NCBI GenBank assembly: GCA_020349885.1
Contig: CP070701.1
Location: forward strand, 907,880-971,879
From: Acidobacteriota bacterium
Lineage (GTDB): Bacteria > Acidobacteriota > G020349885
Length of the DNA: 64,000 nt
Direction: 5' to 3'
The notes beneath the pieces were generated by a model, which had not been told where the DNA came from, ran no database searches, and saw only the letters and a list, made by a program, of their open reading frames with translations. The translations under genes were made by a program, and so were the position numbers. Each line of letters starts with the position of its first letter. The stretch's first letter is position 1. Positions 1 to 64,000 of the stretch are shown here, piece by piece.

Positions 1-1077
1 CCCGTCATCTTGGAAACCTGCGGAGTTCCGAACTCGACGCTGGATGCCGGCGCGGGCTACGCGAGCTACTCGTGGACCTCGGTGCCTCCGGGCGAGCCCG
101 GCGATGGAGCGACGACGCAGACTGTCCAGGTGCCGTGCAATTCGACGGGCAGCTACACCGTGACGGTGGAGGACGGCAACAACTGCTTCGGGACGTCGCC
201 TGCAGAGGATGTCACGAACTGCACGTGTCCCTGCATCACGAGCGCGACGGCAACGGCGCTCGGGCCGACAACGTTCTGCGAGGGCGGCTCTGTGGACCTG
301 GTGGCCACGCCGGACGACGGCCTCGGACCGTTCACGTACCTGTGGAGTCCGGGCGGCGAGACGACGCAGACGGTCACGGTGGGTGTGGCCGATACCTACT
401 TCTGCGACGTGACGGACACCGATCCGGGCTGCGGCAACACGGTGACGAGCAACTCGATCGTGGTGACGGTGAATCCGCTGCCGACGCCTGTTATCACGGA
501 GACCTGCGCGGCTCCGCTGGATTCGACGCTGGATGCCGGCGCGGGCTACGTGAGCTATTCGTGGAGCACGACGCCTCCTGGCGGGCCCGGCGACGGGGCG
601 ACGACGCAGACTATCCAGGTGCCGTGCGATACGACGGAGACCTACACGGTGACGGTTGAGGACGGCAACAACTGCTTCGGAACGTCGCCCTCTGAGGCGG
701 TGTGTGGGTGCGGCGCGGCGCCGCCGGATGAGCCGTCGGATGCACCACCATATCTGAAGATAGCGAATGCAGCGGGAACGCAGGTGGACGTGGAAGATGA
801 GAGCGGCAGCGGAGCAACCGCCTACGTGGTGTATGAGAACCCGATAGGGACGTTCTACGGGACGCCCGGACAGAGCGGGTGCCTGGTACCGATCGGGGCT
901 GGGGCAGAACCCGGGACGGTGCGACTGAATTACGATATGGGAGCGCCGGATGTGTGGATCGTGGTGACGGCGGCGAACGCGGCGGGCGAGTCGAGCGCCG
1001 GACGTTCATGGGATTCGGCCGCAGGCTACGTGGAGCGGAGAGACGCCGGTTGGCCGCCTGAAGTGAACTGCCCGTAG
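1..1077 (+). CDS. Cell-surface protein, C-terminal fragment (5' end outside window) with tandem Cys-rich SprB-type repeats
   Basis: Frame continuous with ORF 10..1077. A unit of about 161 aa (ETCGVPNSTLDAGAGY...VTVEDGNNCFGTSP) occurs twice and is visible as a ~483-bp direct repeat at the DNA level. The motif CEGGSVDLVATPDDGLGPFTYLWSPGG...YFCDVTD matches the pattern of SprB-type adhesin repeats. The terminator sits directly downstream. Confidence 0.6.
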   Translation, partial: PVILETCGVPNSTLDAGAGYASYSWTSVPPGEPGDGATTQTVQVPCNSTGSYTVTVEDGNNCFGTSPAEDVTNCTCPCITSATATALGPTTFCEGGSVDLVATPDDGLGPFTYLWSPGGETTQTVTVGVADTYFCDVTDTDPGCGNTVTSNSIVVTVNPLPTPVITETCAAPLDSTLDAGAGYVSYSWSTTPPGGPGDGATTQTIQVPCDTTETYTVTVEDGNNCFGTSPSEAVCGCGAAPPDEPSDAPPYLKIANAAGTQVDVEDESGSGATAYVVYENPIGTFYGTPGQSGCLVPIGAGAEPGTVRLNYDMGAPDVWIVVTAANAAGESSAGRSWDSAAGYVERRDAGWPPEVNCP

Positions 1078-1107
1078 GGCTTAACCTTCTTTGCAACCCG
1101 CCGCTTA

Positions 1108-1143
1108 GGGGCCTCCCCAGGGGAGGGGAGGTCCCCTTTTTTT
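1108..1143 (+). terminator. Rho-independent terminator after the surface-protein gene
   Basis: GC stem ggggcctcccc / ggggaggtcccc followed by a T7 run, 30 nt after the stop codon. Confidence 0.6.
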
Positions 1144-1203
1144 GGGCTTACTCCCCCTTTCTTCCCTTTCCCTCGAGGGAGCGGTGCGGCCTTGCGGCCC
1201 GGT

Positions 1204-1593
1204 TTACTCCATCTCCGTCAGGTCTACCACGCTCGGGGCCATCTTGCGCAGCGTCCGCATCCCCACGCGCTGCCAGGCGATGGCCTTGCTGTAGACGATG
1301 TGCAGCATGTAGTGCAGGTCGGGCGGGGCGCCCTGAATCAGCTTGACCCACTTCATGAACATGAGGATGCCCGAGGAATTGAGGTAGGAGAGCTTGGTGA
1401 GGTTGAGGCACACCTCGGAGGCACCATGCTCGAGCGCTTCCCGGTGAACCTTTTCCACGTAGGGGAAGAAAATTTTCGAGGGGTTCTCCATCGAGATCTC
1501 GCCGACGAACTCGAGTTCGATCCCCTTGTCCGTGCTCTTGGGGAGAATCTTGACGCCCGGGTGAAGGAGCGGCGAGACGTCGTACCAGGTCAT
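1204..1593 (-). CDS. DUF1987 / SiaC-like partner-switching protein (orphan second copy)
   Basis: 129 aa. Clear paralog of ORF 44797..45171 (LNSSGILMFMKWVKLI vs VNSSGIVCILRWVKRV; AWQRVGMRTLRKMAPSVVDL vs LWQRISLKSLQMMAPDVVQV). The start overlaps the trxB stop by ATGA. Confidence 0.6.
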   Translation of the reverse strand: MTWYDVSPLLHPGVKILPKSTDKGIELEFVGEISMENPSKIFFPYVEKVHREALEHGASEVCLNLTKLSYLNSSGILMFMKWVKLIQGAPPDLHYMLHIVYSKAIAWQRVGMRTLRKMAPSVVDLTEME

Positions 1594-2540
1594 GCGCCCT
1601 GCTGCGCCTCTTTCGCTTCGAGGTATCGCTCGGCCTCTATGGCGGCCATGCAGCCCGTGCCGGCCGCGGTGACGGCCTGCCGGAACACGTGGTCCTGGAC
1701 GTCCCCGCAGGCGTAGACGCCCTCGACGTTCGTCGCGGTCGAGTCGGGCCTCGTGACGAGGTAGCCTTTGGCGTCCATCTCGAGCTGCCCCTTGAAGATG
1801 TCGGTGTTCGGCGCGTGGCCGACGGCGACGAACACCCCCCCGCAGGAGACTTCCGTCGTCTCCTTCGTTTTCTTGTTACTCAGGCGGACGCCGGTCACCC
1901 GCTTTCCGTCCCCCAGGATTTCCCGCACTTCGGAATCCCAGACGAAGTCGATCTTGTCGTTCTTGAAGGCGCGGTCCTGCATAATTTTACTCGCCCTCAG
2001 CCGGTCTCGCCGGTGCACGACCGTGACCTTGGACGCGAACCGGGTGAGAAAAAGCGCCTCCTCCAGCGCCGAGTCGCCCCCGCCCACGACGATTAATTCC
2101 CGGCCCTTGAAGAAGGCCCCGTCGCACGTTGCGCAGCTCGAGACGCCCCGGCCCCGGTACTTCGCCTCCGACTCGAGCCCGAGCCACCTGGTGGAGGCGC
2201 CGGAGGCGACGATGAGCGTCTTCGCGCGGAGCGCCCGGCCGCCGTCCGTGGCGACCTCGAAGGGCTGCGCGCCGAGCTCCACGGCCTCGACGCGGTCCGT
2301 CAGGAATTCCGTGCCGAAGCGCTCGGCCTGCCTCGTCATGAGGTTCATGAGCTCGGGGCCGAGAATTCCCTCCGGAAAGCCGGGAAAATTCTCCACGTCG
2401 GTAGTTATCATGAGCTGGCCGCCGGGCTCGTTCCCGTGGACCACGACCGGCTCCAGGCTGGCGCGTGAGGTGTACACGGCGGCGGTCAGTCCGGCCGGGC
2501 CGGAGCCGATGATGACGACGTTCCTCGCGTTTTCCGCCAT
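1590..2540 (-). CDS. trxB: Thioredoxin-disulfide reductase
   Basis: IIGSGPAGLTAAVY FAD-binding motif, CATCDG redox-active disulfide, GGGDSA NADPH site. 316 aa. Confidence 0.9.
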   Translation of the reverse strand: MAENARNVVIIGSGPAGLTAAVYTSRASLEPVVVHGNEPGGQLMITTDVENFPGFPEGILGPELMNLMTRQAERFGTEFLTDRVEAVELGAQPFEVATDGGRALRAKTLIVASGASTRWLGLESEAKYRGRGVSSCATCDGAFFKGRELIVVGGGDSALEEALFLTRFASKVTVVHRRDRLRASKIMQDRAFKNDKIDFVWDSEVREILGDGKRVTGVRLSNKKTKETTEVSCGGVFVAVGHAPNTDIFKGQLEMDAKGYLVTRPDSTATNVEGVYACGDVQDHVFRQAVTAAGTGCMAAIEAERYLEAKEAQQGA

Positions 2541-2589
2541 GGGCTCAGTGCTTTCCCGTTAGGTATGATCAGGTATGAGTCGAGAAACT

Positions 2590-2597
2590 ATTATACA
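2590..2597 (-). promoter_or_regulatory. Candidate extended -10 element (TGTATAAT on minus strand) upstream of trxB
   Basis: Reverse complement reads tgTATAAT about 50 nt upstream of the trxB ATG. It lies in the only AT-rich intergenic stretch here. No clear -35. Confidence 0.3.
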
Positions 2598-2830
2598 TTA
2601 AAAACGAAAGCCGGGCTTTACCGCCCGCCAGCAATCGGCCCCTTCGCGCCGGGGATTAAAAAAGAAGGAAGCGCGGCGGGAGGGCTAGCACTTACCATGC
2701 TTAGGCACCGCGCTTCCAGGATTTCCTTTATAGCACGAATTCCGGCATTGTCAAGGGGAAAGGGAAAAGAATATGGGGTATAGTGCCATCCGCCATCTAC
2801 CAACTGCTAGCTCCTTGCTGCCTCAAATTC

Positions 2831-2839
2831 TGCTACAAT
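2831..2839 (+). promoter_or_regulatory. Candidate extended -10 element (TGcTACAAT) upstream of the sulfatase-like gene
   Basis: TGnTACAAT about 45 nt upstream of the GTG start at 2883. Followed by a leader with GATAG-type direct repeats and an AAGGA RBS. Confidence 0.3.
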
Positions 2840-2882
2840 GAAAAGGGCGTAGAACATAGAACGATAGGACGATAGAAGGATA

Positions 2883-4871
2883 GTGAGCTTGAAATCCCGC
2901 CGATTTATCGTTTTCCTCGCGGTGGCCGTGGTAGTTCTGGCGGTGGCGGTGGCGGTGGCGGTCGCGGTGTGGCGGCCGTGGCGCTCGCCCGCCGGCTCAC
3001 CGGCCGACGCCTCGGCTGAAAGCCGGTCCCCGGAGAGGCGGAACCTTATCCTCGTCACGCTCGACACCACGCGCGCCGACCGCTTGGGGTGCTACGGCTA
3101 CGAGAGGGGGGAGACGCCCGCCCTGGACCGCCTCGCGGAGCAGGGGGTCACCTTCGACGCGGCCTACGCCCCCACGCCCATCACGCTTCCCTCCCACGCC
3201 ACGCTGCTCACGGGCCTTTACCCCGTCTTTCACGGCGTCCACAACAACGGCAGCTACGAGCTTCTCAAGGGGTACCGCACGCTCGCGGAGATCTTTCGCG
3301 AGAACGGGTGGCGGACCGGCGCGTTCATCTCGGCCTTCGTGCTCCATTCGCGCTACGGCATGGCGCAGGGCTTCGAGGCGTTCGGCGACAACCTCCTGAA
3401 CGGCTACCCGAAGATCAACTCCCTGGAGATCCGGAGCCGCTCGGCGCAGAAGACCCTGGACGAGGCTTTCCTTTGGCTCAAGGACGTGCGCAAGGAGAGG
3501 TTCTTTCTCTGGATTCACTTTTTCGACCCCCACCGCCCCTACCGCGCCCCGGCCCAGTTCGAGAAAAAATTTTCGAGGGATCCCTACGACGGGCAGATTG
3601 CCTACATGGATAGCGTCATCGGGGAGATGCTCGCGCGCCTTGAGCGCTGGCGGATTCTCCGGGACACGCTCGTGGTCGCCGTCGGCGACCACGGCGAGAG
3701 CCTCGGCGAGCACAAAGAGGGAAGCCACGCCTTCTTCATCTATAACGCCACGATGCTGGTACCGCTCATCTTCTCGCAGCCGGGCGTCCTGCCTTCGGGA
3801 AAGCGCTTCGCGCAGTCGATGAGCCTGACGGACGTCGCGCCCACGCTCCTCGAGTACTTCGACATTACCCCTTCGGGCAAGATGCAGGGGGAGTCGGTTC
3901 TCGCGGCGATGGAGGGGCGCGAGCCCCTGCGTGACCGGGCCGCCCTGCTCGAATCGGTCTTTCCCTACGAGAGCTACCACTGGGCGCCCCTGGCGGGGCT
4001 TGCGCTCGGGACCGAGAAGTACATCGAGGCGCCCGTGCCGGAGTACTACGACCTGGCGCGCGACCCCGGGGAGACGCGCAACCGGTGGAGCGAGGAGCCG
4101 GAGAAGCAGGCGCGGCTGGTCAGGCGCTACAGGGAGGAGAGAGAGAAATACCTTCCCGAGGGCGGCGAGCCCGAGTTCTCGCGCCGCGAGATGAGCAGCG
4201 AGGAAATGGAGGTTCTCAAAAGTCTCGGCTACGTCTTCGGCGAGGGCGGCGGCGAGGGCGGCGAGCTCCGGGACCCGAAGGACGCCATCGAGATCCTGGA
4301 GCGCCTCAAAATTCTCGAGAACATGATCGCGAACAAGGATCACCCCCTCGCGCAGAAGGATCTCGAAGAGATCGTGCAGCTCGACCCCGGCAACTACCAG
4401 GCACTCTACCTTCTGGGGCAGGTGTACGAGAAGCAGAAGCGCTGGGACGAGGCGGTCGCGCTCTTTCGGAAAGCCTACAGCATCAAACCGACCAAGGGCC
4501 TCGCGCGGGTCGGAATCGGACGCTACTACCTGAACCGGGGCGACCTGAAGAGGGCCAAGGAGGAATTCCTCGCGGCCGCGCAGGATATGCACTGCCCGGA
4601 CGCCCACCTGGACCTGGCGTTCGTGTATTTGAGGGAAGGGGACATGGACGGCGCCATCGCGACCCTCAAGAGGGCCAAGGAGCTTTTTCCCTACAACGAG
4701 AAGATGTACAACAACCTGGGGCTGATCTACGTGAAGAAGGGCCTCCGGGACCTCGCGCGCGAGCAGTTCAAGCTGGCGATGTCGATCCGGGAGAACTACG
4801 AGCGCGCACGTACGAACCTGAAGCTACTCGACGGCGGCGTGAGCGAGGTGGCCGATCCGACGATGGAGTAA
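2883..4871 (+). CDS. Sulfatase-like (alkaline-phosphatase superfamily) hydrolase/transferase fused to C-terminal TPR repeats
   Basis: N-terminal signal/TM segment. LILVTLDTTRADRLGCYGYERGETPALDRL and GDHGESLGEH are sulfatase-family metal-site motifs. The C-terminal ~200 aa are TPR repeats. GTG start. 662 aa. Confidence 0.8.
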   Translation: MSLKSRRFIVFLAVAVVVLAVAVAVAVAVWRPWRSPAGSPADASAESRSPERRNLILVTLDTTRADRLGCYGYERGETPALDRLAEQGVTFDAAYAPTPITLPSHATLLTGLYPVFHGVHNNGSYELLKGYRTLAEIFRENGWRTGAFISAFVLHSRYGMAQGFEAFGDNLLNGYPKINSLEIRSRSAQKTLDEAFLWLKDVRKERFFLWIHFFDPHRPYRAPAQFEKKFSRDPYDGQIAYMDSVIGEMLARLERWRILRDTLVVAVGDHGESLGEHKEGSHAFFIYNATMLVPLIFSQPGVLPSGKRFAQSMSLTDVAPTLLEYFDITPSGKMQGESVLAAMEGREPLRDRAALLESVFPYESYHWAPLAGLALGTEKYIEAPVPEYYDLARDPGETRNRWSEEPEKQARLVRRYREEREKYLPEGGEPEFSRREMSSEEMEVLKSLGYVFGEGGGEGGELRDPKDAIEILERLKILENMIANKDHPLAQKDLEEIVQLDPGNYQALYLLGQVYEKQKRWDEAVALFRKAYSIKPTKGLARVGIGRYYLNRGDLKRAKEEFLAAAQDMHCPDAHLDLAFVYLREGDMDGAIATLKRAKELFPYNEKMYNNLGLIYVKKGLRDLAREQFKLAMSIRENYERARTNLKLLDGGVSEVADPTME

Positions 4872-4904
4872 TCTCGGAAAGAAGCCGCGCCGGGCACGGC
4901 CCGC

Positions 4905-5729
4905 TCAGAACAAATACTTAATCAGCTCGAGACTCTTGCTCCAGTACCACGCCTCGATCCGTCCGCCCGCGAAAAACTGAACGAGCGCGCCGAGGGAAAG
5001 GAACGTTCCGTACGGGAGCGCCGTCCGCCACGTGGCGCGACGGCGGACGGCGAGCCATGCGGCGTAGAGGAGTCCCGCGGCCGAGGCGAAAAAGAGCGTC
5101 CAGAGCGCTCCCTTCGGGCCGAGGAATGCCCCCACCAGGAGCATCATCTTCACGTCCCCGAGGCCCAGCCCCTCGCGCCGGCGCAGAAGATAGTAGGCGC
5201 CGTACATGACGAGCGTGAGCCCCGCGCCGAGGGCGGCGCCCAGAAGCGCTTGGAGAAAGGAGTGGTTCTCCGCCCACGCGGCGCCGGCGAGGCCGAACGC
5301 GGCGCCCGAAAGCGTTACGCTGTCTGGCAGGAGGAAGTGCCGCCAGTCGATGAAGGCCAGCGCGAGCAGGAGGCCCACGAAAGCCGCGCCGTAGAAAAAC
5401 GACCACCCCAGGCCGTGCCGCAGGTAGAGCGCCGCGACGGCCGCCCCCATGGCGGCCTCCACGAAGGGGTACAGGGGCGAGATGCGCATGCGGCAGCGGC
5501 GGCATCGTCCGCGCAGCCAGAGATACGACAGCACGGGCACGTTGTCGTAGGGGGCGATGCGCGCCAGGCAGTACGGACAGCGGGAGGGAGGGCGAACCAG
5601 GGAGAGGCCATGGGGAATGCGGTGGATGCAGACGTTGACGAAACTTCCCCAGACCGCCCCGAACGCGAACGCTACGGCAGCGGCGAGCACGGCGGTGGAG
5701 GGGTCATGAAGCGATACTGGGATGAGCAA
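4905..5729 (-). CDS. Type IV prepilin peptidase (A24 family)
   Basis: CPYCLARIAPYDNVPVLSYLWLRGRCRRC zinc-finger-like N-terminus and a DVKMMLLVGAFLG aspartyl active-site motif. Polytopic membrane protein. Confidence 0.85.
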   Translation of the reverse strand: MLIPVSLHDPSTAVLAAAVAFAFGAVWGSFVNVCIHRIPHGLSLVRPPSRCPYCLARIAPYDNVPVLSYLWLRGRCRRCRMRISPLYPFVEAAMGAAVAALYLRHGLGWSFFYGAAFVGLLLALAFIDWRHFLLPDSVTLSGAAFGLAGAAWAENHSFLQALLGAALGAGLTLVMYGAYYLLRRREGLGLGDVKMMLLVGAFLGPKGALWTLFFASAAGLLYAAWLAVRRRATWRTALPYGTFLSLGALVQFFAGGRIEAWYWSKSLELIKYLF

Positions 5730-6535
5730 GATACGTCTCCCGTCCGCGGATCGTAGAGGTAGGGCTCGCCGTAAGGGTCGAGCAGCAGCGAGGGGAGAAA
5801 GCCCGCCCGTACGAGTGCCGCCAGGCTGTGCGGCCGTCTGCCCCGTAGCGCCCGGTATTCCTCCCGCGCCTTCTCCAGGCGAAGCTTATCTATCTTGACG
5901 CGGATCTCGAAAATGTGGCGTCCGGCGATGTTCCGGATCCAGCGGTCGTCGCTTTCGAGGCAAACCTGCTCCCACACCCGGACCGCCTCCTCGTAGCGGC
6001 CGGCCTTGGCGAGCATGGACGCGTGGAGGCGCTTCACGGCGGGACTCGAGCCCTGAACGGCCATGGCACGCCCGAAATAGTACGCGGCCTCCTCGTAGCG
6101 CGCCTCCTCGTAGCGCAGGAACGCTGCCTCAAACAGAAACATCCATTCCTTCGGGTTGTGCGCGATGCCCTTTTCCAGAAGCCGGACCGCCATGTCGCGG
6201 TCCTCGGCGTCGAGGCTCATTACGAGCGACCCCATGTAGTAAGCGTCGGTGAACGTCGAGTCAAGGTCGGTGATGACGTCGTAGATGTGCCATAGGTAGT
6301 CGAACCGCTTCATCCACCGCCCCGTGTAGTCGCCGTAGTACTGAATCGACCAGAGGTAGAGAACGTCGGCGAGAAGCATCGTGTGTCCGAGAGAGGTGAT
6401 TTCCAAATACTCGCTCGAGGGAAGGTAGAGGAAGTGCACCTCCGCGCGGGGGCCGACGCCCTCGCGCTCAATGTGGTGCGTGAGGCCGAGCGCCAGCGCC
6501 AGGAAACACACGATGCCCGCCGCGCGCCAGATCAT
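5672..6535 (-). CDS. Membrane-anchored TPR repeat protein
   Basis: TM segment (AAGIVCFLALALG) followed by TPR-like repeats (YYFGRAMAV..., EEARYEEAAYYF). The start was placed at internal ATG 6535 because upstream residues are atypical. The 3' end overlaps the prepilin peptidase start by 58 nt. Confidence 0.5.
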   Translation of the reverse strand: MIWRAAGIVCFLALALGLTHHIEREGVGPRAEVHFLYLPSSEYLEITSLGHTMLLADVLYLWSIQYYGDYTGRWMKRFDYLWHIYDVITDLDSTFTDAYYMGSLVMSLDAEDRDMAVRLLEKGIAHNPKEWMFLFEAAFLRYEEARYEEAAYYFGRAMAVQGSSPAVKRLHASMLAKAGRYEEAVRVWEQVCLESDDRWIRNIAGRHIFEIRVKIDKLRLEKAREEYRALRGRRPHSLAALVRAGFLPSLLLDPYGEPYLYDPRTGDVSCSSQYRFMTPPPPCSPLP

Positions 6536-6647
6536 GAGACAATCTTTATCGGGCTTTCCGGTGCCATGTGCGATGAGTTCCGAATTCGTTCGGAAAGTGC
6601 AGAAGGTGCGGGGCATCCAACGCGGCGCTTTGCACCTTCCGCACGGT

Positions 6648-7415
6648 TCATGTCATGTCCTTCCGCTCGAAGATGACGCTCGCCGCAAGGAGCAGAAAGA
6701 GCGCGTACAGGACGCCGTAGAGGGCCGGAAGCACCACCCCGTACCGAATATCCACCGGGACGCCGTGCACGAGCTCCGCACGGACGTTGAAGCGCTCCAG
6801 GTTCGGAAGCACGAGATAAACCGCGTACCAGAACGATTGCAAGCCCTCGTCCACGGCACGGTTGGCGAGCATCCGGAACGTCCACGAGAGGTGCCCGATG
6901 ATGTAGAAGGCGAGCGTGTAGAACGCGGCGAGGATGGGCGTGGTGAAGGTGGAGAACACGACTGAAAACGCGAGTATCACGAGTGCCTCGAAGAACGCTA
7001 GGAAGGCGCTTTCCATGAGAATCCACTTCCACTCGCCCGAGAAGGCGTAGAGCACCGCGAGAAGCTCCAATCCCAGGAAAACCACGACGACCAGGATGGT
7101 CACGGCGAGGCCGAGCGCTTTTCCGAAAAGGAAATAGGCACGGGCGATGGGCTTGGCGAGGACGACATGGATCGTGCGGCGCTCCATCTCGCGTGAAACC
7201 AGCCCGATGCCCAGAAAAAGCCCGATCATGGCGGCCGAGAGCGAGATTCCGGAAAGACCGACGTCGGCCATGATTTTCAGCTTGTCGCCGACCGTGAGTT
7301 CCCCCAGGACGCGCGCCGAGGCGATGAGTCCCGCCGCAAACAGAAACAAAAGATAGAGGATCCGGTGGCGGACCGCCTCGCGAAACGTGTTCAGGGCGAT
7401 AGCGTAGATCTTCAT
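6648..7415 (-). CDS. ABC-2 type transporter permease
   Basis: 255 aa, 6 predicted TM segments. Lies directly downstream of the ABC ATPase and overlaps it by 4 nt. Confidence 0.75.
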   Translation of the reverse strand: MKIYAIALNTFREAVRHRILYLLFLFAAGLIASARVLGELTVGDKLKIMADVGLSGISLSAAMIGLFLGIGLVSREMERRTIHVVLAKPIARAYFLFGKALGLAVTILVVVVFLGLELLAVLYAFSGEWKWILMESAFLAFFEALVILAFSVVFSTFTTPILAAFYTLAFYIIGHLSWTFRMLANRAVDEGLQSFWYAVYLVLPNLERFNVRAELVHGVPVDIRYGVVLPALYGVLYALFLLLAASVIFERKDMT

Positions 7416-8404
7416 GTCGCCGGCCCGTCTCCATCCTCCGCGGAGGCCTCGCTTCGGAGGGCTGGCGCCCCGGCGTCCTCCCGGGCCGGACGCTCAAACA
7501 GCTTAACGAGGAGTGCTTCGAGCGAAGGCTTCTGGGGAACGACGCTTTCCACGGTTCCGCCGTTTAGGGCCACGAGCGCGAGCAGTTTGTCTTTCTCCTT
7601 CGCGTCGCGGGCGTGCACCATGTGCGCCCCGTCCTTCTCGAGCGCCACGGTGAAATCCTTGAGCGCTTCGCGCTTGATGCCGCGGCAGACGATCTCGTAC
7701 CGTTGCTCCGGAACCTGCTGCGCCAGGTCTCGCATGGCGACGCACTCCACGCGGCCGTCGCGCAAGATCCCCACGCGGTCGCAGAGCATCTCGGCGTCGG
7801 CCAAGATGTGGCTGCTGAAGAAGACGGTCTTGCCGCGGTCCCGGAGCTCCACGAGGAGGTCGCGCACGTCCTTTCGCCCGAAAGGGTCGAGGCCCGCGAG
7901 CGGCTCGTCCAGGAGGAGCAGGTCGGGGTCGGCGATGAGCGCCTGCGCGAGGCCGACGCGCTGGAGCATGCCGCGCGAATACTTGCGCAGCGCGAGGGAC
8001 GCGGCGTCCGCGAGGCCGATGCGCTCCAGCAGCTCGCCGCTCCGCGCGCGGCGCTCCGGGGCGGAAAGGCCCGCGAGCGCGCCGTAGAATTTCAAAAATT
8101 CCAGCCCCGTTAGGTAATCGTAGAAGTACGGGTTCTCCGGAAGGAATCCGATCCGGCGCCGCGCGGACGGTCTCGTGTGCGGCACGCCGAACAGCTCGAT
8201 GCGCCCCCGGTCGAGGCGAAGGAGGTTCAGGGCGGTCTTTATCGTCGTGGTTTTTCCGGAGCCGTTCGGCCCCAGGAATCCGAAAATTTCCCCTTCATGA
8301 ACGTCGAAGGACACCCCCTTGAGCACCGGGCGCTTGCGGGGCAGGAACCCTCGCCCGAGCGCCTTGTGCACGTCTTCGAGCCGAAGCGCGATTTCCATAC
8401 CCAA
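7412..8404 (-). CDS. ABC transporter ATP-binding protein
   Basis: Walker A GPNGSGKTT, ABC signature YSRGMLQRV, Walker B LLLLDEP. Confidence 0.9.
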   Translation of the reverse strand: MGMEIALRLEDVHKALGRGFLPRKRPVLKGVSFDVHEGEIFGFLGPNGSGKTTTIKTALNLLRLDRGRIELFGVPHTRPSARRRIGFLPENPYFYDYLTGLEFLKFYGALAGLSAPERRARSGELLERIGLADAASLALRKYSRGMLQRVGLAQALIADPDLLLLDEPLAGLDPFGRKDVRDLLVELRDRGKTVFFSSHILADAEMLCDRVGILRDGRVECVAMRDLAQQVPEQRYEIVCRGIKREALKDFTVALEKDGAHMVHARDAKEKDKLLALVALNGGTVESVVPQKPSLEALLVKLFERPAREDAGAPALRSEASAEDGDGPAT

Positions 8405-8540
8405 CTATGTTAGGCGCGTCCTCGAGAGGGTGTCAAGGCGTGGGAGGAGCCTCTGCGCTCCCCGCGGAAGACGCTGTATAATAACCACGTATGTCTTTAG
8501 TGCCTGAAGCCACCTGCTGTGGCGTCCTTTTGGGAGGCCC

Positions 8541-9851
8541 GTGAGTCGCTTCCACGCGGACGTTCTGGTGCTGGGCGGAGGCCTGACGGGTCTCGCCACG
8601 GCCTACTTTCTTCGGGGCCGCAGGGAGTGCGTCGTCTGCGAACGTGAGTCCGCGCCCGGCGGGCTCGCCCGCTCCGTCCGGTGCGGGAAGTTCACGTTCG
8701 ATCTGACGGGCCACCTTCTTCACATGCGGCGCCCGGAGAACCGCGCGCTGGTCAAACGCCTTCTGCGCGGCAACTGGGTCCATGTGGAGCGGCGCTCGAG
8801 CGTCTTCTCGCACGGCGCGCTCACGCCGTACCCGTTTCAGGCCAACCTGCACGGGCTTCCGCCCGAGGTCGTGCGGGAGTGCCTTCTCTCGTTCGTCGGG
8901 GCCCGGCAGGCGAAGCGAAGCCCCGAGGCACCCAAGAAGAAATCGTTCAAGGCATGGGCGAGGGAAACCTTCGGCGATGGCATCGCGCGGCACTTCATGA
9001 TTCCCTACAACGAAAAGCTCTGGCGCACGGACCTCGACGCGCTCACGGCCGACTGGGTTTCGTGGAGCGTTCCGCGGCCGTCGCTCGAGGACGTGGTGCG
9101 CGGGGCGCTCGGGATCGGTAAAAAGCAGTTCGGCTACAACCCGACGTTTCTCTACCCCCGGGAGGGCGGCGTCGGCGCCTTCAGCACGGCGCTGGCCCGC
9201 CGGGTCGACGGGCTGCGCCTGGGCGCCTGCGTGCGCGCGATCGACCTTCGACGGAGGAAGGTGCGGTTTGCAAACGGTGATACAGCCACGTATAATTGCT
9301 TGGTGAGCACCATGCCCCTGCCGCGGCTCGTGGGCAGGGCGTGCGGCGTGCCCCAGGCGCTTCAGCGGCTCGGGGGAAAATTGCGGTTCGTCAACGTGCT
9401 CAACTTTAATCTCGGGTTGCGCGGAAAGAAGCGCTGCGAGAGCCATTGGGTGTATTTTCCTGAAAAGGAATTCGTGTTTTATCGGGTAGGCTTTCCCTCG
9501 AACTTCGCCCCCGCGCTCGCCCCCCGGGGACACTCGACCGCGTACGTCGAGGTGTCGTACCGTTCCGGCGAGCGCCCTCGCGTTCGGGACCTTTACCGGC
9601 GCGTGGTCGAAGGGCTAAAGCGGTGGGGCGCGGTGAAGCGGGAAGGCGACATCGCCATGGTGGACGCGCGGCGCATCGAGCCCGCGTACGTGCTCTTCGA
9701 CGGCGCGCGCCGGGAGGCGGTCGAGCGCCTGCGCGCTTTTTTCGACAAGCACGGCGTGGCCTCGCTCGGGCGCTACGGGCAGTGGGATTACCTGAGCATG
9801 GAGGACTCGCTGAACGCCGGGCGTGCGGCCGCGGAGCGCCTCGCGAAATAA
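8541..9851 (+). CDS. FAD-dependent oxidoreductase (amine-oxidase / protoporphyrinogen-oxidase-like fold)
   Basis: N-terminal dinucleotide-binding motif VLVLGGGLTGLATAYFL. 436 aa. Adjacent to a glycosyltransferase. Confidence 0.65.
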   Translation: MSRFHADVLVLGGGLTGLATAYFLRGRRECVVCERESAPGGLARSVRCGKFTFDLTGHLLHMRRPENRALVKRLLRGNWVHVERRSSVFSHGALTPYPFQANLHGLPPEVVRECLLSFVGARQAKRSPEAPKKKSFKAWARETFGDGIARHFMIPYNEKLWRTDLDALTADWVSWSVPRPSLEDVVRGALGIGKKQFGYNPTFLYPREGGVGAFSTALARRVDGLRLGACVRAIDLRRRKVRFANGDTATYNCLVSTMPLPRLVGRACGVPQALQRLGGKLRFVNVLNFNLGLRGKKRCESHWVYFPEKEFVFYRVGFPSNFAPALAPRGHSTAYVEVSYRSGERPRVRDLYRRVVEGLKRWGAVKREGDIAMVDARRIEPAYVLFDGARREAVERLRAFFDKHGVASLGRYGQWDYLSMEDSLNAGRAAAERLAK

Positions 9852-9857
9852 CAATTT

Positions 9858-11090
9858 ATGACGGAACCGGAAGTTTATTCCAAGCCTGACCAGGAAAGGA
9901 TTGAGATGTCGCTTCCCGAAACGATTCGGGTGGTGCACATCATCACGAAGCTCGAGTTCGGCGGCGCCCAGATGAACACGCTCTACACGGTCGAGCACCT
10001 GGATCGCGAGCATTTCGAGGTGACGCTCATCGCCGGCGTGGGCGGCTACATGGCGCCCCGCGCCAAAGCGCTTCAAAACACTCGCTGCTATTTCATGCCC
10101 GAGATGCGGCGCCCCATCTCCTTGCTGCGCGACTGGCGGGCGTTTTGGAAGATCCGACGCATCCTGAAAAAGCTCCGCCCACACATCGTCCACACGCACA
10201 GCTCCAAGGCGGGCATCGTCGGCCGCTGGGCCGCCTACGCCGCCGGCGTCCCGGTCATCATCCACACCATCCACGGCTTCGCCTTCAGCGAGTACCTCCC
10301 CGCCTGGCGGAACATGCTGTACGTCTTTTTGGAAAGAATCACGGCGTGGATCACGACCAAATTCATTGCGGTCTCGCGCGCGAACATCGACGAGGGGAAG
10401 AGCAAAGGAATCCTTGGCGAACACGACGCGGTCAACATCCGGAGCGGCGTGGACATCCAGCGCTTCGCGAACGCCAAGGTGGACCGCGAAAAGAAGCTCG
10501 CCGAGCTCGGCATCCAAAACGGCGCCAAGGTAGTGGCCATGGTGAGCTGCCTCAAGCCCCAAAAGGCGCCCCTCGACTTCTTGCGCGTCGCCCGCTACGT
10601 GCACCGCCAGATACCCGATGCGCGCTTCCTCTTCGTGGGCGACGGGGAGATGCGTCTAAGGTTTGAGGAAAGGATTCGGGAAATGAGGCTGGAAGACGTC
10701 GTGAAGCTCACGGGCTGGCGGGAGGACGTGCCGGAGATTATGAAATCCATTGACGTGCTGCTGCTCACCTCGCTCTGGGAGGGCCTGCCGCAGGTGTACC
10801 CGCAGGCCATGGCGGCGGGCGTGCCAGTCGTGGGCACGGACATCTCCGGCGCGGACGAGGTGGTGCACGACAACGTCACCGGCATCCTCGTGCCGCCCCG
10901 AAGGATTCCAAAAATCGGCGACGCCGTGGTGCTGCTCCTCCAGGACGACGCTCTGCGGCGCAGCATGGGCGAGGCCGGGCGCCGCTACTTGCGGGGGTTC
11001 GACCGGGAGACCATGGTGGCGGAACAGGAGGTGCTTTACTACCAGCTGGTCCTTAAGCACCTTCCTGAGCAATTCCAGCCCAAGTCATGA
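9858..11090 (+). CDS. Glycosyltransferase family 4 (GT-B)
   Basis: HTHSSKAGIVGRWAAYAAGVPVIIHTIHGF plus a C-terminal EGLPQVYPQAMAAGVPVVGTD GT1 motif. The alternative ATG at 9906 has the better RBS (aggaaagga). Confidence 0.8.
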   Translation: MTEPEVYSKPDQERIEMSLPETIRVVHIITKLEFGGAQMNTLYTVEHLDREHFEVTLIAGVGGYMAPRAKALQNTRCYFMPEMRRPISLLRDWRAFWKIRRILKKLRPHIVHTHSSKAGIVGRWAAYAAGVPVIIHTIHGFAFSEYLPAWRNMLYVFLERITAWITTKFIAVSRANIDEGKSKGILGEHDAVNIRSGVDIQRFANAKVDREKKLAELGIQNGAKVVAMVSCLKPQKAPLDFLRVARYVHRQIPDARFLFVGDGEMRLRFEERIREMRLEDVVKLTGWREDVPEIMKSIDVLLLTSLWEGLPQVYPQAMAAGVPVVGTDISGADEVVHDNVTGILVPPRRIPKIGDAVVLLLQDDALRRSMGEAGRRYLRGFDRETMVAEQEVLYYQLVLKHLPEQFQPKS

Positions 11091-11566
11091 AGCTTCCCCA
11101 CGCCGACGCCCGCGGGAAGGCCCGCATGGTGGACGTCGGCGGGAAACCCGCCGCGAAACGCAGGGCCGTGGCGCAGGCGACGCTGCGCGCCCCCGCGAAG
11201 GTGCTCCGGGCCGTTCGAGAAAACACCCTCGCCAAGGGTGACGCCCTGGCCGCCGCCAAACTCGCCGGCCTGATGGCCGCCAAGCGCACAGCGAGTCTGA
11301 TTCCCCTCTGCCACCCGATCGCGTTTTCCTTCGCCGACATCACGTTTCGCTTCAACCGCTCCCGCATCGTCATCGAGAGCGTCATCGAGGGCAAGGCCAG
11401 GACGGGATTCGAGATGGAGGCGCTCGTCGGGGCCGCGGTGGCGGCGCTCACGCTCTACGACATGGCCAAGGGGCTCGACAAGGGCATGGCCGTGGAGGAA
11501 ATCGCGCTGCTCGAAAAAATCGGCGGCAGGAGCGGAACGTACCGAAAACGGCGGCGGCGGAAGTAA
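11087..11566 (+). CDS. moaC: Cyclic pyranopterin monophosphate synthase
   Basis: MVDVGGKPAAKRRAVA...LTLYDMAKG is MoaC signature sequence. 159 aa. ATGA overlap with the upstream gene. Confidence 0.9.
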   Translation: MKLPHADARGKARMVDVGGKPAAKRRAVAQATLRAPAKVLRAVRENTLAKGDALAAAKLAGLMAAKRTASLIPLCHPIAFSFADITFRFNRSRIVIESVIEGKARTGFEMEALVGAAVAALTLYDMAKGLDKGMAVEEIALLEKIGGRSGTYRKRRRRK

Positions 11567-11580
11567 GGGCGTAAAGGGAC

Positions 11581-12894
11581 ATGCGACACCGCACCTTTTA
11601 CGTCCGCACGTTCGGCTGCCGCCTGAACCAGTTCGACTCGGCGCTCGTCGAGCATGATCTGCGCGAGCGCGGCTGGCGGCCCGCACGGACGTTTCGCGAC
11701 GCGGCGGTCGTCGTCGCGAACACGTGCACCGTCACCCGCCGCGCCGACTCGGACGCGCGCCGGTTCGCCCACCGCGTCAAGCGCGGCAACCCGACGGCGA
11801 TCCTGGTCCTCACGGGCTGCTACGCGACGCGCAACACGACGCTGCGCGAAAAAATTCCTCAAATCGACTTCCTCGTCTCGAACGCCGACAAGGCGCGCAT
11901 CGCCGAGATCGTCGAAAGGCACGCGCGGCAGGAACCGGTCGAGCACGTCTACGACGGCGACATCCTCAAGGCGCGCGAGCTGGACTACGCCCCGTTGGAG
12001 AGATTCTTCGACAAGTCGCGCGCGTTCCTGAAGGTGCAGGACGGCTGCGACGCGCGCTGCACGTTCTGCATCATCCCCGCGGTGCGCGGCGCGAGCCGGA
12101 GCCTCCCGCCCGGGCGCATCGAGGAGCAGGCGCGCCGCTTCGCCGAGGCCGGACACCCCGAGATCGTGCTGACGGGCATCCACCTCGGCCGCTACGGGCT
12201 CGACCTGAACGGCGAGGGCGTGAACCTCGCGCGGCTCGTCGAGCGGCTTCTGAAGATCGAAAGAATCCGGCGCCTGCGCCTGAGCTCCATCGAGCCGCTG
12301 GAGGTGACCGACGAGCTCGTCCGCCTGGCCGCGGGCGAGGAGCGCATCGCGCCGCATTTCCACGTGCCGCTCCAGAGCGGCTCGGACGCGGTGCTCCGCC
12401 GCATGGGGCGCCCCTACCAGGTCTCGCAGTACGCGCGCGTCCTCGAGCGCGTCGGAAAGAATCTGCCCGACGCCGGAATCGGCGCCGACGTCTTGGTGGG
12501 CTTCCCCGGCGAGACCTCAAAAGATTTCGACGCGACGCTCCGCTTCGTCGAGCGGAGCAACCTGACGTACCTGCACGTCTTCCGCTATTCGCCGCGTCCG
12601 GGGACGGCGGCGCTGCGCTTTCGGGAGAAAGTGCCCGGGCGCGCCGCCTCGGAGCGGGGCGCGCAGCTGAGGAACCTTTCGCGCCGCCTCAACCTGCGCT
12701 TCCGCCGCGCGCAGGAGGGAAAGATTCAGCGGGCCGCGCTCCTCGAAAGCCGGAGCGGCGCTCCCGCGGCTCTTACTGGAAACTACATCGAGGTTTCGCT
12801 CTCGGCTCCGCCGGACGGCGCGGGAAATTTCTTCCCGCTCCGCATCGAGCGCGCCACAGCCAAGGGAACTTGGGGCAGGGTAGCGGCACCGTAG
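11581..12894 (+). CDS. mtaB: Radical-SAM methylthiotransferase (MtaB-like, MiaB/RimO family)
   Basis: N-terminal MTTase domain (TFGCRLNQFDS), CDARCTFCIIP radical-SAM cluster motif, C-terminal TRAM-like tail. Confidence 0.65.
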   Translation: MRHRTFYVRTFGCRLNQFDSALVEHDLRERGWRPARTFRDAAVVVANTCTVTRRADSDARRFAHRVKRGNPTAILVLTGCYATRNTTLREKIPQIDFLVSNADKARIAEIVERHARQEPVEHVYDGDILKARELDYAPLERFFDKSRAFLKVQDGCDARCTFCIIPAVRGASRSLPPGRIEEQARRFAEAGHPEIVLTGIHLGRYGLDLNGEGVNLARLVERLLKIERIRRLRLSSIEPLEVTDELVRLAAGEERIAPHFHVPLQSGSDAVLRRMGRPYQVSQYARVLERVGKNLPDAGIGADVLVGFPGETSKDFDATLRFVERSNLTYLHVFRYSPRPGTAALRFREKVPGRAASERGAQLRNLSRRLNLRFRRAQEGKIQRAALLESRSGAPAALTGNYIEVSLSAPPDGAGNFFPLRIERATAKGTWGRVAAP

Positions 12895-12917
12895 TTTAGA
12901 GGAAGGCGTCTTTCGGC

Positions 12918-14594
12918 ATGACTTCCCTCCTTCTCCTGCGCTTTGCGATTTTCCGGAACGCGGTGTGGCCGTTGCGGTGGACGACGGCGCTGAAGGCGGG
13001 CGCCATCGGGTTCTTCGGCCTCGCCTTCATGGCGGCGCTCTACCTGGCCTCCGTGCGCGTTTTTGAATATCTCCTCTCGTTTCCCGATTTCTCGCCGTTC
13101 TTCGTCCTCGGGTTCGCCGAGCGCCTGCTCGCCATGGTCTACCTCTTCGTCTTCTCGATGCTTCTCTTCAGCAACCTCACCGCCTCGCTCTCGTCGCAGT
13201 ACCTGGCGAACGACCTCGTGCTCCTTCACGCCCTTCCGCTCGGGCGGGTAAAAATTTTCCAGGAAAAATTCTGGGAGACGGCTCTGAGCGCGTCCTACGT
13301 CGCGGTGGTGTTCCCCCTGCCCATCCTGCTCGCGCTGGGCAAGGTGTTTCACGGCGGGCCGGAGTATTACCTGGCGCTTCCGCTCGTTCTGCTCCTGTTC
13401 GCCGTCGCGCCCTCCGCCCTGGGCGCGCTCGGGACGCTCTTCCTCATGCGCGTGCTCCCGGCGGAGAAGACCTCGCGCCTGCTGGGAGTGCTGGGGCTCG
13501 CGGCGGGCATCGCGGTGGCGCTTGCGATCCGCTTCATGCGCCCGGAGGAAATTTTCGCGACCGAGGACACGGACGAGATTCGGGAGCTACTGCAGCGCGT
13601 GGCGCTTCCCGCGGTGCCCTACCTGCCCTCGACGTGGGCGGCGCGCGCGAGCATGTCCTTTCTCGAAGGCACGGCGGGGGAGAGCCTCCTGCCCCTCTTG
13701 TGGCTCGCGGCGCTCGCGGCGGCGGCGTGGGGTGTCCTGACGCTCGTCGCGTCGCGCCTCTACTTCCGCGCGTGGGAGACGGCGAACCTCACGGAGCACA
13801 TCACGCACCGCGTCAAGCGCACGCCGGGCGCGCGGACGCTCCGGCGCATGCTGAAGGGCTTTCACCCCCACACGGCGGCGCTTCTGTGGAAGGACTCGGT
13901 CTCGTTTTTCCGCGACTCGGCGCAGTGGTCACAGCTCGCGCTCCTTGCGGCGCTCGTGGTGATCTACCTCTACAACCTGGCCAACCTTCCGTTTCCCAAT
14001 CCCATACTCCGGGACGCGCTCTCGTTTGCCAACGTCGGCATGGCGGGCTTCGTCCTCGCCGCCGTGGCGGCGCGCTTCGTCTACCCGGCGGTAAGCATAG
14101 AAGGCCGCGCCGTGTGGCTCCTCTACGCGGCGCCACTGCGGCTGGGGCGCGTCTTGTGGAACAAATGCCTCACCGCCTTCGTGCCGCTTTTCGGCCTCTC
14201 GCTCGTCATCGTGACGCTTTCCAATTGGATTCTCGAAGTGGACCGTTACATGGCGGTGCTCTCCGTCGGCATGCTCTTTTTCATCACGCTCGCGCTCACG
14301 GGCCTCGGCATCGGCATGGGCGCCGCGGCGCCGCAGTTCGACGCCGAGAGCGCCGCGCGCGTCGCCGTATCCGGCGGTGCGCTCCTCTACATCACGGCGA
14401 GCCTCGCGTACGTGGCGCTCTCGATGGCGCTCGCGGCGCGCCCCGTGTACTTCCACTTCATCCGCTCCTCCTACGGGTGGGAATACAGCGCCGCCGCGTG
14501 GGCGCACTACGCGCTCTTCATCGTCCTGAGCCTCGGCCTTTTCGTCGCGCCGCTTCTCTGGGGCGCGCGGCGGCTCGCGGAGCACGAAGCGTAG
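12918..14594 (+). CDS. Polytopic integral membrane protein, function unknown
   Basis: 558 aa with at least 12 hydrophobic segments. No recognisable catalytic motif. Confidence 0.55.
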   Translation: MTSLLLLRFAIFRNAVWPLRWTTALKAGAIGFFGLAFMAALYLASVRVFEYLLSFPDFSPFFVLGFAERLLAMVYLFVFSMLLFSNLTASLSSQYLANDLVLLHALPLGRVKIFQEKFWETALSASYVAVVFPLPILLALGKVFHGGPEYYLALPLVLLLFAVAPSALGALGTLFLMRVLPAEKTSRLLGVLGLAAGIAVALAIRFMRPEEIFATEDTDEIRELLQRVALPAVPYLPSTWAARASMSFLEGTAGESLLPLLWLAALAAAAWGVLTLVASRLYFRAWETANLTEHITHRVKRTPGARTLRRMLKGFHPHTAALLWKDSVSFFRDSAQWSQLALLAALVVIYLYNLANLPFPNPILRDALSFANVGMAGFVLAAVAARFVYPAVSIEGRAVWLLYAAPLRLGRVLWNKCLTAFVPLFGLSLVIVTLSNWILEVDRYMAVLSVGMLFFITLALTGLGIGMGAAAPQFDAESAARVAVSGGALLYITASLAYVALSMALAARPVYFHFIRSSYGWEYSAAAWAHYALFIVLSLGLFVAPLLWGARRLAEHEA

Positions 14595-14696
14595 GGCGCG
14601 GGGCGGGAGCTGCCGGAAACCGCGGACTTTCCGAGTCTGGTATCCCCGCGGCGAATGTGCTATGCTTGCGTTTCACGCAAAAACAGGAGGTTTTGC

Positions 14697-15023
14697 ATGC
14701 CCGAGCATACGGTAAAATTTACCGACGATAATTTCGAGGAGAAAGTCCTCAAGGCCGACAAGCCCGTCCTGGTGGATTTTTGGGCCACATGGTGCGGCCC
14801 GTGCAAGATGGTCGCCCCGACCATCGAAGCGCTCGCCGAGGAATACCAGGGAAAGATCAAAGTCGGGAAGCTGAGCACCGAGGAGAACCAGAAAGTTCCT
14901 GCGGATTTGGGCGTCCAGGCCATCCCGACCGTGATTCTTTTTAAAGACGGCAAGGAGGTGGACCGCGTCATGGGCGCCGCGCCGAAAGAGGCGTTCGTCG
15001 AGCTGATCAAGAAGGGGCTGTAG
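14697..15023 (+). CDS. trxA: Thioredoxin
   Basis: WATWCGPCK active site, 108 aa. AGGAGG RBS 10 nt upstream of the ATG at 14697. Confidence 0.9.
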   Translation: MPEHTVKFTDDNFEEKVLKADKPVLVDFWATWCGPCKMVAPTIEALAEEYQGKIKVGKLSTEENQKVPADLGVQAIPTVILFKDGKEVDRVMGAAPKEAFVELIKKGL

Positions 15024-15765
15024 GGTTTTCTTCCGGCGGCTCTTCCTTTGCCCCGGAAGGCTCGTCCGAGTCGGGGGAAGGGGTTTTCATGGGCTGCTCG
15101 GGGACGGAAACGGAGAGCGGCTCCCGCTTAAAAACGTATTCCAGGAAGCCGTAGTAGCGCGGACCGAGGGGTCCCACATATAGGTAGCGTGCGATGGCGT
15201 CGAGGGTTACCAAGAAACCTCCCGAAAGTTGCCATAATAGCGGAAACAGGAAAGCGGGATGGCCGCTCAGAATCCAAATCGTTGCAAGCACCATTACTGT
15301 AAAGCCGACCCCGCCTTCCAAATAGCAAGAGTAAAGCGTCAGAACACGCGCGGGCACTTCCAGCTCCTTTTCCCATCTTCGTTTCGTCCGCTCCTGCGCA
15401 AATCCCAAAAGGGGCGCCAGCAAAAGCATCCCCTGCCCAATGCGTCTGCGTTCACGAGCGCGCTCATGGGTCTCGCCCAGCGCGCAGATGTAGTCTTCGT
15501 CGTAGTGCACCGTGGCACCTGCCAGGTCGGAGGTGTCCTTCGGCCAGGGCGCAAGCACATAGACCAGATCACAGGCGCCGCCACCGTCCCGGATCTGCGC
15601 GATATAGAACGCCTCGCCGCGGACGACGACGCGCGTCTTTCGGAATTTCCGCAGCCGCCACGTCTCGTCTTTGGGTTCCTTCGAGAACACGAGGAGCGTG
15701 CCGTCCTCCTGCGGGACGACGTGGTCACGGCCTACGGTGAATGGCCCGCTTTCCGTTTTCCTCAT
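15007..15765 (-). CDS. Hypothetical membrane protein downstream of the site-2 protease
   Basis: This is the only non-R/A-rich part of the 555-aa track ORF. 252 aa from ATG 15765, which overlaps the M50 stop by ATGA. Soluble N-terminal region plus 2-3 C-terminal TM segments and an acidic/Pro tail. Confidence 0.5.
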   Translation of the reverse strand: MRKTESGPFTVGRDHVVPQEDGTLLVFSKEPKDETWRLRKFRKTRVVVRGEAFYIAQIRDGGGACDLVYVLAPWPKDTSDLAGATVHYDEDYICALGETHERARERRRIGQGMLLLAPLLGFAQERTKRRWEKELEVPARVLTLYSCYLEGGVGFTVMVLATIWILSGHPAFLFPLLWQLSGGFLVTLDAIARYLYVGPLGPRYYGFLEYVFKREPLSVSVPEQPMKTPSPDSDEPSGAKEEPPEENPTAPS

Positions 15766-16796
15766 TCCACAAACCACACGGGCACGGGTATGAACGTCAG
15801 AACCAGCATGGCAAGGCCGAAGCACGCAACCAGGAGGCGCCGCCCGTCGAGCGGCTCCTCGGAATACTGGACGCGCGGATGGCGGAATCCCATCAGGGCG
15901 AAGATGACGCACCACAGGAGCCACCCCGGCCACCAAAGGGAGAGCACGAGCGCCACGACGAACACCGCCCGCCCCACCCAACGGTAGGCGTTTCCCATGC
16001 ATGCGTAGAGCATGTGGCCGCCGTCGAGCTGCCCCACGGGCAGCAGGTTGAAGGCCGTTGCGAGAAACCCGAACCATCCGGCGAAGGCCATGGGGTGAAT
16101 GAAAAGCACGGAGTCTGCGGGAAGCGGGCCAAACAGGACCGACCGCATCCACGCCATCACGAGCGGCTCCCCGAACACCATGATGCTCCCCGTGTCGGCG
16201 GTGCGGATGACCGTGCTCTGCGCCAGCCCGAGGAAAGCAATCGGCACGGCGACCACGAAGCCCGCGATGGGCCCCGCGACGCCGATGTCGAAAAGAATCT
16301 TCCGCGTGGGGATCGGCGAGCGGATGCGGATGAAAGCGCCCATGGTGCCCACGATGCTCGGGAAGGGAAGAAAGTAAGGAAGCGTCGCGTCCACGCCGTA
16401 GCGGCGGCAGGTGAGGTAATGCCCCAGCTCGTGGCAGCCGAGGATAAGAAGAATCGAAAACGAGAAAAGCACGCCGTTGAGCCACACAATGGGACTCAGC
16501 AGGCCGCGCAGAAGGTAAGGAGATATGGCGATAAAGTAGGAAAGCAAGGCGACCGGGAGCGTTTCCGGCTTGAACGTCTCGGCCATTTCCTCCTGAAACA
16601 GGAAACGAAAGGCGTTGTACCAGCCGGCAGCGAGCGTGGTGAATCCCGTCAGGACGAACAAAAGGACGTTCCAAAAAACCATGGGCCTCGGCGGGGGCTG
16701 CGGCGGCGTCTCGTGCGGAGGAGAAAACACCTCCGGCGCCGCGCCCGTGTGATGCGGCGCCGAATAGGTATACGGCTCAAGCGGTGGATAAGTCAT
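15762..16796 (-). CDS. Site-2 protease family zinc metalloprotease (peptidase M50)
   Basis: HELGHYL HExxH motif inside a TM segment. Polytopic. 344 aa. Confidence 0.8.
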   Translation of the reverse strand: MTYPPLEPYTYSAPHHTGAAPEVFSPPHETPPQPPPRPMVFWNVLLFVLTGFTTLAAGWYNAFRFLFQEEMAETFKPETLPVALLSYFIAISPYLLRGLLSPIVWLNGVLFSFSILLILGCHELGHYLTCRRYGVDATLPYFLPFPSIVGTMGAFIRIRSPIPTRKILFDIGVAGPIAGFVVAVPIAFLGLAQSTVIRTADTGSIMVFGEPLVMAWMRSVLFGPLPADSVLFIHPMAFAGWFGFLATAFNLLPVGQLDGGHMLYACMGNAYRWVGRAVFVVALVLSLWWPGWLLWCVIFALMGFRHPRVQYSEEPLDGRRLLVACFGLAMLVLTFIPVPVWFVE

Positions 16797-16966
16797 TTCG
16801 GAAAAACTTCGCCGTCATGGTGTTGTGGGGCAACCCGGTAGGGGCGCGGTGTCTGCCGACTTGTGTCGAGCATCCTCGGCTAGTCGGGACGCGCCCTATT
16901 TGGGCTGGGAAAGCCCCGCCCCCTCAAAATTGAACCGGGGCAATCTCATTCCGCGGATATCTCCCG

Positions 16967-18109
16967 TCAAGGCTCCCAGAGGAGCACCAGCCCCGCCGCG
17001 ACGAAGCGCAGCACGGGGTCCTTGTGCGGAAGCAGGGGATGGCGCGAGGCAATCTCGGGCGGCTTCGCGCACGCCCAGCCGAGCACTCTTGAAACGGGCG
17101 TTTGGAATGGAAGCACTTCGAGGTTCTGCACCGCCGGCCGGGCGCGGGACGCCACGGCGATGACGCCCTCTCCGCTGACGACGAGAAACGAGCGCTCCCC
17201 GAACGAGCGCTCGGCGCCCTCGAGGCCGCCGCTCATTCCCCAAAGCGCGTCCTGCAGGACGTGGAACGCGTCGAAGCCTCCGGCCAGAAGGTACCCGGAG
17301 CGCTCCGGCGGAGCGGTGAAGAGAATTTGTCCGCTCCCTTCCAGACGGATAAGGCGCGCAGAAAACGCCGCATGCGACGCCCGAAGCCACCCGGCCACCC
17401 CGGCGGCGTTTCCCGCCGAAGCGTAGAAATGCTTTTCGACCGACACGCGAAGCGCGCGCCCCCGGTCGAAAAGGGCGAAGCCTCGCGGGTGCGAGGCGCT
17501 CTCGGCATCAAACACGCGAATTTGCAACTTTACGGTCGGGGGTCGCGACTCGCGCTGGGCCGCGGGGGGCGGCTGCTCGACGCCGAGAATGTCCTCCTCC
17601 CGGGGCACACGCACCTTGAGCGTGTCCGCGCCGCTCGGGCCGGGGGCCTCGGCGCGCTCGGCGAACGCCCTGCGAATGCGGTTCGCCTGCTTGTCCGCGC
17701 CGCTCTTTTCGTAGCACTCGAGTGCGCGCCCCAGCTCCCCCCGCCGCTCGTAGACCAGGCCCAGGTACATGCTCGCCTTGGTGTGGCGCGGCTCGAGTGT
17801 GAGCGCTTTCGTGAGGTGGGCCTCGGCCTCGTTCAGGCGGTTCATCTTGATGTAGACGAGCCCCAGGTTGAGATGAAGCGTATGCACCTGCGGGTTGTTT
17901 TGCACGAGCGCGCGGTAGATTTCCTCGGCCTCCCGATAGTGGTCGAGGCGGAAGTGCATAAGGCCTAGGAGGTTCAACGCCTTCTCGCTGTGGGGACGAA
18001 GGCGCAGCGCCTGCTCGAGCGGCTCCAGGGCTTCCGCGTGGCGGCGGGCCCGGGCATGGCGCTGCCCGGCTTCAAAAAGCGCGTCGAAATTTTCGGAAGG
18101 CTCCGGCAT
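16967..18109 (-). CDS. TPR repeat protein with uncharacterised C-terminal domain
   Basis: Start placed at ATG 18109 (MPEPSENF); upstream residues are R-rich artefact. Three or four TPRs, then a ~200-aa domain with no motif I recognise. Confidence 0.55.
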   Translation of the reverse strand: MPEPSENFDALFEAGQRHARARRHAEALEPLEQALRLRPHSEKALNLLGLMHFRLDHYREAEEIYRALVQNNPQVHTLHLNLGLVYIKMNRLNEAEAHLTKALTLEPRHTKASMYLGLVYERRGELGRALECYEKSGADKQANRIRRAFAERAEAPGPSGADTLKVRVPREEDILGVEQPPPAAQRESRPPTVKLQIRVFDAESASHPRGFALFDRGRALRVSVEKHFYASAGNAAGVAGWLRASHAAFSARLIRLEGSGQILFTAPPERSGYLLAGGFDAFHVLQDALWGMSGGLEGAERSFGERSFLVVSGEGVIAVASRARPAVQNLEVLPFQTPVSRVLGWACAKPPEIASRHPLLPHKDPVLRFVAAGLVLLWEP

Positions 18110-18134
18110 GGAAACCCTGTCGCACCAAAGCGGC

Positions 18135-18821
18135 CTAAAAGTTGGTGCGCCGCGTGAAGACCACCGGCGAAACGTTCCGCGCGCCCGCGGGGACGGCGTT
18201 GGAGATGCACGTGCGCCCCGTCTCGTCCTCGTAGCGGTAGAAGCGGCTGTCGGGCGGCCTTGCCGCCTTGTAGTAGAGCGCGAGCACTTTCTTGACGAAA
18301 TTCCGCGTCTCCGGATACGGCGGAACGCCTCCGTAGCGCTCGACGGCGTCCTCGCCGGCGTTGTACGCGGCGAGCGCAAGCTCCAGGTTGCCCTCGTAGC
18401 GGTCGAGGAGGGCGCGCAGATGGCGTGTGCCGGCCGCAAGGTTCTCGATGGGGTCAAAGCGGTTCTCGACGCCGTATTGCTTCGCGGTCTGCGGCATGAG
18501 CTGCATCAGTCCCGCCGCCCCCTTGCGCGAGACGGCGCGGGGGTTGAAGTTCGACTCGACGGCGACGACCGCCTCCACGAGGCGGGGATCAAGCTTGCGC
18601 GAGTGCGAAAAATTCTGCACCTGGTGGCGATAGCGGATGCGCCTTTCCCCGTCGATCCAGTGGCCCGAGAGGAAGGAGCGCGAGAGCCCCTCCGTGAGGC
18701 GGGCGAGTCGGATTTCGTCCTGGGCGGAGGCGCCCCACCCCGCGAGCAGGAGGAACGCCGCGAAAACAAGCGTCAAACGCTTGCCCCGTGTGCAGCGTCG
18801 GGGTCGGTGGAAATTTCCCAT
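18135..18821 (-). CDS. Lytic murein transglycosylase (Slt domain)
   Basis: Signal peptide plus the AVVAVESNFNPRAVSRKGAAGLMQLMPQTA catalytic-Glu motif. Confidence 0.8.
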   Translation of the reverse strand: MGNFHRPRRCTRGKRLTLVFAAFLLLAGWGASAQDEIRLARLTEGLSRSFLSGHWIDGERRIRYRHQVQNFSHSRKLDPRLVEAVVAVESNFNPRAVSRKGAAGLMQLMPQTAKQYGVENRFDPIENLAAGTRHLRALLDRYEGNLELALAAYNAGEDAVERYGGVPPYPETRNFVKKVLALYYKAARPPDSRFYRYEDETGRTCISNAVPAGARNVSPVVFTRRTNF

Positions 18822-18822
18822 A

Positions 18823-21480
<2,658 letters not shown>

Positions 21481-21589
21481 ATTTGTCGGCCCGGACGGCT
21501 TAAATTCTTATTTTACACCAGCCGGGGATAAGGGGGAAGGTGCGGGCTTCCCTCCTGATCCCAACATAGAAACAGCACGCTGACCTCGG

Positions 21590-24442
21590 CTATCCCGTGC
21601 TCTGCATGGCGGCGGCGACCGCTGTGACGCTCAGGAGCAGCGCCTCCTGCCAGTGCTCGCGCCCTCGGTCGTCCTCCGGCAGCGCGTCCCAGGCGTCCAT
21701 GAGGGCGATCTGAAGCTCGCTCAGGGGCCGCAGCAGTCTGTTGCGCATCTCGACGGTTCTCAGGACGGGCTCGGCGTGCGCGAGCAGGCGGTCGTCCTCG
21801 ATGATCTTGAGCACCCACTCCTTGGTGCGGCGGTATTCGCTTTGGATGGTTTCGTGAAATTTTTTCCCCAATCCCTTGGGCTGCGTGCGGGCCGCGTACA
21901 GGGCGGCGGTGTCCATGTCCGCCCGCACGAGCTCGATCTGGGCGTTTTCGATGAGCACCTGGAAGAACGGCCATTCGCGGTGCATTTTTCTGAGGAGCCG
22001 GAGCCGCTCGTCGCTTTCGCCGGCGAAGGCCTCGAGGGCGCTCCCGACCCCGTACCAGCCGGGCACGCAGTAGCGGTTCTGGGTCCAGGCGAAGTTCCAC
22101 GGGATGGCCCGGAGCGAGTGAAGCCCGACGTCCTCGGCGCCGCCTCCCGTGGGCCGGTGAACCGGGCGGGACGCGATGGGCAGATGGCTGATGTGGGCGA
22201 TGGGCGAGGCCTGGCAATAGAAGGACCAGAAATCCGCATCGTCGTACACGAGCTTCCGGTAGGTCCGGCGCGAGTGGTCCGCGAGATGGTCCATAACTTC
22301 CGGCCATGCGGGGTCAACGTCCGGCTGCCCGCGTCCGGGAGCGCTCGCGAGGATGACGGCGTTGAATATTTGCTCGAGGTGGCGGTTCGCGAGCGGCGGC
22401 AGGCTGTAGCGAAACGCGACGACCTCGCCCTGCTCGGTGAAGCGCACGCGACCTCCGAGGCTCCCCGTCGCCTGGGCGAGGATGGCGCGGTTCGCGCGCC
22501 CGCCGCCGCGTCCGACGGTGCCGCCGCGGCCGTGGAACAAGCGCAGGAAGACGCCCGCCTCGCGGCACGCCGCCGCCAGGCGCTCCTGCGCGCGATAGAG
22601 CGCCCAGTTCGCCGCGAGGAATCCTCCGTCCTTCGTGCTGTCGGAATAGCCGAGCATGACTTCCTGCAGGCTGCCCTTCGTCTCGATGGAGGCCCGATAG
22701 ACCTCGTGCTTGAGCATGGCTTGCACAAGGTCGGGGCAGCGGCCGAGGTCCTCGATGGTTTCAAAGAGCGGCACCACGTGGATGTCGCAGTGCCACGTCG
22801 GCGGATTGCCCCGCGTCCGAAGCGCACCGCCTTCTTTTGCCAGAAGGAGGACCTCGAGGATGTCGCTCACCCCGTGGGTCATGCTGACGACGTAGGCCAG
22901 CACCGACTTGCGGGAAAGATGACGCTTCGCGTGGCGGATGAGCCGGAAGAGCTCGAGCAAGTCTCGCGTCCTCTCCGAGCCCTTCCAGTGTCTTGGAACA
23001 AGGGGGCGCGGCGACTTCAGCTCGCGCGTGAGGACGGCCACACGCTCCGCCTCGTCGAGCTCCGCGTAACGGGCGGAGCCGAGGACGCCCGCGGCCTCCA
23101 GGAGCTCCCCGACCACTTCCTCGTGGACCTCGCTGTGCTCGCGGACGTCAAGCGAGGCGAGATGGAACCCGAAGAGGCGGGCCTTCAGGGCAAGCTCGGC
23201 GAGCGGCCCGCTCTCGGCCAGGCGGGCGGCGCCATGGCTTATGAGGCTGCGGCGGCAAAGTTCCAGGTCGGCTATAAATTGAGCCCTGTTGCCGTAGGCC
23301 GTATCGCGCATGGGTACATCGTCGTCTTTGAACTGGAAGTCCTTGAGGCCATGAACATGCTCCCGCGTCGCCCTGAGCCGCTCGCGTATGTAGGCGAGTT
23401 TCCTGATGTAGGGCTCGTCGGCGAGCCGCTCCCTGAGGGAAGGCGGAAGCGGCAGCTCGGCGTCGTCCTTTGCGAGGGATTTCAGCAGCTCGGGATCCAC
23501 CCGAACCAGTTTGCTGCTCAAGTGAAGGTCCCGCTCGACGCGGTCGATTTCGGCGAGATAGTGGTCGAGGATCAGCGCCTTGTGGGCGTGCAGGGTGCGC
23601 CATGTGTCCTCGGGAGTGACGTTCGGGTTGCCGTCCCGGTCACCGCCGACCCATGAGTGGAAGCGCGGGACGACGGGAAGGGAGAAAGTCTCGCCCGGGT
23701 AGTTCGCCTCCAGGGCGGCTTTGAGGTCCTGGTGCAGCCATACGGCCACCGGAATGACCGTCTGCTCGAAAAAGTACAAGGCGTTCGCCACCTCCTCTTC
23801 GACCGTGACGGAATGCGGCGCGATCTCCCTTGTCTCCCAGAGCTGGACAAGGAGCCTTCGGAGGTCCCGCTCGATGCGTGCGGCGCGCTCCAGCGGCTCG
23901 TCGAGCGTCGGAACGCCGGCGGAAAGCATCCGGTCCGCGAGGCAGTGCACTATGGCGTTGAGTCCGTCGAGCACGGCCCGGCGCCGTGCCTCGGTCGGAT
24001 GAGCGGTGAACGTCGGGATGACTTCAAGGCCCTCGAGGAGCGCCTGGATTTGCGAGGCGTCGATCCCGAGGCCGCGGAGCTCCGAGAGGGCCGCGGCGAT
24101 CGACTCCGGGCGGGACGCGCTGGCGGGAAGGTTCTGCCGCAACATGTTCACCCGGATGGTTTCCTTTTCCTCGATCTTGTTGAGCCCATGGAAGAAGATG
24201 GTGAAGGCCCGGAGAATCCTTATGATTTTCTCCGTGCCTGTCTTCGTACAGTCCGCCTTGGCGGACGTGCCCGCACTTGCGCACAGGGCATGGAGCAGTT
24301 CGAGGACGTCTCCTTCCCCCTGCTCGCGAAGGAGGTCGCCGAGCAGGCGATTGAGGAGCGCGACGTCGTCCGCGTGGGATTCCGTCAGCCGGAACTCACG
24401 CGGATTCAGGAAGGGGAAAGCGCCCTGGCGGTCCATAGGCAT
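21590..24442 (-). CDS. ppc: Phosphoenolpyruvate carboxylase
   Basis: 950 aa. VMLGYSDSTKDGG and FHGRGGTVGRGG signatures. Confidence 0.95.
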   Translation of the reverse strand: MPMDRQGAFPFLNPREFRLTESHADDVALLNRLLGDLLREQGEGDVLELLHALCASAGTSAKADCTKTGTEKIIRILRAFTIFFHGLNKIEEKETIRVNMLRQNLPASASRPESIAAALSELRGLGIDASQIQALLEGLEVIPTFTAHPTEARRRAVLDGLNAIVHCLADRMLSAGVPTLDEPLERAARIERDLRRLLVQLWETREIAPHSVTVEEEVANALYFFEQTVIPVAVWLHQDLKAALEANYPGETFSLPVVPRFHSWVGGDRDGNPNVTPEDTWRTLHAHKALILDHYLAEIDRVERDLHLSSKLVRVDPELLKSLAKDDAELPLPPSLRERLADEPYIRKLAYIRERLRATREHVHGLKDFQFKDDDVPMRDTAYGNRAQFIADLELCRRSLISHGAARLAESGPLAELALKARLFGFHLASLDVREHSEVHEEVVGELLEAAGVLGSARYAELDEAERVAVLTRELKSPRPLVPRHWKGSERTRDLLELFRLIRHAKRHLSRKSVLAYVVSMTHGVSDILEVLLLAKEGGALRTRGNPPTWHCDIHVVPLFETIEDLGRCPDLVQAMLKHEVYRASIETKGSLQEVMLGYSDSTKDGGFLAANWALYRAQERLAAACREAGVFLRLFHGRGGTVGRGGGRANRAILAQATGSLGGRVRFTEQGEVVAFRYSLPPLANRHLEQIFNAVILASAPGRGQPDVDPAWPEVMDHLADHSRRTYRKLVYDDADFWSFYCQASPIAHISHLPIASRPVHRPTGGGAEDVGLHSLRAIPWNFAWTQNRYCVPGWYGVGSALEAFAGESDERLRLLRKMHREWPFFQVLIENAQIELVRADMDTAALYAARTQPKGLGKKFHETIQSEYRRTKEWVLKIIEDDRLLAHAEPVLRTVEMRNRLLRPLSELQIALMDAWDALPEDDRGREHWQEALLLSVTAVAAAMQSTG

Positions 24443-24601
24443 AGCTGTAATAAGGTTAAGGTATGGAGCGCCCGGCGGTCAACCGCGCCGGGAGGGACGC
24501 GGCAGCGGAATTTACACAAAACTCTGGATCTTGCATGGGAAAACGCAGATTGCGGATTACGGCCCAACGGCAGCCGGGCGGCAAAAAAATGTGATTTCGG
24601 T

Positions 24602-24607
24602 TATAAT
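24602..24607 (+). promoter_or_regulatory. Candidate -10 hexamer (TATAAT) for the membrane-fusion-protein gene
   Basis: Perfect TATAAT 20 nt upstream of ATG 24628, with a weak -35. It overlaps the TTG start proposed by the ORF track, which argues for the ATG at 24628. Confidence 0.3.
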
Positions 24608-24627
24608 TGAGCTTAAACAAGGCATCC

Positions 24628-25809
24628 ATGGCATCGACCAAACCGGACCTGTCGGCTCTCGTCATCCATCGCGCGGAGGAAGCGTTTGCGCCCAAGCCGC
24701 GGCGCCGCTGGCTGGGCGCGGTCATCGCGGTCGTGTGTCTCGCCGCCGCCGGGGCGGCGCTCTATGTTTTCTACGACCGCCTCTTTCCGCCGAAGGTCGA
24801 GGTCGTAACCGTTCGCAGCATGTCCGCGTCGGAGACGAACGAGCTTTTCACCGCGAGCGGCTACCTGGTGGCGCAGAGGCAGGCGGGGCTCGGCACCCGC
24901 CTCTCGGGGCGCGTCGAGGCGGTGCTCGTGAGAGAGGGTGATTTTTTGGAGGAAGGACAGGTTTACGCACGCCTCGAAAGCACCGATTTGCGCGCACAGC
25001 TCGCCGAAGAGCGCGCTCACCTCGAGCAGGCGCGACGCGACGCGGAGCGGCTGGGCGCCCTTTTTGGCGGAGGCTTCGTCTCGGCGTCCGAGGTCGAGCG
25101 CGCCTCGAGCCAAGTCGAAGTGCACGAGGCGCGCACGGAATACCTCGAAAGCCAGCTCGCGCTGACCGAGCTGAGGGCGCCGTTTGCGGGGCTCGTGCTC
25201 CACAGGGACATCGAGGTGGGCGAAGCGGTCGCGTCCATCTCTCCCGTGGGCACGACCGCCACGCCCCGGGGACTTATCACGCTTGCCGACCTTGCGACGC
25301 TCGAAGGCGAGGTGGACGTCACCGAGGCCCAGCTTCCCAACCTGCGCGAGGGCCAGCCCGCCGAGATTCGCCTTGACGCCCGACCGGGAGAAGCCTACCC
25401 GGGGCGGCTGCGCCAGATCGTGCCCACGGCGAACCGCCAGAAAGCCACCGTGCTGGTCAAGGTGCAATTCGAAAAAATTCCCGCGGGCGCGCTTCCAGAG
25501 ATGAGTGTGCGCGTGACCTTCCTGCGCGAAGGGGCCGCGCCTTCCTTCGAGACCTCCGAGCCGGCCGCGCCTTCGATTCCGCGCTCGGCGTTTTTTCAAG
25601 CGGCGGACGGGGCGACGGCCGTGTGGAAAGTGAAAGACGAGCGCGCCGTGCGGCAGCGCGTCCGCACCGGCGAGCCGGAGGACGGCCAGGACCCGGGCGA
25701 GGTGATCGTGCTCGAAGGTCTGCAAAACAACGACGCTGTGGTCGTTGCAGGGGGCGAGAACCTGCGTGAGGGGCTGCGCGTTCGCGTCAAAAATGTTTCC
25801 CGCCCTTGA
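24628..25809 (+). CDS. Efflux periplasmic adaptor subunit (HlyD/membrane fusion protein family)
   Basis: N-terminal TM, coiled-coil hairpin (LRAQLAEERAHLEQARRD), and the beta-barrel/lipoyl motif LRAPFAGLV. The track start (TTG 24607) is an alternative. Confidence 0.75.
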   Translation: MASTKPDLSALVIHRAEEAFAPKPRRRWLGAVIAVVCLAAAGAALYVFYDRLFPPKVEVVTVRSMSASETNELFTASGYLVAQRQAGLGTRLSGRVEAVLVREGDFLEEGQVYARLESTDLRAQLAEERAHLEQARRDAERLGALFGGGFVSASEVERASSQVEVHEARTEYLESQLALTELRAPFAGLVLHRDIEVGEAVASISPVGTTATPRGLITLADLATLEGEVDVTEAQLPNLREGQPAEIRLDARPGEAYPGRLRQIVPTANRQKATVLVKVQFEKIPAGALPEMSVRVTFLREGAAPSFETSEPAAPSIPRSAFFQAADGATAVWKVKDERAVRQRVRTGEPEDGQDPGEVIVLEGLQNNDAVVVAGGENLREGLRVRVKNVSRP

Positions 25810-25877
25810 GTTTAAGCCCCGTTTCGACTATAGTCTTTTTTTATAACATTTAAAACATCTAAGGGGAAAATTCCGGC

Positions 25878-26540
25878 ATGGCAACGTTTCTTGCACGCTC
25901 GTACGAAAGGCTTCGCTCGCACCTGCCAGACCTCAAGGAGCCCGTTCCTCCCGACCGGACCGAGGAGGTGGGCGAGGCGCTCCTGCTCCTTCTCCGGGAA
26001 AAGCGCAGCGATGCGAATCTCTGCCGTGACGCCGTCCTTGTGCTCGGGGACATCCAGTACGCCAAGGCCATCGCCCCGCTCATCGAACTCGCGCAGACGG
26101 ACACGACGCCGAACGCCCTCAAGCGTGCGTGCATTAACAGCCTGCGCCATTTCCGCACCGAGGACAGCATCAAGGCGCTCATGAATTTTCTGGGGATTCA
26201 CGTTTCCATTCACGACAAGTGGGTGCGGCAGCTCGCCGCGCAACACCTCATGATCCTGATTCGGAGGCTACGCCGCGAAAACGAGGTCGAGGCGCACAAG
26301 TACGTCCATGAGCTGCGCTCCCATTACCTCAATTCCGCGAACACCTACACGCGCATGAACACGGTCATCGTGCTGCGGCTTTTGGGGGACAAAGAGGTGC
26401 TGCCCGTGCTCGAAGCCCGACTCCAAAAAGAGCAGGATATTCTAAAAAACAGGCCGGAAGACCAAGGTATTCCCTTCGTCATCCGGGAGCTCGAAAAGGC
26501 CATTTCGACCTTCAAAGACGCGGCGGCGCCGAAAGAGTAG
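25878..26540 (+). CDS. HEAT-repeat protein
   Basis: Repeated alpha-helical pairs with the L..LGD / A...L motif pattern. 220 aa. Confidence 0.55.
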   Translation: MATFLARSYERLRSHLPDLKEPVPPDRTEEVGEALLLLLREKRSDANLCRDAVLVLGDIQYAKAIAPLIELAQTDTTPNALKRACINSLRHFRTEDSIKALMNFLGIHVSIHDKWVRQLAAQHLMILIRRLRRENEVEAHKYVHELRSHYLNSANTYTRMNTVIVLRLLGDKEVLPVLEARLQKEQDILKNRPEDQGIPFVIRELEKAISTFKDAAAPKE

Positions 26541-26613
26541 CGGCGGGCGCCCCGCCAAGGCTGGGTGCAGAAACTCGCCCGGCGACACTCTGTTGAAAAG
26601 CTTTCCACAAGTT

Positions 26614-26634
26614 TCCCCCTTTGGTAAAGGGGGA
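26614..26634. terminator. Hairpin between convergent genes (HEAT-repeat gene / maf)
   Basis: ccccctttggtaaagggggag stem-loop in the convergent intergenic region. Weak U-tract. Confidence 0.3.
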
Positions 26635-26795
26635 GATGCGGTCTTTTCAGCAAAACAGCCCGGCGGCAGATAGGGATTTCAATGTACCTACCGTACCCTC
26701 TGTACTTTCTGCACGCTATTGACCATCAGCCAATGGATGTTTCCACGGAAACGGCATATACAAGAAACTTCTTCTGAAATTTCGTTGCGCGTTCC

Positions 26796-27422
26796 TCAAG
26801 GGTTTCCTCCGGCTTCGCGGAGCATTCTTTTGAACAACCCGACGGGCAGCCCGACGACATTCGTGTAGGAGCCGCGGAGCGAGTCCACCAAGAGGATTCC
26901 TCCCAGCCCCTGGATGCCGTAGCTGCCGGCCTTGTCGAAAGGCTCGCCCGTTGCGACGTAGCGTTCGATGGTTTCCCTCTCCAGCGAGCGGAAGGTGATT
27001 TGTGTGCTTTCGGTCTCGCAGGCTTCGTACGGAGGACGCCGGCGGACGAAGGTGAGCGCCGTCGTGACGCGGTGAGTTTTCCCGGCCAGGGCGGCGAGCA
27101 TTTCGCGCGCCTCCTGCGGGGAGGCGGGCTTGCCCATAATGCGTCGGTGGTTTTTCCGAGTCCCGTTTTCCATATACACCACCGTATCGGCGCCCAGAAC
27201 CAGGGCTTCGGGATACCGCGCGTCCCCGGGCGCGCCGAGGGAGGTGGACGCGCTTACGGCGTGGGCTTTCGCGAGCGCCATGCGGCGCGCGTAAGCTTCC
27301 GGCTCTTCATCCTCCTTCGGCGACTCGTCGACAGCCGCGGGCACAGTCTGGAACGGAATCCCGAGTGTTTTCAGAATCTCCGCGCGCCGAGGCGAGCGCG
27401 ACGCCAGGATAAAAGAAACCAC
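26796..27422 (-). CDS. maf: Maf-like nucleoside triphosphate pyrophosphatase
   Basis: LILASRSPRRAEIL N-terminal signature. 208 aa. Confidence 0.85.
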   Translation of the reverse strand: MVSFILASRSPRRAEILKTLGIPFQTVPAAVDESPKEDEEPEAYARRMALAKAHAVSASTSLGAPGDARYPEALVLGADTVVYMENGTRKNHRRIMGKPASPQEAREMLAALAGKTHRVTTALTFVRRRPPYEACETESTQITFRSLERETIERYVATGEPFDKAGSYGIQGLGGILLVDSLRGSYTNVVGLPVGLFKRMLREAGGNP

Positions 27423-27441
27423 CTCTTCCTCCCGCCGCGTC

Positions 27442-28149
27442 CTAGATGGAGCCGCTGCCGAGCGACTCGGGCGGTATCCGCAGCCGCTTCCCCTTCCCCT
27501 CGAAAAACCCGCTCTCCTCCAGCACCTTCATCGTCCGCGACACCGTCTCCCGCGACGTCCCGATCATCTTCGCTATCTCCTCCTGCGTCGGCCTCTGAAA
27601 CACCAGGCTCCCGTCCTCTGCCTCCTCCCCCTCTCGCCTCGCCAAATCCAGCAGCGTCCGCGCCACCCGCCCGTACACGTCCAGCAGCGCCAGCGTCCGT
27701 ATCTTCACGTCCGCCTCCCGCAAACGCGCGCACAGCGACTGCAATAGCTTCAGCGCTATCCCGGGGTGACGGTGTATCAGCTCCATGAACGACGTCTCGC
27801 CGAACCCGATCATCTCCGTATCCTCAAGCGCCGCCACCGACGCCGACCGCGTCTTCCCCTCGATTATCGCCATCTCCCCGAAAAACTCCCCCTCCCGCCT
27901 CGTGCTCACTATCACTTCCTTGCCCTCCTTCGACAACAGCGATATCTTCACCTTCCCGCGCAGCACGAGGTAAAAAACGTCCCCGGGCTCGTCCTCCAGG
28001 CATACGGTCTCGCCCTTGCTGTAGCGCGTGCGCTCGCCTTTCGAGAGGACGCTCTCCAGCTCGCCTCGCGACAGGGAGGCGAATATCGGGAAACGGCTGA
28101 TACGCTGCACCTCCGAGTCGTCGAACGGAACAAGCTGTGCCGCGGTCAT
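27442..28149 (-). CDS. Crp/Fnr family transcriptional regulator
   Basis: cNMP-binding domain (GEFFGEMAI) plus C-terminal HTH (EIAKMIGTSRETVSRTM). Confidence 0.85.
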   Translation of the reverse strand: MTAAQLVPFDDSEVQRISRFPIFASLSRGELESVLSKGERTRYSKGETVCLEDEPGDVFYLVLRGKVKISLLSKEGKEVIVSTRREGEFFGEMAIIEGKTRSASVAALEDTEMIGFGETSFMELIHRHPGIALKLLQSLCARLREADVKIRTLALLDVYGRVARTLLDLARREGEEAEDGSLVFQRPTQEEIAKMIGTSRETVSRTMKVLEESGFFEGKGKRLRIPPESLGSGSI

Positions 28150-28256
28150 GGTATTATCCTAGCACAAGCCCTGCTGCGGAACAAGACGAGAGCGGCTTCG
28201 CGGAAGCGGGGAGGGGCGTCCCGCCCATGAGGCGGGATGAAATGAGCTCCGTTCGT

Positions 28257-28880
<624 letters not shown>

Positions 28881-28897
28881 AAAAAGGAATCGCGGGA

Positions 28898-29887
28898 TTA
28901 GTCGCCGTCTTCGGCGCGCGGGGTGGTTGCCTTCGGTGGCGGGGCGTCGTCCTTGTCTTCCTGGCCGGGCTCGGGCGGGGGGCTCGGACTTGTTCCGACA
29001 GCGTCGAGAGTGTTTGATACCCCCTTTGGCGGAGTCGGCTGCCGAGGAGTCGAAAGAAATTTGTCTTCCTCTTCGAGGTTGACGTTCAAGTCTTCTTCCG
29101 AGTCGAGCGAGAGGGAACGCGAGAGGGCGATGGAGCGGCCGGTGTAGAATTCCTCCTCTTCCTTTTCGGTGTCGCGCTTCTCCTGCTCGAGGGAGCGGTC
29201 GCGCCGCTCCGCGAGCCCTTCGACGACGGCGTCGGTAAAGCGGGAGGTGAAGAGCTGAATGGAGCGAATGGCGTCGTCGTTTCCGGGAATGGGATACTGC
29301 ACCAGATCGGGATCGCAGTTCGTGTCCAGGATGGCGATGACGGGCAGGCCCATCCGGTTGGCCTCGAGCACGGCGATCCGCTCGCGAATCGCATCGAGCA
29401 CGAACAGCGCCGTGGGCATACGGTTTACCTCACGCAGGCCGTGGTAGAGGCGAAACAATTTTTCTTGCTGGCGGCGGATGTCCATCTGCTCTTTCGTGGG
29501 GATTCGCTCCCACCCGGTGCCTTGCGTCAGGGTCTCGATTTCGCCCAGGCGCTCGATGGAACGGCGAATGATGCCGAAGTTCGTGAGCGTCCCGCCCACC
29601 CAGCGGTAGGCGACGTACGGCATCCCGCAGCGCCGCGCCTCCCGAATCACGACCTCCTGCGCCTGCCGTTTCGTGCCAACGAACAGGATGTTTCCGCCTT
29701 GGGCCGTAATTTCGCGCGCGAAGTCGCATGCCTTCTGGAAAAGCGGATCGGTTCTCTGCAAATCAATGATGTGGATGCCGTTTCGCTTGTCGAAAATGAA
29801 GGGCTCGACTTTCGGGTTCCACCGTTCCGCGCGATGCCCGAAATGGGCCCCCGCTTCGAGTAATTCTTGAATGCTTAGCTCGGGCAT
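28898..29887 (-). CDS. rpsB: 30S ribosomal protein S2 with ~70-aa acidic/Pro-rich C-terminal extension
   Basis: S2 core (HFGHRAERWNPKV, LFVGTKRQAQE). 329 aa versus a typical ~250. Confidence 0.9.
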   Translation of the reverse strand: MPELSIQELLEAGAHFGHRAERWNPKVEPFIFDKRNGIHIIDLQRTDPLFQKACDFAREITAQGGNILFVGTKRQAQEVVIREARRCGMPYVAYRWVGGTLTNFGIIRRSIERLGEIETLTQGTGWERIPTKEQMDIRRQQEKLFRLYHGLREVNRMPTALFVLDAIRERIAVLEANRMGLPVIAILDTNCDPDLVQYPIPGNDDAIRSIQLFTSRFTDAVVEGLAERRDRSLEQEKRDTEKEEEEFYTGRSIALSRSLSLDSEEDLNVNLEEEDKFLSTPRQPTPPKGVSNTLDAVGTSPSPPPEPGQEDKDDAPPPKATTPRAEDGD

Positions 29888-29914
29888 GTGGTGTTGTGAA
29901 GGAAAGCCCTCTTG

Positions 29915-30310
29915 CTAGCGCTTGGAGTACTGGTAGCGCTTGCGCGCGCCGGGCTGGCCGTACTTCTTGCGCTCCTTCTCCCGCGCGTCGCGGCGCAGGT
30001 AGCCTGCCGTCTTCAACGTTTCGTGCAGCTCGGCTTTGTACGCGATCAGCGCCCGGCTCAAGCCGTGCCGAAGGGCCTCGGCCTGGGCGCAGACGCCGCC
30101 GCCGTGCAGGCGCGCCTGGATGTCGAGCTCGTTCTCCGTGCCCGTGAGACGTAGGGGAGCCACGGCCGTTACACGATGGCGCTCCACCGGGAAATACTTT
30201 TCGAGGGCGCGCCGGTTGACCGTGACCCTGCCGCTTCCGCCGGGACGCAGGTAGACCCGCGCCACGGCGGTCTTCCGTTTTCCGGTTCCGTAATGCTGCA
30301 CTAAAGCCAT
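29915..30310 (-). CDS. rpsI: 30S ribosomal protein S9
   Basis: GTGKRKTAVARV...RRDAREKERKKYGQPGARKRYQYSKR. Confidence 0.9.
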   Translation of the reverse strand: MALVQHYGTGKRKTAVARVYLRPGGSGRVTVNRRALEKYFPVERHRVTAVAPLRLTGTENELDIQARLHGGGVCAQAEALRHGLSRALIAYKAELHETLKTAGYLRRDAREKERKKYGQPGARKRYQYSKR

Positions 30311-30330
30311 GATTGAGTAACTCGCCTCCT

Positions 30331-30359
30331 ATTAAAGCCGCTTTTGCAAAGATTGTCAA
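30331..30359 (-). promoter_or_regulatory. Sigma70-like promoter for rpsI (TTGACA-N17-TTTAAT)
   Basis: The minus strand reads TTGACAatctttgcaaaagcggcTTTAAT, followed by the AGGAGG RBS and the ATG at 30310. Confidence 0.45.
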
Positions 30360-30455
30360 GCGACGCGCATCGCGCCGGGTAGAATCTTACCGTAAGAAGG
30401 CCTCGTCTTGCCGCGTAAGGATCTTGCCGTAGCGGAGTATCGAGGGGAGGCCTGC

Positions 30456-31226
30456 TCAGAAGGGCTTGCCCACGGGCATCAGATAGAGCGGCTCTTCCCC
30501 GTCGCCCATCTTGAGGAGGCCGTGGACCTTGGCGTCGTCGAAAGCTCCCACGGTCAACGCGCCGAGGCCGAGCGCCTCGGCCTGGAGGCAGACGTTCTGG
30601 GCGGCGTGGCCGACTTCAATGTGGACGTAGCGGACGCCTCGCCGACCGTATTTTATCGTCGTGCGACGGTGGACACCGGAGAAGACGAGCACCGCGGCGC
30701 CCCTCCTGACGGGGTCCTGTCCCAAAGCCGCGGCGGAAAGCGCCGCTCGCATGTCTCCTTCCGCCACCGGCCGAAGCGTGTGTTTGTGGGGGTCATAGCT
30801 GTAGACCCCCTGGGTGAGGCCTTCCACGCGGCCCGCGGCTACGTAGAGCTCGAGCGGGTAGAGCGCCCCGGCCGACGGGGCCGTCCGCAGGCCGTCGGGA
30901 TGCGTGATTCCTTGAGCGGCCCAAAGCAGTTGTCCGAGCTCCTCGAGCGTAATGGGCTCGTTCTTGTAGCTCCGTACGGAGCGGCGCGTAAGGAAAGTGC
31001 TTTCCAGCGACACGTCGCTCTCGGTCCGCGCCTTGGGAAGCTTGACGGCTTTCATGGCTGCCTCTTTTCCAGGCGGAGGAGCCTTGCCCTCAGGAGCAGG
31101 GGGCATCTCAGAGCCCCATCCCAGCGTCAGAAAGGATGCAAGCGTGCAGAAAACGGCCCCCGAAACGAGCCGCCCGCGCCCCGCCGCGCCCACGGTGGAT
31201 TTCCAGAAGTTTCGTCTTGCAGGCAT
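30456..31226 (-). CDS. SagB-type dehydrogenase / nitroreductase-family protein with N-terminal signal-like segment
   Basis: FLTRRSVRSY nitroreductase N-terminal motif and a C-terminal GLGALTVGAF. Start placed at ATG 31226. Confidence 0.65.
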   Translation of the reverse strand: MPARRNFWKSTVGAAGRGRLVSGAVFCTLASFLTLGWGSEMPPAPEGKAPPPGKEAAMKAVKLPKARTESDVSLESTFLTRRSVRSYKNEPITLEELGQLLWAAQGITHPDGLRTAPSAGALYPLELYVAAGRVEGLTQGVYSYDPHKHTLRPVAEGDMRAALSAAALGQDPVRRGAAVLVFSGVHRRTTIKYGRRGVRYVHIEVGHAAQNVCLQAEALGLGALTVGAFDDAKVHGLLKMGDGEEPLYLMPVGKPF

Positions 31227-31537
31227 GGTGTACGCTCCTTGTTTGCTCCAGGCCCGGGTTGAAAGCCGCGCCTGAAGGATAACGTGCCGTTGGATAGTGC
31301 AAAGTCCATTATACAGCAAATCGGCGCGCGCCCGTGACGCCCAGGGTTTTGCCGGGCCATAACAAGGGTTCAGGGCGTTTGCATTTCCGGGCGGCTTGAG
31401 GGAAGAGTACGCTACGGGCGTGTAGGCGTTTTGCCTTGGGTTGAGCCCTGAGTAAGCTCCGGCGGGCCGCCGTCCGACGGTTCCTGGAGGCGGATAAAAT
31501 TCGGCAAGCGCGGCAAGTCCGCGACGAGTCGCGGCCG

Positions 31538-32155
31538 CTACTTTTTCCGCTCCTCGAAATCTACCAGGTCGCGCTGCTCGAGCACCTTGTCCACCATGCC
31601 GTAGCTCAGGGCGTCCTCGGCCGCCATGATGAAGTCGCGGTCGGTGTCTTTCTCGATCTTATCGAGCGGCTGCCCCGTGTGCTTGGCGAGGATTTCGTTG
31701 AGGCGCTTGCGGATGCGGAGAATCTCCTGCGCCTGGATGCTGACGTCCGAGGCCTGTCCCTGAAAGCCCCCGAGGGGCTGGTGGATGATGATGCGCGAGT
31801 TGGGGAGCGCGAACCGCTTGCCCTCGGTTCCCGCCGAAAGGATCAGGGCGCCCATGCTCGCCGCCTGCCCGATGCAGATGGTCGAGACGTTGGGCTTGAC
31901 GAACTGCATCGTGTCGTAAATGGCGAGCCCCGCCGTGACGGAGCCGCCGGGGCAGTTGACGTAGACGTAGATGTCCTTGCCGGGGTCTTCGGCTTCGAGA
32001 AAGAGCATCTGGGCGATGACCACGTTGGCGATGTCGTCCGTGACAGGCGTGCCGATGAAGACGATGTTGTCCTTGAGGAGGCGCGAGTAGATGTCGTACG
32101 CGCGCTCCCCGCGGGGGGTCTGCTCGACCACTATCGGAATGAGGGGCATCATCAT
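31538..32155 (-). CDS. clpP: ATP-dependent Clp protease proteolytic subunit
   Basis: [11 protein letters not shown] Ser site and IIHQPLGG His site. Confidence 0.95.
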
Positions 32156-32176
32156 GTTCCTTTCTTTCTGCGCGCC

Positions 32177-33502
32177 TCACGCGGCCTCCCCCGTAGGGGA
32201 AGGCTCGCGCGGCTCAAGGGCTATTGTAGCATGTGCGAGGAGGAAATCGGTAGCCTTCTGGCGGCGCAGGCGCGCGCGGAGGTTTTCCATAGCGTCCTTC
32301 TCGCGCTTGTAGTGCCGGCGCATCTCGTCGGCCGGGAGGCCCACGACCTGCGCCATGCGCTCGAACTCGCGGGAAATCTCTTCCTCCGAGACCTCGATCT
32401 TTTCCGTATCGGCGATTTTTCCGAGAAGAAGCGCGGCGTGCACTCGCTTGAGGGCCTCTTCACGGCCGCTTTCGTGAATCTCTTTCCAGTTGAAGGAGGG
32501 GTCGCGGGGGTCGATGCCGCGCTGGCCGAGCGCCTGGGCGGCCTGCTCCGTCTGGGCTCTCATCTGCCGCTCGATGAACGTCTCAGGAATCGTGACCGGA
32601 TTCTCGGCAATGAGCGCCGCGAGCGCCTGCTCCTCCAGGTCCTTGCGGACGTCCCTCTGCTTCTGCGCCTCCAGGTCCTTTCTCAGCTGCTCCTCGAGCT
32701 CCGCCAGGGAGGTGAGCTCGTCCGAGATCTGTTTTGCGAACTGGTCGTCCAGTTCGGGAAGGCGCTTCTCCTTGACGGCCTTGACCTCCACCCGGTAGCG
32801 AACGGTCTTACCCGCCACCGTCTTGTCCGGATGTTCGGCGCCGTAGTCGACGGAGAATTCCTTGACATCGCCCGGGCTCGCGTCCAGGAGCTCCTTGAGG
32901 AAGGTGGGCTCCAGGTTGTCGTCCAGGGAAAGCGTCACGGTTTCCTTCTTCGGCTTGGCGTCGTCCCGCTCGCTCTCCACGTCCGCGGCTACGAAGTCGC
33001 CTTTGCGCGCGGCGCGGCCCTCGACGGGCACAAGGCTCGCCACGCGCTCGCGCAGCGCCTCGAGGGATTTTTTCACTTCCTCGCTGGAGACCTTGGCGGA
33101 TTTCCTGGCCAGGGAAAGGCCGCGAACACGCTTCAGGGAAATTTCGGGGTGAATCTCGATGTCCACCTCGAAGCGGAAGTCGACCGTGGGGCCCGACTCG
33201 GAGAGCGCCAAGTCGGGCTGCTCGGTTAAGACGGGGTTTCCCACGGGCTCGATCGAAGCATCTTTCAGCGCCTGGGAGACTTTTTCCGTGATGATGCGCT
33301 CGAGCACCTCCTTGGAGATCTGCTGATGGAACCGGCGCTTGATGAGGTCTATGGGCGCCTTGCCCTTGCGGAAACCCGGCAAGTCGGCTTCGCGGCGCAT
33401 CTCGGCCACGACCTTGTCGAACGTCACCTGGACGTCGTCACGAGGCACCTCGATTCTGAGGCGCCTCTTGCACGCGCTGAGGTTCTCGATCTGGACGTTC
33501 AT
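32177..33502 (-). CDS. tig: Trigger factor
   Basis: 441 aa. N-terminal ribosome-binding domain (FRKGKAP), PPIase, and C-terminal arm. Confidence 0.9.
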   Translation of the reverse strand: MNVQIENLSACKRRLRIEVPRDDVQVTFDKVVAEMRREADLPGFRKGKAPIDLIKRRFHQQISKEVLERIITEKVSQALKDASIEPVGNPVLTEQPDLALSESGPTVDFRFEVDIEIHPEISLKRVRGLSLARKSAKVSSEEVKKSLEALRERVASLVPVEGRAARKGDFVAADVESERDDAKPKKETVTLSLDDNLEPTFLKELLDASPGDVKEFSVDYGAEHPDKTVAGKTVRYRVEVKAVKEKRLPELDDQFAKQISDELTSLAELEEQLRKDLEAQKQRDVRKDLEEQALAALIAENPVTIPETFIERQMRAQTEQAAQALGQRGIDPRDPSFNWKEIHESGREEALKRVHAALLLGKIADTEKIEVSEEEISREFERMAQVVGLPADEMRRHYKREKDAMENLRARLRRQKATDFLLAHATIALEPREPSPTGEAA

Positions 33503-33533
33503 ACGGTGAATGCTCTTTCTGTTGTTCGAAGGG

Positions 33534-33615
33534 TGCGAAAGGGGGGATTTGAACCCCCACCCCCGAAGGGACGGGATCCTAAGTCCCGCGCGTCTGCCAG
33601 TTCCGCCACTTTCGC
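33534..33615 (-). tRNA. tRNA-Leu (anticodon TAG)
   Basis: Hand-folded. Acceptor stem GCGAAAG/CTTTCGC, discriminator A, anticodon loop CTTAGGA, 13-nt variable arm, T-loop GGTTCAAATCC. CCA is not encoded. Confidence 0.85.
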
Positions 33616-33690
33616 CCGGGAAATCTTTCCGCCGCCCGCATCTCCTTCCGTACGGTTTCCATACGGGTTCCGTACGGCCTCCATACGGGA

Positions 33691-33763
33691 TGAGCCGCGC
33701 AGGAGTCGAACCTGCAACCTACGGATTAAGAGTCCGTTGCTCTGCCAGTTGAGCTAGCGGCCC
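33691..33763 (-). tRNA. tRNA-Lys (anticodon CTT)
   Basis: Hand-folded. GGGCCGC acceptor stem with one G-U pair, anticodon loop CTCTTAA, T-arm GCAGGTTCGACTCCTGC. Close to E. coli tRNA-Lys. Confidence 0.85.
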
Positions 33764-33973
33764 AAGTGTTGAAAGCAACTGAAAACAAAGGATATCTCAA
33801 CCGATGTATAATTTCGCTTTACCAGTTTCAACCGTTTTTCAGCCGCCGCTTCGGACTTTCCGCCTTCTTCCTCGGCTATCAGCCCTATTGTGCCATGGGG
33901 CTTTTGGGGCTGCAAGTGGGCGTAGATTTACGTCGTCGTAGCGTGGCCATGGCCGCGCGGTGGATGTACGCAC

Positions 33974-35542
33974 CTAGTGAAGCCGCTCCAGCTCCCGCCC
34001 GGCGCTCTGGTATTCGGGTATTATCGTTGCGTTGGTCGCGAGGCATTTTTCAAAAAGCTCGCGGGCCTTCTTCTCCCGTTCCGGCAGGGGCGCATCGCTT
34101 GGCTCCCCCGTGCCCAGCAAATGCGCCATACCCATGTAGTAATACGCTTCGCATTTTCGCCGTCGATCGGTTTCCTCGTCGTCGCTTTCCGTCGCTTCGA
34201 GAACCTTCTCCTCAGTGATTTCCCCGATGTAGAAGCGCGCAAGAGGCGCGGGCCATCCGGCGTCTTCGGGTGTTTTTCCCCAGTTACTCACGTGCGCTCG
34301 AGCTTCTTCCTCCCTGCCCGTTTCGAAGACGGCAAGGGAGTAGGCAAGCTGGACATAGACGTCATCATATTCGACATCCACGGCCGTGCGGTATTCGGCG
34401 CTTTCGGGATCCCAAAGGACGGGTGCCTGGAATTCTTGGATGGCTTCCCAGTATTTCTCCTGGTGGTAGTAAACCCACGCCAGGCCGCTGTGCGCATTGG
34501 CGTGTTCCGGTTCGAGTCTGATAGCTTTCTGGAACTCCGAGATGGCCGCCCCAAACTCGCTCTGGTCCGCGTACACCCACCCCAGGCTGTTGTGTGGGTC
34601 CGGGTTTTCCGGCTCCAAGGCGACGGCTTTCCACAACTCGGCAGTCGCCTCCTCGTAGCGGCCCTGCATATGGTAAATGTCGCCCATGCCGTTGTGTGCC
34701 TCGATGTCATCCGGGTCGAGCTCGGCGGCTTCCTGAAATTTCACCAGCGCCTCCTCGTACCTTCCCTGGCCGTAGTAAACCCACCCGAGGTCGCTCAGCA
34801 GCACGGCGTCTTCGGGCCTGAGGTGGCCGTACCGCTCGTCGCTGACCAGCGCGAGGGATTTTTCAAATAAATCCTCCGCCTCCTCCCAGTTTTCCAGAAT
34901 GTAGTAAACGTTGCCCTGCCAGCGAAGGCTCTCCGCGGTGGGGGGGTCGATTTTCTGAAGCAGGCGAAGCGCCTTGTCGGGCATGTCTTGGTAGTAAGCC
35001 GCCGCCACAAGGAGTGCCACGTTGCGAAGCTCGTCCACTTCGGTTTTTTCCACCCCCCCCTGCTCGGGCGAGGCGAAAAGCACCTCTACGGAGCGCTCCT
35101 TTTCCCGGAACCACCGAAGGGGCGTCAAGGTTGTGAGGTAGGGCCGAATTTCCATGCTTTCCTGAAACATGAACACGTGCCCCCAGACGACAATGTCCGC
35201 CTGGAGTGCTTCGCCCAGGGTTTCCGCCTCCTCCTCGGTGCGGGGAGGTTCGTCAGCATCTTCCGCCGCTGAAATCGTTACGCCTTCCTCGGCCCCCAGC
35301 TCCTCGCGAAGCGTCTTCTCCGCCATGCGCTGCATGGCCCGGCCCTTTTCCATGGCCGTCTCGTCCGGTCCCCAGAACGGTGCCACCGCGATGACGAATT
35401 TTTCTTCTTCCCTCTCCACTTCCGTCCTCTCTTCCAACGGGAGAGGGAAAAGGGGGGCGAGGGCCTTCCACGCCCACCATGCCGCCGCTGCGGCTATGAT
35501 GAGTATAAAGACAATTACCGTCCAGAGGGTTTTCTTATTCAT
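33974..35542 (-). CDS. Membrane-anchored TPR family protein, paralog 1 of the tandem array
   Basis: N-terminal K-rich TM anchor (KKTLWTVIVFILIIAAAAAWWAWK). Conserved ~150-aa domain (FVIAVAPFWGPDE...ADIVVWGHVF...ELRNVALLVAAAYYQ). TPR repeats. Conserved C-terminus QKCEAYYYMG...FEKCLATNAT. Confidence 0.8.
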   Translation of the reverse strand: MNKKTLWTVIVFILIIAAAAAWWAWKALAPLFPLPLEERTEVEREEEKFVIAVAPFWGPDETAMEKGRAMQRMAEKTLREELGAEEGVTISAAEDADEPPRTEEEAETLGEALQADIVVWGHVFMFQESMEIRPYLTTLTPLRWFREKERSVEVLFASPEQGGVEKTEVDELRNVALLVAAAYYQDMPDKALRLLQKIDPPTAESLRWQGNVYYILENWEEAEDLFEKSLALVSDERYGHLRPEDAVLLSDLGWVYYGQGRYEEALVKFQEAAELDPDDIEAHNGMGDIYHMQGRYEEATAELWKAVALEPENPDPHNSLGWVYADQSEFGAAISEFQKAIRLEPEHANAHSGLAWVYYHQEKYWEAIQEFQAPVLWDPESAEYRTAVDVEYDDVYVQLAYSLAVFETGREEEARAHVSNWGKTPEDAGWPAPLARFYIGEITEEKVLEATESDDEETDRRRKCEAYYYMGMAHLLGTGEPSDAPLPEREKKARELFEKCLATNATIIPEYQSAGRELERLH

Positions 35543-35560
35543 GAATCACGATTTCTTTTT

Positions 35561-37123
35561 TTAAAGCTGCTTCAGCTCCCGCTCGGCGCTCCGGTATTCG
35601 GGCGTTATCGTTGCACCGGTCGAGAGGCATTTCTCAAAATACCCGCGGGCCTTCTTCTCCCGTTCCGGCAGGGGCGCATCGCTCGGTGCCCCTGCACCCA
35701 GCAAATGCGCCGTTCCCATGTAGTAATACGCCTCGCATTTTTGCCGGCGGCCGATTTCCTCGTCGTCGCTTTCCGCCGCTTCGAGGACTTTTTCTTCCGC
35801 GGCTTCTCCGGCGTAGAAGCGCGCAATGGGTGCGGGCCATTCGGCTTCCGCTATGCCTTTGTACATTCTTGCCACTTCTTTCATGTGCGCTCGAGCTTCT
35901 TCCTCCCTGCCCGTTTTGAGGAGGGCAAGAGAGTAGGCAAATCCGAGGTAGACGTCCCCATATACGGCCTCAATGGCCGTGCGATGTTCGGCGCCTGCGG
36001 GATCTACAACGGGCGTCTCAAACTCCGCGACAGCCTTCTCGTATTCCCCCTGGTGGTAGTAAACCCACGCCAAGCCGGTGTGCGCATCGGCGTGTTTCGG
36101 GTCGAACTCGACGACTTTCCGGAACTCCGAGATGGCCGCCCCAAATTCGCTCTGGTCGCAGTACACCCATCCCAAGCTGTTGTGGGGTTCGGGGTTTTCC
36201 GGCTCCAGGGCGATGGCTTTCCACAGCTCGGCAGCCGCCTCCTTGTAGCGGCGCTGGATATAGTAAATGTCGCCCATGCCGTTGTGTGCCTCGATGTCCT
36301 CCGGGTCGAGCTCGACGGCTTCCTGAAATTTCGCCAGCGCCTCCTCGTATTTCCCCTCGTAGTAGTAAACCCACCCGAAGTCGCTCAAGAGCGCGGCGTC
36401 TTCGGGCCTGAGGTGACCGTACCGCTCGTCATTGACCAGCGCAAGGGATTTTTCAAACAAGCCCTCCGCCTCTTCCCAGTTTTCCAAGATGTAGTAAATG
36501 TTGCCCTGCCAGTGCAGGCTATCCGCGGTGGGGGGCTCGATTTTCTGAAGGAGGCGAAGCGCCTTGTCGGGCATGTCCTGGTAGTAAGCGGCCGCCACAA
36601 GTAGCGCCACGTTGCGAAGCTCGTCCACTTCGGTTTTTTTCACCCCTCCCTCCTCGGGCGGGGCGAAGAGCACCTCTACGGAGCGTTCCTTTTCCCGGAG
36701 CCAGCGAAAGGGTGCCAGGGTCGTGAAGTAGGGCCGAATCTCCATGCCTTCCTGAAACAAGAACACGTGCCCCCAGACGACAATGTCCGCCTGGAGCGCT
36801 TCGCCGAAATTTCTCGCTTCCTCCTCGGTGCGGGGAGGCTCCTCAGCTTCTTCCGCCAGAATCGCCACGCCTTCCTCGGCCCCCAACTCCTCGCGAAGCG
36901 TTTTCTCCGCCAGGCGCTGCACGGCCCGGCCCTCTTCCACGGCTTTCGCGTCCGACCCCCAGAACGGCGCCACCGCGATGACGAAGTGCTCTTCCTGGTC
37001 TTGCAGGGACAAAGCGTCACCCGGGGCGACCCCGCAGATACCCCCGCATTTCCACACCCACCATGCCGCCGCCGCGGCGATGACGAGAATGACGATCGCT
37101 ACCCAGAGGATTTTCTTATTCAT
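35561..37123 (-). CDS. Membrane-anchored TPR family protein, paralog 2
   Basis: Same architecture. Start placed at ATG 37123 (MNKKILWVAIVILVIAAAAAWW). Confidence 0.8.
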   Translation of the reverse strand: MNKKILWVAIVILVIAAAAAWWVWKCGGICGVAPGDALSLQDQEEHFVIAVAPFWGSDAKAVEEGRAVQRLAEKTLREELGAEEGVAILAEEAEEPPRTEEEARNFGEALQADIVVWGHVFLFQEGMEIRPYFTTLAPFRWLREKERSVEVLFAPPEEGGVKKTEVDELRNVALLVAAAYYQDMPDKALRLLQKIEPPTADSLHWQGNIYYILENWEEAEGLFEKSLALVNDERYGHLRPEDAALLSDFGWVYYYEGKYEEALAKFQEAVELDPEDIEAHNGMGDIYYIQRRYKEAAAELWKAIALEPENPEPHNSLGWVYCDQSEFGAAISEFRKVVEFDPKHADAHTGLAWVYYHQGEYEKAVAEFETPVVDPAGAEHRTAIEAVYGDVYLGFAYSLALLKTGREEEARAHMKEVARMYKGIAEAEWPAPIARFYAGEAAEEKVLEAAESDDEEIGRRQKCEAYYYMGTAHLLGAGAPSDAPLPEREKKARGYFEKCLSTGATITPEYRSAERELKQL

Positions 37124-37143
37124 TGAGTCGCGATTTCTTTTTT

Positions 37144-38712
37144 TTAAAGCTGCTTCAGCTCCCGCTCGGCGCTCCGGTATTCGGGTACTGTTGTTGCGCC
37201 GGTCGCGAGGCATTTTTCAAAATGCTCGCGGGCTTTTTTCTCCCGTTCCGGCTGGGACGCATCGCGCTGCGCCCCAACGCCCAGCAAATGCGTCATCCCC
37301 ATGTAATAATACGCCTCGCATTTTTGCTCTTGTTCGAGTTCTTCGTCGTCGGCCTCCGCCGCTTTGAGGACATCTCCCTCCGTGATTTCCCCCAAGTAGA
37401 AGAACGCAAGGGGCGCGGCCCACCCGGGCTTCTCGTCGCCTCTGAACAACTTTGCCAATTCTTTTATAGGCGTCTGAGCTTCCTCACCCCGCCCCGCTCT
37501 GTGGAGGGCGAGGGAGTAAGCAAGCTGGATGTAGACGTCGCTGTACTCGGATTTGATGGCCGGATTTTCGTTGCCCGTTGCGAGATCTACAACGGGCATC
37601 TCAAACTCCGCGACGGCTTTCTCGTATTCCCCCTCGTGGTAGTGCAGCCATCCCACGGCGTTGCGCACCTCGGCGTAATGCGGGTCGAGCGTGATGACTT
37701 TCTGAAACGCCGCAAGCGCCTTCTCGTACTCGTATTTTTCCCCGTAGCAGTACGTCCACCCCAGGCCGTCGTGCGCGTCGGAGTTGCCCGGGTCGAGCTC
37801 AGCGGCTTTCTGGAATTCCGCACGTGCTTCCTCGTATTTCACCTGCTCTAAGCGAACCCATCCCAGGTCGGCGTACAGCATCGAGTCCTTCGGGTCGAGC
37901 GTGAGGGACTCCGGAGGCTCCGCGGGCGCCTCCCCGGCCGCAACGGTCTCGCGCCCCTCCCCAAGCTTGGGCTTGAGGCGCTCGTACCGCTCGCGGCGGG
38001 CCTGCGCGATGGCTCTTAAGTACAAATCCGCCGCCTCTTCCTGTTTGCTCAGCATGTAGTAGATGTTGCCCTGCCAGCGCAGGCTCTCCACGGTGGGGGG
38101 ATCGATTTTCTCGAGCAGGCGGAGCGCCTTGTCGGGCTCGCCCTGGTAATAGACGGCCGCCACAACGAGCGCCACGTTGCGAAGCTCGGCCACTTTGGTT
38201 TTTTGCATCTCCTCCTGCTCGGGCAGGGTGAAAAACGCTCCCATGGATTGCTCCTCTTTCCGAATCCAGCGAAGGGACGTCAGGGTCGTGAAGTAGGGCC
38301 GGATCTCCAAGCCTTCCTGAAACACGAACACCTGCCCCCAGATGACGATGTCCGCATGGTGCGCTTCACCGAGGGTTTTCGCCTCCTCGTCGGTGCGGGG
38401 AGGCTCTTCGATCCCTTCCGTTAAAATCGTCACGCTTTCCTCGGCCTCCAGCTCCTCTCGAAGCGCATCCCCCGTCAGGCGTTGCATGGAGCGGCCTTCT
38501 TCATCGGCCTTCGGGTCCGACGCCCAGAACGGCGCCACCGCGATGATGAATTGTCCTTCCATGTCTTGCAGGGACGAAGCGTCGCTCAGGCCGAGCTTGC
38601 AGGTCCCCCCGCATTTCCACAACCACCATGCTGCCGCCGCGGCGATGACGAGAATGACAATCGCCGCCCAGAGAATTTTTTTTCGTTGTGACCGTCCTTG
38701 CGTTTTACTCAT
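37144..38712 (-). CDS. Membrane-anchored TPR family protein, paralog 3
   Basis: Same architecture (RKKILWAAIVILVIAAAAAWW). Confidence 0.8.
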   Translation of the reverse strand: MSKTQGRSQRKKILWAAIVILVIAAAAAWWLWKCGGTCKLGLSDASSLQDMEGQFIIAVAPFWASDPKADEEGRSMQRLTGDALREELEAEESVTILTEGIEEPPRTDEEAKTLGEAHHADIVIWGQVFVFQEGLEIRPYFTTLTSLRWIRKEEQSMGAFFTLPEQEEMQKTKVAELRNVALVVAAVYYQGEPDKALRLLEKIDPPTVESLRWQGNIYYMLSKQEEAADLYLRAIAQARRERYERLKPKLGEGRETVAAGEAPAEPPESLTLDPKDSMLYADLGWVRLEQVKYEEARAEFQKAAELDPGNSDAHDGLGWTYCYGEKYEYEKALAAFQKVITLDPHYAEVRNAVGWLHYHEGEYEKAVAEFEMPVVDLATGNENPAIKSEYSDVYIQLAYSLALHRAGRGEEAQTPIKELAKLFRGDEKPGWAAPLAFFYLGEITEGDVLKAAEADDEELEQEQKCEAYYYMGMTHLLGVGAQRDASQPEREKKAREHFEKCLATGATTVPEYRSAERELKQL

Positions 38713-38802
38713 GGATTTACCTTTCAGGCGAGCCGTAGAACGCCGGGGGCGGAAGTCCGAAGCCGCTGAACGGGCCGCAAGAGGCGAGGCCGGTGCGGTT
38801 TC

Positions 38803-40275
38803 CTAAGCTCCTCCTTGAAGCTGCTCAAGCTCCCGCTCGGCGCTCCGGTATTCGGGCAGGTCTGTTGCATCGGTCGCGAGGCTCTTTTCGAGGTATTCGC
38901 GGACTGTTTCCTGCCGATTCCGTTGGGGGGCGCCGCCGGACGGCCCCACGCCCAGCGCATACGCCATCCCCATGTAATAATACGCCTCGCATATTTGCTC
39001 TCGCTCAAGTGTCTCGTCGTCGACCTTCGCCGCTTCGAGAACCTCTTCTTCCGTGATTTCCCCGAGGTAGAAGAGCACAAGGGGCGCGGGCCATTCGGCT
39101 TCCGCTATGCCTTTGTACATTCTTGCCGCCTCTTCCATGTGCGCTTGAGCTTCTTCCCCCCGGCCCGTTTTGAGGAGGGCGAGGGAGCAGGCAAGCTGGA
39201 CGTAGACGTCGTCGTAATCGACTTCTACGGCCTTGCGATATTCGGCGCCCGTGGCATCTGTGATGGTCGTCTGAAACTCGCCGACGGCCTCCTCGTATCT
39301 CCCCTCGTGGTAGTAAACCCACCCGAGGCCGTTGTGCACCTCGGCGTTGTTCGGATCGAGCTCGACGGCCTTCTGGAACTCCGCAACCGCCTCATCATAG
39401 TCTTCGTCGAAGTAGTAAAGCCACCCCATACCGCTGAGCGCTTCGACGTGTTCCGGGTCGAGCTCGAGGGACTTCTGGAACTTCGCACGCGCCTCCTCGT
39501 ATTTTGCCTGCTCAAAGTAAAGCCACGCGAGGTCGCTCAGGAGTATGGCGTCCTCGGGCCTGAGGTGGCCGAACCGCTCTTCCCGGGCCAGCGCGAGGGC
39601 TTCTTCCGCCAAACTTTCCGCCTTTTCCCATTTCTTCAGAATGTAGTATACGTTGGCTTGCCAGCGCAGGCTCTCCGCGGTGGGGGGATCGATTTTCTGA
39701 AGCAGTCGAAGCGCCTTGTCGGGTTCGTTCTGGTAATACACCGCCGCCACGAGGATCGCCACGTTGCGAAGCTCGTCCACTTCGGTCTTTTTCATCCCTC
39801 CCTCATCGGGCGGGGCGAAGAGCACTTCCATGGAGCGTTCTTTTTCCCGAAGCCAGCGAAGGGGCGTCAGGGCCGTGAAGTAGGGCCGTATCTCCATGGC
39901 TTCCTGAAACACGAACACGTGCCCCCAGACGACGATGTCCGCCTGGAGCGCCGCGCCGAACTTTTTCGCTTCCTCGTCGGTGCGTGGAGGTTTTTTCACC
40001 TCTTCCGCCAGAATCGCCACGCCTTCCTCTGTCCCCAGCTCCTCGCGAAGCGTCTTCTCCGCCAGGCGCTGCACGGCCAAGCCCTCCTCAACGGCCTTCG
40101 CGTCCGACCCCCAGAACGGCGCCACCGCGATGACGAAGTGCTCTTCCTGGTCTTGCAGGGCCGAAGCGTCGCTCAGGCCGAGCTTGCATGCCCCCCCGCA
40201 TTTCCACACCCACCATGCTGCCGCGGCGGCGATGACGAGAAGGACAATCACCGCCCAGAGGATTTTCTTTTTCAT
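38803..40275 (-). CDS. Membrane-anchored TPR family protein, paralog 4
   Basis: Same architecture (MKKKILWAVIVLLVIAAAAAWW). Confidence 0.8.
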   Translation of the reverse strand: MKKKILWAVIVLLVIAAAAAWWVWKCGGACKLGLSDASALQDQEEHFVIAVAPFWGSDAKAVEEGLAVQRLAEKTLREELGTEEGVAILAEEVKKPPRTDEEAKKFGAALQADIVVWGHVFVFQEAMEIRPYFTALTPLRWLREKERSMEVLFAPPDEGGMKKTEVDELRNVAILVAAVYYQNEPDKALRLLQKIDPPTAESLRWQANVYYILKKWEKAESLAEEALALAREERFGHLRPEDAILLSDLAWLYFEQAKYEEARAKFQKSLELDPEHVEALSGMGWLYYFDEDYDEAVAEFQKAVELDPNNAEVHNGLGWVYYHEGRYEEAVGEFQTTITDATGAEYRKAVEVDYDDVYVQLACSLALLKTGRGEEAQAHMEEAARMYKGIAEAEWPAPLVLFYLGEITEEEVLEAAKVDDETLEREQICEAYYYMGMAYALGVGPSGGAPQRNRQETVREYLEKSLATDATDLPEYRSAERELEQLQGGA

Positions 40276-40298
40276 AAGCCGCTAATTCCTTTATTTTC

Positions 40299-41846
40299 TT
40301 AAAGTTGCTTCAACTCGCGTTTGGCGCTCCGGTATTCCGGTACGGTCGTTGTGCCGATCGCGAGGCATTTCTCAAAATACCCGCGGGCTTTTTTCTTCCG
40401 TTCCGGCTGAGGCGCTTCGCTCTGCGCCCCTACGCCCAGCAAATGTGCCATCCCCATGTAATAATACGCCTCGCATTTTTGCTCTTGTTCGAGCGTCTCG
40501 TCGTCGCTCTTTGTCGCTTCGAGAACATCTTCCTCCGTGATTTCCCCGAGATAGAAGAACGCAAGGGGCGCGGCCCATCCGGGCTCCTCGTCGCCTCTGA
40601 ACACCTTGACCAATTCTTTTATAGGCGTTTGAGCTTCTTCCCCCCGGCCCGCTCTGTGAAGGGCGAAGGCGTAAGCAAGCTGGATGTAGACGTCGCTGTA
40701 CTCGGACTGGACGGCCGGGTATTCGGCGCCCGTCGCGGGATCCGCAACGGGTGTCTCAAACTCCGCGACGGCTTTCTCGCATCCCCCCTCGTGATAGTGC
40801 ACCCATCCCATGCCGCAGTGCACCTCGCCGGTGTACTGCGGGTCGAGATCGACGGCTTTCTGAAACGCCGCAAGCGCCTTCTCGTAGTCGTACTCTTCCC
40901 CGTAGCAGTACGTCCACCCTAGGCCGTCTTGTGCGTCGGCGTTGTTCGGGTCGAGCGCGGCGGCTTTCTGGAACTCCGCGAGCGCTTTCTCGTATTTTGC
41001 CTGCTCGCTGTAGACCCATCCCAGGTCGGCGTACAGCATGGAGTCCATCGGGTCGAGCGCGAGGGACTCCGGAACCTCCGCGGGCGCCTCCCCGGTCGTC
41101 CCCGCAAGCTTGGGTTTGAGGCGCTCGTACCGCTCGCGGCGGGCCTGCGCGATGGCTTTCTGGTACAAATCCGCTGCCGCCTCATGTTTGTTCAGCATGT
41201 AGTGGATATTTCCCTGCCACCGCAGGCTCTCCACGGTGGGAGGGGCGATTTTCTGAAGCAGGCGAAGCGCTTTGTCGGGCTCGCCCTGGTAATAGACGGC
41301 CGCCACAAGGAGCGCCACGTTGCGAAGCTCATCCACTTTGGCTTTTTGCTTATCCCGCTGCTCGGGCAGTGTGAAGAACGCCCCCATGGAGTGCTCCTCT
41401 TCCCGAATCCAGCGAAGGGACGTCAGGGTCGTGAAGTAGGGCCGAATCTCCATGCCCTCCTGAAACACGAACACGTGCCCCCAGATGACGATGTCCGCCT
41501 GAAACGCCTTGCCGATGATTTTCGCCTCCTCGTCGGTGCGGGGAGATCTGCCGATCCCTTCCACCAAAACCGTCACGCCTTCCTCGGCCTCCAGCTCCTT
41601 GCGAAGTATCTCCCCCGTCAGGCGCTGCATGGTCCGGCCCTCTCTTATGGCTTTCGCGTCCGACGCCCAGAACGGCGCCACCGCGATGATGAATTGCTCT
41701 TGCAGGAACGCAGCGTCGCCCGGTGCGACCCCGCAGGTCCCCCTGCATTTCCACGCCCACCATGCCGCCGCCGCGGCGATGACGAGAAGGACAATCAACA
41801 CCCAGAGGAATTTCTTTCGTCGCGGACGCTGTTGCGTTTCGCTCAT
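40299..41846 (-). CDS. Membrane-anchored TPR family protein, paralog 5
   Basis: Same architecture. Start placed at ATG 41846 (MSETQQRPRRKKFLWVLIVLLVIAAAAAWW). The 773-aa track ORF is a stop-free upstream extension. Confidence 0.75.
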   Translation of the reverse strand: MSETQQRPRRKKFLWVLIVLLVIAAAAAWWAWKCRGTCGVAPGDAAFLQEQFIIAVAPFWASDAKAIREGRTMQRLTGEILRKELEAEEGVTVLVEGIGRSPRTDEEAKIIGKAFQADIVIWGHVFVFQEGMEIRPYFTTLTSLRWIREEEHSMGAFFTLPEQRDKQKAKVDELRNVALLVAAVYYQGEPDKALRLLQKIAPPTVESLRWQGNIHYMLNKHEAAADLYQKAIAQARRERYERLKPKLAGTTGEAPAEVPESLALDPMDSMLYADLGWVYSEQAKYEKALAEFQKAAALDPNNADAQDGLGWTYCYGEEYDYEKALAAFQKAVDLDPQYTGEVHCGMGWVHYHEGGCEKAVAEFETPVADPATGAEYPAVQSEYSDVYIQLAYAFALHRAGRGEEAQTPIKELVKVFRGDEEPGWAAPLAFFYLGEITEEDVLEATKSDDETLEQEQKCEAYYYMGMAHLLGVGAQSEAPQPERKKKARGYFEKCLAIGTTTVPEYRSAKRELKQL

Positions 41847-42189
41847 GGTTTGGCCCTCATGAGGATACCATGAAACCGTTAGTAAAATGCAAATTTTTTT
41901 CTTGACTTCCGCTTTTTTTTTTGGTAAGGTTTTCTGCTTCAGTGCATCGCAGAAAAAGCTGCGGCCTACCAAATCGCCCGCCCGGGCGGGGTGGTGGCTT
42001 TGGAAAGTCGGCCTCCGAATTGAGAGGAACTCGATTGCCTGCGGGGTGTTGAAGAAAATTGCTTGAACACGTGGAAAAACTACGCCGTGGTGCGCTCGCC
42101 CGCAGGGTGGACGCACACGTTCGTCAGAGGGTTCCAGAAGTCCGTCGGGGCGGCGGGACCGTCTGGAAGGCGAAAAAACGAGAGGCAAC

Positions 42190-42855
42190 ATGTTCAGGAA
42201 AACGATCGCTCTGGCGTTGTGCATGACGCTCGCAACGGTGGTGTTTCCGGCCCCAAGTCCGCAGCAACCCGCCGGGGAGGAGTCGTCCACGGAGCCGGCC
42301 CCAAGTCCGCAGCAACCCGCCGGGGAGGAGTCGTCCACGGAGCTGGCCCCAAGTCCACAGCAACCCGCCGAGGGGGAGTCGTCTACGGAGCCGGCCACGG
42401 AGCGGGAGAGCGAAACACCGGAAGCGCAACCCAAGGCGCCGCCTAAACGGCGGGCGGCGGTGGCCATTGTGGTGAATAAGAAAAACCCGGTGAGCGATAT
42501 TTCCCTGGCAAAGCTCAAGGACATCTTTCTCGGCGTCCAGCAGTCTTGGAATGGCGGCGACCGAATTGTCACCGTCGGCCGCGAGGAAGGCTCCAAGGAG
42601 AGGGAAATCGTTCTCGACAAAATTTACAACATGTCCGGAACACAGCTAAAGCAGTACTGGACGGCGAAGGTCATCCGCGGGAACAACGTCAATCCGCCGA
42701 AAACCTTCCCTTCGGACGTGCTGATCAAGCAGCTTGTCCAGCGCGTTCCCAACGCCGTCGGGTACATTCGTGCCGACCAGGCGGACGACTCGGTGAAAGT
42801 TCTCAAGGTCGAGGGGAAGGAACCCGGACAAGCGGGCTATCCCGTAGCCCGGTAA
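42190..42855 (+). CDS. Secreted PBP-like (phosphate-binding-protein fold) protein with N-terminal PSPQQPAGEESSTE repeats
   Basis: Signal peptide. Three 16-aa repeats. The PBP-like domain matches the PstS/PhoT-type pattern (VGYIRADQADDSVKVLKVEG). Confidence 0.65.
   Translation: MFRKTIALALCMTLATVVFPAPSPQQPAGEESSTEPAPSPQQPAGEESSTELAPSPQQPAEGESSTEPATERESETPEAQPKAPPKRRAAVAIVVNKKNPVSDISLAKLKDIFLGVQQSWNGGDRIVTVGREEGSKEREIVLDKIYNMSGTQLKQYWTAKVIRGNNVNPPKTFPSDVLIKQLVQRVPNAVGYIRADQADDSVKVLKVEGKEPGQAGYPVAR
42250..42393 (+). repeat. 3 x 48-nt in-frame tandem repeat within the PBP-like gene
   Basis: The unit gccccaagtccgcagcaacccgccggggaggagtcgtccacggagccg repeats at 42250, 42298 and 42346. The third copy is diverged. 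Confidence 0.8.
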
Positions 42856-42861
42856 GCCTGC

Positions 42862-44298
42862 ATGAACATCAAGGCGAAGCTTTTTGCGGTCTTTGCCGCT
42901 ATTGCTTTAATGCTGTGCGTCAACATCGGCGTCCATTTCTGGAGCGTCGGCCAGCGAAGAGTTGCTTTCACGAAGCTCGACAAGGCGCTGCAGCGGGAAG
43001 ACCTTCTAAGGCAGGCCGAGCACAATCTCCAGAACCAGGTCAAGGAGATCGCTTTGCTGGGGGAGATGAGCCTCACCGCAAGCGGCGAGTCTCTCGGGGA
43101 AAGCCCCATCGAGCGCCTGGATTACCAGGATAAGCTGTCGGGGCTTGCCGACCAGCTGATTTCGTTGAGCGAGGGTGAATCCGCGGCAAGGGCTTTCGCG
43201 CTTCAGGGCGACATCGCCACTCTTTCCACCGCGTGGGCCCAGTTTTACCAGCACATTTACAGCGATCCCGTGCAGGCCATCGCGGTGCTCGCCCTCGAGG
43301 CGGAGCCTTTGAGCGAGCGCCTGAGCGAGCAGTTCCTTCCCGCTTGGAAGGAGCATGAGACGCAAACTGTCGGGGAGGCGAAACAGAAAACCGAGGCGGT
43401 GAATCGCATGACTGGGCGAATGGCGACCGCCGCCTTCATCGCCACCGCCATCCTGGTGGTGGGAGTGGCCGTTTTTTCGTTTCGCGCCCAGGACGATCTG
43501 TCCCGCAAAACGCAGGCGTTGTTAGCAGCGGAAAAAACGGCGGCACATCAAAAAGCGGAATTGGAAACCGCCGAGCACATTCAAATGGTTATGCTGCCCG
43601 CGTCCGTGACGATACCGGGCTACGACCTCTCGGCTATGATGAAGCCCGCGAGCGAGGTCGGGGGAGACTTTTTCGACTTTCACAAGGACCCCCACAATAA
43701 AACCTGGATCAGCATCGGGGACGTGACCGGCCACGGCCTGACGTCCGGCCTCGTGATGATGATTACCCAGACGGTTTTCGAGACCGTCGTTGGCATGTCC
43801 AAAAACGGAAACAGCCCCAAGGACACCATCCTGACCCTCAACCGCATGCTTTACGGCTACATTCACCAGCGGCTGAACATCGACAAGCACATCACGGCCA
43901 TGATCCTGCGGGAGGAAGGGGACGGGAATTTCACCTACTCGGGGTCTCACGAGGAAATTCTAATCTATCGGAACGCCTCCCAAACCGTTGAGCGCATAGA
44001 GACGCCCGGTGGCTGGCTGGGTGTCTTTCACGACATCGGCTACTGCACCCGGGAAAGGACGTTCCGACTAAACAAAGGCGACATCCTGCTGCTCTACACG
44101 GACGGCATCACCGAGGCGCGAAACGCCGAAGGCCGGGTCTTCGGCCTGGATAACCTGTCCAGCAACCTCAAGCGAAACCGTGACCTGCCCGCGGAGCGAA
44201 TTATCGCCGGTCTCATGGAGACCGTGGATTCGTGGGCCGAAGAACAGCACGACGACCGAACCTGCATAGTCATGAAAAAGGAAGAGAGTTCATTATGA
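42862..44298 (+). CDS. Membrane sensor PP2C-family Ser/Thr phosphatase (SiaA/RsbU-like)
   Basis: TM1, ~150-aa periplasmic segment, TM2, coiled coil, then a SpoIIE/PP2C domain (EVGGDFFDF, GDVTGHGLTSG, LYTDGITEARN). Confidence 0.8.
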   Translation: MNIKAKLFAVFAAIALMLCVNIGVHFWSVGQRRVAFTKLDKALQREDLLRQAEHNLQNQVKEIALLGEMSLTASGESLGESPIERLDYQDKLSGLADQLISLSEGESAARAFALQGDIATLSTAWAQFYQHIYSDPVQAIAVLALEAEPLSERLSEQFLPAWKEHETQTVGEAKQKTEAVNRMTGRMATAAFIATAILVVGVAVFSFRAQDDLSRKTQALLAAEKTAAHQKAELETAEHIQMVMLPASVTIPGYDLSAMMKPASEVGGDFFDFHKDPHNKTWISIGDVTGHGLTSGLVMMITQTVFETVVGMSKNGNSPKDTILTLNRMLYGYIHQRLNIDKHITAMILREEGDGNFTYSGSHEEILIYRNASQTVERIETPGGWLGVFHDIGYCTRERTFRLNKGDILLLYTDGITEARNAEGRVFGLDNLSSNLKRNRDLPAERIIAGLMETVDSWAEEQHDDRTCIVMKKEESSL

Positions 44299-44777
44299 CT
44301 ATCCACACCCGCTCCAAGCCGGGCTACATCGAAGTCAAATTCCAGCCCGAATGGATCTACATCAGCTGCATCCAAACCTTTGTGATGGCCTTTTTCGCCG
44401 TGAGCTGCGTCGAGCCTCTCGCGGCCCAGAGAATCGCTCTGATTATCACCGAGCTCCTAGAAAACGCCATCAAATATTCAAGCGGCCGCCAGGCCCTGAC
44501 CCGCATCGCCGTCGAAGACAGCGGGAACCAGGTCAAGGCGCAGGTGAGCAATACGGCCAGCGAGGAGAACATTACCGAGCTGAAAAGGACGATCGAGGAC
44601 ATCAACAAGTATTCTCCTCAAGAAGCGTATCTCAAAAGGCTGGAAAAGGCCGCTACGCGAACGGACGAAAAAAGCCAGGTGGGGCTGGCAAGGGTTCGCT
44701 TTGAAGGACGGGCCGACCTTCAGTTGAACATCGAAGGGAGCGAAGTCTCCATGACGGCACTATATAAACTGGATTGA
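44295..44777 (+). CDS. HATPase-type Ser/Thr kinase (SiaB/RsbW-like anti-sigma-factor-type kinase)
   Basis: 160 aa. ITELLENAIKYS N-box. ATGA overlap with the phosphatase gene. Confidence 0.7.
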   Translation: MTIHTRSKPGYIEVKFQPEWIYISCIQTFVMAFFAVSCVEPLAAQRIALIITELLENAIKYSSGRQALTRIAVEDSGNQVKAQVSNTASEENITELKRTIEDINKYSPQEAYLKRLEKAATRTDEKSQVGLARVRFEGRADLQLNIEGSEVSMTALYKLD

Positions 44778-44796
44778 CGGAAGCAAAGGAAACGCC

Positions 44797-45171
44797 ATGT
44801 ACGAGATACCGACGTTGGAGACGAAAACGGTAAAGGTCGAGACGCAGGTGGGCAAGGACAGCCTGCTCATCCGCGTCGTCGGAGCCATCACCGAGCAGGA
44901 GCCCGGCAAGACATTAAACCCCTATTTCGGGTCCCTCCATGAGGCGATCCAGGCAAGGGGCCTGAATACGGTGAAGCTGGACCTCAGGCAATTGACGCTT
45001 GTGAATTCTTCCGGGATTGTGTGCATCCTGAGGTGGGTCAAGCGCGTACAGCAATCCACGGAAAAACGCTATCCCATCATCATCCGCTACGATCCGGAGA
45101 TTCTGTGGCAGAGAATCAGTTTGAAAAGCCTGCAGATGATGGCTCCGGACGTGGTTCAGGTGATGGAGTAG
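44797..45171 (+). CDS. DUF1987 / SiaC-like partner-switching target protein
   Basis: 124 aa. Paralog of 1204..1593. Follows the kinase after a 19-nt gap. Confidence 0.7.
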   Translation: MYEIPTLETKTVKVETQVGKDSLLIRVVGAITEQEPGKTLNPYFGSLHEAIQARGLNTVKLDLRQLTLVNSSGIVCILRWVKRVQQSTEKRYPIIIRYDPEILWQRISLKSLQMMAPDVVQVME

Positions 45172-45239
45172 GGCGCGTTGCGCAAGAAAAGCGCCCCGGA
45201 ACACGCTTTCCCCGGTTGGAACGGAGGCCCGGCCGCGCG

Positions 45240-46025
45240 GTGAACGAAACCCTTAAGCGCCTCGTCCGCATGCAGGAGGTCCACTCGGCGCGCGAGGAAA
45301 CGGTCGAAGACCTTGCCATGCTCCCCGAGCGCAGAGACGTCCTTCAAGAGGAAAGCGAGGCGTTCCAGGCGAACCTGTCGGCGCTTTCGGACCGCATCGC
45401 CTCACTACGCAGTACGATTCGCTCGCTCAAGGGTGACCTGGAAAAACTCAAGGAGAAGAGAGACGGTTTCGAGTCACGGTTTTTAGAGATGGAAACGAGC
45501 GCGGCCTACGGAGCGCTTCTTCCCGAGATCGAAGACGTCGAGAGGGAGATAAGGAAAACAGAGGACCAGATTATTCAACAGAAGCATGCGGAGGAGGATG
45601 CTCACAGGGAGGTGGAAGCGCAGGAACGCAAGAAGCCCGCGCTCAAGCGTCGCATAGAGGAAGAGCAGAAGGAGCTTGATGAGATGGAGCGGGAGCTCTC
45701 CGCGCGCCACGGCGAGCTCGAAGCGCGTTGGGCCGAGGAAAGCGAGGCGCTCGACGGGAAAATGCTTGAAGTTTTCATGCGCTTGGTCAAAAACCAAGAC
45801 GGCGTCGCCGTCGCGCGCATCAAGAGCGTCTGCGAGGCCTGCGGCGCGCGCGTGAGCGAGCAGCGCGTGCAGGGAGTGCGCGAGGGCGAGGAGGTGCTTC
45901 AGTGCGAGAATTGCGGCCGCATCCTCTACTGTGAAGAGGCCGAGCCGGAAACCCCCGCGGCTCACGCGGACGGCCGGGAAGCGCGAGAGAACGCACGGGC
46001 GAATCCTTCGCCCCCGTCGTCGTAA
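45240..46025 (+). CDS. Coiled-coil protein with C-terminal C4 zinc ribbon (COG1579-like)
   Basis: GTG start. Long coiled coil, then CEACGARV...CENCGRILYC. Confidence 0.7.
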   Translation: MNETLKRLVRMQEVHSAREETVEDLAMLPERRDVLQEESEAFQANLSALSDRIASLRSTIRSLKGDLEKLKEKRDGFESRFLEMETSAAYGALLPEIEDVEREIRKTEDQIIQQKHAEEDAHREVEAQERKKPALKRRIEEEQKELDEMERELSARHGELEARWAEESEALDGKMLEVFMRLVKNQDGVAVARIKSVCEACGARVSEQRVQGVREGEEVLQCENCGRILYCEEAEPETPAAHADGREARENARANPSPPSS

Positions 46026-46102
46026 GGAAAGCGGCGGCGCCGGCGATTTTTCCCTAGCGCCCGTTCCGAAACCTGTTTTTTCTCCCTGAAGGTGGGAGGG
46101 AA

Positions 46103-47482
46103 TTAAACCTTCTTCTCCTTCCATTTCCCGCGCTGGAACCAGAGCGGCAACAGGGTTCCGTTCAACACCATCGTCAAGGCGATGGCCCACCAGATGCCCG
46201 TGGCCGAGCCGAAGAAATCCGGCCTCGACAGGAGGTAGGCCAGGGGAATCTTGGCAAAAAACAAGGGCACGCTGATGAGCATGGGGGGTATCGTGTTGCC
46301 CGCGCCGATGAACGCGGATTCGATGACCATGTCGAAGGCGGAGAACACCTGCGGGATTGCGACGATGCGCAGGTAGATGGTGCCGGCCTTGATGATGGCG
46401 GGGTCGTCGGTGAAAATCCGCATCAGGAACGCGGGAAAGAGAAGGAACATTCCCCCCATAAAGGCCGAAACGTACGCGGCGTAGCGCATGCTCCGCCATG
46501 CGCATGCCTCGGCGCGGTCGGGGTTTCCGGCGCCTAGGTTCTGGCCGACGAGCGTCGCCGCCGCTTCCCCGAAGCCCACGCCGGTGAAGTAGGTGACCGA
46601 TTCGAGCTTGTGCCCTATCCCGAGCGCCGCCATGGCGGGCACGCCGAACTGCGTCGTGATGCGCGTTAGCCACATGTAAACGAAGCAGAAGAAGGTGCCC
46701 GAAGCGGAGGCCGGCAAGCCGATTTTGAGGAGTTTTTTGTAGATTCCTGTGTCTGGGATGAATCTTGAGAGCACGGGAGGCGCCGTGCGTCCGTACATGA
46801 AGGAGGGAAGGTACACAAACGCGATTACGAGTCCCACGGCGCCCGAGAAGATGGTCGCAATCGCCGCTCCGGCGACGCCCATCTCCGGAAACCCGAGCCA
46901 CCCGAAAATCAGCAGGGGGTCGAGCACGGCATTGAGGACGAGCGAAAAGATGAGGATGTACATGGGCGTCTTCGCGTCGCCCGAGCCCATGAAAACGGCC
47001 TCCATGGCGTTCACCACGAAGAACACCGGAAGCCCGAATAAAATAATCGTCAGGTAGGAAAGGCCGAATTCCGTAACTTGGGGCGGCGTTTGCATAAAGC
47101 GGAAAATTCCCTTGAGCGCAAGGAGGAACGCGCCCCCCACTACGAGCGACGCGACGAGCGAGAACCCTATGCCCTGCCATCCCTGGTAGGCGGCGCGCGT
47201 GATGTCGCCTTCGCCCACCCGGCGCGCTACGAGCGCCAGCACGCCCGTTTCCACGACCTCCCCAAGCGAGAGAACCAACCAAAAGACGAAGCTCGAGACG
47301 CTCACCGCCGCGATGGCTTCGCCGCCGAGCCGTCCTATCCAGATCATGTCCACTATTTCGAAGGCCGAATGCACAAGGAGGCCCGCCGTGGTGGGAATCG
47401 CGAGCGAGAAGATGCCCCGCCGGATGCTTCCTTCGGTGAGCAGTTTCCTGCGGGAGGCTACTGGCTGTCGAGTGTCTTGCAT
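46103..47482 (-). CDS. MATE family efflux transporter, copy 1
   Basis: 459 aa, 12 TM segments. Typical MATE N-terminus (RRKLLTEGSIRRGIFSLAIPT). Confidence 0.85.
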   Translation of the reverse strand: MQDTRQPVASRRKLLTEGSIRRGIFSLAIPTTAGLLVHSAFEIVDMIWIGRLGGEAIAAVSVSSFVFWLVLSLGEVVETGVLALVARRVGEGDITRAAYQGWQGIGFSLVASLVVGGAFLLALKGIFRFMQTPPQVTEFGLSYLTIILFGLPVFFVVNAMEAVFMGSGDAKTPMYILIFSLVLNAVLDPLLIFGWLGFPEMGVAGAAIATIFSGAVGLVIAFVYLPSFMYGRTAPPVLSRFIPDTGIYKKLLKIGLPASASGTFFCFVYMWLTRITTQFGVPAMAALGIGHKLESVTYFTGVGFGEAAATLVGQNLGAGNPDRAEACAWRSMRYAAYVSAFMGGMFLLFPAFLMRIFTDDPAIIKAGTIYLRIVAIPQVFSAFDMVIESAFIGAGNTIPPMLISVPLFFAKIPLAYLLSRPDFFGSATGIWWAIALTMVLNGTLLPLWFQRGKWKEKKV

Positions 47483-47527
47483 GGGGCTAGATAGAGGCCG
47501 GGGCCGGGCGGCACCGTTATTTTTTCC

Positions 47528-48907
47528 TTAAACCCTCTTCTCCTTCCATTTCCCACGCTGGAACCAGAGCGGCATCAGGATTCCGTTCGCCACTATCGTC
47601 GAGGCGATGCCCCACCAGATGCCCGTGGCCGAGCCAAAGAAAGCCGGCCTCGACAGGACGTACGCGAGGGGAATCTTGCAAAAAAACAGGGGTATGTTGA
47701 TGAGCATGGGTGGGATCGTGTTGCCCGCGCCGACGAACGCCGATTCGAAGACGATCTCGGAGGCGGCGAACACCTGCGGGACCGCAATGATGCGAAGGTA
47801 GAGGGCTCCGGCCTCGATGATGGCGGGATCGTCGGTGAAAATCCGCATCAGGTAAGTGGGAAAGAGAAGGAACAACCCCCCCATGAAGGCCGAAACGTAC
47901 GCGGCGTAGCGCGCGCTCCGCCATGCGCATTTCTCGGCGCGGTCGGGGTTTTGCGCGCCGAGGTTCTGCCCGACGAGCGTCGCCGCCGCTTCCCCGAATC
48001 CCACGCTCGTGAAGTAGGAGACCGACTCGAGCTTGTGCCCGATCCCGAGCGCCGCCATGGCGGGCACGCCGAACTGCGTCGTGATGCGCGTGAGACACAC
48101 GTACACGAAGCAGAAGAAGGTGTGCGAAGAGGAAGCCGGCACGCCGATTTGGAGGATTCTTTTATAGACCCTTGCGTCGGGGATGATTCTCGAAAGCAAG
48201 GGAGGCGCCGTGCGTCCGTACATGAAGGAGGGAAGGTACAGGAACGCGACAATGAGTCCCACGGCGCTCGAGAAGACGGTCGCAATCGCCGCTCCGGCGA
48301 CGCCCAACTCCGGAAACCCGAGCCACCCGAAAATCAGCAGGGGATCGAGCGCGGCGTTCAGGACGAGCGAGAAGATGGCAATGCACATTGGCGTCTTCGC
48401 GTCGCCCGAAGCCTTGAACACGGCGTCCAGAACGTAAAACACGAACAACACCGGAAGCCCGTACAGAACGATCGTCAGGTAGGAAATGCCGAGCTCCGTG
48501 ACTTCGGACGGCGTTTGCATAAAGCGGAAAACGCTCTTGAGCCCGAGGAGAAACGCGAGCCCCACGACGAGCGACGCGACGATCGAGAACCCTATGCCTT
48601 GCCACGCCTGGTAGGCGGCGCGCGAGGTGTCGCCCTCGCCCACCCGGCGCGCCACGAGCGCCAGCACGCCGAAAACCACGCCCTCCGAAAGCGAGAAAAG
48701 CATCCAAATGATGAAGCTCGAGACGCTCACCGCCGCGATGGCCTCGCCGCCGAGCCGCCCTATCCAGATCATGTCCACCATCTCGAAAGCCGAATGCACA
48801 AGGAGGGCCGCCGTCGTGGGAATTGCAAGCGAGAAGATGCCCCGCGGGATGCTTCCTTCGGTGAGGAGCTTCCTGCGGGAAGCCGTCGGCTGTAGAGAGT
48901 CTTGCAT
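47528..48907 (-). CDS. MATE family efflux transporter, copy 2 (tandem duplicate)
   Basis: 459 aa. About 75% identical to copy 1 over the full length. Confidence 0.85.
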   Translation of the reverse strand: MQDSLQPTASRRKLLTEGSIPRGIFSLAIPTTAALLVHSAFEMVDMIWIGRLGGEAIAAVSVSSFIIWMLFSLSEGVVFGVLALVARRVGEGDTSRAAYQAWQGIGFSIVASLVVGLAFLLGLKSVFRFMQTPSEVTELGISYLTIVLYGLPVLFVFYVLDAVFKASGDAKTPMCIAIFSLVLNAALDPLLIFGWLGFPELGVAGAAIATVFSSAVGLIVAFLYLPSFMYGRTAPPLLSRIIPDARVYKRILQIGVPASSSHTFFCFVYVCLTRITTQFGVPAMAALGIGHKLESVSYFTSVGFGEAAATLVGQNLGAQNPDRAEKCAWRSARYAAYVSAFMGGLFLLFPTYLMRIFTDDPAIIEAGALYLRIIAVPQVFAASEIVFESAFVGAGNTIPPMLINIPLFFCKIPLAYVLSRPAFFGSATGIWWGIASTIVANGILMPLWFQRGKWKEKRV

Positions 48908-49061
48908 GGGGCGAGCTAAAGCCCCGTGTAAAGCATCATAAATTCCTTAATAAAACCGCGCCCTTTCCGCCGGAGCGCTTTGGCGCGGGACTCCTGCTGT
49001 CCATGATGAAAAAACACGAATCCGCTCGGCCGGAAGGCACGGCTTAAAGACCCGAACTACG

Positions 49062-49081
49062 GACGCGATGCCGCGTCTTTT
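49062..49081. terminator. Palindromic hairpin plus T-run in the intergenic region downstream of the aminotransferase gene
   Basis: gacgcg-atgc-cgcgtc followed by tttt. The T-run is on the plus strand, so the orientation relative to the minus-strand gene is imperfect. Confidence 0.3.
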
Positions 49082-49117
49082 GGGAAAATCCTGGGCTGCG
49101 GGCTTTGCGGTTGTTTC

Positions 49118-50293
49118 TTATCCGCTCGCGAACTTATTGAGGCGCTCCATCGCCTCGCGCAGGCGGTCTTCCGGAACGGCGTAGGAGATGCGGACGTAAC
49201 CGTCCATGCCGAAGTCCGCCCCCGGCACGACGGCCACGTATGCCTCCTCGAGAAGCTTTGCCGCGAACGCGTTCGACGTTTCGAGGCCCATGCGCTTCAT
49301 CACGCCTTTGACGGAGGGGAAGACGTAGAAGGCGCCCTCGGGATTCGTCGTATCGATGCCCGGCATGGCCCGGAGGGCCTGGACCACGAGGTCGCGCCGC
49401 TTGCGGTAGCCCTCGATGAGCGGAGCAAGCTCCGCCGCGGGCAGGTGCAGCGCGTCCACGGCCGCTTTTTGCACGAACGTGGCCGTGTTCGAGACGGTGT
49501 GGCTTTGCAGGTTCGCCATCGCGCTCACGAGTTCCTTGGAGCCAATGGTGTAGCCTACGCGCCAGCCGGTCATGGCGTAGGGCTTCGAGAAGGTGTGCGT
49601 GAGGAGAATGTGCTCGAGCGCGTCCGGCTCGGAAAAATGCTCCGCTAGCGAGGCAAACGTCCCTTCGTAGTCGTAGACCTCGTAGCACTCGTCGCCCACG
49701 AGGACGATGCCGCGCTCCTTGGCCAGGCGGACCAGGGCGTTCAGGTTGTCCCGCGGGATGATGCGCCCCGTGGGGTTGGAGGGGGAGTTCACGACGACGG
49801 CCTTCGTGCGCGGCGTGAGCGCGCCCTCGACGTGGCGCGCCTCAAGGACTAGTCCGGAATCCTCGGTCGAGACGACGACAGACTTCCCTTCGGCAAGCTC
49901 CACCTGCGGCGGGTACGAGACCCAATAGGGAGCGGGGACGATGACCTCGTCTCCGCGGTCGAGGAGCCCGAGGAAGTTGTGGTAGAGCGCGCCCTTGCCG
50001 CCGACGCTTATGAAAACGTTCTGAAACGAGAGCTTGCAGCCGTACTTCTTGTTGTAGTGCTCCGCGATGGCTTCGCGTAGCTCCTTGACGCCGGCGGAGG
50101 GAGGGTAGCGCGTGTGGCCTTCCTTGATGGCGCGCTCGCCGGCCTCGCACACGGCGGGGAACGTCGCGAAATCGGGCTCGCCGGGGCCTAGGCCGATGAC
50201 GTCTTTTCCCTTGGCGCGCAGCTCGCCGGCTTGGCGCTTGACTTTGAAGGTGCCGGACTCTGGGATGCTCTGGGCACGGGAGGATAGTTTCAT
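49118..50293 (-). CDS. Class-I PLP-dependent aminotransferase (aspartate/aromatic aminotransferase-like)
   Basis: 391 aa. PLP-lysine region HTFSKPYAMTGWRVGY. NPTG motif. Confidence 0.85.
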   Translation of the reverse strand: MKLSSRAQSIPESGTFKVKRQAGELRAKGKDVIGLGPGEPDFATFPAVCEAGERAIKEGHTRYPPSAGVKELREAIAEHYNKKYGCKLSFQNVFISVGGKGALYHNFLGLLDRGDEVIVPAPYWVSYPPQVELAEGKSVVVSTEDSGLVLEARHVEGALTPRTKAVVVNSPSNPTGRIIPRDNLNALVRLAKERGIVLVGDECYEVYDYEGTFASLAEHFSEPDALEHILLTHTFSKPYAMTGWRVGYTIGSKELVSAMANLQSHTVSNTATFVQKAAVDALHLPAAELAPLIEGYRKRRDLVVQALRAMPGIDTTNPEGAFYVFPSVKGVMKRMGLETSNAFAAKLLEEAYVAVVPGADFGMDGYVRISYAVPEDRLREAMERLNKFASG

Positions 50294-50338
50294 TGTCTTG
50301 TGTACCTTATTCGGGAATGCTCCGTGGAGAGGAGAGTT

Positions 50339-50836
50339 TCATTGGTTGGTGTACTTTTTGCGAAGCGCCCGCGCAACCACGGCGGGTACCAGGCCCTTGA
50401 CGCTTCCGCCGAGGAAGGCGATTTCCTTCACAAGGCGGCTGCTCACGTGAGTGTAATCAGTCTTGGGCATCATGAAGACGGTTTCGATGCGCGGGGCGAG
50501 GCGGCGATTCATAAGCGCCATCTGGAACTCGTACTCGAAATCGGAAATTTCCCGAAGGCCCCGCACGAGGATGTTCGAGCGCTTTCGCTTGGCGAAATCC
50601 ACAAGCAGGCCGTCGAACGCCTCGACGGAAAAATTCTGCGGCCAGCGCCGCGCGGCCCGGATCATGGCGATGCGCTCCCGGAGTGAAAAAAGCGGCTCTT
50701 TCTGCGGATTCTTCAGCACGGCCACGACGACGCGGCCGAAAATTTTGAGGCAGCGCTCCACTACGTCTATGTGTCCCATCGTGACGGGGTCGAACGAGCC
50801 GGGATAGAGGACAACCGTGCTGGCGGCTTTGGCCAT
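50339..50836 (-). CDS. coaD: Phosphopantetheine adenylyltransferase
   Basis: YPGSFDPVTMGHIDV is the H/TxGH nucleotidyltransferase motif. 165 aa. Confidence 0.9.
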   Translation of the reverse strand: MAKAASTVVLYPGSFDPVTMGHIDVVERCLKIFGRVVVAVLKNPQKEPLFSLRERIAMIRAARRWPQNFSVEAFDGLLVDFAKRKRSNILVRGLREISDFEYEFQMALMNRRLAPRIETVFMMPKTDYTHVSSRLVKEIAFLGGSVKGLVPAVVARALRKKYTNQ

Positions 50837-50956
50837 GGAGCATCAGTTTAGCAGAGACGCGTGAGGCGTTGCAAGCGGATTCCGGCCTCCCATACCCCGA
50901 GAAAACCGCGCAAGAAAATTTGAATGTTTTTCCCCAATGTGCTATGCTCCGTTGCC

Positions 50957-52549
50957 ATGCCCGCGTTGCGCATACTTCTGGCAGACCCGGTTTCCGCAAC
51001 CTGTGTAAAGCGCCTTTGCGAGGGGGGCGTCATCGAGACCGAGTCCATGCCCGCGAAGTCGCCGAAAGAAGCGCTCCTTAAGAAACTGAAGGAAGGCTTC
51101 GACGCGCTCGTTGTGCGGAGCGCGACGCGCGCCGACCGCGACGTCATCGAGGCGGGGGTTCCGCGGCTGCGCGCCATCGGGCGCGCCGGCGTCGGCATTG
51201 ACAACGTGGATCTCGACGCCGCCACGAGCTTCGGCGTCGCCGTGATGAACGTCCCCGACGCGAACACCGTGTCGGCCGCGGAACATACCGTGGCGCTCAT
51301 GCTCGCGCTCGCGCGCAACGTGCCGCGCGGCTGGGCCTCGTTTCAGGAGGGAAAGTGGGAGCGCTCGAAATTCACCGGCACCGAGCTCCGGGGCAAAACA
51401 CTCGGCCTCGTCGGTATGGGACGCATCGGATCGCTCGTGGCCACGGCGGCGCAGGCGCTCGGGATGCGCGTCCTCGTGCACGACCCCTACATCCCGCAAG
51501 CCCGCGCCGAGTCTCTCGGCGTCGAAATGACGGAGCTCGATGCGCTCCTCAAGGAATCCGACGTCGTCTCCCTGCACGTGCCGAAGAGCGATGCGACGCG
51601 CAATCTCATAAACGCCGAGCGCCTTGCCCTGATGAAGCCCACGGCGCGCCTGATAAACTGCGCGCGCGGCGGCGTCGTGGACGAGGAGGCTCTCTACGAC
51701 GCGATTAAAAACGACCGCCTCGCCGGCGCGGCGCTCGACGTTTACATAAAAGAGCCCCCGGAGATGAAGCCTCTTTACGGCTTGCCCAACGTGGTAACCA
51801 CGCCGCACCTTGGCGCCTCCACGAGCGAGGCGCAGGAGAAGGTGGGCGTTCAGATTGCTGAAAGATTGAGAAAATTTCTCCTCGAAGGAAGTTACGAGGA
51901 CGCCCTGAACGTTCCCTTCCGCCGCCTGCCCGAGGAGGGGAAGCCGTTTTTCGATTTGGCCGAGCGCATGGGCGCGCTGCACTTTCAGCTGATGGACGAG
52001 CCCGCTAAAAGCGTGTGCCTCGAATATTGCGGCGAGGAGATCGGCGACCTGAAGCCCTTCACGTGCGCCTATTTGAAGGGCCTGCTCAATCCCATGACCG
52101 AGGGCGGCGTCAACTGGGTGAACGCGCTTCCGCGCGCTTCGGAGCGCGGCATCGCGGTCGAGGAGATACATAGCCACAAAGACCTGGGCTACGCCAACCT
52201 GATGCGCGTGACGTTTACCGGTGAGGCGGGCGCGAAACACGTGCTCGCGGGCTGCGTTTTTGAACAGTCCTTGCTTCGATTGGTGGAGATAAGCGGCTAT
52301 CGCGTGGATGTCGAGCCGAGAGGGGTTCTCCTTTTGGTCGAAAACCAGGACGTGCCCGGCTCCCTGGGAAGCGTGGCCTCTCTCCTCGGAAAGCACGAAA
52401 TCAACATCGGCGAGTGCCGCTTCGGGCGCAAGGAGCGCTCCGGGTCGGCCCTCACCGTTCTCGCGCTCGATGAGGAGGCCCCCGAGAACGTCCTCGCCGC
52501 CCTGAAAAAACTTCCCACCGTTCAAAGCGTGCGCCAAGTGCGGCTGTAA
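50957..52549 (+). CDS. serA: D-3-phosphoglycerate dehydrogenase (with ASB and ACT domains)
   Basis: GRIGSLVA NAD motif, catalytic HLGAST, and a C-terminal ACT domain. Start chosen at ATG 50957; the track start 50924 is an alternative. Confidence 0.85.
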   Translation: MPALRILLADPVSATCVKRLCEGGVIETESMPAKSPKEALLKKLKEGFDALVVRSATRADRDVIEAGVPRLRAIGRAGVGIDNVDLDAATSFGVAVMNVPDANTVSAAEHTVALMLALARNVPRGWASFQEGKWERSKFTGTELRGKTLGLVGMGRIGSLVATAAQALGMRVLVHDPYIPQARAESLGVEMTELDALLKESDVVSLHVPKSDATRNLINAERLALMKPTARLINCARGGVVDEEALYDAIKNDRLAGAALDVYIKEPPEMKPLYGLPNVVTTPHLGASTSEAQEKVGVQIAERLRKFLLEGSYEDALNVPFRRLPEEGKPFFDLAERMGALHFQLMDEPAKSVCLEYCGEEIGDLKPFTCAYLKGLLNPMTEGGVNWVNALPRASERGIAVEEIHSHKDLGYANLMRVTFTGEAGAKHVLAGCVFEQSLLRLVEISGYRVDVEPRGVLLLVENQDVPGSLGSVASLLGKHEINIGECRFGRKERSGSALTVLALDEEAPENVLAALKKLPTVQSVRQVRL

Positions 52550-52732
52550 GAGAGCCACCGGCCGGTTAGGGATAAAAGCTGTTCGGCAACCCTTCCTGCG
52601 GACAGGAAGCACTCCGGCCACCACCTCTCCTCAAGCGTCCATCCCATGGGGTTTTGCAAATTGTTTCTGCTATACTTAAACGCCGCGGCCGAACAGGCCT
52701 GTGTTTTTCAAGGATTTCACATTATCTTCGGC

Positions 52733-53923
52733 ATGAACGGTCCTCTCGAAGGCATACGGGTGCTTGATCTCTCCAAGGTCCTTGCGGGACCCTATTGTTC
52801 GATGATGTTAGGCGACCACGGGGCGGACGTCATAAAGGTAGAAAGGCCGGAAAAAGGAGACGAGACGAGATCCTGGGGCCCGCCTTTCGCGGACGGCGAG
52901 AGTGCGTATTTTCTCTGCGTGAACAGGAACAAGCGCTCCATCACCATTGACCTTGGGAAGAAAGAGGGAGTTGAGATTGCAAGGAGGCTCGCGAAGATAT
53001 CGGATGTCCTGGTGGAGAATTTTGTTCCGGGCACCATGGAAAGGTTCGGCCTCGGCTACGAGGAGCTCAAGAACATCAACCCGCGCCTCATCTTCTGCTC
53101 GATTACGGGGTTCGGGCCTGACGGGCCCTACCGCGACAGGGCGGGCTACGACCTCGTGGTGTCCAGCTTGGGAGGGCTCATGAGCATAACCGGCCCTCCG
53201 GACGGCCCGCCCTGCAAGGTCGGCGTCGCGATTACGGACGTATGCACGGGCATCTACGCCTACGGAGCGATATGCTCGGCGCTCCACGAGCGCAACCGCA
53301 CGGGTGTGGGGAAAAGGATCGATCTCTCGCTTCTCGATGTCCAGGTTGCAACGCTCGTCAATATGGGGAGTTCCTATCTCGTATCGGGCGAGATTCCAGC
53401 GAGATGGGGCGCCTCGCACGAGACGATCGTTCCCTACCAGACATTCATGGCAAAGGACCGCTACGTCACCATCTCGGTGGGGAACGACGGCCTGTGGGCG
53501 AAGTTCTGCAAAATTCTCGGAAAGGACGACTGGACGGACGACCCCAGGTACAGGACGAACGACCTGAGGGTCAGGAACAGAAAGGATCTCATTCCTCTGA
53601 TCGAGGAGGAGGTGGCCAAAAGGACATGCGGCGAGTGGGTAGAAATTCTCTCCGGGGAAGGGATTCCCTGCGCGCCCCTGAACACGATAGACGAGGTTTT
53701 TCAAGACCCCCAAGTGCTCCATCGCAAGATGCTCATTGAGGTGAACCACCCGAAAGCCGGCAAGGTGAAGCTGGCGGGGATTCCCGTAAAATATTCCGAC
53801 GGCGAGCTCGGAGTGCGCCTTCCTCCCCCGACCCTGGGCGAGCACACGCGGGAGGTGCTTTCCGGGCTCCTCGGTTACGACGATGATGAGGTGAAGGAAC
53901 TTGCGAAACGACAAGCCATATAG
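52733..53923 (+). CDS. CoA-transferase family III (CaiB/BaiF)
   Basis: IRVLDLSKVLAGPYCSMMLGDHGADVIKVE N-terminal signature. Start placed at ATG 52733. Confidence 0.85.
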   Translation: MNGPLEGIRVLDLSKVLAGPYCSMMLGDHGADVIKVERPEKGDETRSWGPPFADGESAYFLCVNRNKRSITIDLGKKEGVEIARRLAKISDVLVENFVPGTMERFGLGYEELKNINPRLIFCSITGFGPDGPYRDRAGYDLVVSSLGGLMSITGPPDGPPCKVGVAITDVCTGIYAYGAICSALHERNRTGVGKRIDLSLLDVQVATLVNMGSSYLVSGEIPARWGASHETIVPYQTFMAKDRYVTISVGNDGLWAKFCKILGKDDWTDDPRYRTNDLRVRNRKDLIPLIEEEVAKRTCGEWVEILSGEGIPCAPLNTIDEVFQDPQVLHRKMLIEVNHPKAGKVKLAGIPVKYSDGELGVRLPPPTLGEHTREVLSGLLGYDDDEVKELAKRQAI

Positions 53924-53962
53924 TGTCGGCGCCGCGAGCCCTGAAAGGGAAAGGAGACACCC

Positions 53963-55705
53963 ATGCCGCTTGAGACGCTGAACGAGTGCCTGCGCTCCGG
54001 CGTGAGCCGGTTCCTGAAAGACGACGCCTTCCTCGGGGTGAACGCCGCGGGGGAGGTCTACGCCGTTTCCTCGCGCGATTTCTACCACCGCGCGCGCCTT
54101 GCGACGCTCGGCCTGAACGCGATGGAGATTCAAAAAGGCGACCGCGTGGCGCTCATTTCCGAGAATCGCTTCGAGTGGGCGCTTGTGGACCTGGCCGTTC
54201 TGAACGCCGGTGCCGTCACGGTGCCGCTCTACACGAACGCCTCCAGGGAGCAGACTCAATATATATTGAAGGACTCTGGCGCGAAGGCCGCCGCCGTCTC
54301 GAAGGGTCCGCTGTTGGAGAAGATTCTCGAAGCCGGGGCGAATCTTCCGGACCTGAAACACATCGTCACGTTCGAAAGGACGGGCAGGGAGGACGGGCAG
54401 ACCATCCTCCACCTGAGCGACCTCGAAGCGAAGGGGGCACCGGTCTGGGAGCAGAACCAGGACTTGCATCGCCAGCTTCTCGAAGCCCCGAAGGCCGAAG
54501 ACCTTGCCACCATCGTCTACACCTCCGGCACGACGGGCGAGCCCAAGGGCGTCATGCTGACGCAGGGCAACCTCGCCTCGAACGTCCTGGCCTGTGCCGA
54601 CCGGGTGGAGTTTCGCTCCTCCGACCGCGCGCTTTCCTTTCTTCCCCTCAGCCACATTTTCGAGCGGCTGCTCGACTACCTCTATTTCTTCTCGGGCGTG
54701 AGCATCGTCCACGTTCCCGACCCGTTTCAGTTGCGGGAGTGCGTGAAGAAAACACGGCCTACCATTTTCACGGCGGTTCCGCGCTTCTACGAAAAGCTCC
54801 ACGACGAGATTCTCGACCGCGCCTCCTCGAATTTTCTCAAAAGGGCGCTCGCGCGGTGGAGCTTCAAGACCGGACAGCGGTACGCCGAGGCGGTCCTCGG
54901 CGGCGCCGCTCCCCCGGCGGGGCTCGCGCTCCGCTACCGCCTGGCCGACGCGATCACCTTTTCGCGCATCCGCAGGGCCTTCGGCCCCGTGCGCCTCATG
55001 ATCTCGGGCGGCGCGCCACTTTCGCCGGAGCTCGGGAAATTCTTCTACGCCGCGGGCATGTGCCTCACCGAGGGCTACGGCCTGACGGAAACCTCGCCCG
55101 TCATTTCCCAGAGCCCGCTGGAGCACCCCAAATACGGCACCGTGGGGACGCCTCTCCGCGGCGTCGAGGTCAGGATCGCCGAAGACGGCGAGCTCCTGGT
55201 GAAGGGCCCCAACGTGATGCCCGGCTATTGGAACAAGGAAGAGGCCACGAAGAGGGCCTTAACGGAGGACGGCTGGCTCCGCACGGGCGACCTCGCCGCG
55301 CTCGACGGGGACGGCTACCTCAGCATCACGGGCCGCAAGAAGGACATCATCGTGACGGCGGCAGGGAAGAACGTCGCGCCGCAGGCCATCGAGGCGCTCC
55401 TCAAGCGCAGCCCCTACATCGAGCAGGCCGTCGCGGTCGGCGACAAGAGGAAATTCATCGTGGCGCTCATCGTTCCAAGCGCCCAGGCGCTTGAAGGAAA
55501 AAGCGCCTCCGAGGCGCACCAGGCCATCGAGCGGGACGCCGCGCGGCACATGGCCGGGCTCTCTGACTACGAGCGCGTGAGACGCTTCGCGTTTCTGGAA
55601 AAGCCCCTCAGCGTGGAGGACGGAACGCTCACGCCCACGTTCAAGGTGCGCCGCCACGCCGTGGAGGAGAAATACAAGGACGTGATCGAGAGGCTGTACA
55701 AGTAG
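53963..55705 (+). CDS. Long-chain fatty-acid--CoA ligase (AMP-dependent synthetase)
   Basis: TSGTTGEPKGVMLTQ AMP-binding motif plus the GYGLTETS and GWLRTGDL motifs. 580 aa. Confidence 0.85.
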   Translation: MPLETLNECLRSGVSRFLKDDAFLGVNAAGEVYAVSSRDFYHRARLATLGLNAMEIQKGDRVALISENRFEWALVDLAVLNAGAVTVPLYTNASREQTQYILKDSGAKAAAVSKGPLLEKILEAGANLPDLKHIVTFERTGREDGQTILHLSDLEAKGAPVWEQNQDLHRQLLEAPKAEDLATIVYTSGTTGEPKGVMLTQGNLASNVLACADRVEFRSSDRALSFLPLSHIFERLLDYLYFFSGVSIVHVPDPFQLRECVKKTRPTIFTAVPRFYEKLHDEILDRASSNFLKRALARWSFKTGQRYAEAVLGGAAPPAGLALRYRLADAITFSRIRRAFGPVRLMISGGAPLSPELGKFFYAAGMCLTEGYGLTETSPVISQSPLEHPKYGTVGTPLRGVEVRIAEDGELLVKGPNVMPGYWNKEEATKRALTEDGWLRTGDLAALDGDGYLSITGRKKDIIVTAAGKNVAPQAIEALLKRSPYIEQAVAVGDKRKFIVALIVPSAQALEGKSASEAHQAIERDAARHMAGLSDYERVRRFAFLEKPLSVEDGTLTPTFKVRRHAVEEKYKDVIERLYK

Positions 55706-55807
55706 CAACTAGTAAGGAGTAAGGAACAAGAAGCAAGGAGCGATTCGCCGAACGCCGACGGCTAATCCCTAAACCCTGACCCCTGATACCCGGCCCCTGG
55801 CTGCTGG

Positions 55808-57025
55808 CTACTCTTTCCCCCCTTTTTCTTCTTGAAGAAATTCCAGGAAGCGCGCGACCTCGACCGAGTCCGAATCGCACTGCTTGAGGAGGGTTTTGAG
55901 GGCCCGGTGCGCTCTTCGCTCGACCACCTCGTTCCGCTCCGCGCGTGCCATGCGCCAAAGGTAGTAGTGGTTCACGAAGCGGATGTCGGGATAGCCGTGC
56001 CGGACGGCCATGAGCTCGCTCTTGTGGAAGTAGTCCTTGGCCGCTTCGTAGCCCTCCTGCTCGTAGTGCCCCTTGCCGAGGCCGCTGAGTGCGAGGGCGG
56101 TGTAGCGGTGGTGGTTGAGCTTCTCGCTCAGCTTGAGTGCGTCGTGGAGATTGCGGTATCCCTTGCGCCCCTGGGCGTTGAGGATGTAGCTATGGCCCAG
56201 GTTCATGAGCACCACCACGCGCTGCGCCTGCTTGTCCTTGGTCTTCTTGAAAAAATCCAGCGACAGGCTGTAGTGCTCGATCGCCCGCCCGAGCAGGAAC
56301 GAGTCCGAGCGCTCGCGGTGCTCGTAGAGGTCGTAATCCAGGTCACCGAGGGTGTTCAGGATGGCGCCCTGGTGCTCCGAGTCATCGTGGACCTCCGTCA
56401 GGGCCAGGGCCTGGAGCGCCATGGCGCGCGACATCTCGAAGTTTCCCATCTGCCGGAACACGGCCGAGAGGTTGCTGTACGCCTGCACCCTCGAAGAATC
56501 GTCGAGCTCGAACAGGCCTAGCACCCTCTCGAACTCGTCGCGCGCCCACTGGAGTTTTCCCATCTTCCACAGACACTCCGCCTTCCGGTTGCGGAGGAGG
56601 GCCGCGTGGGCGGGCTCCGCGGGGAAAGAGAGCGCCTCCTCGAGATAGGCGTACGCCTGCGCGTAGTCGCCCGCCTGGAACGCCCCGTCCGCCCGCTTCT
56701 CGAGCACCCCTGGGCTCTTCTCGCCGGGGACCGTTTTCGGCTGCCGGTCAAGGTCGATGAGGTCGAGGAAGCGCTGCGGATGCACGTGATAGATCTTGGC
56801 CAGCGTGATGAGCTTGGGGGCGGAGGGAATGACGTTGCCATTCTCGGCGTCGGCGAGCAGAGAGGCCGAAACGACCTCGCCGTACTGCTGCGCTTCGTCG
56901 GTCACCTCCCGCAGCGTCTTATGGTGCGCCGAGCGAAGCATCTTCAGATAGAGCCCCATGCGGGACTTGTGCTCCCCCTCCTCACCGGCCCTCCGCGCGG
57001 CTTCAAACAAGTGCTTGTCCACCAT
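55808..57025 (-). CDS. XRE-family HTH transcriptional regulator with C-terminal TPR repeats
   Basis: N-terminal HTH (LKMLRSAHHKTLREVTDEAQ...) followed by 6 or more TPR repeats. Divergent from the first DMT transporter gene. Confidence 0.75.
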   Translation of the reverse strand: MVDKHLFEAARRAGEEGEHKSRMGLYLKMLRSAHHKTLREVTDEAQQYGEVVSASLLADAENGNVIPSAPKLITLAKIYHVHPQRFLDLIDLDRQPKTVPGEKSPGVLEKRADGAFQAGDYAQAYAYLEEALSFPAEPAHAALLRNRKAECLWKMGKLQWARDEFERVLGLFELDDSSRVQAYSNLSAVFRQMGNFEMSRAMALQALALTEVHDDSEHQGAILNTLGDLDYDLYEHRERSDSFLLGRAIEHYSLSLDFFKKTKDKQAQRVVVLMNLGHSYILNAQGRKGYRNLHDALKLSEKLNHHRYTALALSGLGKGHYEQEGYEAAKDYFHKSELMAVRHGYPDIRFVNHYYLWRMARAERNEVVERRAHRALKTLLKQCDSDSVEVARFLEFLQEEKGGKE

Positions 57026-57171
57026 ACCCCTTCTCCTTTATCCTTGTCTTCCGCGTTTCCAGTTGGAGCTTCCCCCGGGCTTGGACGGTGCCCCTGCGGG
57101 ACGTGCGCTCCCCCTCCGCACCGGCCCTCCGTATGGCTTCAAACAAACAAGTGCTTGTCTATCGCACCCCT
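56960..57171. repeat. Two ~72-bp direct repeats (56960-57031 and 57096-57171), about 90% identical
   Basis: Copy 1 spans the regulator start codon and its first 20 codons. Copy 2 lies 136 bp upstream and is a decayed duplicate (ATG lost, 3-nt insertion). Both contain the near-palindrome ACAAGTGCTTGT. Confidence 0.7.
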
Positions 57172-57280
57172 TTTTTTACCTCTTATAGTGTAAGACAAAA
57201 CGCGGCGTTTGTCAAGTGATTCCCCCGTGCCCCCGGTATGGGTCGGCCCGTCCATATCAGGGGGATAATTGACGAATATT

Positions 57281-57308
57281 TTGTTGAAATTGAAAGTTGT
57301 GGTAATAT
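57281..57308 (+). promoter_or_regulatory. Candidate promoter TTGTTG-N16-TGgTAATAT for DMT transporter gene 1
   Basis: Extended -10 (TGnTAATAT) with a weak -35. It would give a ~165-nt leader containing the two GGCRCGGATGAAAA motifs. Confidence 0.35.
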
Positions 57309-57475
57309 GTCCCGCTTCGTCCCACGGGAGCCACGGCGCACCGATGGAACGGCGCGGATGAAAATATTTAAGGATTAAATTTGGAATTTGTGATACTATG
57401 CTTTCCTTCGTTCGACGGAAGCCCCGGGGCTCCGCCGGGACGGCACGGATGAAAACAGTAAAGAGATAGCAGGAA

Positions 57476-58378
57476 ATGTTCAGCGACCATTTTTGGCTGG
57501 AGACCACGTTTCTCGCGTTTTTCCTCTACGGAATTGGTCAGGGACTGCTCAAGCAGTACGTCGGGGACGTATCGGCCTATCGTTTCTGCCTGTACGCCGT
57601 GCCGACGTACTTCCTGGCGGACGCGGTTTTTTATTTGTTATATATGCCCTCACCCAACCCGTTTGCCGCCGAGGGGCGCCAGTTTATGTATTACGCGCTG
57701 ACGCTCTGCCTCCTGGAGGGCGTGGCCTATGTCTGTTATTACGAGTCCATTGCGGGCGGCCTCATCAGCATTGTCGGGACGGTTTCCGCCGCCTATCCGG
57801 CCGTGACCGTCGTGTATGCCTATTTTATTTTGGACGAAACCTTGTCCACCAAACAATACATCGGGGTCTTTATGGTGATCGCCGGGTGCATCGGCATCGC
57901 GTACGAGCCTTCCGACCCAGACCAAAAGGTCTCGAAGCGCCGAGTTCTGGGAATGCCGGTATGGTTCTTACAGGCCCTGATTGCCGCGCTCGGATGGGGG
58001 ATCGGGGCAGGGATGACGAGATACGCCTTCGAGTATACGGAAAATGCGAGCGAGGGCAATATGGCGTTGTTCGGTTTCATCGGCTATTGCCTCCCGCTGG
58101 CCGTGTATGGCGCGTACAAGGAAAAGGATTGGAAATTCCCGAAAAGGCAGATGGCGCTCGCCTTTACGCCCCTGATGATGATAGCCATCGGCGACGTGAT
58201 ACTCATCATTTCCTACAAATATGGCCTGGCTTCTATCGTGACGCCTGTGTCGGGCGCGTATCCGGCGCTGACGATAGTGTATGCGTTCTTCGTTCTCAAG
58301 GAGAAGCTCACGCCCCTTCAGTGGGTGTTCGTCACGATAATTTTCGTCGGCATGCTCATGGCCCCGGGCGCGGAATAG
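57476..58378 (+). CDS. DMT superfamily (EamA-like) transporter, paralog 1
   Basis: 300 aa, 10 TM segments. Two-fold internal repeat with GGLISIVGTVSAAYPAVTVV and ASIVTPVSGAYPALTIVYAFF. Confidence 0.75.
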   Translation: MFSDHFWLETTFLAFFLYGIGQGLLKQYVGDVSAYRFCLYAVPTYFLADAVFYLLYMPSPNPFAAEGRQFMYYALTLCLLEGVAYVCYYESIAGGLISIVGTVSAAYPAVTVVYAYFILDETLSTKQYIGVFMVIAGCIGIAYEPSDPDQKVSKRRVLGMPVWFLQALIAALGWGIGAGMTRYAFEYTENASEGNMALFGFIGYCLPLAVYGAYKEKDWKFPKRQMALAFTPLMMIAIGDVILIISYKYGLASIVTPVSGAYPALTIVYAFFVLKEKLTPLQWVFVTIIFVGMLMAPGAE

Positions 58379-58437
58379 CCGACGCGACCCGCCCAAATTT
58401 TCAGCCGAAGCTTGCGAATTATCCTTCCTTAAATTGC

Positions 58438-58463
58438 AGCGGGCGGCACATGAACCGCCCGCT
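58438..58463. terminator. Strong hairpin in convergent intergenic region (DMT1 / homocysteine methyltransferase)
   Basis: 9-bp GC stem agcgggcgg/ccgcccgct with an 8-nt loop. No clean U-tract. Confidence 0.35.
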
Positions 58464-58502
58464 ACAACCACAAACGGTTGGTCTATATTTTCAAAGGCGG
58501 GG

Positions 58503-59468
58503 CTAACCCTTCACCACGGGCGCGATGGCCTTGATGTGCTTGGGCTCGCTCGAGCAGCACCCCCCGATGATCTGGGCGCCCATCTTCTTCCACTCGCGGG
58601 CGTACTCGGCGTATTTTTCCGGGGTGATCCCCCGGATCCCGTGGAGCCAGAACTTTTCGTCGGGCGAGGTGCCGTACTTGGGATTTTCGTAATACCCTAA
58701 TTCAGCGTAGGCGCCGATGGGCCCGGCGAAGGCCTTGCGCAGCTCGGGCAGGCTGGCCGTAACCTCGTCGGGGTCGCAGCACATCAGGAAGATGCCGTCC
58801 ACCCTGTGGCCCTTGAGCGCCGCGACGAGTTCGGCGTAGGTCTCTCCGTGCATCATCTTTCCGTCTTTCTTCCCGTCGGTTGCGATGTTCAGCCCGAGGA
58901 ACACGGGAAGCTTCGTCTTTGCGCAGGCGTCCACGGCCGTCACGCAGTCCTTGATCGGGGTCTCGTGCACGATTTCCCCCGCCATGTACTCGGGAAGCAT
59001 AAAGTCCACGCCCGCCTCGGCGAGGATGCGGGATATGGCCTCGAACTCCTGGCCGAGATCGCTGCCGCAGTCTTCGTTTACGTTCTGGTATCCGAAGGTG
59101 GGGGCGATGCCGCCCGCAACGTACGCTTCGGGATTGACGGCGTCACGGGCCGCGACGGCCAGCTCACCGCCCCGCCGCACGTACTCCTCCCATCGGTTCT
59201 GCTCGCCGATCATAGACAGCATCCCCTTGCTCGTAAAGAAATTGTTGCTGATGATGATCTCGGCTCCGACCTTGAGGTAATCCTCGTGGATCGCCCGGAC
59301 GACATCCGGGGCGTCGAGGTTCGCGGCGGCCGACCACACGCCGAGCTTATCGACGGAGCAGCCCTTGTCCACGTCGACTCCGCGCCTTTGTAGCTCGCTC
59401 CCCATGGCCCCGTCCATAACTATATACTCGCCGGCCTTAAGCCGATCGACAATGCTTCGCGATGGCAT
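58503..59468 (-). CDS. Homocysteine S-methyltransferase family protein
   Basis: MDGAMGSELQRRG N-terminus and the C-terminal GGCCSSEPKHI zinc-binding motif. 321 aa. Confidence 0.8.
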   Translation of the reverse strand: MPSRSIVDRLKAGEYIVMDGAMGSELQRRGVDVDKGCSVDKLGVWSAAANLDAPDVVRAIHEDYLKVGAEIIISNNFFTSKGMLSMIGEQNRWEEYVRRGGELAVAARDAVNPEAYVAGGIAPTFGYQNVNEDCGSDLGQEFEAISRILAEAGVDFMLPEYMAGEIVHETPIKDCVTAVDACAKTKLPVFLGLNIATDGKKDGKMMHGETYAELVAALKGHRVDGIFLMCCDPDEVTASLPELRKAFAGPIGAYAELGYYENPKYGTSPDEKFWLHGIRGITPEKYAEYAREWKKMGAQIIGGCCSSEPKHIKAIAPVVKG

Positions 59469-59633
59469 AGCTTTTTTCCCTTTCTGTTTTTTTTAAGTTT
59501 TCCGAGAAAATCGTAACCCAGCAGAACCCGGGTGACGCCCGGGAACGCATAAGTATGGATGCATGGCCGAGGTGTGTCAAGGCTCGCGCGCCCGGCGCGC
59601 GGCCGCGCGCTATTAACTATGCCGCCGGGTTTT

Positions 59634-59690
59634 GTTAGAATGGCGCGGATGGCTGAAGCGTCCGAAAACCTTGCGGTGCGCCGCGCCGAA
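59634..59690 (+). promoter_or_regulatory. Conserved leader element A (GTTAGAATGG-hairpin) upstream of DMT paralog 2
   Basis: gttagaatGGCGCGGatggctgaagcgt...CCGCGCC: a 7-bp stem around a ~32-nt loop, 20 nt before the ATG. A near-identical element precedes the TPR paralog at 60793, with a compensatory base change. Confidence 0.5.
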
Positions 59691-59708
59691 GCAGGAAGTT
59701 AAACAGTA

Positions 59709-60617
59709 ATGCTTTCCCTGCTGAGCGGGCATTGGCTGGTGCTTACGTTAATCACGGTTTTCCTCTACGGGATTGCGGAGGGGTTGTGCAAGCAGTTCAT
59801 CGGGGACATAACGCCCCCTCGCTTCTGCCTGTATTCCGTGCCGATAGCCGCCGTGGTGTACTTGGGTTTTTATCTGATGCATGACCATCCTCCGCCGCTT
59901 GATCCCGAGGGCCGGCAGTTTCTCTTCTTCGCGGTGCTGGCCAGCCTGATGGAGAGCACGAGCGCGGTCCTTTACTTCGAGGCCCTTTCGGGCGGCCCCG
60001 TGAGCATCGTCGGCCCGATTACTGCGGCCGCTCCGGTCGTGACCGTCGTGTCGGCCCGTTTTATTTTGGATGAAATCCTGACCCCCGCCCAATACGCGGG
60101 GATTGTGCTGGTGATCGCCGCATGCATAGGCATTGCGCATGCGCATTCAGACCCGGAGCGGTCCGGCGAATCCGGGTCCGGCAAAAGGGGCACGAGCCGG
60201 CTGTGGTTCCTGCAGTCCGTTCTTGCCATGTGCGGATGGGGAATGGGGGCGACGCTGACGAAATACGCCTACCAGCTGCCCCGGGCGAACGAGGCCAATT
60301 TCATGCTGTATTGGGGATTCGCCGTGGCGATCACCCTGGGCGGGTACGGCGTGCTTCGGGAGCGAGAGTGGAAATTTCCGGCAAGGGAAATTGCCCTCGC
60401 CGCCGCGCCCCTGGTGATGTTTTCCACCGGCAGCCTGCTGCTCATCCTCGCCTATAAGTGGGGGCCGGCCTCGCTCGTGACGACTTTGCTGGCCGGCTCC
60501 ATACCCATAATGCTGGTGTACGCGTTCTTCATCATCGGGGAGAGGCTCACGCGCATTCAGTGGCTGTGCATCACGCTGGTTTTCATAGGCATGATTTTAT
60601 GCTCCGGCCCGGAGTAG
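59709..60617 (+). CDS. DMT superfamily (EamA-like) transporter, paralog 2
   Basis: 302 aa. Same architecture (GGPVSIVGPITAAAPVVTVV). Confidence 0.75.
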   Translation: MLSLLSGHWLVLTLITVFLYGIAEGLCKQFIGDITPPRFCLYSVPIAAVVYLGFYLMHDHPPPLDPEGRQFLFFAVLASLMESTSAVLYFEALSGGPVSIVGPITAAAPVVTVVSARFILDEILTPAQYAGIVLVIAACIGIAHAHSDPERSGESGSGKRGTSRLWFLQSVLAMCGWGMGATLTKYAYQLPRANEANFMLYWGFAVAITLGGYGVLREREWKFPAREIALAAAPLVMFSTGSLLLILAYKWGPASLVTTLLAGSIPIMLVYAFFIIGERLTRIQWLCITLVFIGMILCSGPE

Positions 60618-60704
60618 CGAAACGGAAATGCCAAAAAAAGAGAGGTGGGGGAACGGACGCTTCTTTATATAATTTAAGGAATCTCCCATTTGCGGTTGAG
60701 TTCT

Positions 60705-60755
60705 GTTAGAATGGTGCGGATGGTCGAAGCGTTGGAGAATTTCACGTGCACCGGA
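60705..60755 (+). promoter_or_regulatory. Conserved leader element B upstream of the TPR paralog 6 / DMT paralog 3 operon
   Basis: gttagaatGGTGCGGatggtcgaagcgtt...GCACC. The 5' flank and the loop start are conserved with element A. The stem change C to T is compensated by G to A. Confidence 0.5.
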
Positions 60756-60792
60756 AAGCCGACGGAGACGCTCTTGCGGTCAAGATGAGCCT

Positions 60793-62223
60793 ATGAGCGA
60801 AACGCCGGGGCGGCCGCGAGGAAAGGCAACCCTCTGGGTTGTGGTTGTCATCGTTGTCGTCGCGGTGGCGGGATGGTGGATGTGGAGAACCCTCCCCTCC
60901 GTTTCCCTTCTCACGCGGGGAGAGGGGGCGGAAGAAAAAAAGGAGGAACAATTCGTCATCGCGGTGGCGCCGTTCTGGGGGCCGGACGAGAGGGCCCTGG
61001 AAAAGGGCCTGGACATGCAGCGCCTGGCGGAGGAAATGTTTGAACAGGAATTGGGGGACGAGGAGAACGTAACGATCCTGGCGGATGATTTCATCCCGCC
61101 CCGCACCGAGGAGGAGGCAAGGGTCCTCGGCGAAACGCTCCAGGCGGACCTCATCCTCTGGGGCCAGATACATACGTTTCCCAGCTACCTGGAAATTCGA
61201 CCCCACCTCGAGCTCCTGAGGACCATCCGGTGGCTGCGGGAGAGGGAGAGTTCCGTGCTGGTGTTTTTCACCCTGCCCGAGGAGATGAGCCTGGAAAAGA
61301 TAGGAGCGCAGGATCTTCGCAACGCGGCGCGTCTCGTGATGGCCGCACACTACCAGGGCGAGCCAGACAAGGCGCTCGGCTTCCTGCAAAAGATCGACCC
61401 TCCCACCGCCGAGAGCCTGCGCTGGCAGGGTAACATTTACGTCTTTCAAAACAACTGGGAAGAAGCGGAAGTCTTATTTCAACAAGCCATCGCGCTCGAC
61501 CCGGAATACGCCGTGCTGCACGTCGACGTGGGATGGGCTCACACCTACCAGGAAGAATACGAGGAGGCGCTTTCGAGCTTTCAGAAGGCCATGGAGCTCG
61601 ACCCGAAGGACGCCGAGGCGCACGCCGGCCTGGGGTGGGCTTATTCCGACCTGGGAAGATACGAGGAAAGCGTACAGGAATTTCTGAAAGCCGTAGCGCT
61701 CGACCCACACAGCTTCGCTACACGCAACGGCCTGGGGTGGGTGTACTACCACATGGGAAGATACGAGGAGAGCGTCCGGGAATTCCAGACGCCCATTCCC
61801 TGGGGTTATAAAGGCGCCGAGCGTCGCACGGCCGCGGCCTCGGAGTACGAGGACAGCTACAGCCAGCTCGCCTACACGCTCGCCCTCCTGAAAACAGGCA
61901 TGGAGAAAGAAGCCCGGGCGCACGAAAAAGAGCTGAGGAAAATCTACGCGGGACTCGCGGAGGCCGAATGGCCCGCGCCCCTGGTGCGCTTCTACGCCGG
62001 CATCATCACGGAAGACGCCGCCCTCGAAGCGGCTGAAAGCGACGACGAGGAGACCGACCGCGGCCAGAAGTGCGAGGCGTACTACTACGTCGGCATGCGG
62101 CGCCTTCTCGGCGGCGACCGGGAAAAGGCCGGGGAATTTTTTAAAAAATGCCTAGCGACCGGGGCGACGACCTTCCCCGAATACCGCAGCACCGAGCGGG
62201 AGCTGGGACAATCGGAGCAGTAG
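60793..62223 (+). CDS. Membrane-anchored TPR family protein, paralog 6 (same family as the 33974-41846 array)
   Basis: FVIAVAPFWGPDERALEKG...ADLILWGQIHTF, TPR repeats, and the C-terminal QKCEAYYYVG...FKKCLATGATTFPEYRSTERELGQ. Confidence 0.8.
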   Translation: MSETPGRPRGKATLWVVVVIVVVAVAGWWMWRTLPSVSLLTRGEGAEEKKEEQFVIAVAPFWGPDERALEKGLDMQRLAEEMFEQELGDEENVTILADDFIPPRTEEEARVLGETLQADLILWGQIHTFPSYLEIRPHLELLRTIRWLRERESSVLVFFTLPEEMSLEKIGAQDLRNAARLVMAAHYQGEPDKALGFLQKIDPPTAESLRWQGNIYVFQNNWEEAEVLFQQAIALDPEYAVLHVDVGWAHTYQEEYEEALSSFQKAMELDPKDAEAHAGLGWAYSDLGRYEESVQEFLKAVALDPHSFATRNGLGWVYYHMGRYEESVREFQTPIPWGYKGAERRTAAASEYEDSYSQLAYTLALLKTGMEKEARAHEKELRKIYAGLAEAEWPAPLVRFYAGIITEDAALEAAESDDEETDRGQKCEAYYYVGMRRLLGGDREKAGEFFKKCLATGATTFPEYRSTERELGQSEQ

Positions 62224-62263
62224 CAACCAAGGGGCCACAGGAAGCTAACAGGAAAGGGGTTCC

Positions 62264-63175
62264 ATGCTGATCGAGCCTTGGTTCGTACTTACAATGGTTG
62301 CGGTATTCGGCTACGGGATATCGGACGGATTGTACAAGCAATTCCTCGACGAGAGTATAACGGTCTCCCGTTTCTGCCTGTATTCCGTACCGATAACAAT
62401 CGTGGTCTACGGGTATTATTTTCTGACCAACGAGCACGCTCCGCCGTTTGCTCCGGAGGGGCGCGAGTTTATGTTCTACGTGATACTGGCCGCCACACTG
62501 GAAAACGCGGCATGGATTCTTTCCTTCGAGGCCCTTGTGAGCGGCCCCATCAGTATTATCGCCCCGGTTTGCGCGGCCTATCCGGCCGTGACCGCCGTGC
62601 TGATCTTCCTTGATGCGCGCTTCACCCATCTTTTGGATGAAACCCTGTCCCCCCATCAATACCTAGGGGTTGCGTTGGTCGTCATCGGCTGCATGGGCAT
62701 TGCGTACGAGCCTTCCACTCCCACGGAAAAGCCCGCGCGCCGATTTCTAGGGATACCCATATGGTTTATAGAGTGCGTTCTTGCCGCGATTCTATGGGGG
62801 ATCGGAGGGATGATGGACGGCTGGGTCTATGAGCTGCCCAATGCGAGCGAGGCCAATTTCGCGTTGTTTGCGGGGATTGCCACGGCGCTCGCGCTCCTTT
62901 TCTACGGCCTGATTCAGGAGCGCGAGTGGAAATTCCCCCCGATAAAGGAACCGCTGCAGGCCTTCATTCCGCTTGGGCTTAACGCCGTCGGCGACGTGGC
63001 GATCATGGTCGCCTATAACATGGGCCCGGCCACGCTCGTGACGACCCTGTCGGCCGCTTCCATCCCGATAACGCTGGTGTATGCGTTCATCATCCTCAGT
63101 GAGAGGCTTAATCGCTTTCAGTGGACGTGCATCACGCTTACTTTCATCGGCGCGATTTTATGCTCCGGCCCGTAG
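62264..63175 (+). CDS. DMT superfamily (EamA-like) transporter, paralog 3
   Basis: 303 aa. Lies 40 nt downstream of TPR paralog 6 with a GGAAAGGGG RBS, so it is probably co-transcribed. Confidence 0.75.
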   Translation: MLIEPWFVLTMVAVFGYGISDGLYKQFLDESITVSRFCLYSVPITIVVYGYYFLTNEHAPPFAPEGREFMFYVILAATLENAAWILSFEALVSGPISIIAPVCAAYPAVTAVLIFLDARFTHLLDETLSPHQYLGVALVVIGCMGIAYEPSTPTEKPARRFLGIPIWFIECVLAAILWGIGGMMDGWVYELPNASEANFALFAGIATALALLFYGLIQEREWKFPPIKEPLQAFIPLGLNAVGDVAIMVAYNMGPATLVTTLSAASIPITLVYAFIILSERLNRFQWTCITLTFIGAILCSGP

Positions 63176-63288
63176 TAGCAAATCGGGACCGCTTGTGGTA
63201 GAGCGAGAGACCTTTAAAAACCGCCGTGTGTTGTGTAACGGATTCCTGTAACCCAATGAACAGATGAAGACAAAGGAATTATTCGAGC

Positions 63289-64000
63289 ATGCTTTTATTT
63301 GAGCCCTGGTTCGGGCTTTCATTGATTGCGGTATTCAGTTACGGGATATCGGACGGAGTGTACAAGCAATTCCTCGACGAGAGCATATCGGTCTCCCGTT
63401 TCTGCGCGTACGGCGCAATTACGACGATCTTGTTCTACGGAGGGTTCGCCTGGTACTGGCATCTGACCGAGGACCATCCTATGCCGTTCGCTCTCCATGA
63501 TTTAGAGTTTATGCTCTACGGGACTCTGTCCAGCACACTGGAGACCACGGCCTGGATTCTTACATTTGAAGCCATTGTGCACGGCCCCGTAAGTATCGTC
63601 GGCCCGATATCCGCGGCCTATCCGGCCGTGACCGCTGTTATCGTCATTCTTGATGCGCGCTACATCCATCTTTTGGATGAAATCCTGTTCCCCTGGCAAT
63701 ACGTGGGGGTTGCGGTGGTCATCCTAGGTTGCATGGGCATCGCGTACGAGCCTTCCTCTCCCACGGAGAAGCCCTCGCGCAAGATTTTAGGGATACCCAT
63801 ATGGTTTTACCAGTCCGCCCTTGCCGCGATTCTATGGGGGATCGGGGGGTTCATGGACCGCTGGGTCTACGAGCTGCCCAATGCGAGCGAGGCCAATTTT
63901 TTAATATACGGGGGAATTGGCGATGTGATATATCTCGGCGGCTACGGCCTGATCCGGGCGCGCGTGAAGAAAGAGTGGGACTTCTCGTTCAAGGAGTTTG
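63289..64000 (+). CDS. DMT superfamily (EamA-like) transporter, paralog 4 (3' end outside window)
   Basis: ATG at 63289. MLLFEPWFGLSLIAVFSYGISDGVYKQFLDESISVSRFC aligns with paralog 3. The open frame runs to the window end. Confidence 0.65.
   Translation, partial: MLLFEPWFGLSLIAVFSYGISDGVYKQFLDESISVSRFCAYGAITTILFYGGFAWYWHLTEDHPMPFALHDLEFMLYGTLSSTLETTAWILTFEAIVHGPVSIVGPISAAYPAVTAVIVILDARYIHLLDEILFPWQYVGVAVVILGCMGIAYEPSSPTEKPSRKILGIPIWFYQSALAAILWGIGGFMDRWVYELPNASEANFLIYGGIGDVIYLGGYGLIRARVKKEWDFSFKEF

Follow-up and report, generated by a model that had tools for sequence, protein, structure and literature searches.

The window analysed here, a 64,000-nt stretch of an Acidobacteriota genome (contig CP070701.1), holds six paralogous genes whose products, judging from their homology, are output-less extracytoplasmic copies of the input module of receptor kinases and cyclases. 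The soluble part of each protein is a three-piece module, namely a TolB-N-like α/β domain of about 105 aa, a run of TPRs and an NlpI-type cap, and a rare family of transmembrane (TM) Hanks Ser/Thr kinases and class III adenylate/guanylate cyclases uses the same module as its sensory ectodomain. In the window proteins the TM helix and the ectodomain are kept without a cytoplasmic output domain, and because such a domain is missing they most likely act by binding only. The best explanation overall, which we hold to be moderately probable, is that they are membrane-anchored receptor ectodomains working as scaffolds or receptors.

A sequence family that has neither a Pfam nor an NCBIfam entry is now defined, and its fold assignment and domain boundaries are given below. 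About 190 clusters of receptor kinases and cyclases, from Zixibacteria, WOR-3 and other uncultured phyla, have it as their input module. That this module can stand without an output domain and be amplified six-fold bears on how ectodomains evolve as independent units, and for a search after the ligand of the whole receptor family the stand-alone forms offer ready-made soluble-domain constructs. Neither the fold nor the repeat type is new, no new system with partners that could be identified is involved, and the function discussed below is one that we infer.

Six intact paralogs in a tandem array and a dispersed copy

The ORF listing and translation revealed six intact paralogous genes of 476-522 aa that are 49-78% identical to each other. 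Five of them form one co-directional tandem array on the minus strand: g5 (40299..41846, 515 aa) is the first gene, followed by g4 (38803..40275, 490 aa), which has the fewest repeats, by g3 (37144..38712, 522 aa), which has in common with g5 a 26-aa Pro/Glu/Ala-rich insert, by g2 (35561..37123, 520 aa), and by g1 (33974..35542, 522 aa) as the last gene, with its TM anchor, α/β N-domain, TPRs and NlpI-like cap. The sixth paralog g6 (60793..62223, plus strand, 476 aa) is dispersed and lies between two DMT genes. In the six-way alignment the mean column identity is 68%, the paralogs being 55-75% identical to g1, and HMMs of the N-domain and of the C-terminal region match, with E 1e-70 to 1e-97, exactly these six frames of the window and nothing more in it. 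All six frames have proper starts and are undisrupted in translation. The architecture is thus firmly established, and the sequence-only reading, which had described five packed co-directional paralogs and a sixth copy of shared architecture, is borne out for all six genes; the spacers in the array, 23, 90, 20 and 18 nt in the direction from g5 to g1, match the 18-90 nt that it had given.

As for the gene starts, that of g2 is likely the ATG at 37123, since the longer ORF to 37213 runs into g3, while a longer g5 ORF up to 42620 was rejected as a high-GC artefact; the g5 ortholog on locus L003 of a relative is called at 515 aa. An exact look-up of the g4 protein gave no recorded match. No minus-strand terminator-like site is present in any spacer between the five array genes, which are probably co-transcribed. 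The divergent intergenic region of 343 nt between g5 and a PBP_like_2 gene (41847..42189) is presumed to be the promoter region of the array, and a promoter scan of the array region, this interval included, found no σ70-consensus site. Around g6, one DMT gene follows after 41 nt and another lies 176 nt before, and the arrangement is kept on the related locus L001; the earlier suggestion that g6 is co-operonic with a DMT transporter is therefore no more than plausible.

Membrane anchor and topology

Each protein has a single strong N-terminal hydrophobic segment of at least 19 residues, with 2-5 Lys/Arg before it and an acidic region after it, and only 4-12 residues stand ahead of the TM helix. 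In g1 for example, the anchor (35465..35527, minus strand, about aa 6-26) comes after MNKKT and reaches a Kyte-Doolittle maximum of 2.33, and the AF2 helix covers residues 3-31. Judged by eye there is no lipobox, as the hydrophobic segment of 19-22 residues is followed by WK(C/A); the string VWKC falls outside the [LVI][ASTVI][GAS]C pattern, and g1 and g6 have no Cys there. By the positive-inside rule and by homology, g1-g6 are predicted to be type II (N-in) proteins with the soluble part all toward the periplasm or the cell exterior. In the relatives a kinase or cyclase domain on the cytoplasmic side and then a TM helix precede the module, which lends further support to the N-in topology and extracytoplasmic TPRs proposed earlier.

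The N-terminal α/β domain and the TPR region

The N-domain of g1 (35081..35398, minus strand, aa 49-154) has the order β-α-β-α-β-β(-β) and a TolB-N-like fold in the model; the alternating β/α character seen before is confirmed. The shared domain is real as previously described but shorter than the 150 aa assigned to it: the α/β part comprises about 105 aa, and the last 45 aa or so of that block are already helical and TPR-like. Across all six copies, 65 N-domain columns are invariant.

By sequence, the domain matches no named family, just as had been claimed. Searched against Pfam at E<=1, the N-domains of 24 family members shared no consistent match, and PF04052 (TolB_N) was matched neither by these 24 (E<=1) nor by the six proteins (E<=0.1); the NCBIfam scan gave TPR-type matches only, none naming the N-domain, and profiles of 6 and of 24 sequences gave no PDB match below E 0.4. 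The AF2 models were built from the six-sequence alignment; the full-length model of g1 has a pLDDT of 77.9 and a poorly predicted loop at residues 127-167. Structurally, the N-domain model comes nearest to TolB-N and the related anticodon-binding-like α/β fold, and can be assigned to that fold with confidence as a class. However, class II aaRS anticodon-binding domains score nearly as high as TolB-N, and the match is therefore one of fold level only. Of the finding that would have overturned the earlier reading, namely a place for the N-domain in a well-characterised family of known function, only one half is seen, a likeness in fold but no membership by sequence. The N-domain is an undescribed sequence family with a known, TolB-N-like kind of fold. 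COG5616 ("TolB amino-terminal domain") presumably spans the corresponding TM-to-TPR stretch in TM class III cyclases with a TPR region; our literature search on COG5616, or on TolB-like domains together with TPRs and kinases, found nothing relevant. Neither a tol nor a pal gene was seen among those gene calls, about 20 of the roughly 50 in the window, that were scanned with Pfam and NCBIfam.

Behind the N-domain, tandem 34-residue helix-turn-helix repeats recognised by TPR profile HMMs place the proteins in the TPR superfamily. In the six proteins Pfam detects TPR families and no others, at about residues 185-390, and in g1 the solenoid occupies 34436..35053 (minus strand, about aa 164-369; TPR_2, E 6e-31). 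These central repeats are the least conserved region among the paralogs, whose regional identity ranges over 42-76%, and the indels of the alignment show that whole repeats have been gained or lost. The PADLOC defence models gave only weak generic TPR matches (E 3e-7 to 5e-4) and none on g5, and an anti-phage defence role was rejected since these matches concern generic TPRs.

The C-terminal cap and the relation to NlpI

The last part of the proteins (in g1 33977..34435, minus strand, about aa 370-522) carries the motif W.AP...FY.GEI.E...L.....DDE....KCEAYYYMG...F.KCLAT....PEY.SA.REL. It had been regarded as an invariant motif with two Cys, and it is indeed conserved, but the mean column identity is 73% and the second Cys is Ser in g4. 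Nor can it stand as an unknown element, because among PDB sequences a profile of the last 155 aa picks out NlpI chains only, at E 7e-5 to 9e-5 against E 0.3 for the match that comes next, and the NCBIfam NlpI model matches with E 5e-22 to 6e-16 in an alignment that runs to profile position 281-285 of 297. The characteristic cap sequence of NlpI is present, and these profile matches identify the motif as the cap with which NlpI-type TPR proteins end at the C-terminus.

This leads to the question whether the paralogs are NlpI-like adaptors for proteolysis or the cell wall, each of which would hold a periplasmic protease, or an enzyme that cleaves or makes peptidoglycan, at the inner membrane and bring different substrates to it, in the way NlpI serves Prc and MepS. 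The adaptor role of NlpI is documented (PMC5686067, PMC11211486), NlpI is alone in the PDB in matching the C-terminal 155 aa, its NCBIfam model is the top match for g6 and within the top five for g1 and g4, and the N-domain fold is common to LpoB and TolB-N, which are interaction domains of envelope machinery. However, NF008391 scores only 58.9 (g1), 65.5 (g4) and 78.7 bits (g6) against a cut-off of 250 bits, so that the proteins are not equivalogs of NlpI; the anchor is a TM helix in place of a lipobox; no prc, mepS or other cell-wall gene adjoins the array; and structurally NlpI fits no better than other TPR proteins. Moreover the module is a signalling input in kinases and cyclases, pointing to sensing and not to proteolytic targeting. 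We therefore regard such an adaptor role as doubtful.

The same ectodomain in receptor kinases and cyclases

The wider family came to light by an exhaustive HMMER search of the N-domain profile over 1.84 billion proteins, which was used because the word-indexed protein search is too insensitive for this family: with the N-domain profile the latter returned one fragment, P0001, and with a deeper profile nothing. Of the 186 relatives that the exhaustive search gave at E<=1e-3, 127 have E<=1e-10, and in most matches the domain begins at about residue 320-370 of a protein of 800-1380 aa. Hanks Ser/Thr kinases make up most of the relatives, with some class III cyclases among the rest, in the order catalytic domain, TM, ectodomain; Pfam finds an N-terminal Pkinase and then TPRs in the former, and an N-terminal Guanylate_cyc in others. 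Upstream of the N-domain, the Hanks catalytic-loop motif occurs in 96 of 151 representatives, and hydrophobic TM-like stretches come before the domain. The cap is found at the extreme C-terminus of about 45 of these relatives (E 1e-11 to 1e-38), and since the N-domain and the cap occur together in the same proteins, the ectodomain is inherited as a unit. The two features that define the family, an N-domain and a cap following a TM segment, are both carried by all six proteins of the window and by about 45 relatives from the databases, and the homology to receptor ectodomains is solid.

The relatives come from uncultured bacteria, for example Zixibacteria and WOR-3. Among the GTDB representative genomes, one profile of the family found no relative; a profile made from kinase-type sequences found three MAG loci on genome contigs, and a scan of metagenome contigs with the former profile added only one more kinase relative and one marginal match. 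None of the six ORFs has a kinase or cyclase domain. Kinase-less forms are not confined to the window, since P0003 and P0025 from other uncultured bacteria are of this kind, and P0013 probably is as well, the sequence upstream of it on L005 being masked.

Ectodomains of this kind could act as co-receptors or decoys, pairing via the TM helix or the ectodomain with a full-length receptor and thereby tuning its response. That receptor could be another product of the genome, a kinase or cyclase with this ectodomain, or else the membrane SpoIIE phosphatase of an adjacent partner-switching cassette. Such pairing would suit the homology with receptor kinases and cyclases and the kinase-less forms just named. 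It would also suit the cassette itself (42190..45171, plus strand, noted here as context), which is divergent from the array and whose NCBIfam matches are a PstS-like PBP_like_2, a membrane SpoIIE/PP2C phosphatase, an slr1658-like protein and an slr1659-like STAS protein; the same order adjoins the array on L003, although this synteny says little on function because L003 is only about 9% diverged. On the other side, the 64-kb window contains no kinase or cyclase with this ectodomain, even the closest of all kinase relatives has an N-domain with only about 40% identity, and g6 and P0003 are in unrelated gene contexts. A co-receptor role is thus possible, but we would not count it as likely.

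Selection and paralog evolution

The array is conserved in a relative: L003, about 91% identical in nucleotides, has at least four collinear copies before the contig end, with P0002 as the ortholog of g3, which answers the earlier call for a check of synteny and copy number. The g6 ortholog is on L001, in a locus of 91.6% nucleotide identity. The JGI samples 3300041077 and 3300041085 contain the relative of about 91% identity. For AlaRS there is one relative with 93% identity, while the next best matches are 53% identical and belong to mixed phyla, so that this marker assigned no phylum. Orthologs have a dN/dS of 0.30-0.47, where neighbouring genes have 0.19-0.27, and paralogs one of 0.42-0.66; by regions, in orthologs and paralogs alike, it exceeds 1 nowhere except in one 42-codon TM/linker comparison. 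From the ortholog values, selection is purifying and mildly relaxed. It is not diversifying, and the notion of a diversifying module finds no support in these ratios. Along the genes the closest paralog switches, the copies being gene-conversion mosaics. The five tandem copies would stem from local duplication, would probably be co-transcribed, and would still be exchanging sequence by gene conversion.

It may be argued from the same data that the genes are decaying remnants, that is, non-functional leftovers of duplicated receptor genes that have lost the kinase part. The dN/dS is somewhat above that of the neighbouring genes, the L001 ortholog of g6 has a stop after codon 186, and the GC3 of the paralogs (0.73-0.77) is below that of housekeeping genes (0.85-0.89). 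Yet the six frames are intact with proper starts, the dN/dS is well under 1 domain by domain, the invariant N-domain columns persist in all copies, and the genes begin cleanly at the K/R-rich segment and TM helix with no kinase remnants upstream. We consider decay very improbable.

Proposed mode of action

Returning to the preferred reading of receptor ectodomains that act by binding, the proteins would most likely be inner-membrane-tethered periplasmic scaffolds or receptors, with co-receptors as a further option. The N-domain and the cap may provide contacts common to all copies, either for self-association or for one shared partner, and the variable central TPR groove may fit each paralog to a protein or peptide client of its own. 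No common gene neighbourhood was found among the kinase relatives, and a partner cannot be proposed since these neighbourhoods share nothing. Nothing points to a novel envelope system, as the genes are output-less ectodomain copies and have no conserved partner genes.

A more far-reaching picture, which we offer as a speculation with rather little chance of being right, is that the TolB-N-like, TPR and NlpI-cap module is a self-contained extracytoplasmic receptor unit, so far unrecognised, which evolution plugs onto kinases, cyclases or nothing, and that in this deep-branching lineage the six output-less copies are a combinatorial set of membrane co-receptors or decoys, which would form hetero-oligomers among themselves or with a signalling partner such as the adjacent membrane SpoIIE phosphatase and so set the specificity of an envelope signalling pathway. 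If true, it would be a bacterial analogue of receptor and decoy-receptor families.

Comparison with known systems

The known systems resemble the window proteins piece by piece. TolB-N, LpoB, PelC and HpaA are periplasmic α/β interaction domains of the anticodon-binding-domain-like fold, with 9-17% sequence identity to the N-domain; in TolB, which is encoded in the tol-pal operon, this domain is followed by a six-bladed β-propeller, whereas in the window proteins it is followed by TPRs. NlpI, the E. coli outer-membrane TPR lipoprotein, which as a homodimeric adaptor binds the protease Prc and the hydrolase MepS, shares the TPR body and the cap motif W..FYLG.I.E...D....E..FY.G..., but it is a lipoprotein of about 294 aa without an α/β domain, whereas the window proteins would be anchored in the inner membrane by their TM helix and are 180-230 aa longer. 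The characterised TM Hanks-type kinase PknS of Xanthomonas citri is a receptor kinase whose periplasmic TPR region is required for signalling (PMC13147305), and it is by this region that it serves as a precedent for our proteins. The class III adenylate/guanylate cyclase relatives of 635-666 aa consist of Guanylate_cyc, a TM helix, the same N-domain, TPRs and the cap, and differ in having the cyclase domain that the window proteins lack. Finally, the MAG kinases UCD64164.1 (Zixibacteria) and MEO0294288.1 (WOR-3) differ from the window proteins by their kinase domain; these unnamed proteins are true sequence relatives, with the same N-domain (E 1e-20 to 1e-38), TPRs and cap (E to 1e-38) after a TM helix.

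Gene array and protein architecture

The five co-directional paralogs on the reverse strand and the sixth copy away from them, which the sequence-only reading had proposed, are real, since ORFs, spacers, full-length alignment and HMM matches agree. By ORF listing and translation, the array runs through g5 (40299-41846), g4 (38803-40275), g3 (37144-38712), g2 (35561-37123) and g1 (33974-35542), with spacers of 23, 90, 20 and 18 nt, and g6 lies at 60793-62223 on the forward strand. Starts were set at the ATG directly 5' of a K/R-rich segment; the longer ORFs of g2 (to 37213) and g5 (to 42620) were rejected as upstream extensions in 62% GC sequence, and the length called for the g5 ortholog on a related contig agrees with our start. 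Full-length alignment of the six proteins gives a mean column identity of 68%, and 55-75% identity to g1. Moreover, when the N-terminal domain and the C-terminal 155 aa were each turned into an HMM, the matches in the six-frame translation of the whole window were exactly g1-g6 (E 1e-70 to 1e-97), with no further frame matched. The antisense ORFs opposite every paralog (33974-41846; up to 495 aa, for example 38815-40302 +) are not genes, and the repeated plus-strand terminator-like hairpins within the array genes are likewise a by-product of repeated high-GC coding sequence. On the coding strand no terminator-like site was found in any array spacer, which is consistent with a single operon though no proof of it.

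A single hydrophobic segment of 19-22 residues lies at the N-terminus of each paralog, with 2-5 Lys/Arg in front of it and an acidic stretch behind; the soluble part is strongly acidic overall, and Pfam matches are to TPR families only, in the middle of the protein. Right after the TM helix, a CGGxC juxtamembrane Cys pair is seen in g2-g5 (residues ~26-38; in g4 at 40186-40200; CRGTC in g5) and in P0002, the g3 ortholog, and is missing from both g1 and g6 as well as from the kinase relatives described below; it might form a disulfide or bind a metal.

Terminal domains

As for the N-terminal domain, previously read as a conserved stretch of 150 aa, an α/β part does exist and covers only ~105 aa, the last ~45 aa being already TPR-like helices. 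The claim that it belongs to no named family holds for Pfam, NCBIfam and PDB sequence searches: Pfam gave no family for it in the six paralogs at E<=0.1 and no consistent one in 24 diverse members at E<=1, NCBIfam gave nothing but TPR-type models, and PDB sequence searches with 6- and 24-sequence profiles gave nothing below E 0.4. An AlphaFold2 model (pLDDT 78.7, pTM 0.77) shows the order β-α-β-α-β-β(-β) followed by helices, and by these results the domain is a new sequence family within a known fold class (TolB-N-like), a class used repeatedly in the cell envelope for protein-protein contacts. The near-invariant residues (PFW, PR[ST], WG, EI.P[YH]) look structural, and no conserved His/Asp/Cys constellation pointing to catalysis was found in the domain.

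The C-terminal motif is conserved (73% column identity) and not invariant as had been stated, the second Cys being Ser in g4. When the last 155 aa were made into a profile and compared with every PDB sequence, there were four significant matches, all of them E. coli NlpI (1xnf, 5wql, 6iqq, 8xud; E 7e-5 to 9e-5, the next match at E 0.3), and the aligned part of NlpI is its C-terminal cap (W..IVEFYLGNISE...D....E..FYLG). Among NCBIfam models, that of NlpI is the best match for g6 (residues 262-473, profile positions 87-283 of 297, E 5e-22) and ranks in the first five for both g1 and g4, with scores for these three of 59-79 bits, far under the 250-bit family cut-off. The motif is thus an NlpI-type cap. 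As a more specific version of the role proposed below, the paralogs could conceivably act as NlpI-like adaptors for periplasmic proteases or cell-wall enzymes.

A receptor ectodomain shared with kinases and cyclases

A word-indexed search of 5.8 billion proteins with the N-terminal domain returned one fragment only; scanning 1.84 billion cluster representatives exhaustively with HMMER returned 186 proteins at E<=1e-3, 127 of them at E<=1e-10. Most of these relatives are 800-1380 aa long; in them the domain begins at residue ~320-370, directly after a hydrophobic segment, and Pfam places a Hanks-type protein kinase domain at the N-terminus. A kinase catalytic-loop motif lies upstream of the domain in 96 of 151 retrieved proteins. 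In a second class, of 635-666 aa, a class III adenylate/guanylate cyclase domain takes the place of the kinase. Moreover, ~45 relatives also match the cap profile at their extreme C-terminus (E down to 1e-38), so that N-terminal domain, TPRs and cap are inherited as one unit. In these homologs the unit serves as extracytoplasmic input to two types of transmembrane signalling enzyme.

Relatives lacking a kinase are a minority, namely P0002, P0003 (519 aa), P0025 and P0013, the last with a stop codon ~200 nt upstream of the domain, which leaves too little room for a kinase, in a partly masked stretch of its contig L005. Every relative that was looked up is a singleton of metagenome or MAG origin, named only "protein kinase" (Candidatus Zixiibacteriota UCD64164.1; candidate division WOR-3 MEO0294288.1) or "TPR repeat protein". 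No kinase or cyclase carrying the ectodomain occurs within the 64-kb window, and the neighbourhoods of three kinase relatives had nothing in common when compared. A DUF1287 gene adjoins the stand-alone P0003 (L002 1704-2354) and another lies ~4 kb from the kinase relative P0007 (L009 13861-15504), which may be chance in two cases only. A sulfatase gene is also seen ~5 kb upstream of P0007, and the window itself encodes a 662-aa protein (2883-4871 +) with a sulfatase domain fused to C-terminal TPRs.

Kinase and cyclase domains are necessarily cytoplasmic, and the module after the TM helix is therefore outside. The window proteins have the same polarity, from K/R-rich segment to TM to module, and this homology is a better guide to topology than charge counting; the N-in orientation with extracytoplasmic TPRs, proposed earlier from charge, is in this way strongly inferred.

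Evolution of the array

A JGI metagenome contig of 8.5 kb (L003) is collinear with 36798-45368 at ~91% DNA identity; the divergent cassette beside the array is present on it too, together with at least four array copies before the contig ends. Ortholog dN/dS is 0.47 (g5), 0.30 (g4) and 0.37 (g3), as compared with 0.19-0.27 for four neighbouring genes; paralog dN/dS is 0.42-0.66 overall with no domain above 1, the sole value above 1 coming from one 42-codon TM/linker comparison. These values imply that the genes are maintained by somewhat relaxed selection, and they do not bear out the label "diversifying". The possibility that the paralogs are decaying into pseudogenes is unlikely, since frames are intact and dN/dS is well below 1. 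At the g6 locus of a similar, ~91%-identical relative (L001), where the order is DMT, g6, DMT, the g6 ortholog (423-1853) is broken by a stop after codon 186, and the remainder is called as a gene of 236 aa in its own right; the break reflects a pseudogene or else a fault in the assembly.

The five tandem copies are least alike in the central TPRs (42-76% identity, with 61-86% for the N-terminal domain and 55-82% for the cap), where whole 34-aa repeats have been gained or lost; a 26-aa Pro/Glu/Ala-rich insert is common to g3 and g5. The nearest paralog shifts along each gene: the 5' end of g3 is nearest g4 (91%) and its remainder nearest g5, and the nearest paralog of g4 switches from g3 to g2 to g1. 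Such shifts are the signature of gene conversion among tandem copies.

Genomic surroundings

The surroundings are ordinary chromosome. Downstream of the array are tRNA-Lys(CTT) (33688-33764 -) and tRNA-Leu(TAG) (33532-33615 -), between g1, the last array gene, and trigger factor, then ClpP; AlaRS, PEP carboxylase and others lie farther away. The AlaRS (18823-21480 -) has one 93%-identical relative among 5.8 billion proteins, the next best matches being 53% (Acidobacteriota, Desulfuromonadales, NC10, Nitrospirota), so that the window comes from a deep, barely sampled lineage.

Upstream of the array is the divergent four-gene cassette (42190-45171 +), whose order is also kept on L003: a PstS-like PBP_like_2 protein, a two-TM membrane SpoIIE/PP2C phosphatase that has a loop in the periplasm, an slr1658-like protein and an slr1659-like STAS protein. 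It looks like a partner-switching cassette with periplasmic input. In another more specific version of the role proposed below, the paralogs might be a co-receptor or decoy on a signalling protein, for which the adjacent SpoIIE phosphatase is the obvious candidate. The PBP_like_2 (42190-42855 +) has three tandem ~17-aa units (PSPQQPAGEESSTE[PL]A) after its signal peptide and is called 18 aa longer on L003, so repeat number may vary.

Four paralogous DMT/EamA transporter genes on the + strand (57476-58378, 59709-60617, 62264-63175 and ~63300-64000) are a second local gene-family expansion; g6 sits between the second and third, and the fourth runs off the window end and is seen only as an open frame (MLLFEPWFGLSLIAVFSYGISDGVYKQF...). 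Two adjacent 459-aa ORFs on the - strand (46103-47482 and 47528-48907), separated by 45 nt, are a suspected tandem MatE pair; the first encodes a MatE efflux protein (Pfam E 5e-52).

Proposed role and relation to known systems

The architecture, homology and purifying selection are established by our analysis. On the reading we favour, the paralogs most likely are binding proteins that are tethered to the inner membrane, face outward and lack an output domain. Contacts that all copies have in common, whether with each other or with a single partner, would be made by the conserved N-terminal domain and cap, and the variable central TPR groove would select a different protein or peptide client for each copy. 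The family is useful for annotation and is an entry point to the ligand of the receptor family.

The set is not a categorically new system, as TPRs, NlpI-type cap and TolB-N-like fold are parts of already known kinds. What is new is that the N-terminal domain is an unannotated sequence family, that it forms with TPRs and cap one recurrent receptor ectodomain in uncultured phyla, and that the output-less form of this ectodomain is amplified six-fold in the window's lineage.

Follow-up and report, generated by a model that had tools for sequence, protein, structure and literature searches.

The window analysed here is a 64,000-nt stretch of the genome of an uncultured acidobacterium, and it contains a cluster of transporter and TPR genes. 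The cluster includes an XRE(HTH_31)-TPR regulator gene on the minus strand (55808-57025) and, on the plus strand, DMT1 (57476-58378), which encodes an EamA/DMT transporter. A homocysteine S-methyltransferase gene on the minus strand (58503-59468) lies between DMT1 and a second EamA/DMT transporter gene, DMT2 (59709-60617, plus strand). Downstream of DMT2, also on the plus strand, a TPR gene (60793-62223) and the EamA/DMT gene DMT3 (62264-63175) make up the two-gene TPR-DMT3 operon (60793-63175), and a fourth DMT gene starts near 63290. The 40-nt gap between TPR and DMT3 has no promoter-like site. These assignments bear out the gene calls of an earlier, sequence-only reading of the window, which had named the XRE(HTH_31)-TPR gene, three EamA/DMT genes, the TPR gene, and the homocysteine S-methyltransferase gene between them; an NCBIfam search of the neighbouring proteins yielded no specific name. 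Self-comparison of the window showed that the DMT genes are duplicated cassettes, with coding repeats that are 62-79% identical.

The same reading described two short elements, A and B, located just upstream of DMT2 and of the TPR gene, and proposed that each forms a conserved RNA hairpin. We found that A and B do share a motif: exact matches to the degenerate 28-mer GTTAGAATGGYGCGGATGGYYGAAGCGT lie at 59634-59661 (A) and 60705-60732 (B), with no other match in the 64-kb window even at three mismatches, and with no match in shuffled sequences. The likeness extends over 49 nt without gaps at 78% identity, and across the 28-nt motif 25 of 28 bases agree, a closer match than that between the DMT coding repeats. 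The complementary arms are likewise present as claimed. In copy A, GGCGCGG (59642-59648) can pair with CCGCGCC (59681-59687, plus strand) to form a 7-bp stem around a 32-nt loop; in copy B, GGTGCG (60713-60718) can pair with TGCACC (60747-60752, plus strand; TGCATC and TGCGCC in orthologs) to form a 6-bp stem around a 28-nt loop.

The first eight bases of the motif coincide with the 3' part of an extended -10 element, TGnTAGAAT, which reads TGTTAGAAT both in copy A (59633-59641, plus strand) and in copy B (60704-60712, plus strand), where an A+T-rich stretch lies upstream. This element is invariant in all eight copies that we collected from the window and its relatives (TGTTAGAAT or TGGTAGAAT; see below), and every copy has the A at position 2, the T at position 6, and the TG one base upstream that characterize extended -10 promoters of the sigma-70 type. 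The pattern TGNTANAAT occurs at four sites in the 64 kb, compared with 1.17 expected, and each site lies 44-85 nt upstream of an ORF on the same strand: the four are A, B, a site 44 nt before the ORF at 2883, and a site 68 nt before clpP. A promoter scan of copy A returned TTAACT-17-TAGAAT with the upstream TG in the window and in one relative (contig L002), giving TTAACT (59613-59618, plus strand) as the candidate -35 hexamer of the DMT2 promoter with a 17-nt spacer. A -35 hexamer at the same spacing is absent or shifted in two other relatives (L003 and L005), so the -35 appears to be the weaker part of the promoter; none is convincing in any B copy, and we counted both observations against a promoter reading. 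Extended -10 promoters do not need a -35 hexamer. Two other promoter classes were considered and rejected. A sigma-54 promoter (TGGCAC-N5-TTGC, with GG and GC 12 nt apart) does not fit, as the GG-to-GC distance is 10 nt in TGGCGCGGATGGCTG and copy B has no GC at that position, and for an ECF promoter neither the spacing nor the bases fit when read from the sequence.

Upstream, copy A is bounded by a divergent TTGACA-17-CATACT promoter for the homocysteine S-methyltransferase gene (59552-59580, minus strand), which stands back to back with it and is conserved in L002, L003, and L005. In the three contigs of relatives that carry B-type copies (L002, L009, and L010), a GAAGC-N4-GCTTC-T-run hairpin lies between the stop codon of DMT2 and copy B, ~45 nt upstream of the latter. 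The window's own terminator-like hairpin at this place is degraded, so a read-through RNA containing the whole of element B could exist in this organism.

Downstream of the -10 element, both copies carry a GC-rich 7-nt segment, GGYGCGG, in the position of a promoter discriminator (GGCGCGG at 59642-59648 in A and GGTGCGG at 60713-60719 in B, both plus strand), and this segment is the proposed 5' arm of the hairpin. Promoter geometry would place the transcript start of A at G59648/A59649 and that of B at G60719/A60720. Because the 5' arm directly follows the -10 element, at about -6 to +1, it would lie mostly outside the RNA, contributing at most one or two bases to it. A start predicted there approaches what the sequence-only reading had named as evidence against itself, a transcript beginning downstream of the element. 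The arm would instead sit in melted promoter DNA, and the apparent hairpin may be incidental GC-rich complementarity. The predicted start is followed by a conserved block, probably the initial transcribed sequence (ATGGCTGAAGCGT at 59649-59661 in A and ATGGTCGAAGCGT at 60720-60732 in B, both plus strand), which opens with an ATG 7 nt past the -10. Each module would consist of a sigma-70-type extended -10 element, the GGYGCGG discriminator, and a transcribed block of the form ATGG..GAA.CGT. The fixed columns of this block are invariant in all eight copies, in agreement with the conserved loop start described in the sequence-only reading.

Exact-pattern scans of genome contigs (with two patterns) and of metagenome contigs, together with a protein-guided metagenome scan, gave zero matches. 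Homologous copies were reached solely through protein relatives of DMT2 and TPR, which led to short metagenome contigs from close relatives. We obtained in this way six further copies from related uncultured Acidobacteria, giving a total of eight: four A-type (the window, L002, L003, and L005) and four B-type (the window, L002, L009, and L010). This sample is small and comprises seven distinct sequences. An additional A-type copy in L004 is truncated and was kept as an extra, and contig L011 lacks the intergenic region and contributed no copy. Contig L001 (Logan SRR14739665), the only other contig with the window's sequence, covers both intergenic regions and is identical to it. L002 carries both an A-type and a B-type copy, each with its type-specific bases, and the split between A and B is therefore older than the divergence of the sampled relatives.

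Comparison of these copies revealed selection on part of the element. The B core, a 36-nt segment from -17 to +17, is identical in the four B orthologs, even though the TPR genes of these four are only 86-89% identical at third codon positions. Because the core is invariant despite this 11-14% divergence, we conclude that it is under purifying selection. Six sites vary in the 20 nt that follow the core and contain the 3' arm, which is close to the neutral rate. For the A-type leader, constraint between the window and L005 is mild, since leader identity is 77-81% by manual count, compared with 74% identity at third codon positions. The proposal that both gene units share a cis-element thus stands: the element is conserved, and the B core is under purifying selection when measured against TPR third positions.

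The proposed RNA structure fared differently. Minimum free energy (MFE) z-scores relative to shuffled sequence were -0.40 for A and +0.53 for B, and the MFE fold of B does not contain the proposed stem. When we fixed the 5' arm and shuffled the downstream 65 nt, allowing G-U pairs, a complement of equal length arose by chance in 13-27% of cases for three A copies (7 bp), in 62% for L005 (5 bp), and in ~51-59% for the B copies (6 bp). The stem pairs in 95.7% of cells across the eight copies, but 203 of 500 column shuffles score equally well. Only one compensatory pair is present, C-G to U-A, and it derives from a single event on the branch between A and B. The C-to-T and G-to-A double change that had been taken as a sign of selection for RNA pairing is a real difference between A and B, but as evidence for such selection it is a single event that the same shuffles equal. 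The five outer pairs survive in RNAalifold, where covariation contributes only -0.75 kcal/mol. All changes in the 3' arm are transitions compatible with pairing, while the loop also has transversions, a pattern that we counted against a promoter reading; transitions are tolerated anyway at five of the seven arm positions. When RNA starting at the predicted +1 is folded, the 3' arm of A is taken up in a local hairpin (CGGUGC-GCC-GCGCCG). We also considered an inner hairpin at the 5' end, GGAUG/CGUCC, and rejected it: 91% of cells pair, with no covariation, and the hairpin is broken in L005 and in the window's copy B.

Database and model searches gave a similar picture. The Rfam scan suggested by the sequence-only reading returned only two tRNAs when the whole window was searched at the gathering threshold, and across 56900-61000 no match fell in the element even at E<=10. 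We built a covariance model, R1, from the eight copies and the proposed hairpin structure and ran it with filters off; it detected no copy in the window beyond A and B. The search for further copies, another suggestion of that reading, thus succeeded in relatives, with six copies, but added none in the window. A third match of R1 at 31871-31910 (13.5 bits, E ~0.016) was taken as chance because it is antisense within clpP, where the opposite strand encodes the conserved DVSTICIG motif. As for an intrinsic terminator or attenuator, the 3' arms of A and B are not followed by a T-run, and neither element was reported by the terminator scan. Overall, a structured-RNA reading of A and B is not supported by our analysis: the elements are no more stable than shuffled sequence, their covariation is not significant, and neither an Rfam family nor an additional copy in the window was found.

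Related sequences are found in the leader of DMT1 (57284-57463, plus strand), which self-comparison of the window resolved into two tandem 91-nt repeats (57284-57372 and 57375-57463). The half-motifs that had been linked to A and B do start at 57346 and 57437 within these repeats, but they do not form one element with A and B. An extended -10-like site is present in each repeat unit (TGGTAATAT and TGATACTAT), and the GGCGCGGATG 10-mer is found ~45 nt beyond these boxes. The best fold of the first repeat unit has a z-score of -1.94, and in it the 10-mer is the 3' strand of a long hairpin. Because the sequence is the 3' strand there and the 5' strand in A and B, the DMT1 half-motif is not the same structural element. 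R1 does not detect the DMT1 repeat units, and we rejected a single common element on the strength of this silence, the ~45-nt difference in distance, and the opposite strand of the stem. In L004 and L005, which have longer DMT2-type leaders, the insert aligns with a DMT1 repeat unit. From these alignments, the leaders of the DMT family look like a mosaic of duplicated modules, and in such a mosaic the 10-mer could be accounted for equally well by shared ancestry and by a common operator.

The conserved ATG next to the predicted start raises the possibility of a leaderless short ORF. In all eight copies this ATG lies 7 nt after the -10 and 13 nt from the first T of TAGAAT; the two bases that precede it vary in L005. 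The hypothetical product in copy A, MAEASENLAVRRAEAGS, would be encoded at 59649-59702 (plus strand) with its stop codon ending 6 nt before the DMT2 ATG, and that in copy B, MVEALENFTCTGKPTETLLRSR, at 60720-60788 (plus strand), where it would stop 4 nt short of the TPR ATG. All eight copies keep the frame open, for 58 codons in L005 and for 17-23 codons in the others, and in all eight complete copies the ORF either ends 4-6 nt ahead of the main start codon or overlaps it for 16 nt. Shuffling gave the ORF no significance, as the frame was also open in 28-83% of shuffles. Among the B copies we counted by eye ~9 non-synonymous and 3 synonymous changes, about the neutral ratio; in the A copies the frame is lost after ~16 codons, and the peptide is conserved over ~7 residues only. 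Looking for a coding signature in frame, peptide, and synonymous excess, we found none. The B ORF could also be imagined as an N-terminal extension of the TPR protein, an idea we rejected because all TPR paralogs begin with MSET... or M.KK... at the annotated ATG, which is out of frame with the ORF.

Considering these data together, we think it probable that A and B are two paralogous promoter-plus-leader copies, each an ordinary bacterial promoter with the first bases of its transcript. The simplest map would run from promoter A through DMT2 to a terminator, and then from promoter B through TPR and DMT3: copy A would drive DMT2, and copy B, assigned as the promoter of the TPR-DMT3 operon, would restart transcription there. 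The module would have been copied along with the gene cassettes as the DMT family expanded. That the elements are instead a structured cis-regulatory RNA, in which a 6-7-bp stem and a conserved 28-32-nt loop sense a ligand or protein and control the DMT and TPR genes, strikes us as quite unlikely. Its transcript would have to begin upstream of the TAGAAT box or, for B, arise by read-through of DMT2, and we see no conserved alternative promoter upstream and a 5' arm that adjoins an invariant extended -10. The near-complete pairing of the stem, its one compensatory pair and the G-U compatibility of the remaining 3'-arm changes, and the outer pairs kept by RNAalifold are what such an RNA would show, as is an A-type conserved block that ends at the 3' arm, an arm identical in the window, L005, and L004; yet fold z-scores, chance stems, and column shuffles are all within background, and the 3' arm of the B orthologs changes at about the neutral rate. 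Even less plausible, and in our view very improbable, is the idea that the similarity of A and B serves no function and is a neutral remnant, left by a recent duplication or by gene conversion from one intergenic region to the other. The clear duplication of the DMT gene cassettes would agree with such a remnant, as would the modules common to the leaders of other paralogs. Against it, L002 has both types and the A/B split predates the relatives, the two cores agree at 25 of 28 positions compared with 62-79% in the DMT coding repeats, and the B core does not vary among orthologs whose third positions diverge by 11-14%.

Within the promoter reading, selection on +1 to +17 most likely acts on promoter-proximal functions; candidates would be contacts of the discriminator and start site, a repressor site over +1, or a 5' AUG that opens a leaderless short ORF. 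Of these we place the leaderless AUG slightly before an operator, although an operator overlapping +1 is about as possible an account of the block. Such an operator could be a DNA operator from -10 to +17, bound for example by the XRE-TPR protein and co-regulating the DMT and TPR paralogs. This idea, which we hold to be possible but not likely, would be compatible with a promoter. It is consistent with the invariance of the 36-nt B core, which spans the predicted start in four orthologs, and with an imperfect direct repeat, ATGGYG-N3-ATGGYN, from -8 to +6, both units of which change C to T between A and B. The sequence GGYRCGGATG also occurs five times in the window compared with 0.98 expected, four of the five being in DMT or TPR leaders near the regulator gene. 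However, the block has no dyad symmetry and its repeat is weak with a period of 9 bp, the 10-mer of the DMT1 leader lies ~45 nt past the -10-like boxes and does not adjoin them, the covariance model does not link that leader to A and B, and the regulator's own promoter, as read from the sequence, has no such motif. Alternatively, transcripts might be leaderless from the invariant ATG, with translation of the short ORF coupling to or attenuating translation of DMT2 and TPR, which we consider doubtful. The constant spacing of the ATG in all eight copies and the stop near or over the main ATG in all eight complete ones favor such a mechanism. The spacing also fits TANNNT-led leaderless genes, whose box lies ~12 nt from the start (PMC3160421), and mycobacteria provide precedents for leaderless short ORFs as first cistrons (PMC4633059; bioRxiv 10.1101/834739). 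On the other hand, open frames of this length arise in 28-83% of shuffles, no amino acid is enriched, B changes are about neutral, and A frames shift after ~16 codons. The ORF in L004 stops 74 nt short of the gene, conservation of third codon positions in GAA and.CG is not coding-like, and an ATG at this spacing is missing from the other paralogous promoters, those of the DMT1 leader and of the gaps between tandem DMT genes. Taken more broadly, a lineage-specific regulatory leader, either a leaderless short ORF that gates DMT and TPR expression or an RNA or DNA hairpin read by XRE-TPR, is unlikely.

The paralogous promoters that we propose resemble several known systems in part. Like extended -10 (TGn) sigma-70 promoters, A and B have a TG one base upstream of TAnAAT, face a gene 60-85 nt downstream, and have a weak or dispensable -35, and every site of the pattern in the window precedes a gene. 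They differ in the conservation of ~17 nt past the predicted start, which equals that of the -10 and exceeds what a bare promoter requires. Stringent-type promoters such as E. coli rrnB P1 have a GC-rich discriminator. The GC-rich GGYGCGG between the -10 and the predicted start is similar, a resemblance only, and the genes here lie outside the translation apparatus. With the leaderless mRNAs and short uORFs of Actinobacteria and Deinococcus, the elements share a TANNNT box 13 nt before an ATG and a short first cistron that ends beside the main start codon. They differ from these in having no polycysteine-type codon bias, a peptide conserved over only ~7 residues, and an ORF at chance level. 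As with riboswitches in Rfam, the elements lie 5' of transporter genes, near an enzyme gene of the methionine/S-methylmethionine type, and a stem and loop can be drawn; unlike riboswitches, they have no Rfam match, no terminator or SD-sequestering stem, and a 5' arm that lies in a predicted promoter.

The feature is real and selected, and its best explanation is an ordinary promoter/leader module present in duplicate. It illustrates two points of caution. In GC-rich genomes, short complementary arms and one paired substitution between paralogs are weak evidence for RNA structure, and before a conserved leader motif is interpreted, one should look for a -10 box in it. If a regulatory-leader reading were true, DMT transporters, TPR proteins, and homocysteine S-methyltransferase would belong to one unrecognised regulon. 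The analysis also points to a short stretch under selection at the predicted start site, possibly a leaderless start or an operator; should it prove regulatory, it would extend known mechanisms modestly and in a restricted lineage. For this uncultured acidobacterium, the data provide TGnTAnAAT as a usable promoter signature and a likely operon map of the DMT/TPR cluster, in which DMT2 and TPR-DMT3 would be served by separate extended -10 promoters.

The leader of the first transporter gene, DMT1, contains a 91-nt tandem direct repeat (57284-57372 and 57375-57463 in the window; 73% identity). In each unit an extended -10-like box (TGGTAATAT and TGATACTAT) precedes a hairpin with arms that are not the same in the two units (TCCCG/CGGGA versus TTTCC/GGAAG), and each unit also holds an open frame of 23 codons. 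The folding z-score of unit 1 was -1.94. A second direct repeat (56955-57010 and 57091-57146; 88% identity) lies at the XRE-TPR regulator gene. Here the 57091-57146 copy duplicates the gene's 5′ end in degenerate form and has lost the start codon; it sits between the gene and the predicted minus-strand promoter of that gene, TTGACA-17-TACACT (57215-57187).

We detected a match on the plus strand at 31871-31910 (13.5 bits, E ~0.016) with a covariance model built from eight A-type and B-type copies of the DMT2/TPR leader motif and the hairpin structure of the sequence-only reading. This match has a perfect 7-bp stem and AUGGUCGAGACGUUGG at the loop start. It lies antisense within clpP, over codons for the conserved DVSTICIG motif on the opposite strand, and we took it as a chance match rather than a further copy of the motif. 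On the minus strand at 33977-41846, adjoining two tRNA genes (33534-33763), are five tandem TPR paralogs that are 46-52% identical to the TPR protein encoded at 60793. The first gene of this array has TGGTATCCT just 15 nt upstream of its ATG, and its leader would therefore be very short.

The homocysteine S-methyltransferase gene, transcribed from the minus strand, has in its 5′ leader a CCCGGG-N5-CCCGGG hairpin (~59507-59523) with the loop CGTCA on the mRNA strand, for which Rfam gave no match. Its counterpart in L003, a metagenome contig from a relative (~302-318), reads CCTGGG-CATC-CCCAGG; the change relative to the window, C-G to T-A, is compensatory. Between this gene and the convergent DMT1 gene, a strong GC-rich palindrome, GCAGCGGGCGGC...GCCGCCCGCTAC (58434-58467), is probably a bidirectional terminator; it matched PtaRNA1 below threshold (22.9 bits, E = 0.23).

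Spacers between tandem DMT genes (window 63176-63291; L003 1401-1508; contig L007 454-561 and 1474-1588) contain a further promoter-like box (TGGTAGAGC, TGGTAAATT, TGGTAGATT) and, downstream of it, a conserved CCTTCAAAAA...GCGCG...ACGGAT segment; every DMT paralog may have a separate promoter. In two more distant relatives, DMT2-type leaders are ~120 nt longer (L005 1235-1380; L004 24-182). The extra segment aligns at ~60% to the window's DMT1 repeat unit, including a GTCCCGCT...CGGGAGCC hairpin, and from this alignment we infer that leaders of the DMT gene family have modules in common.
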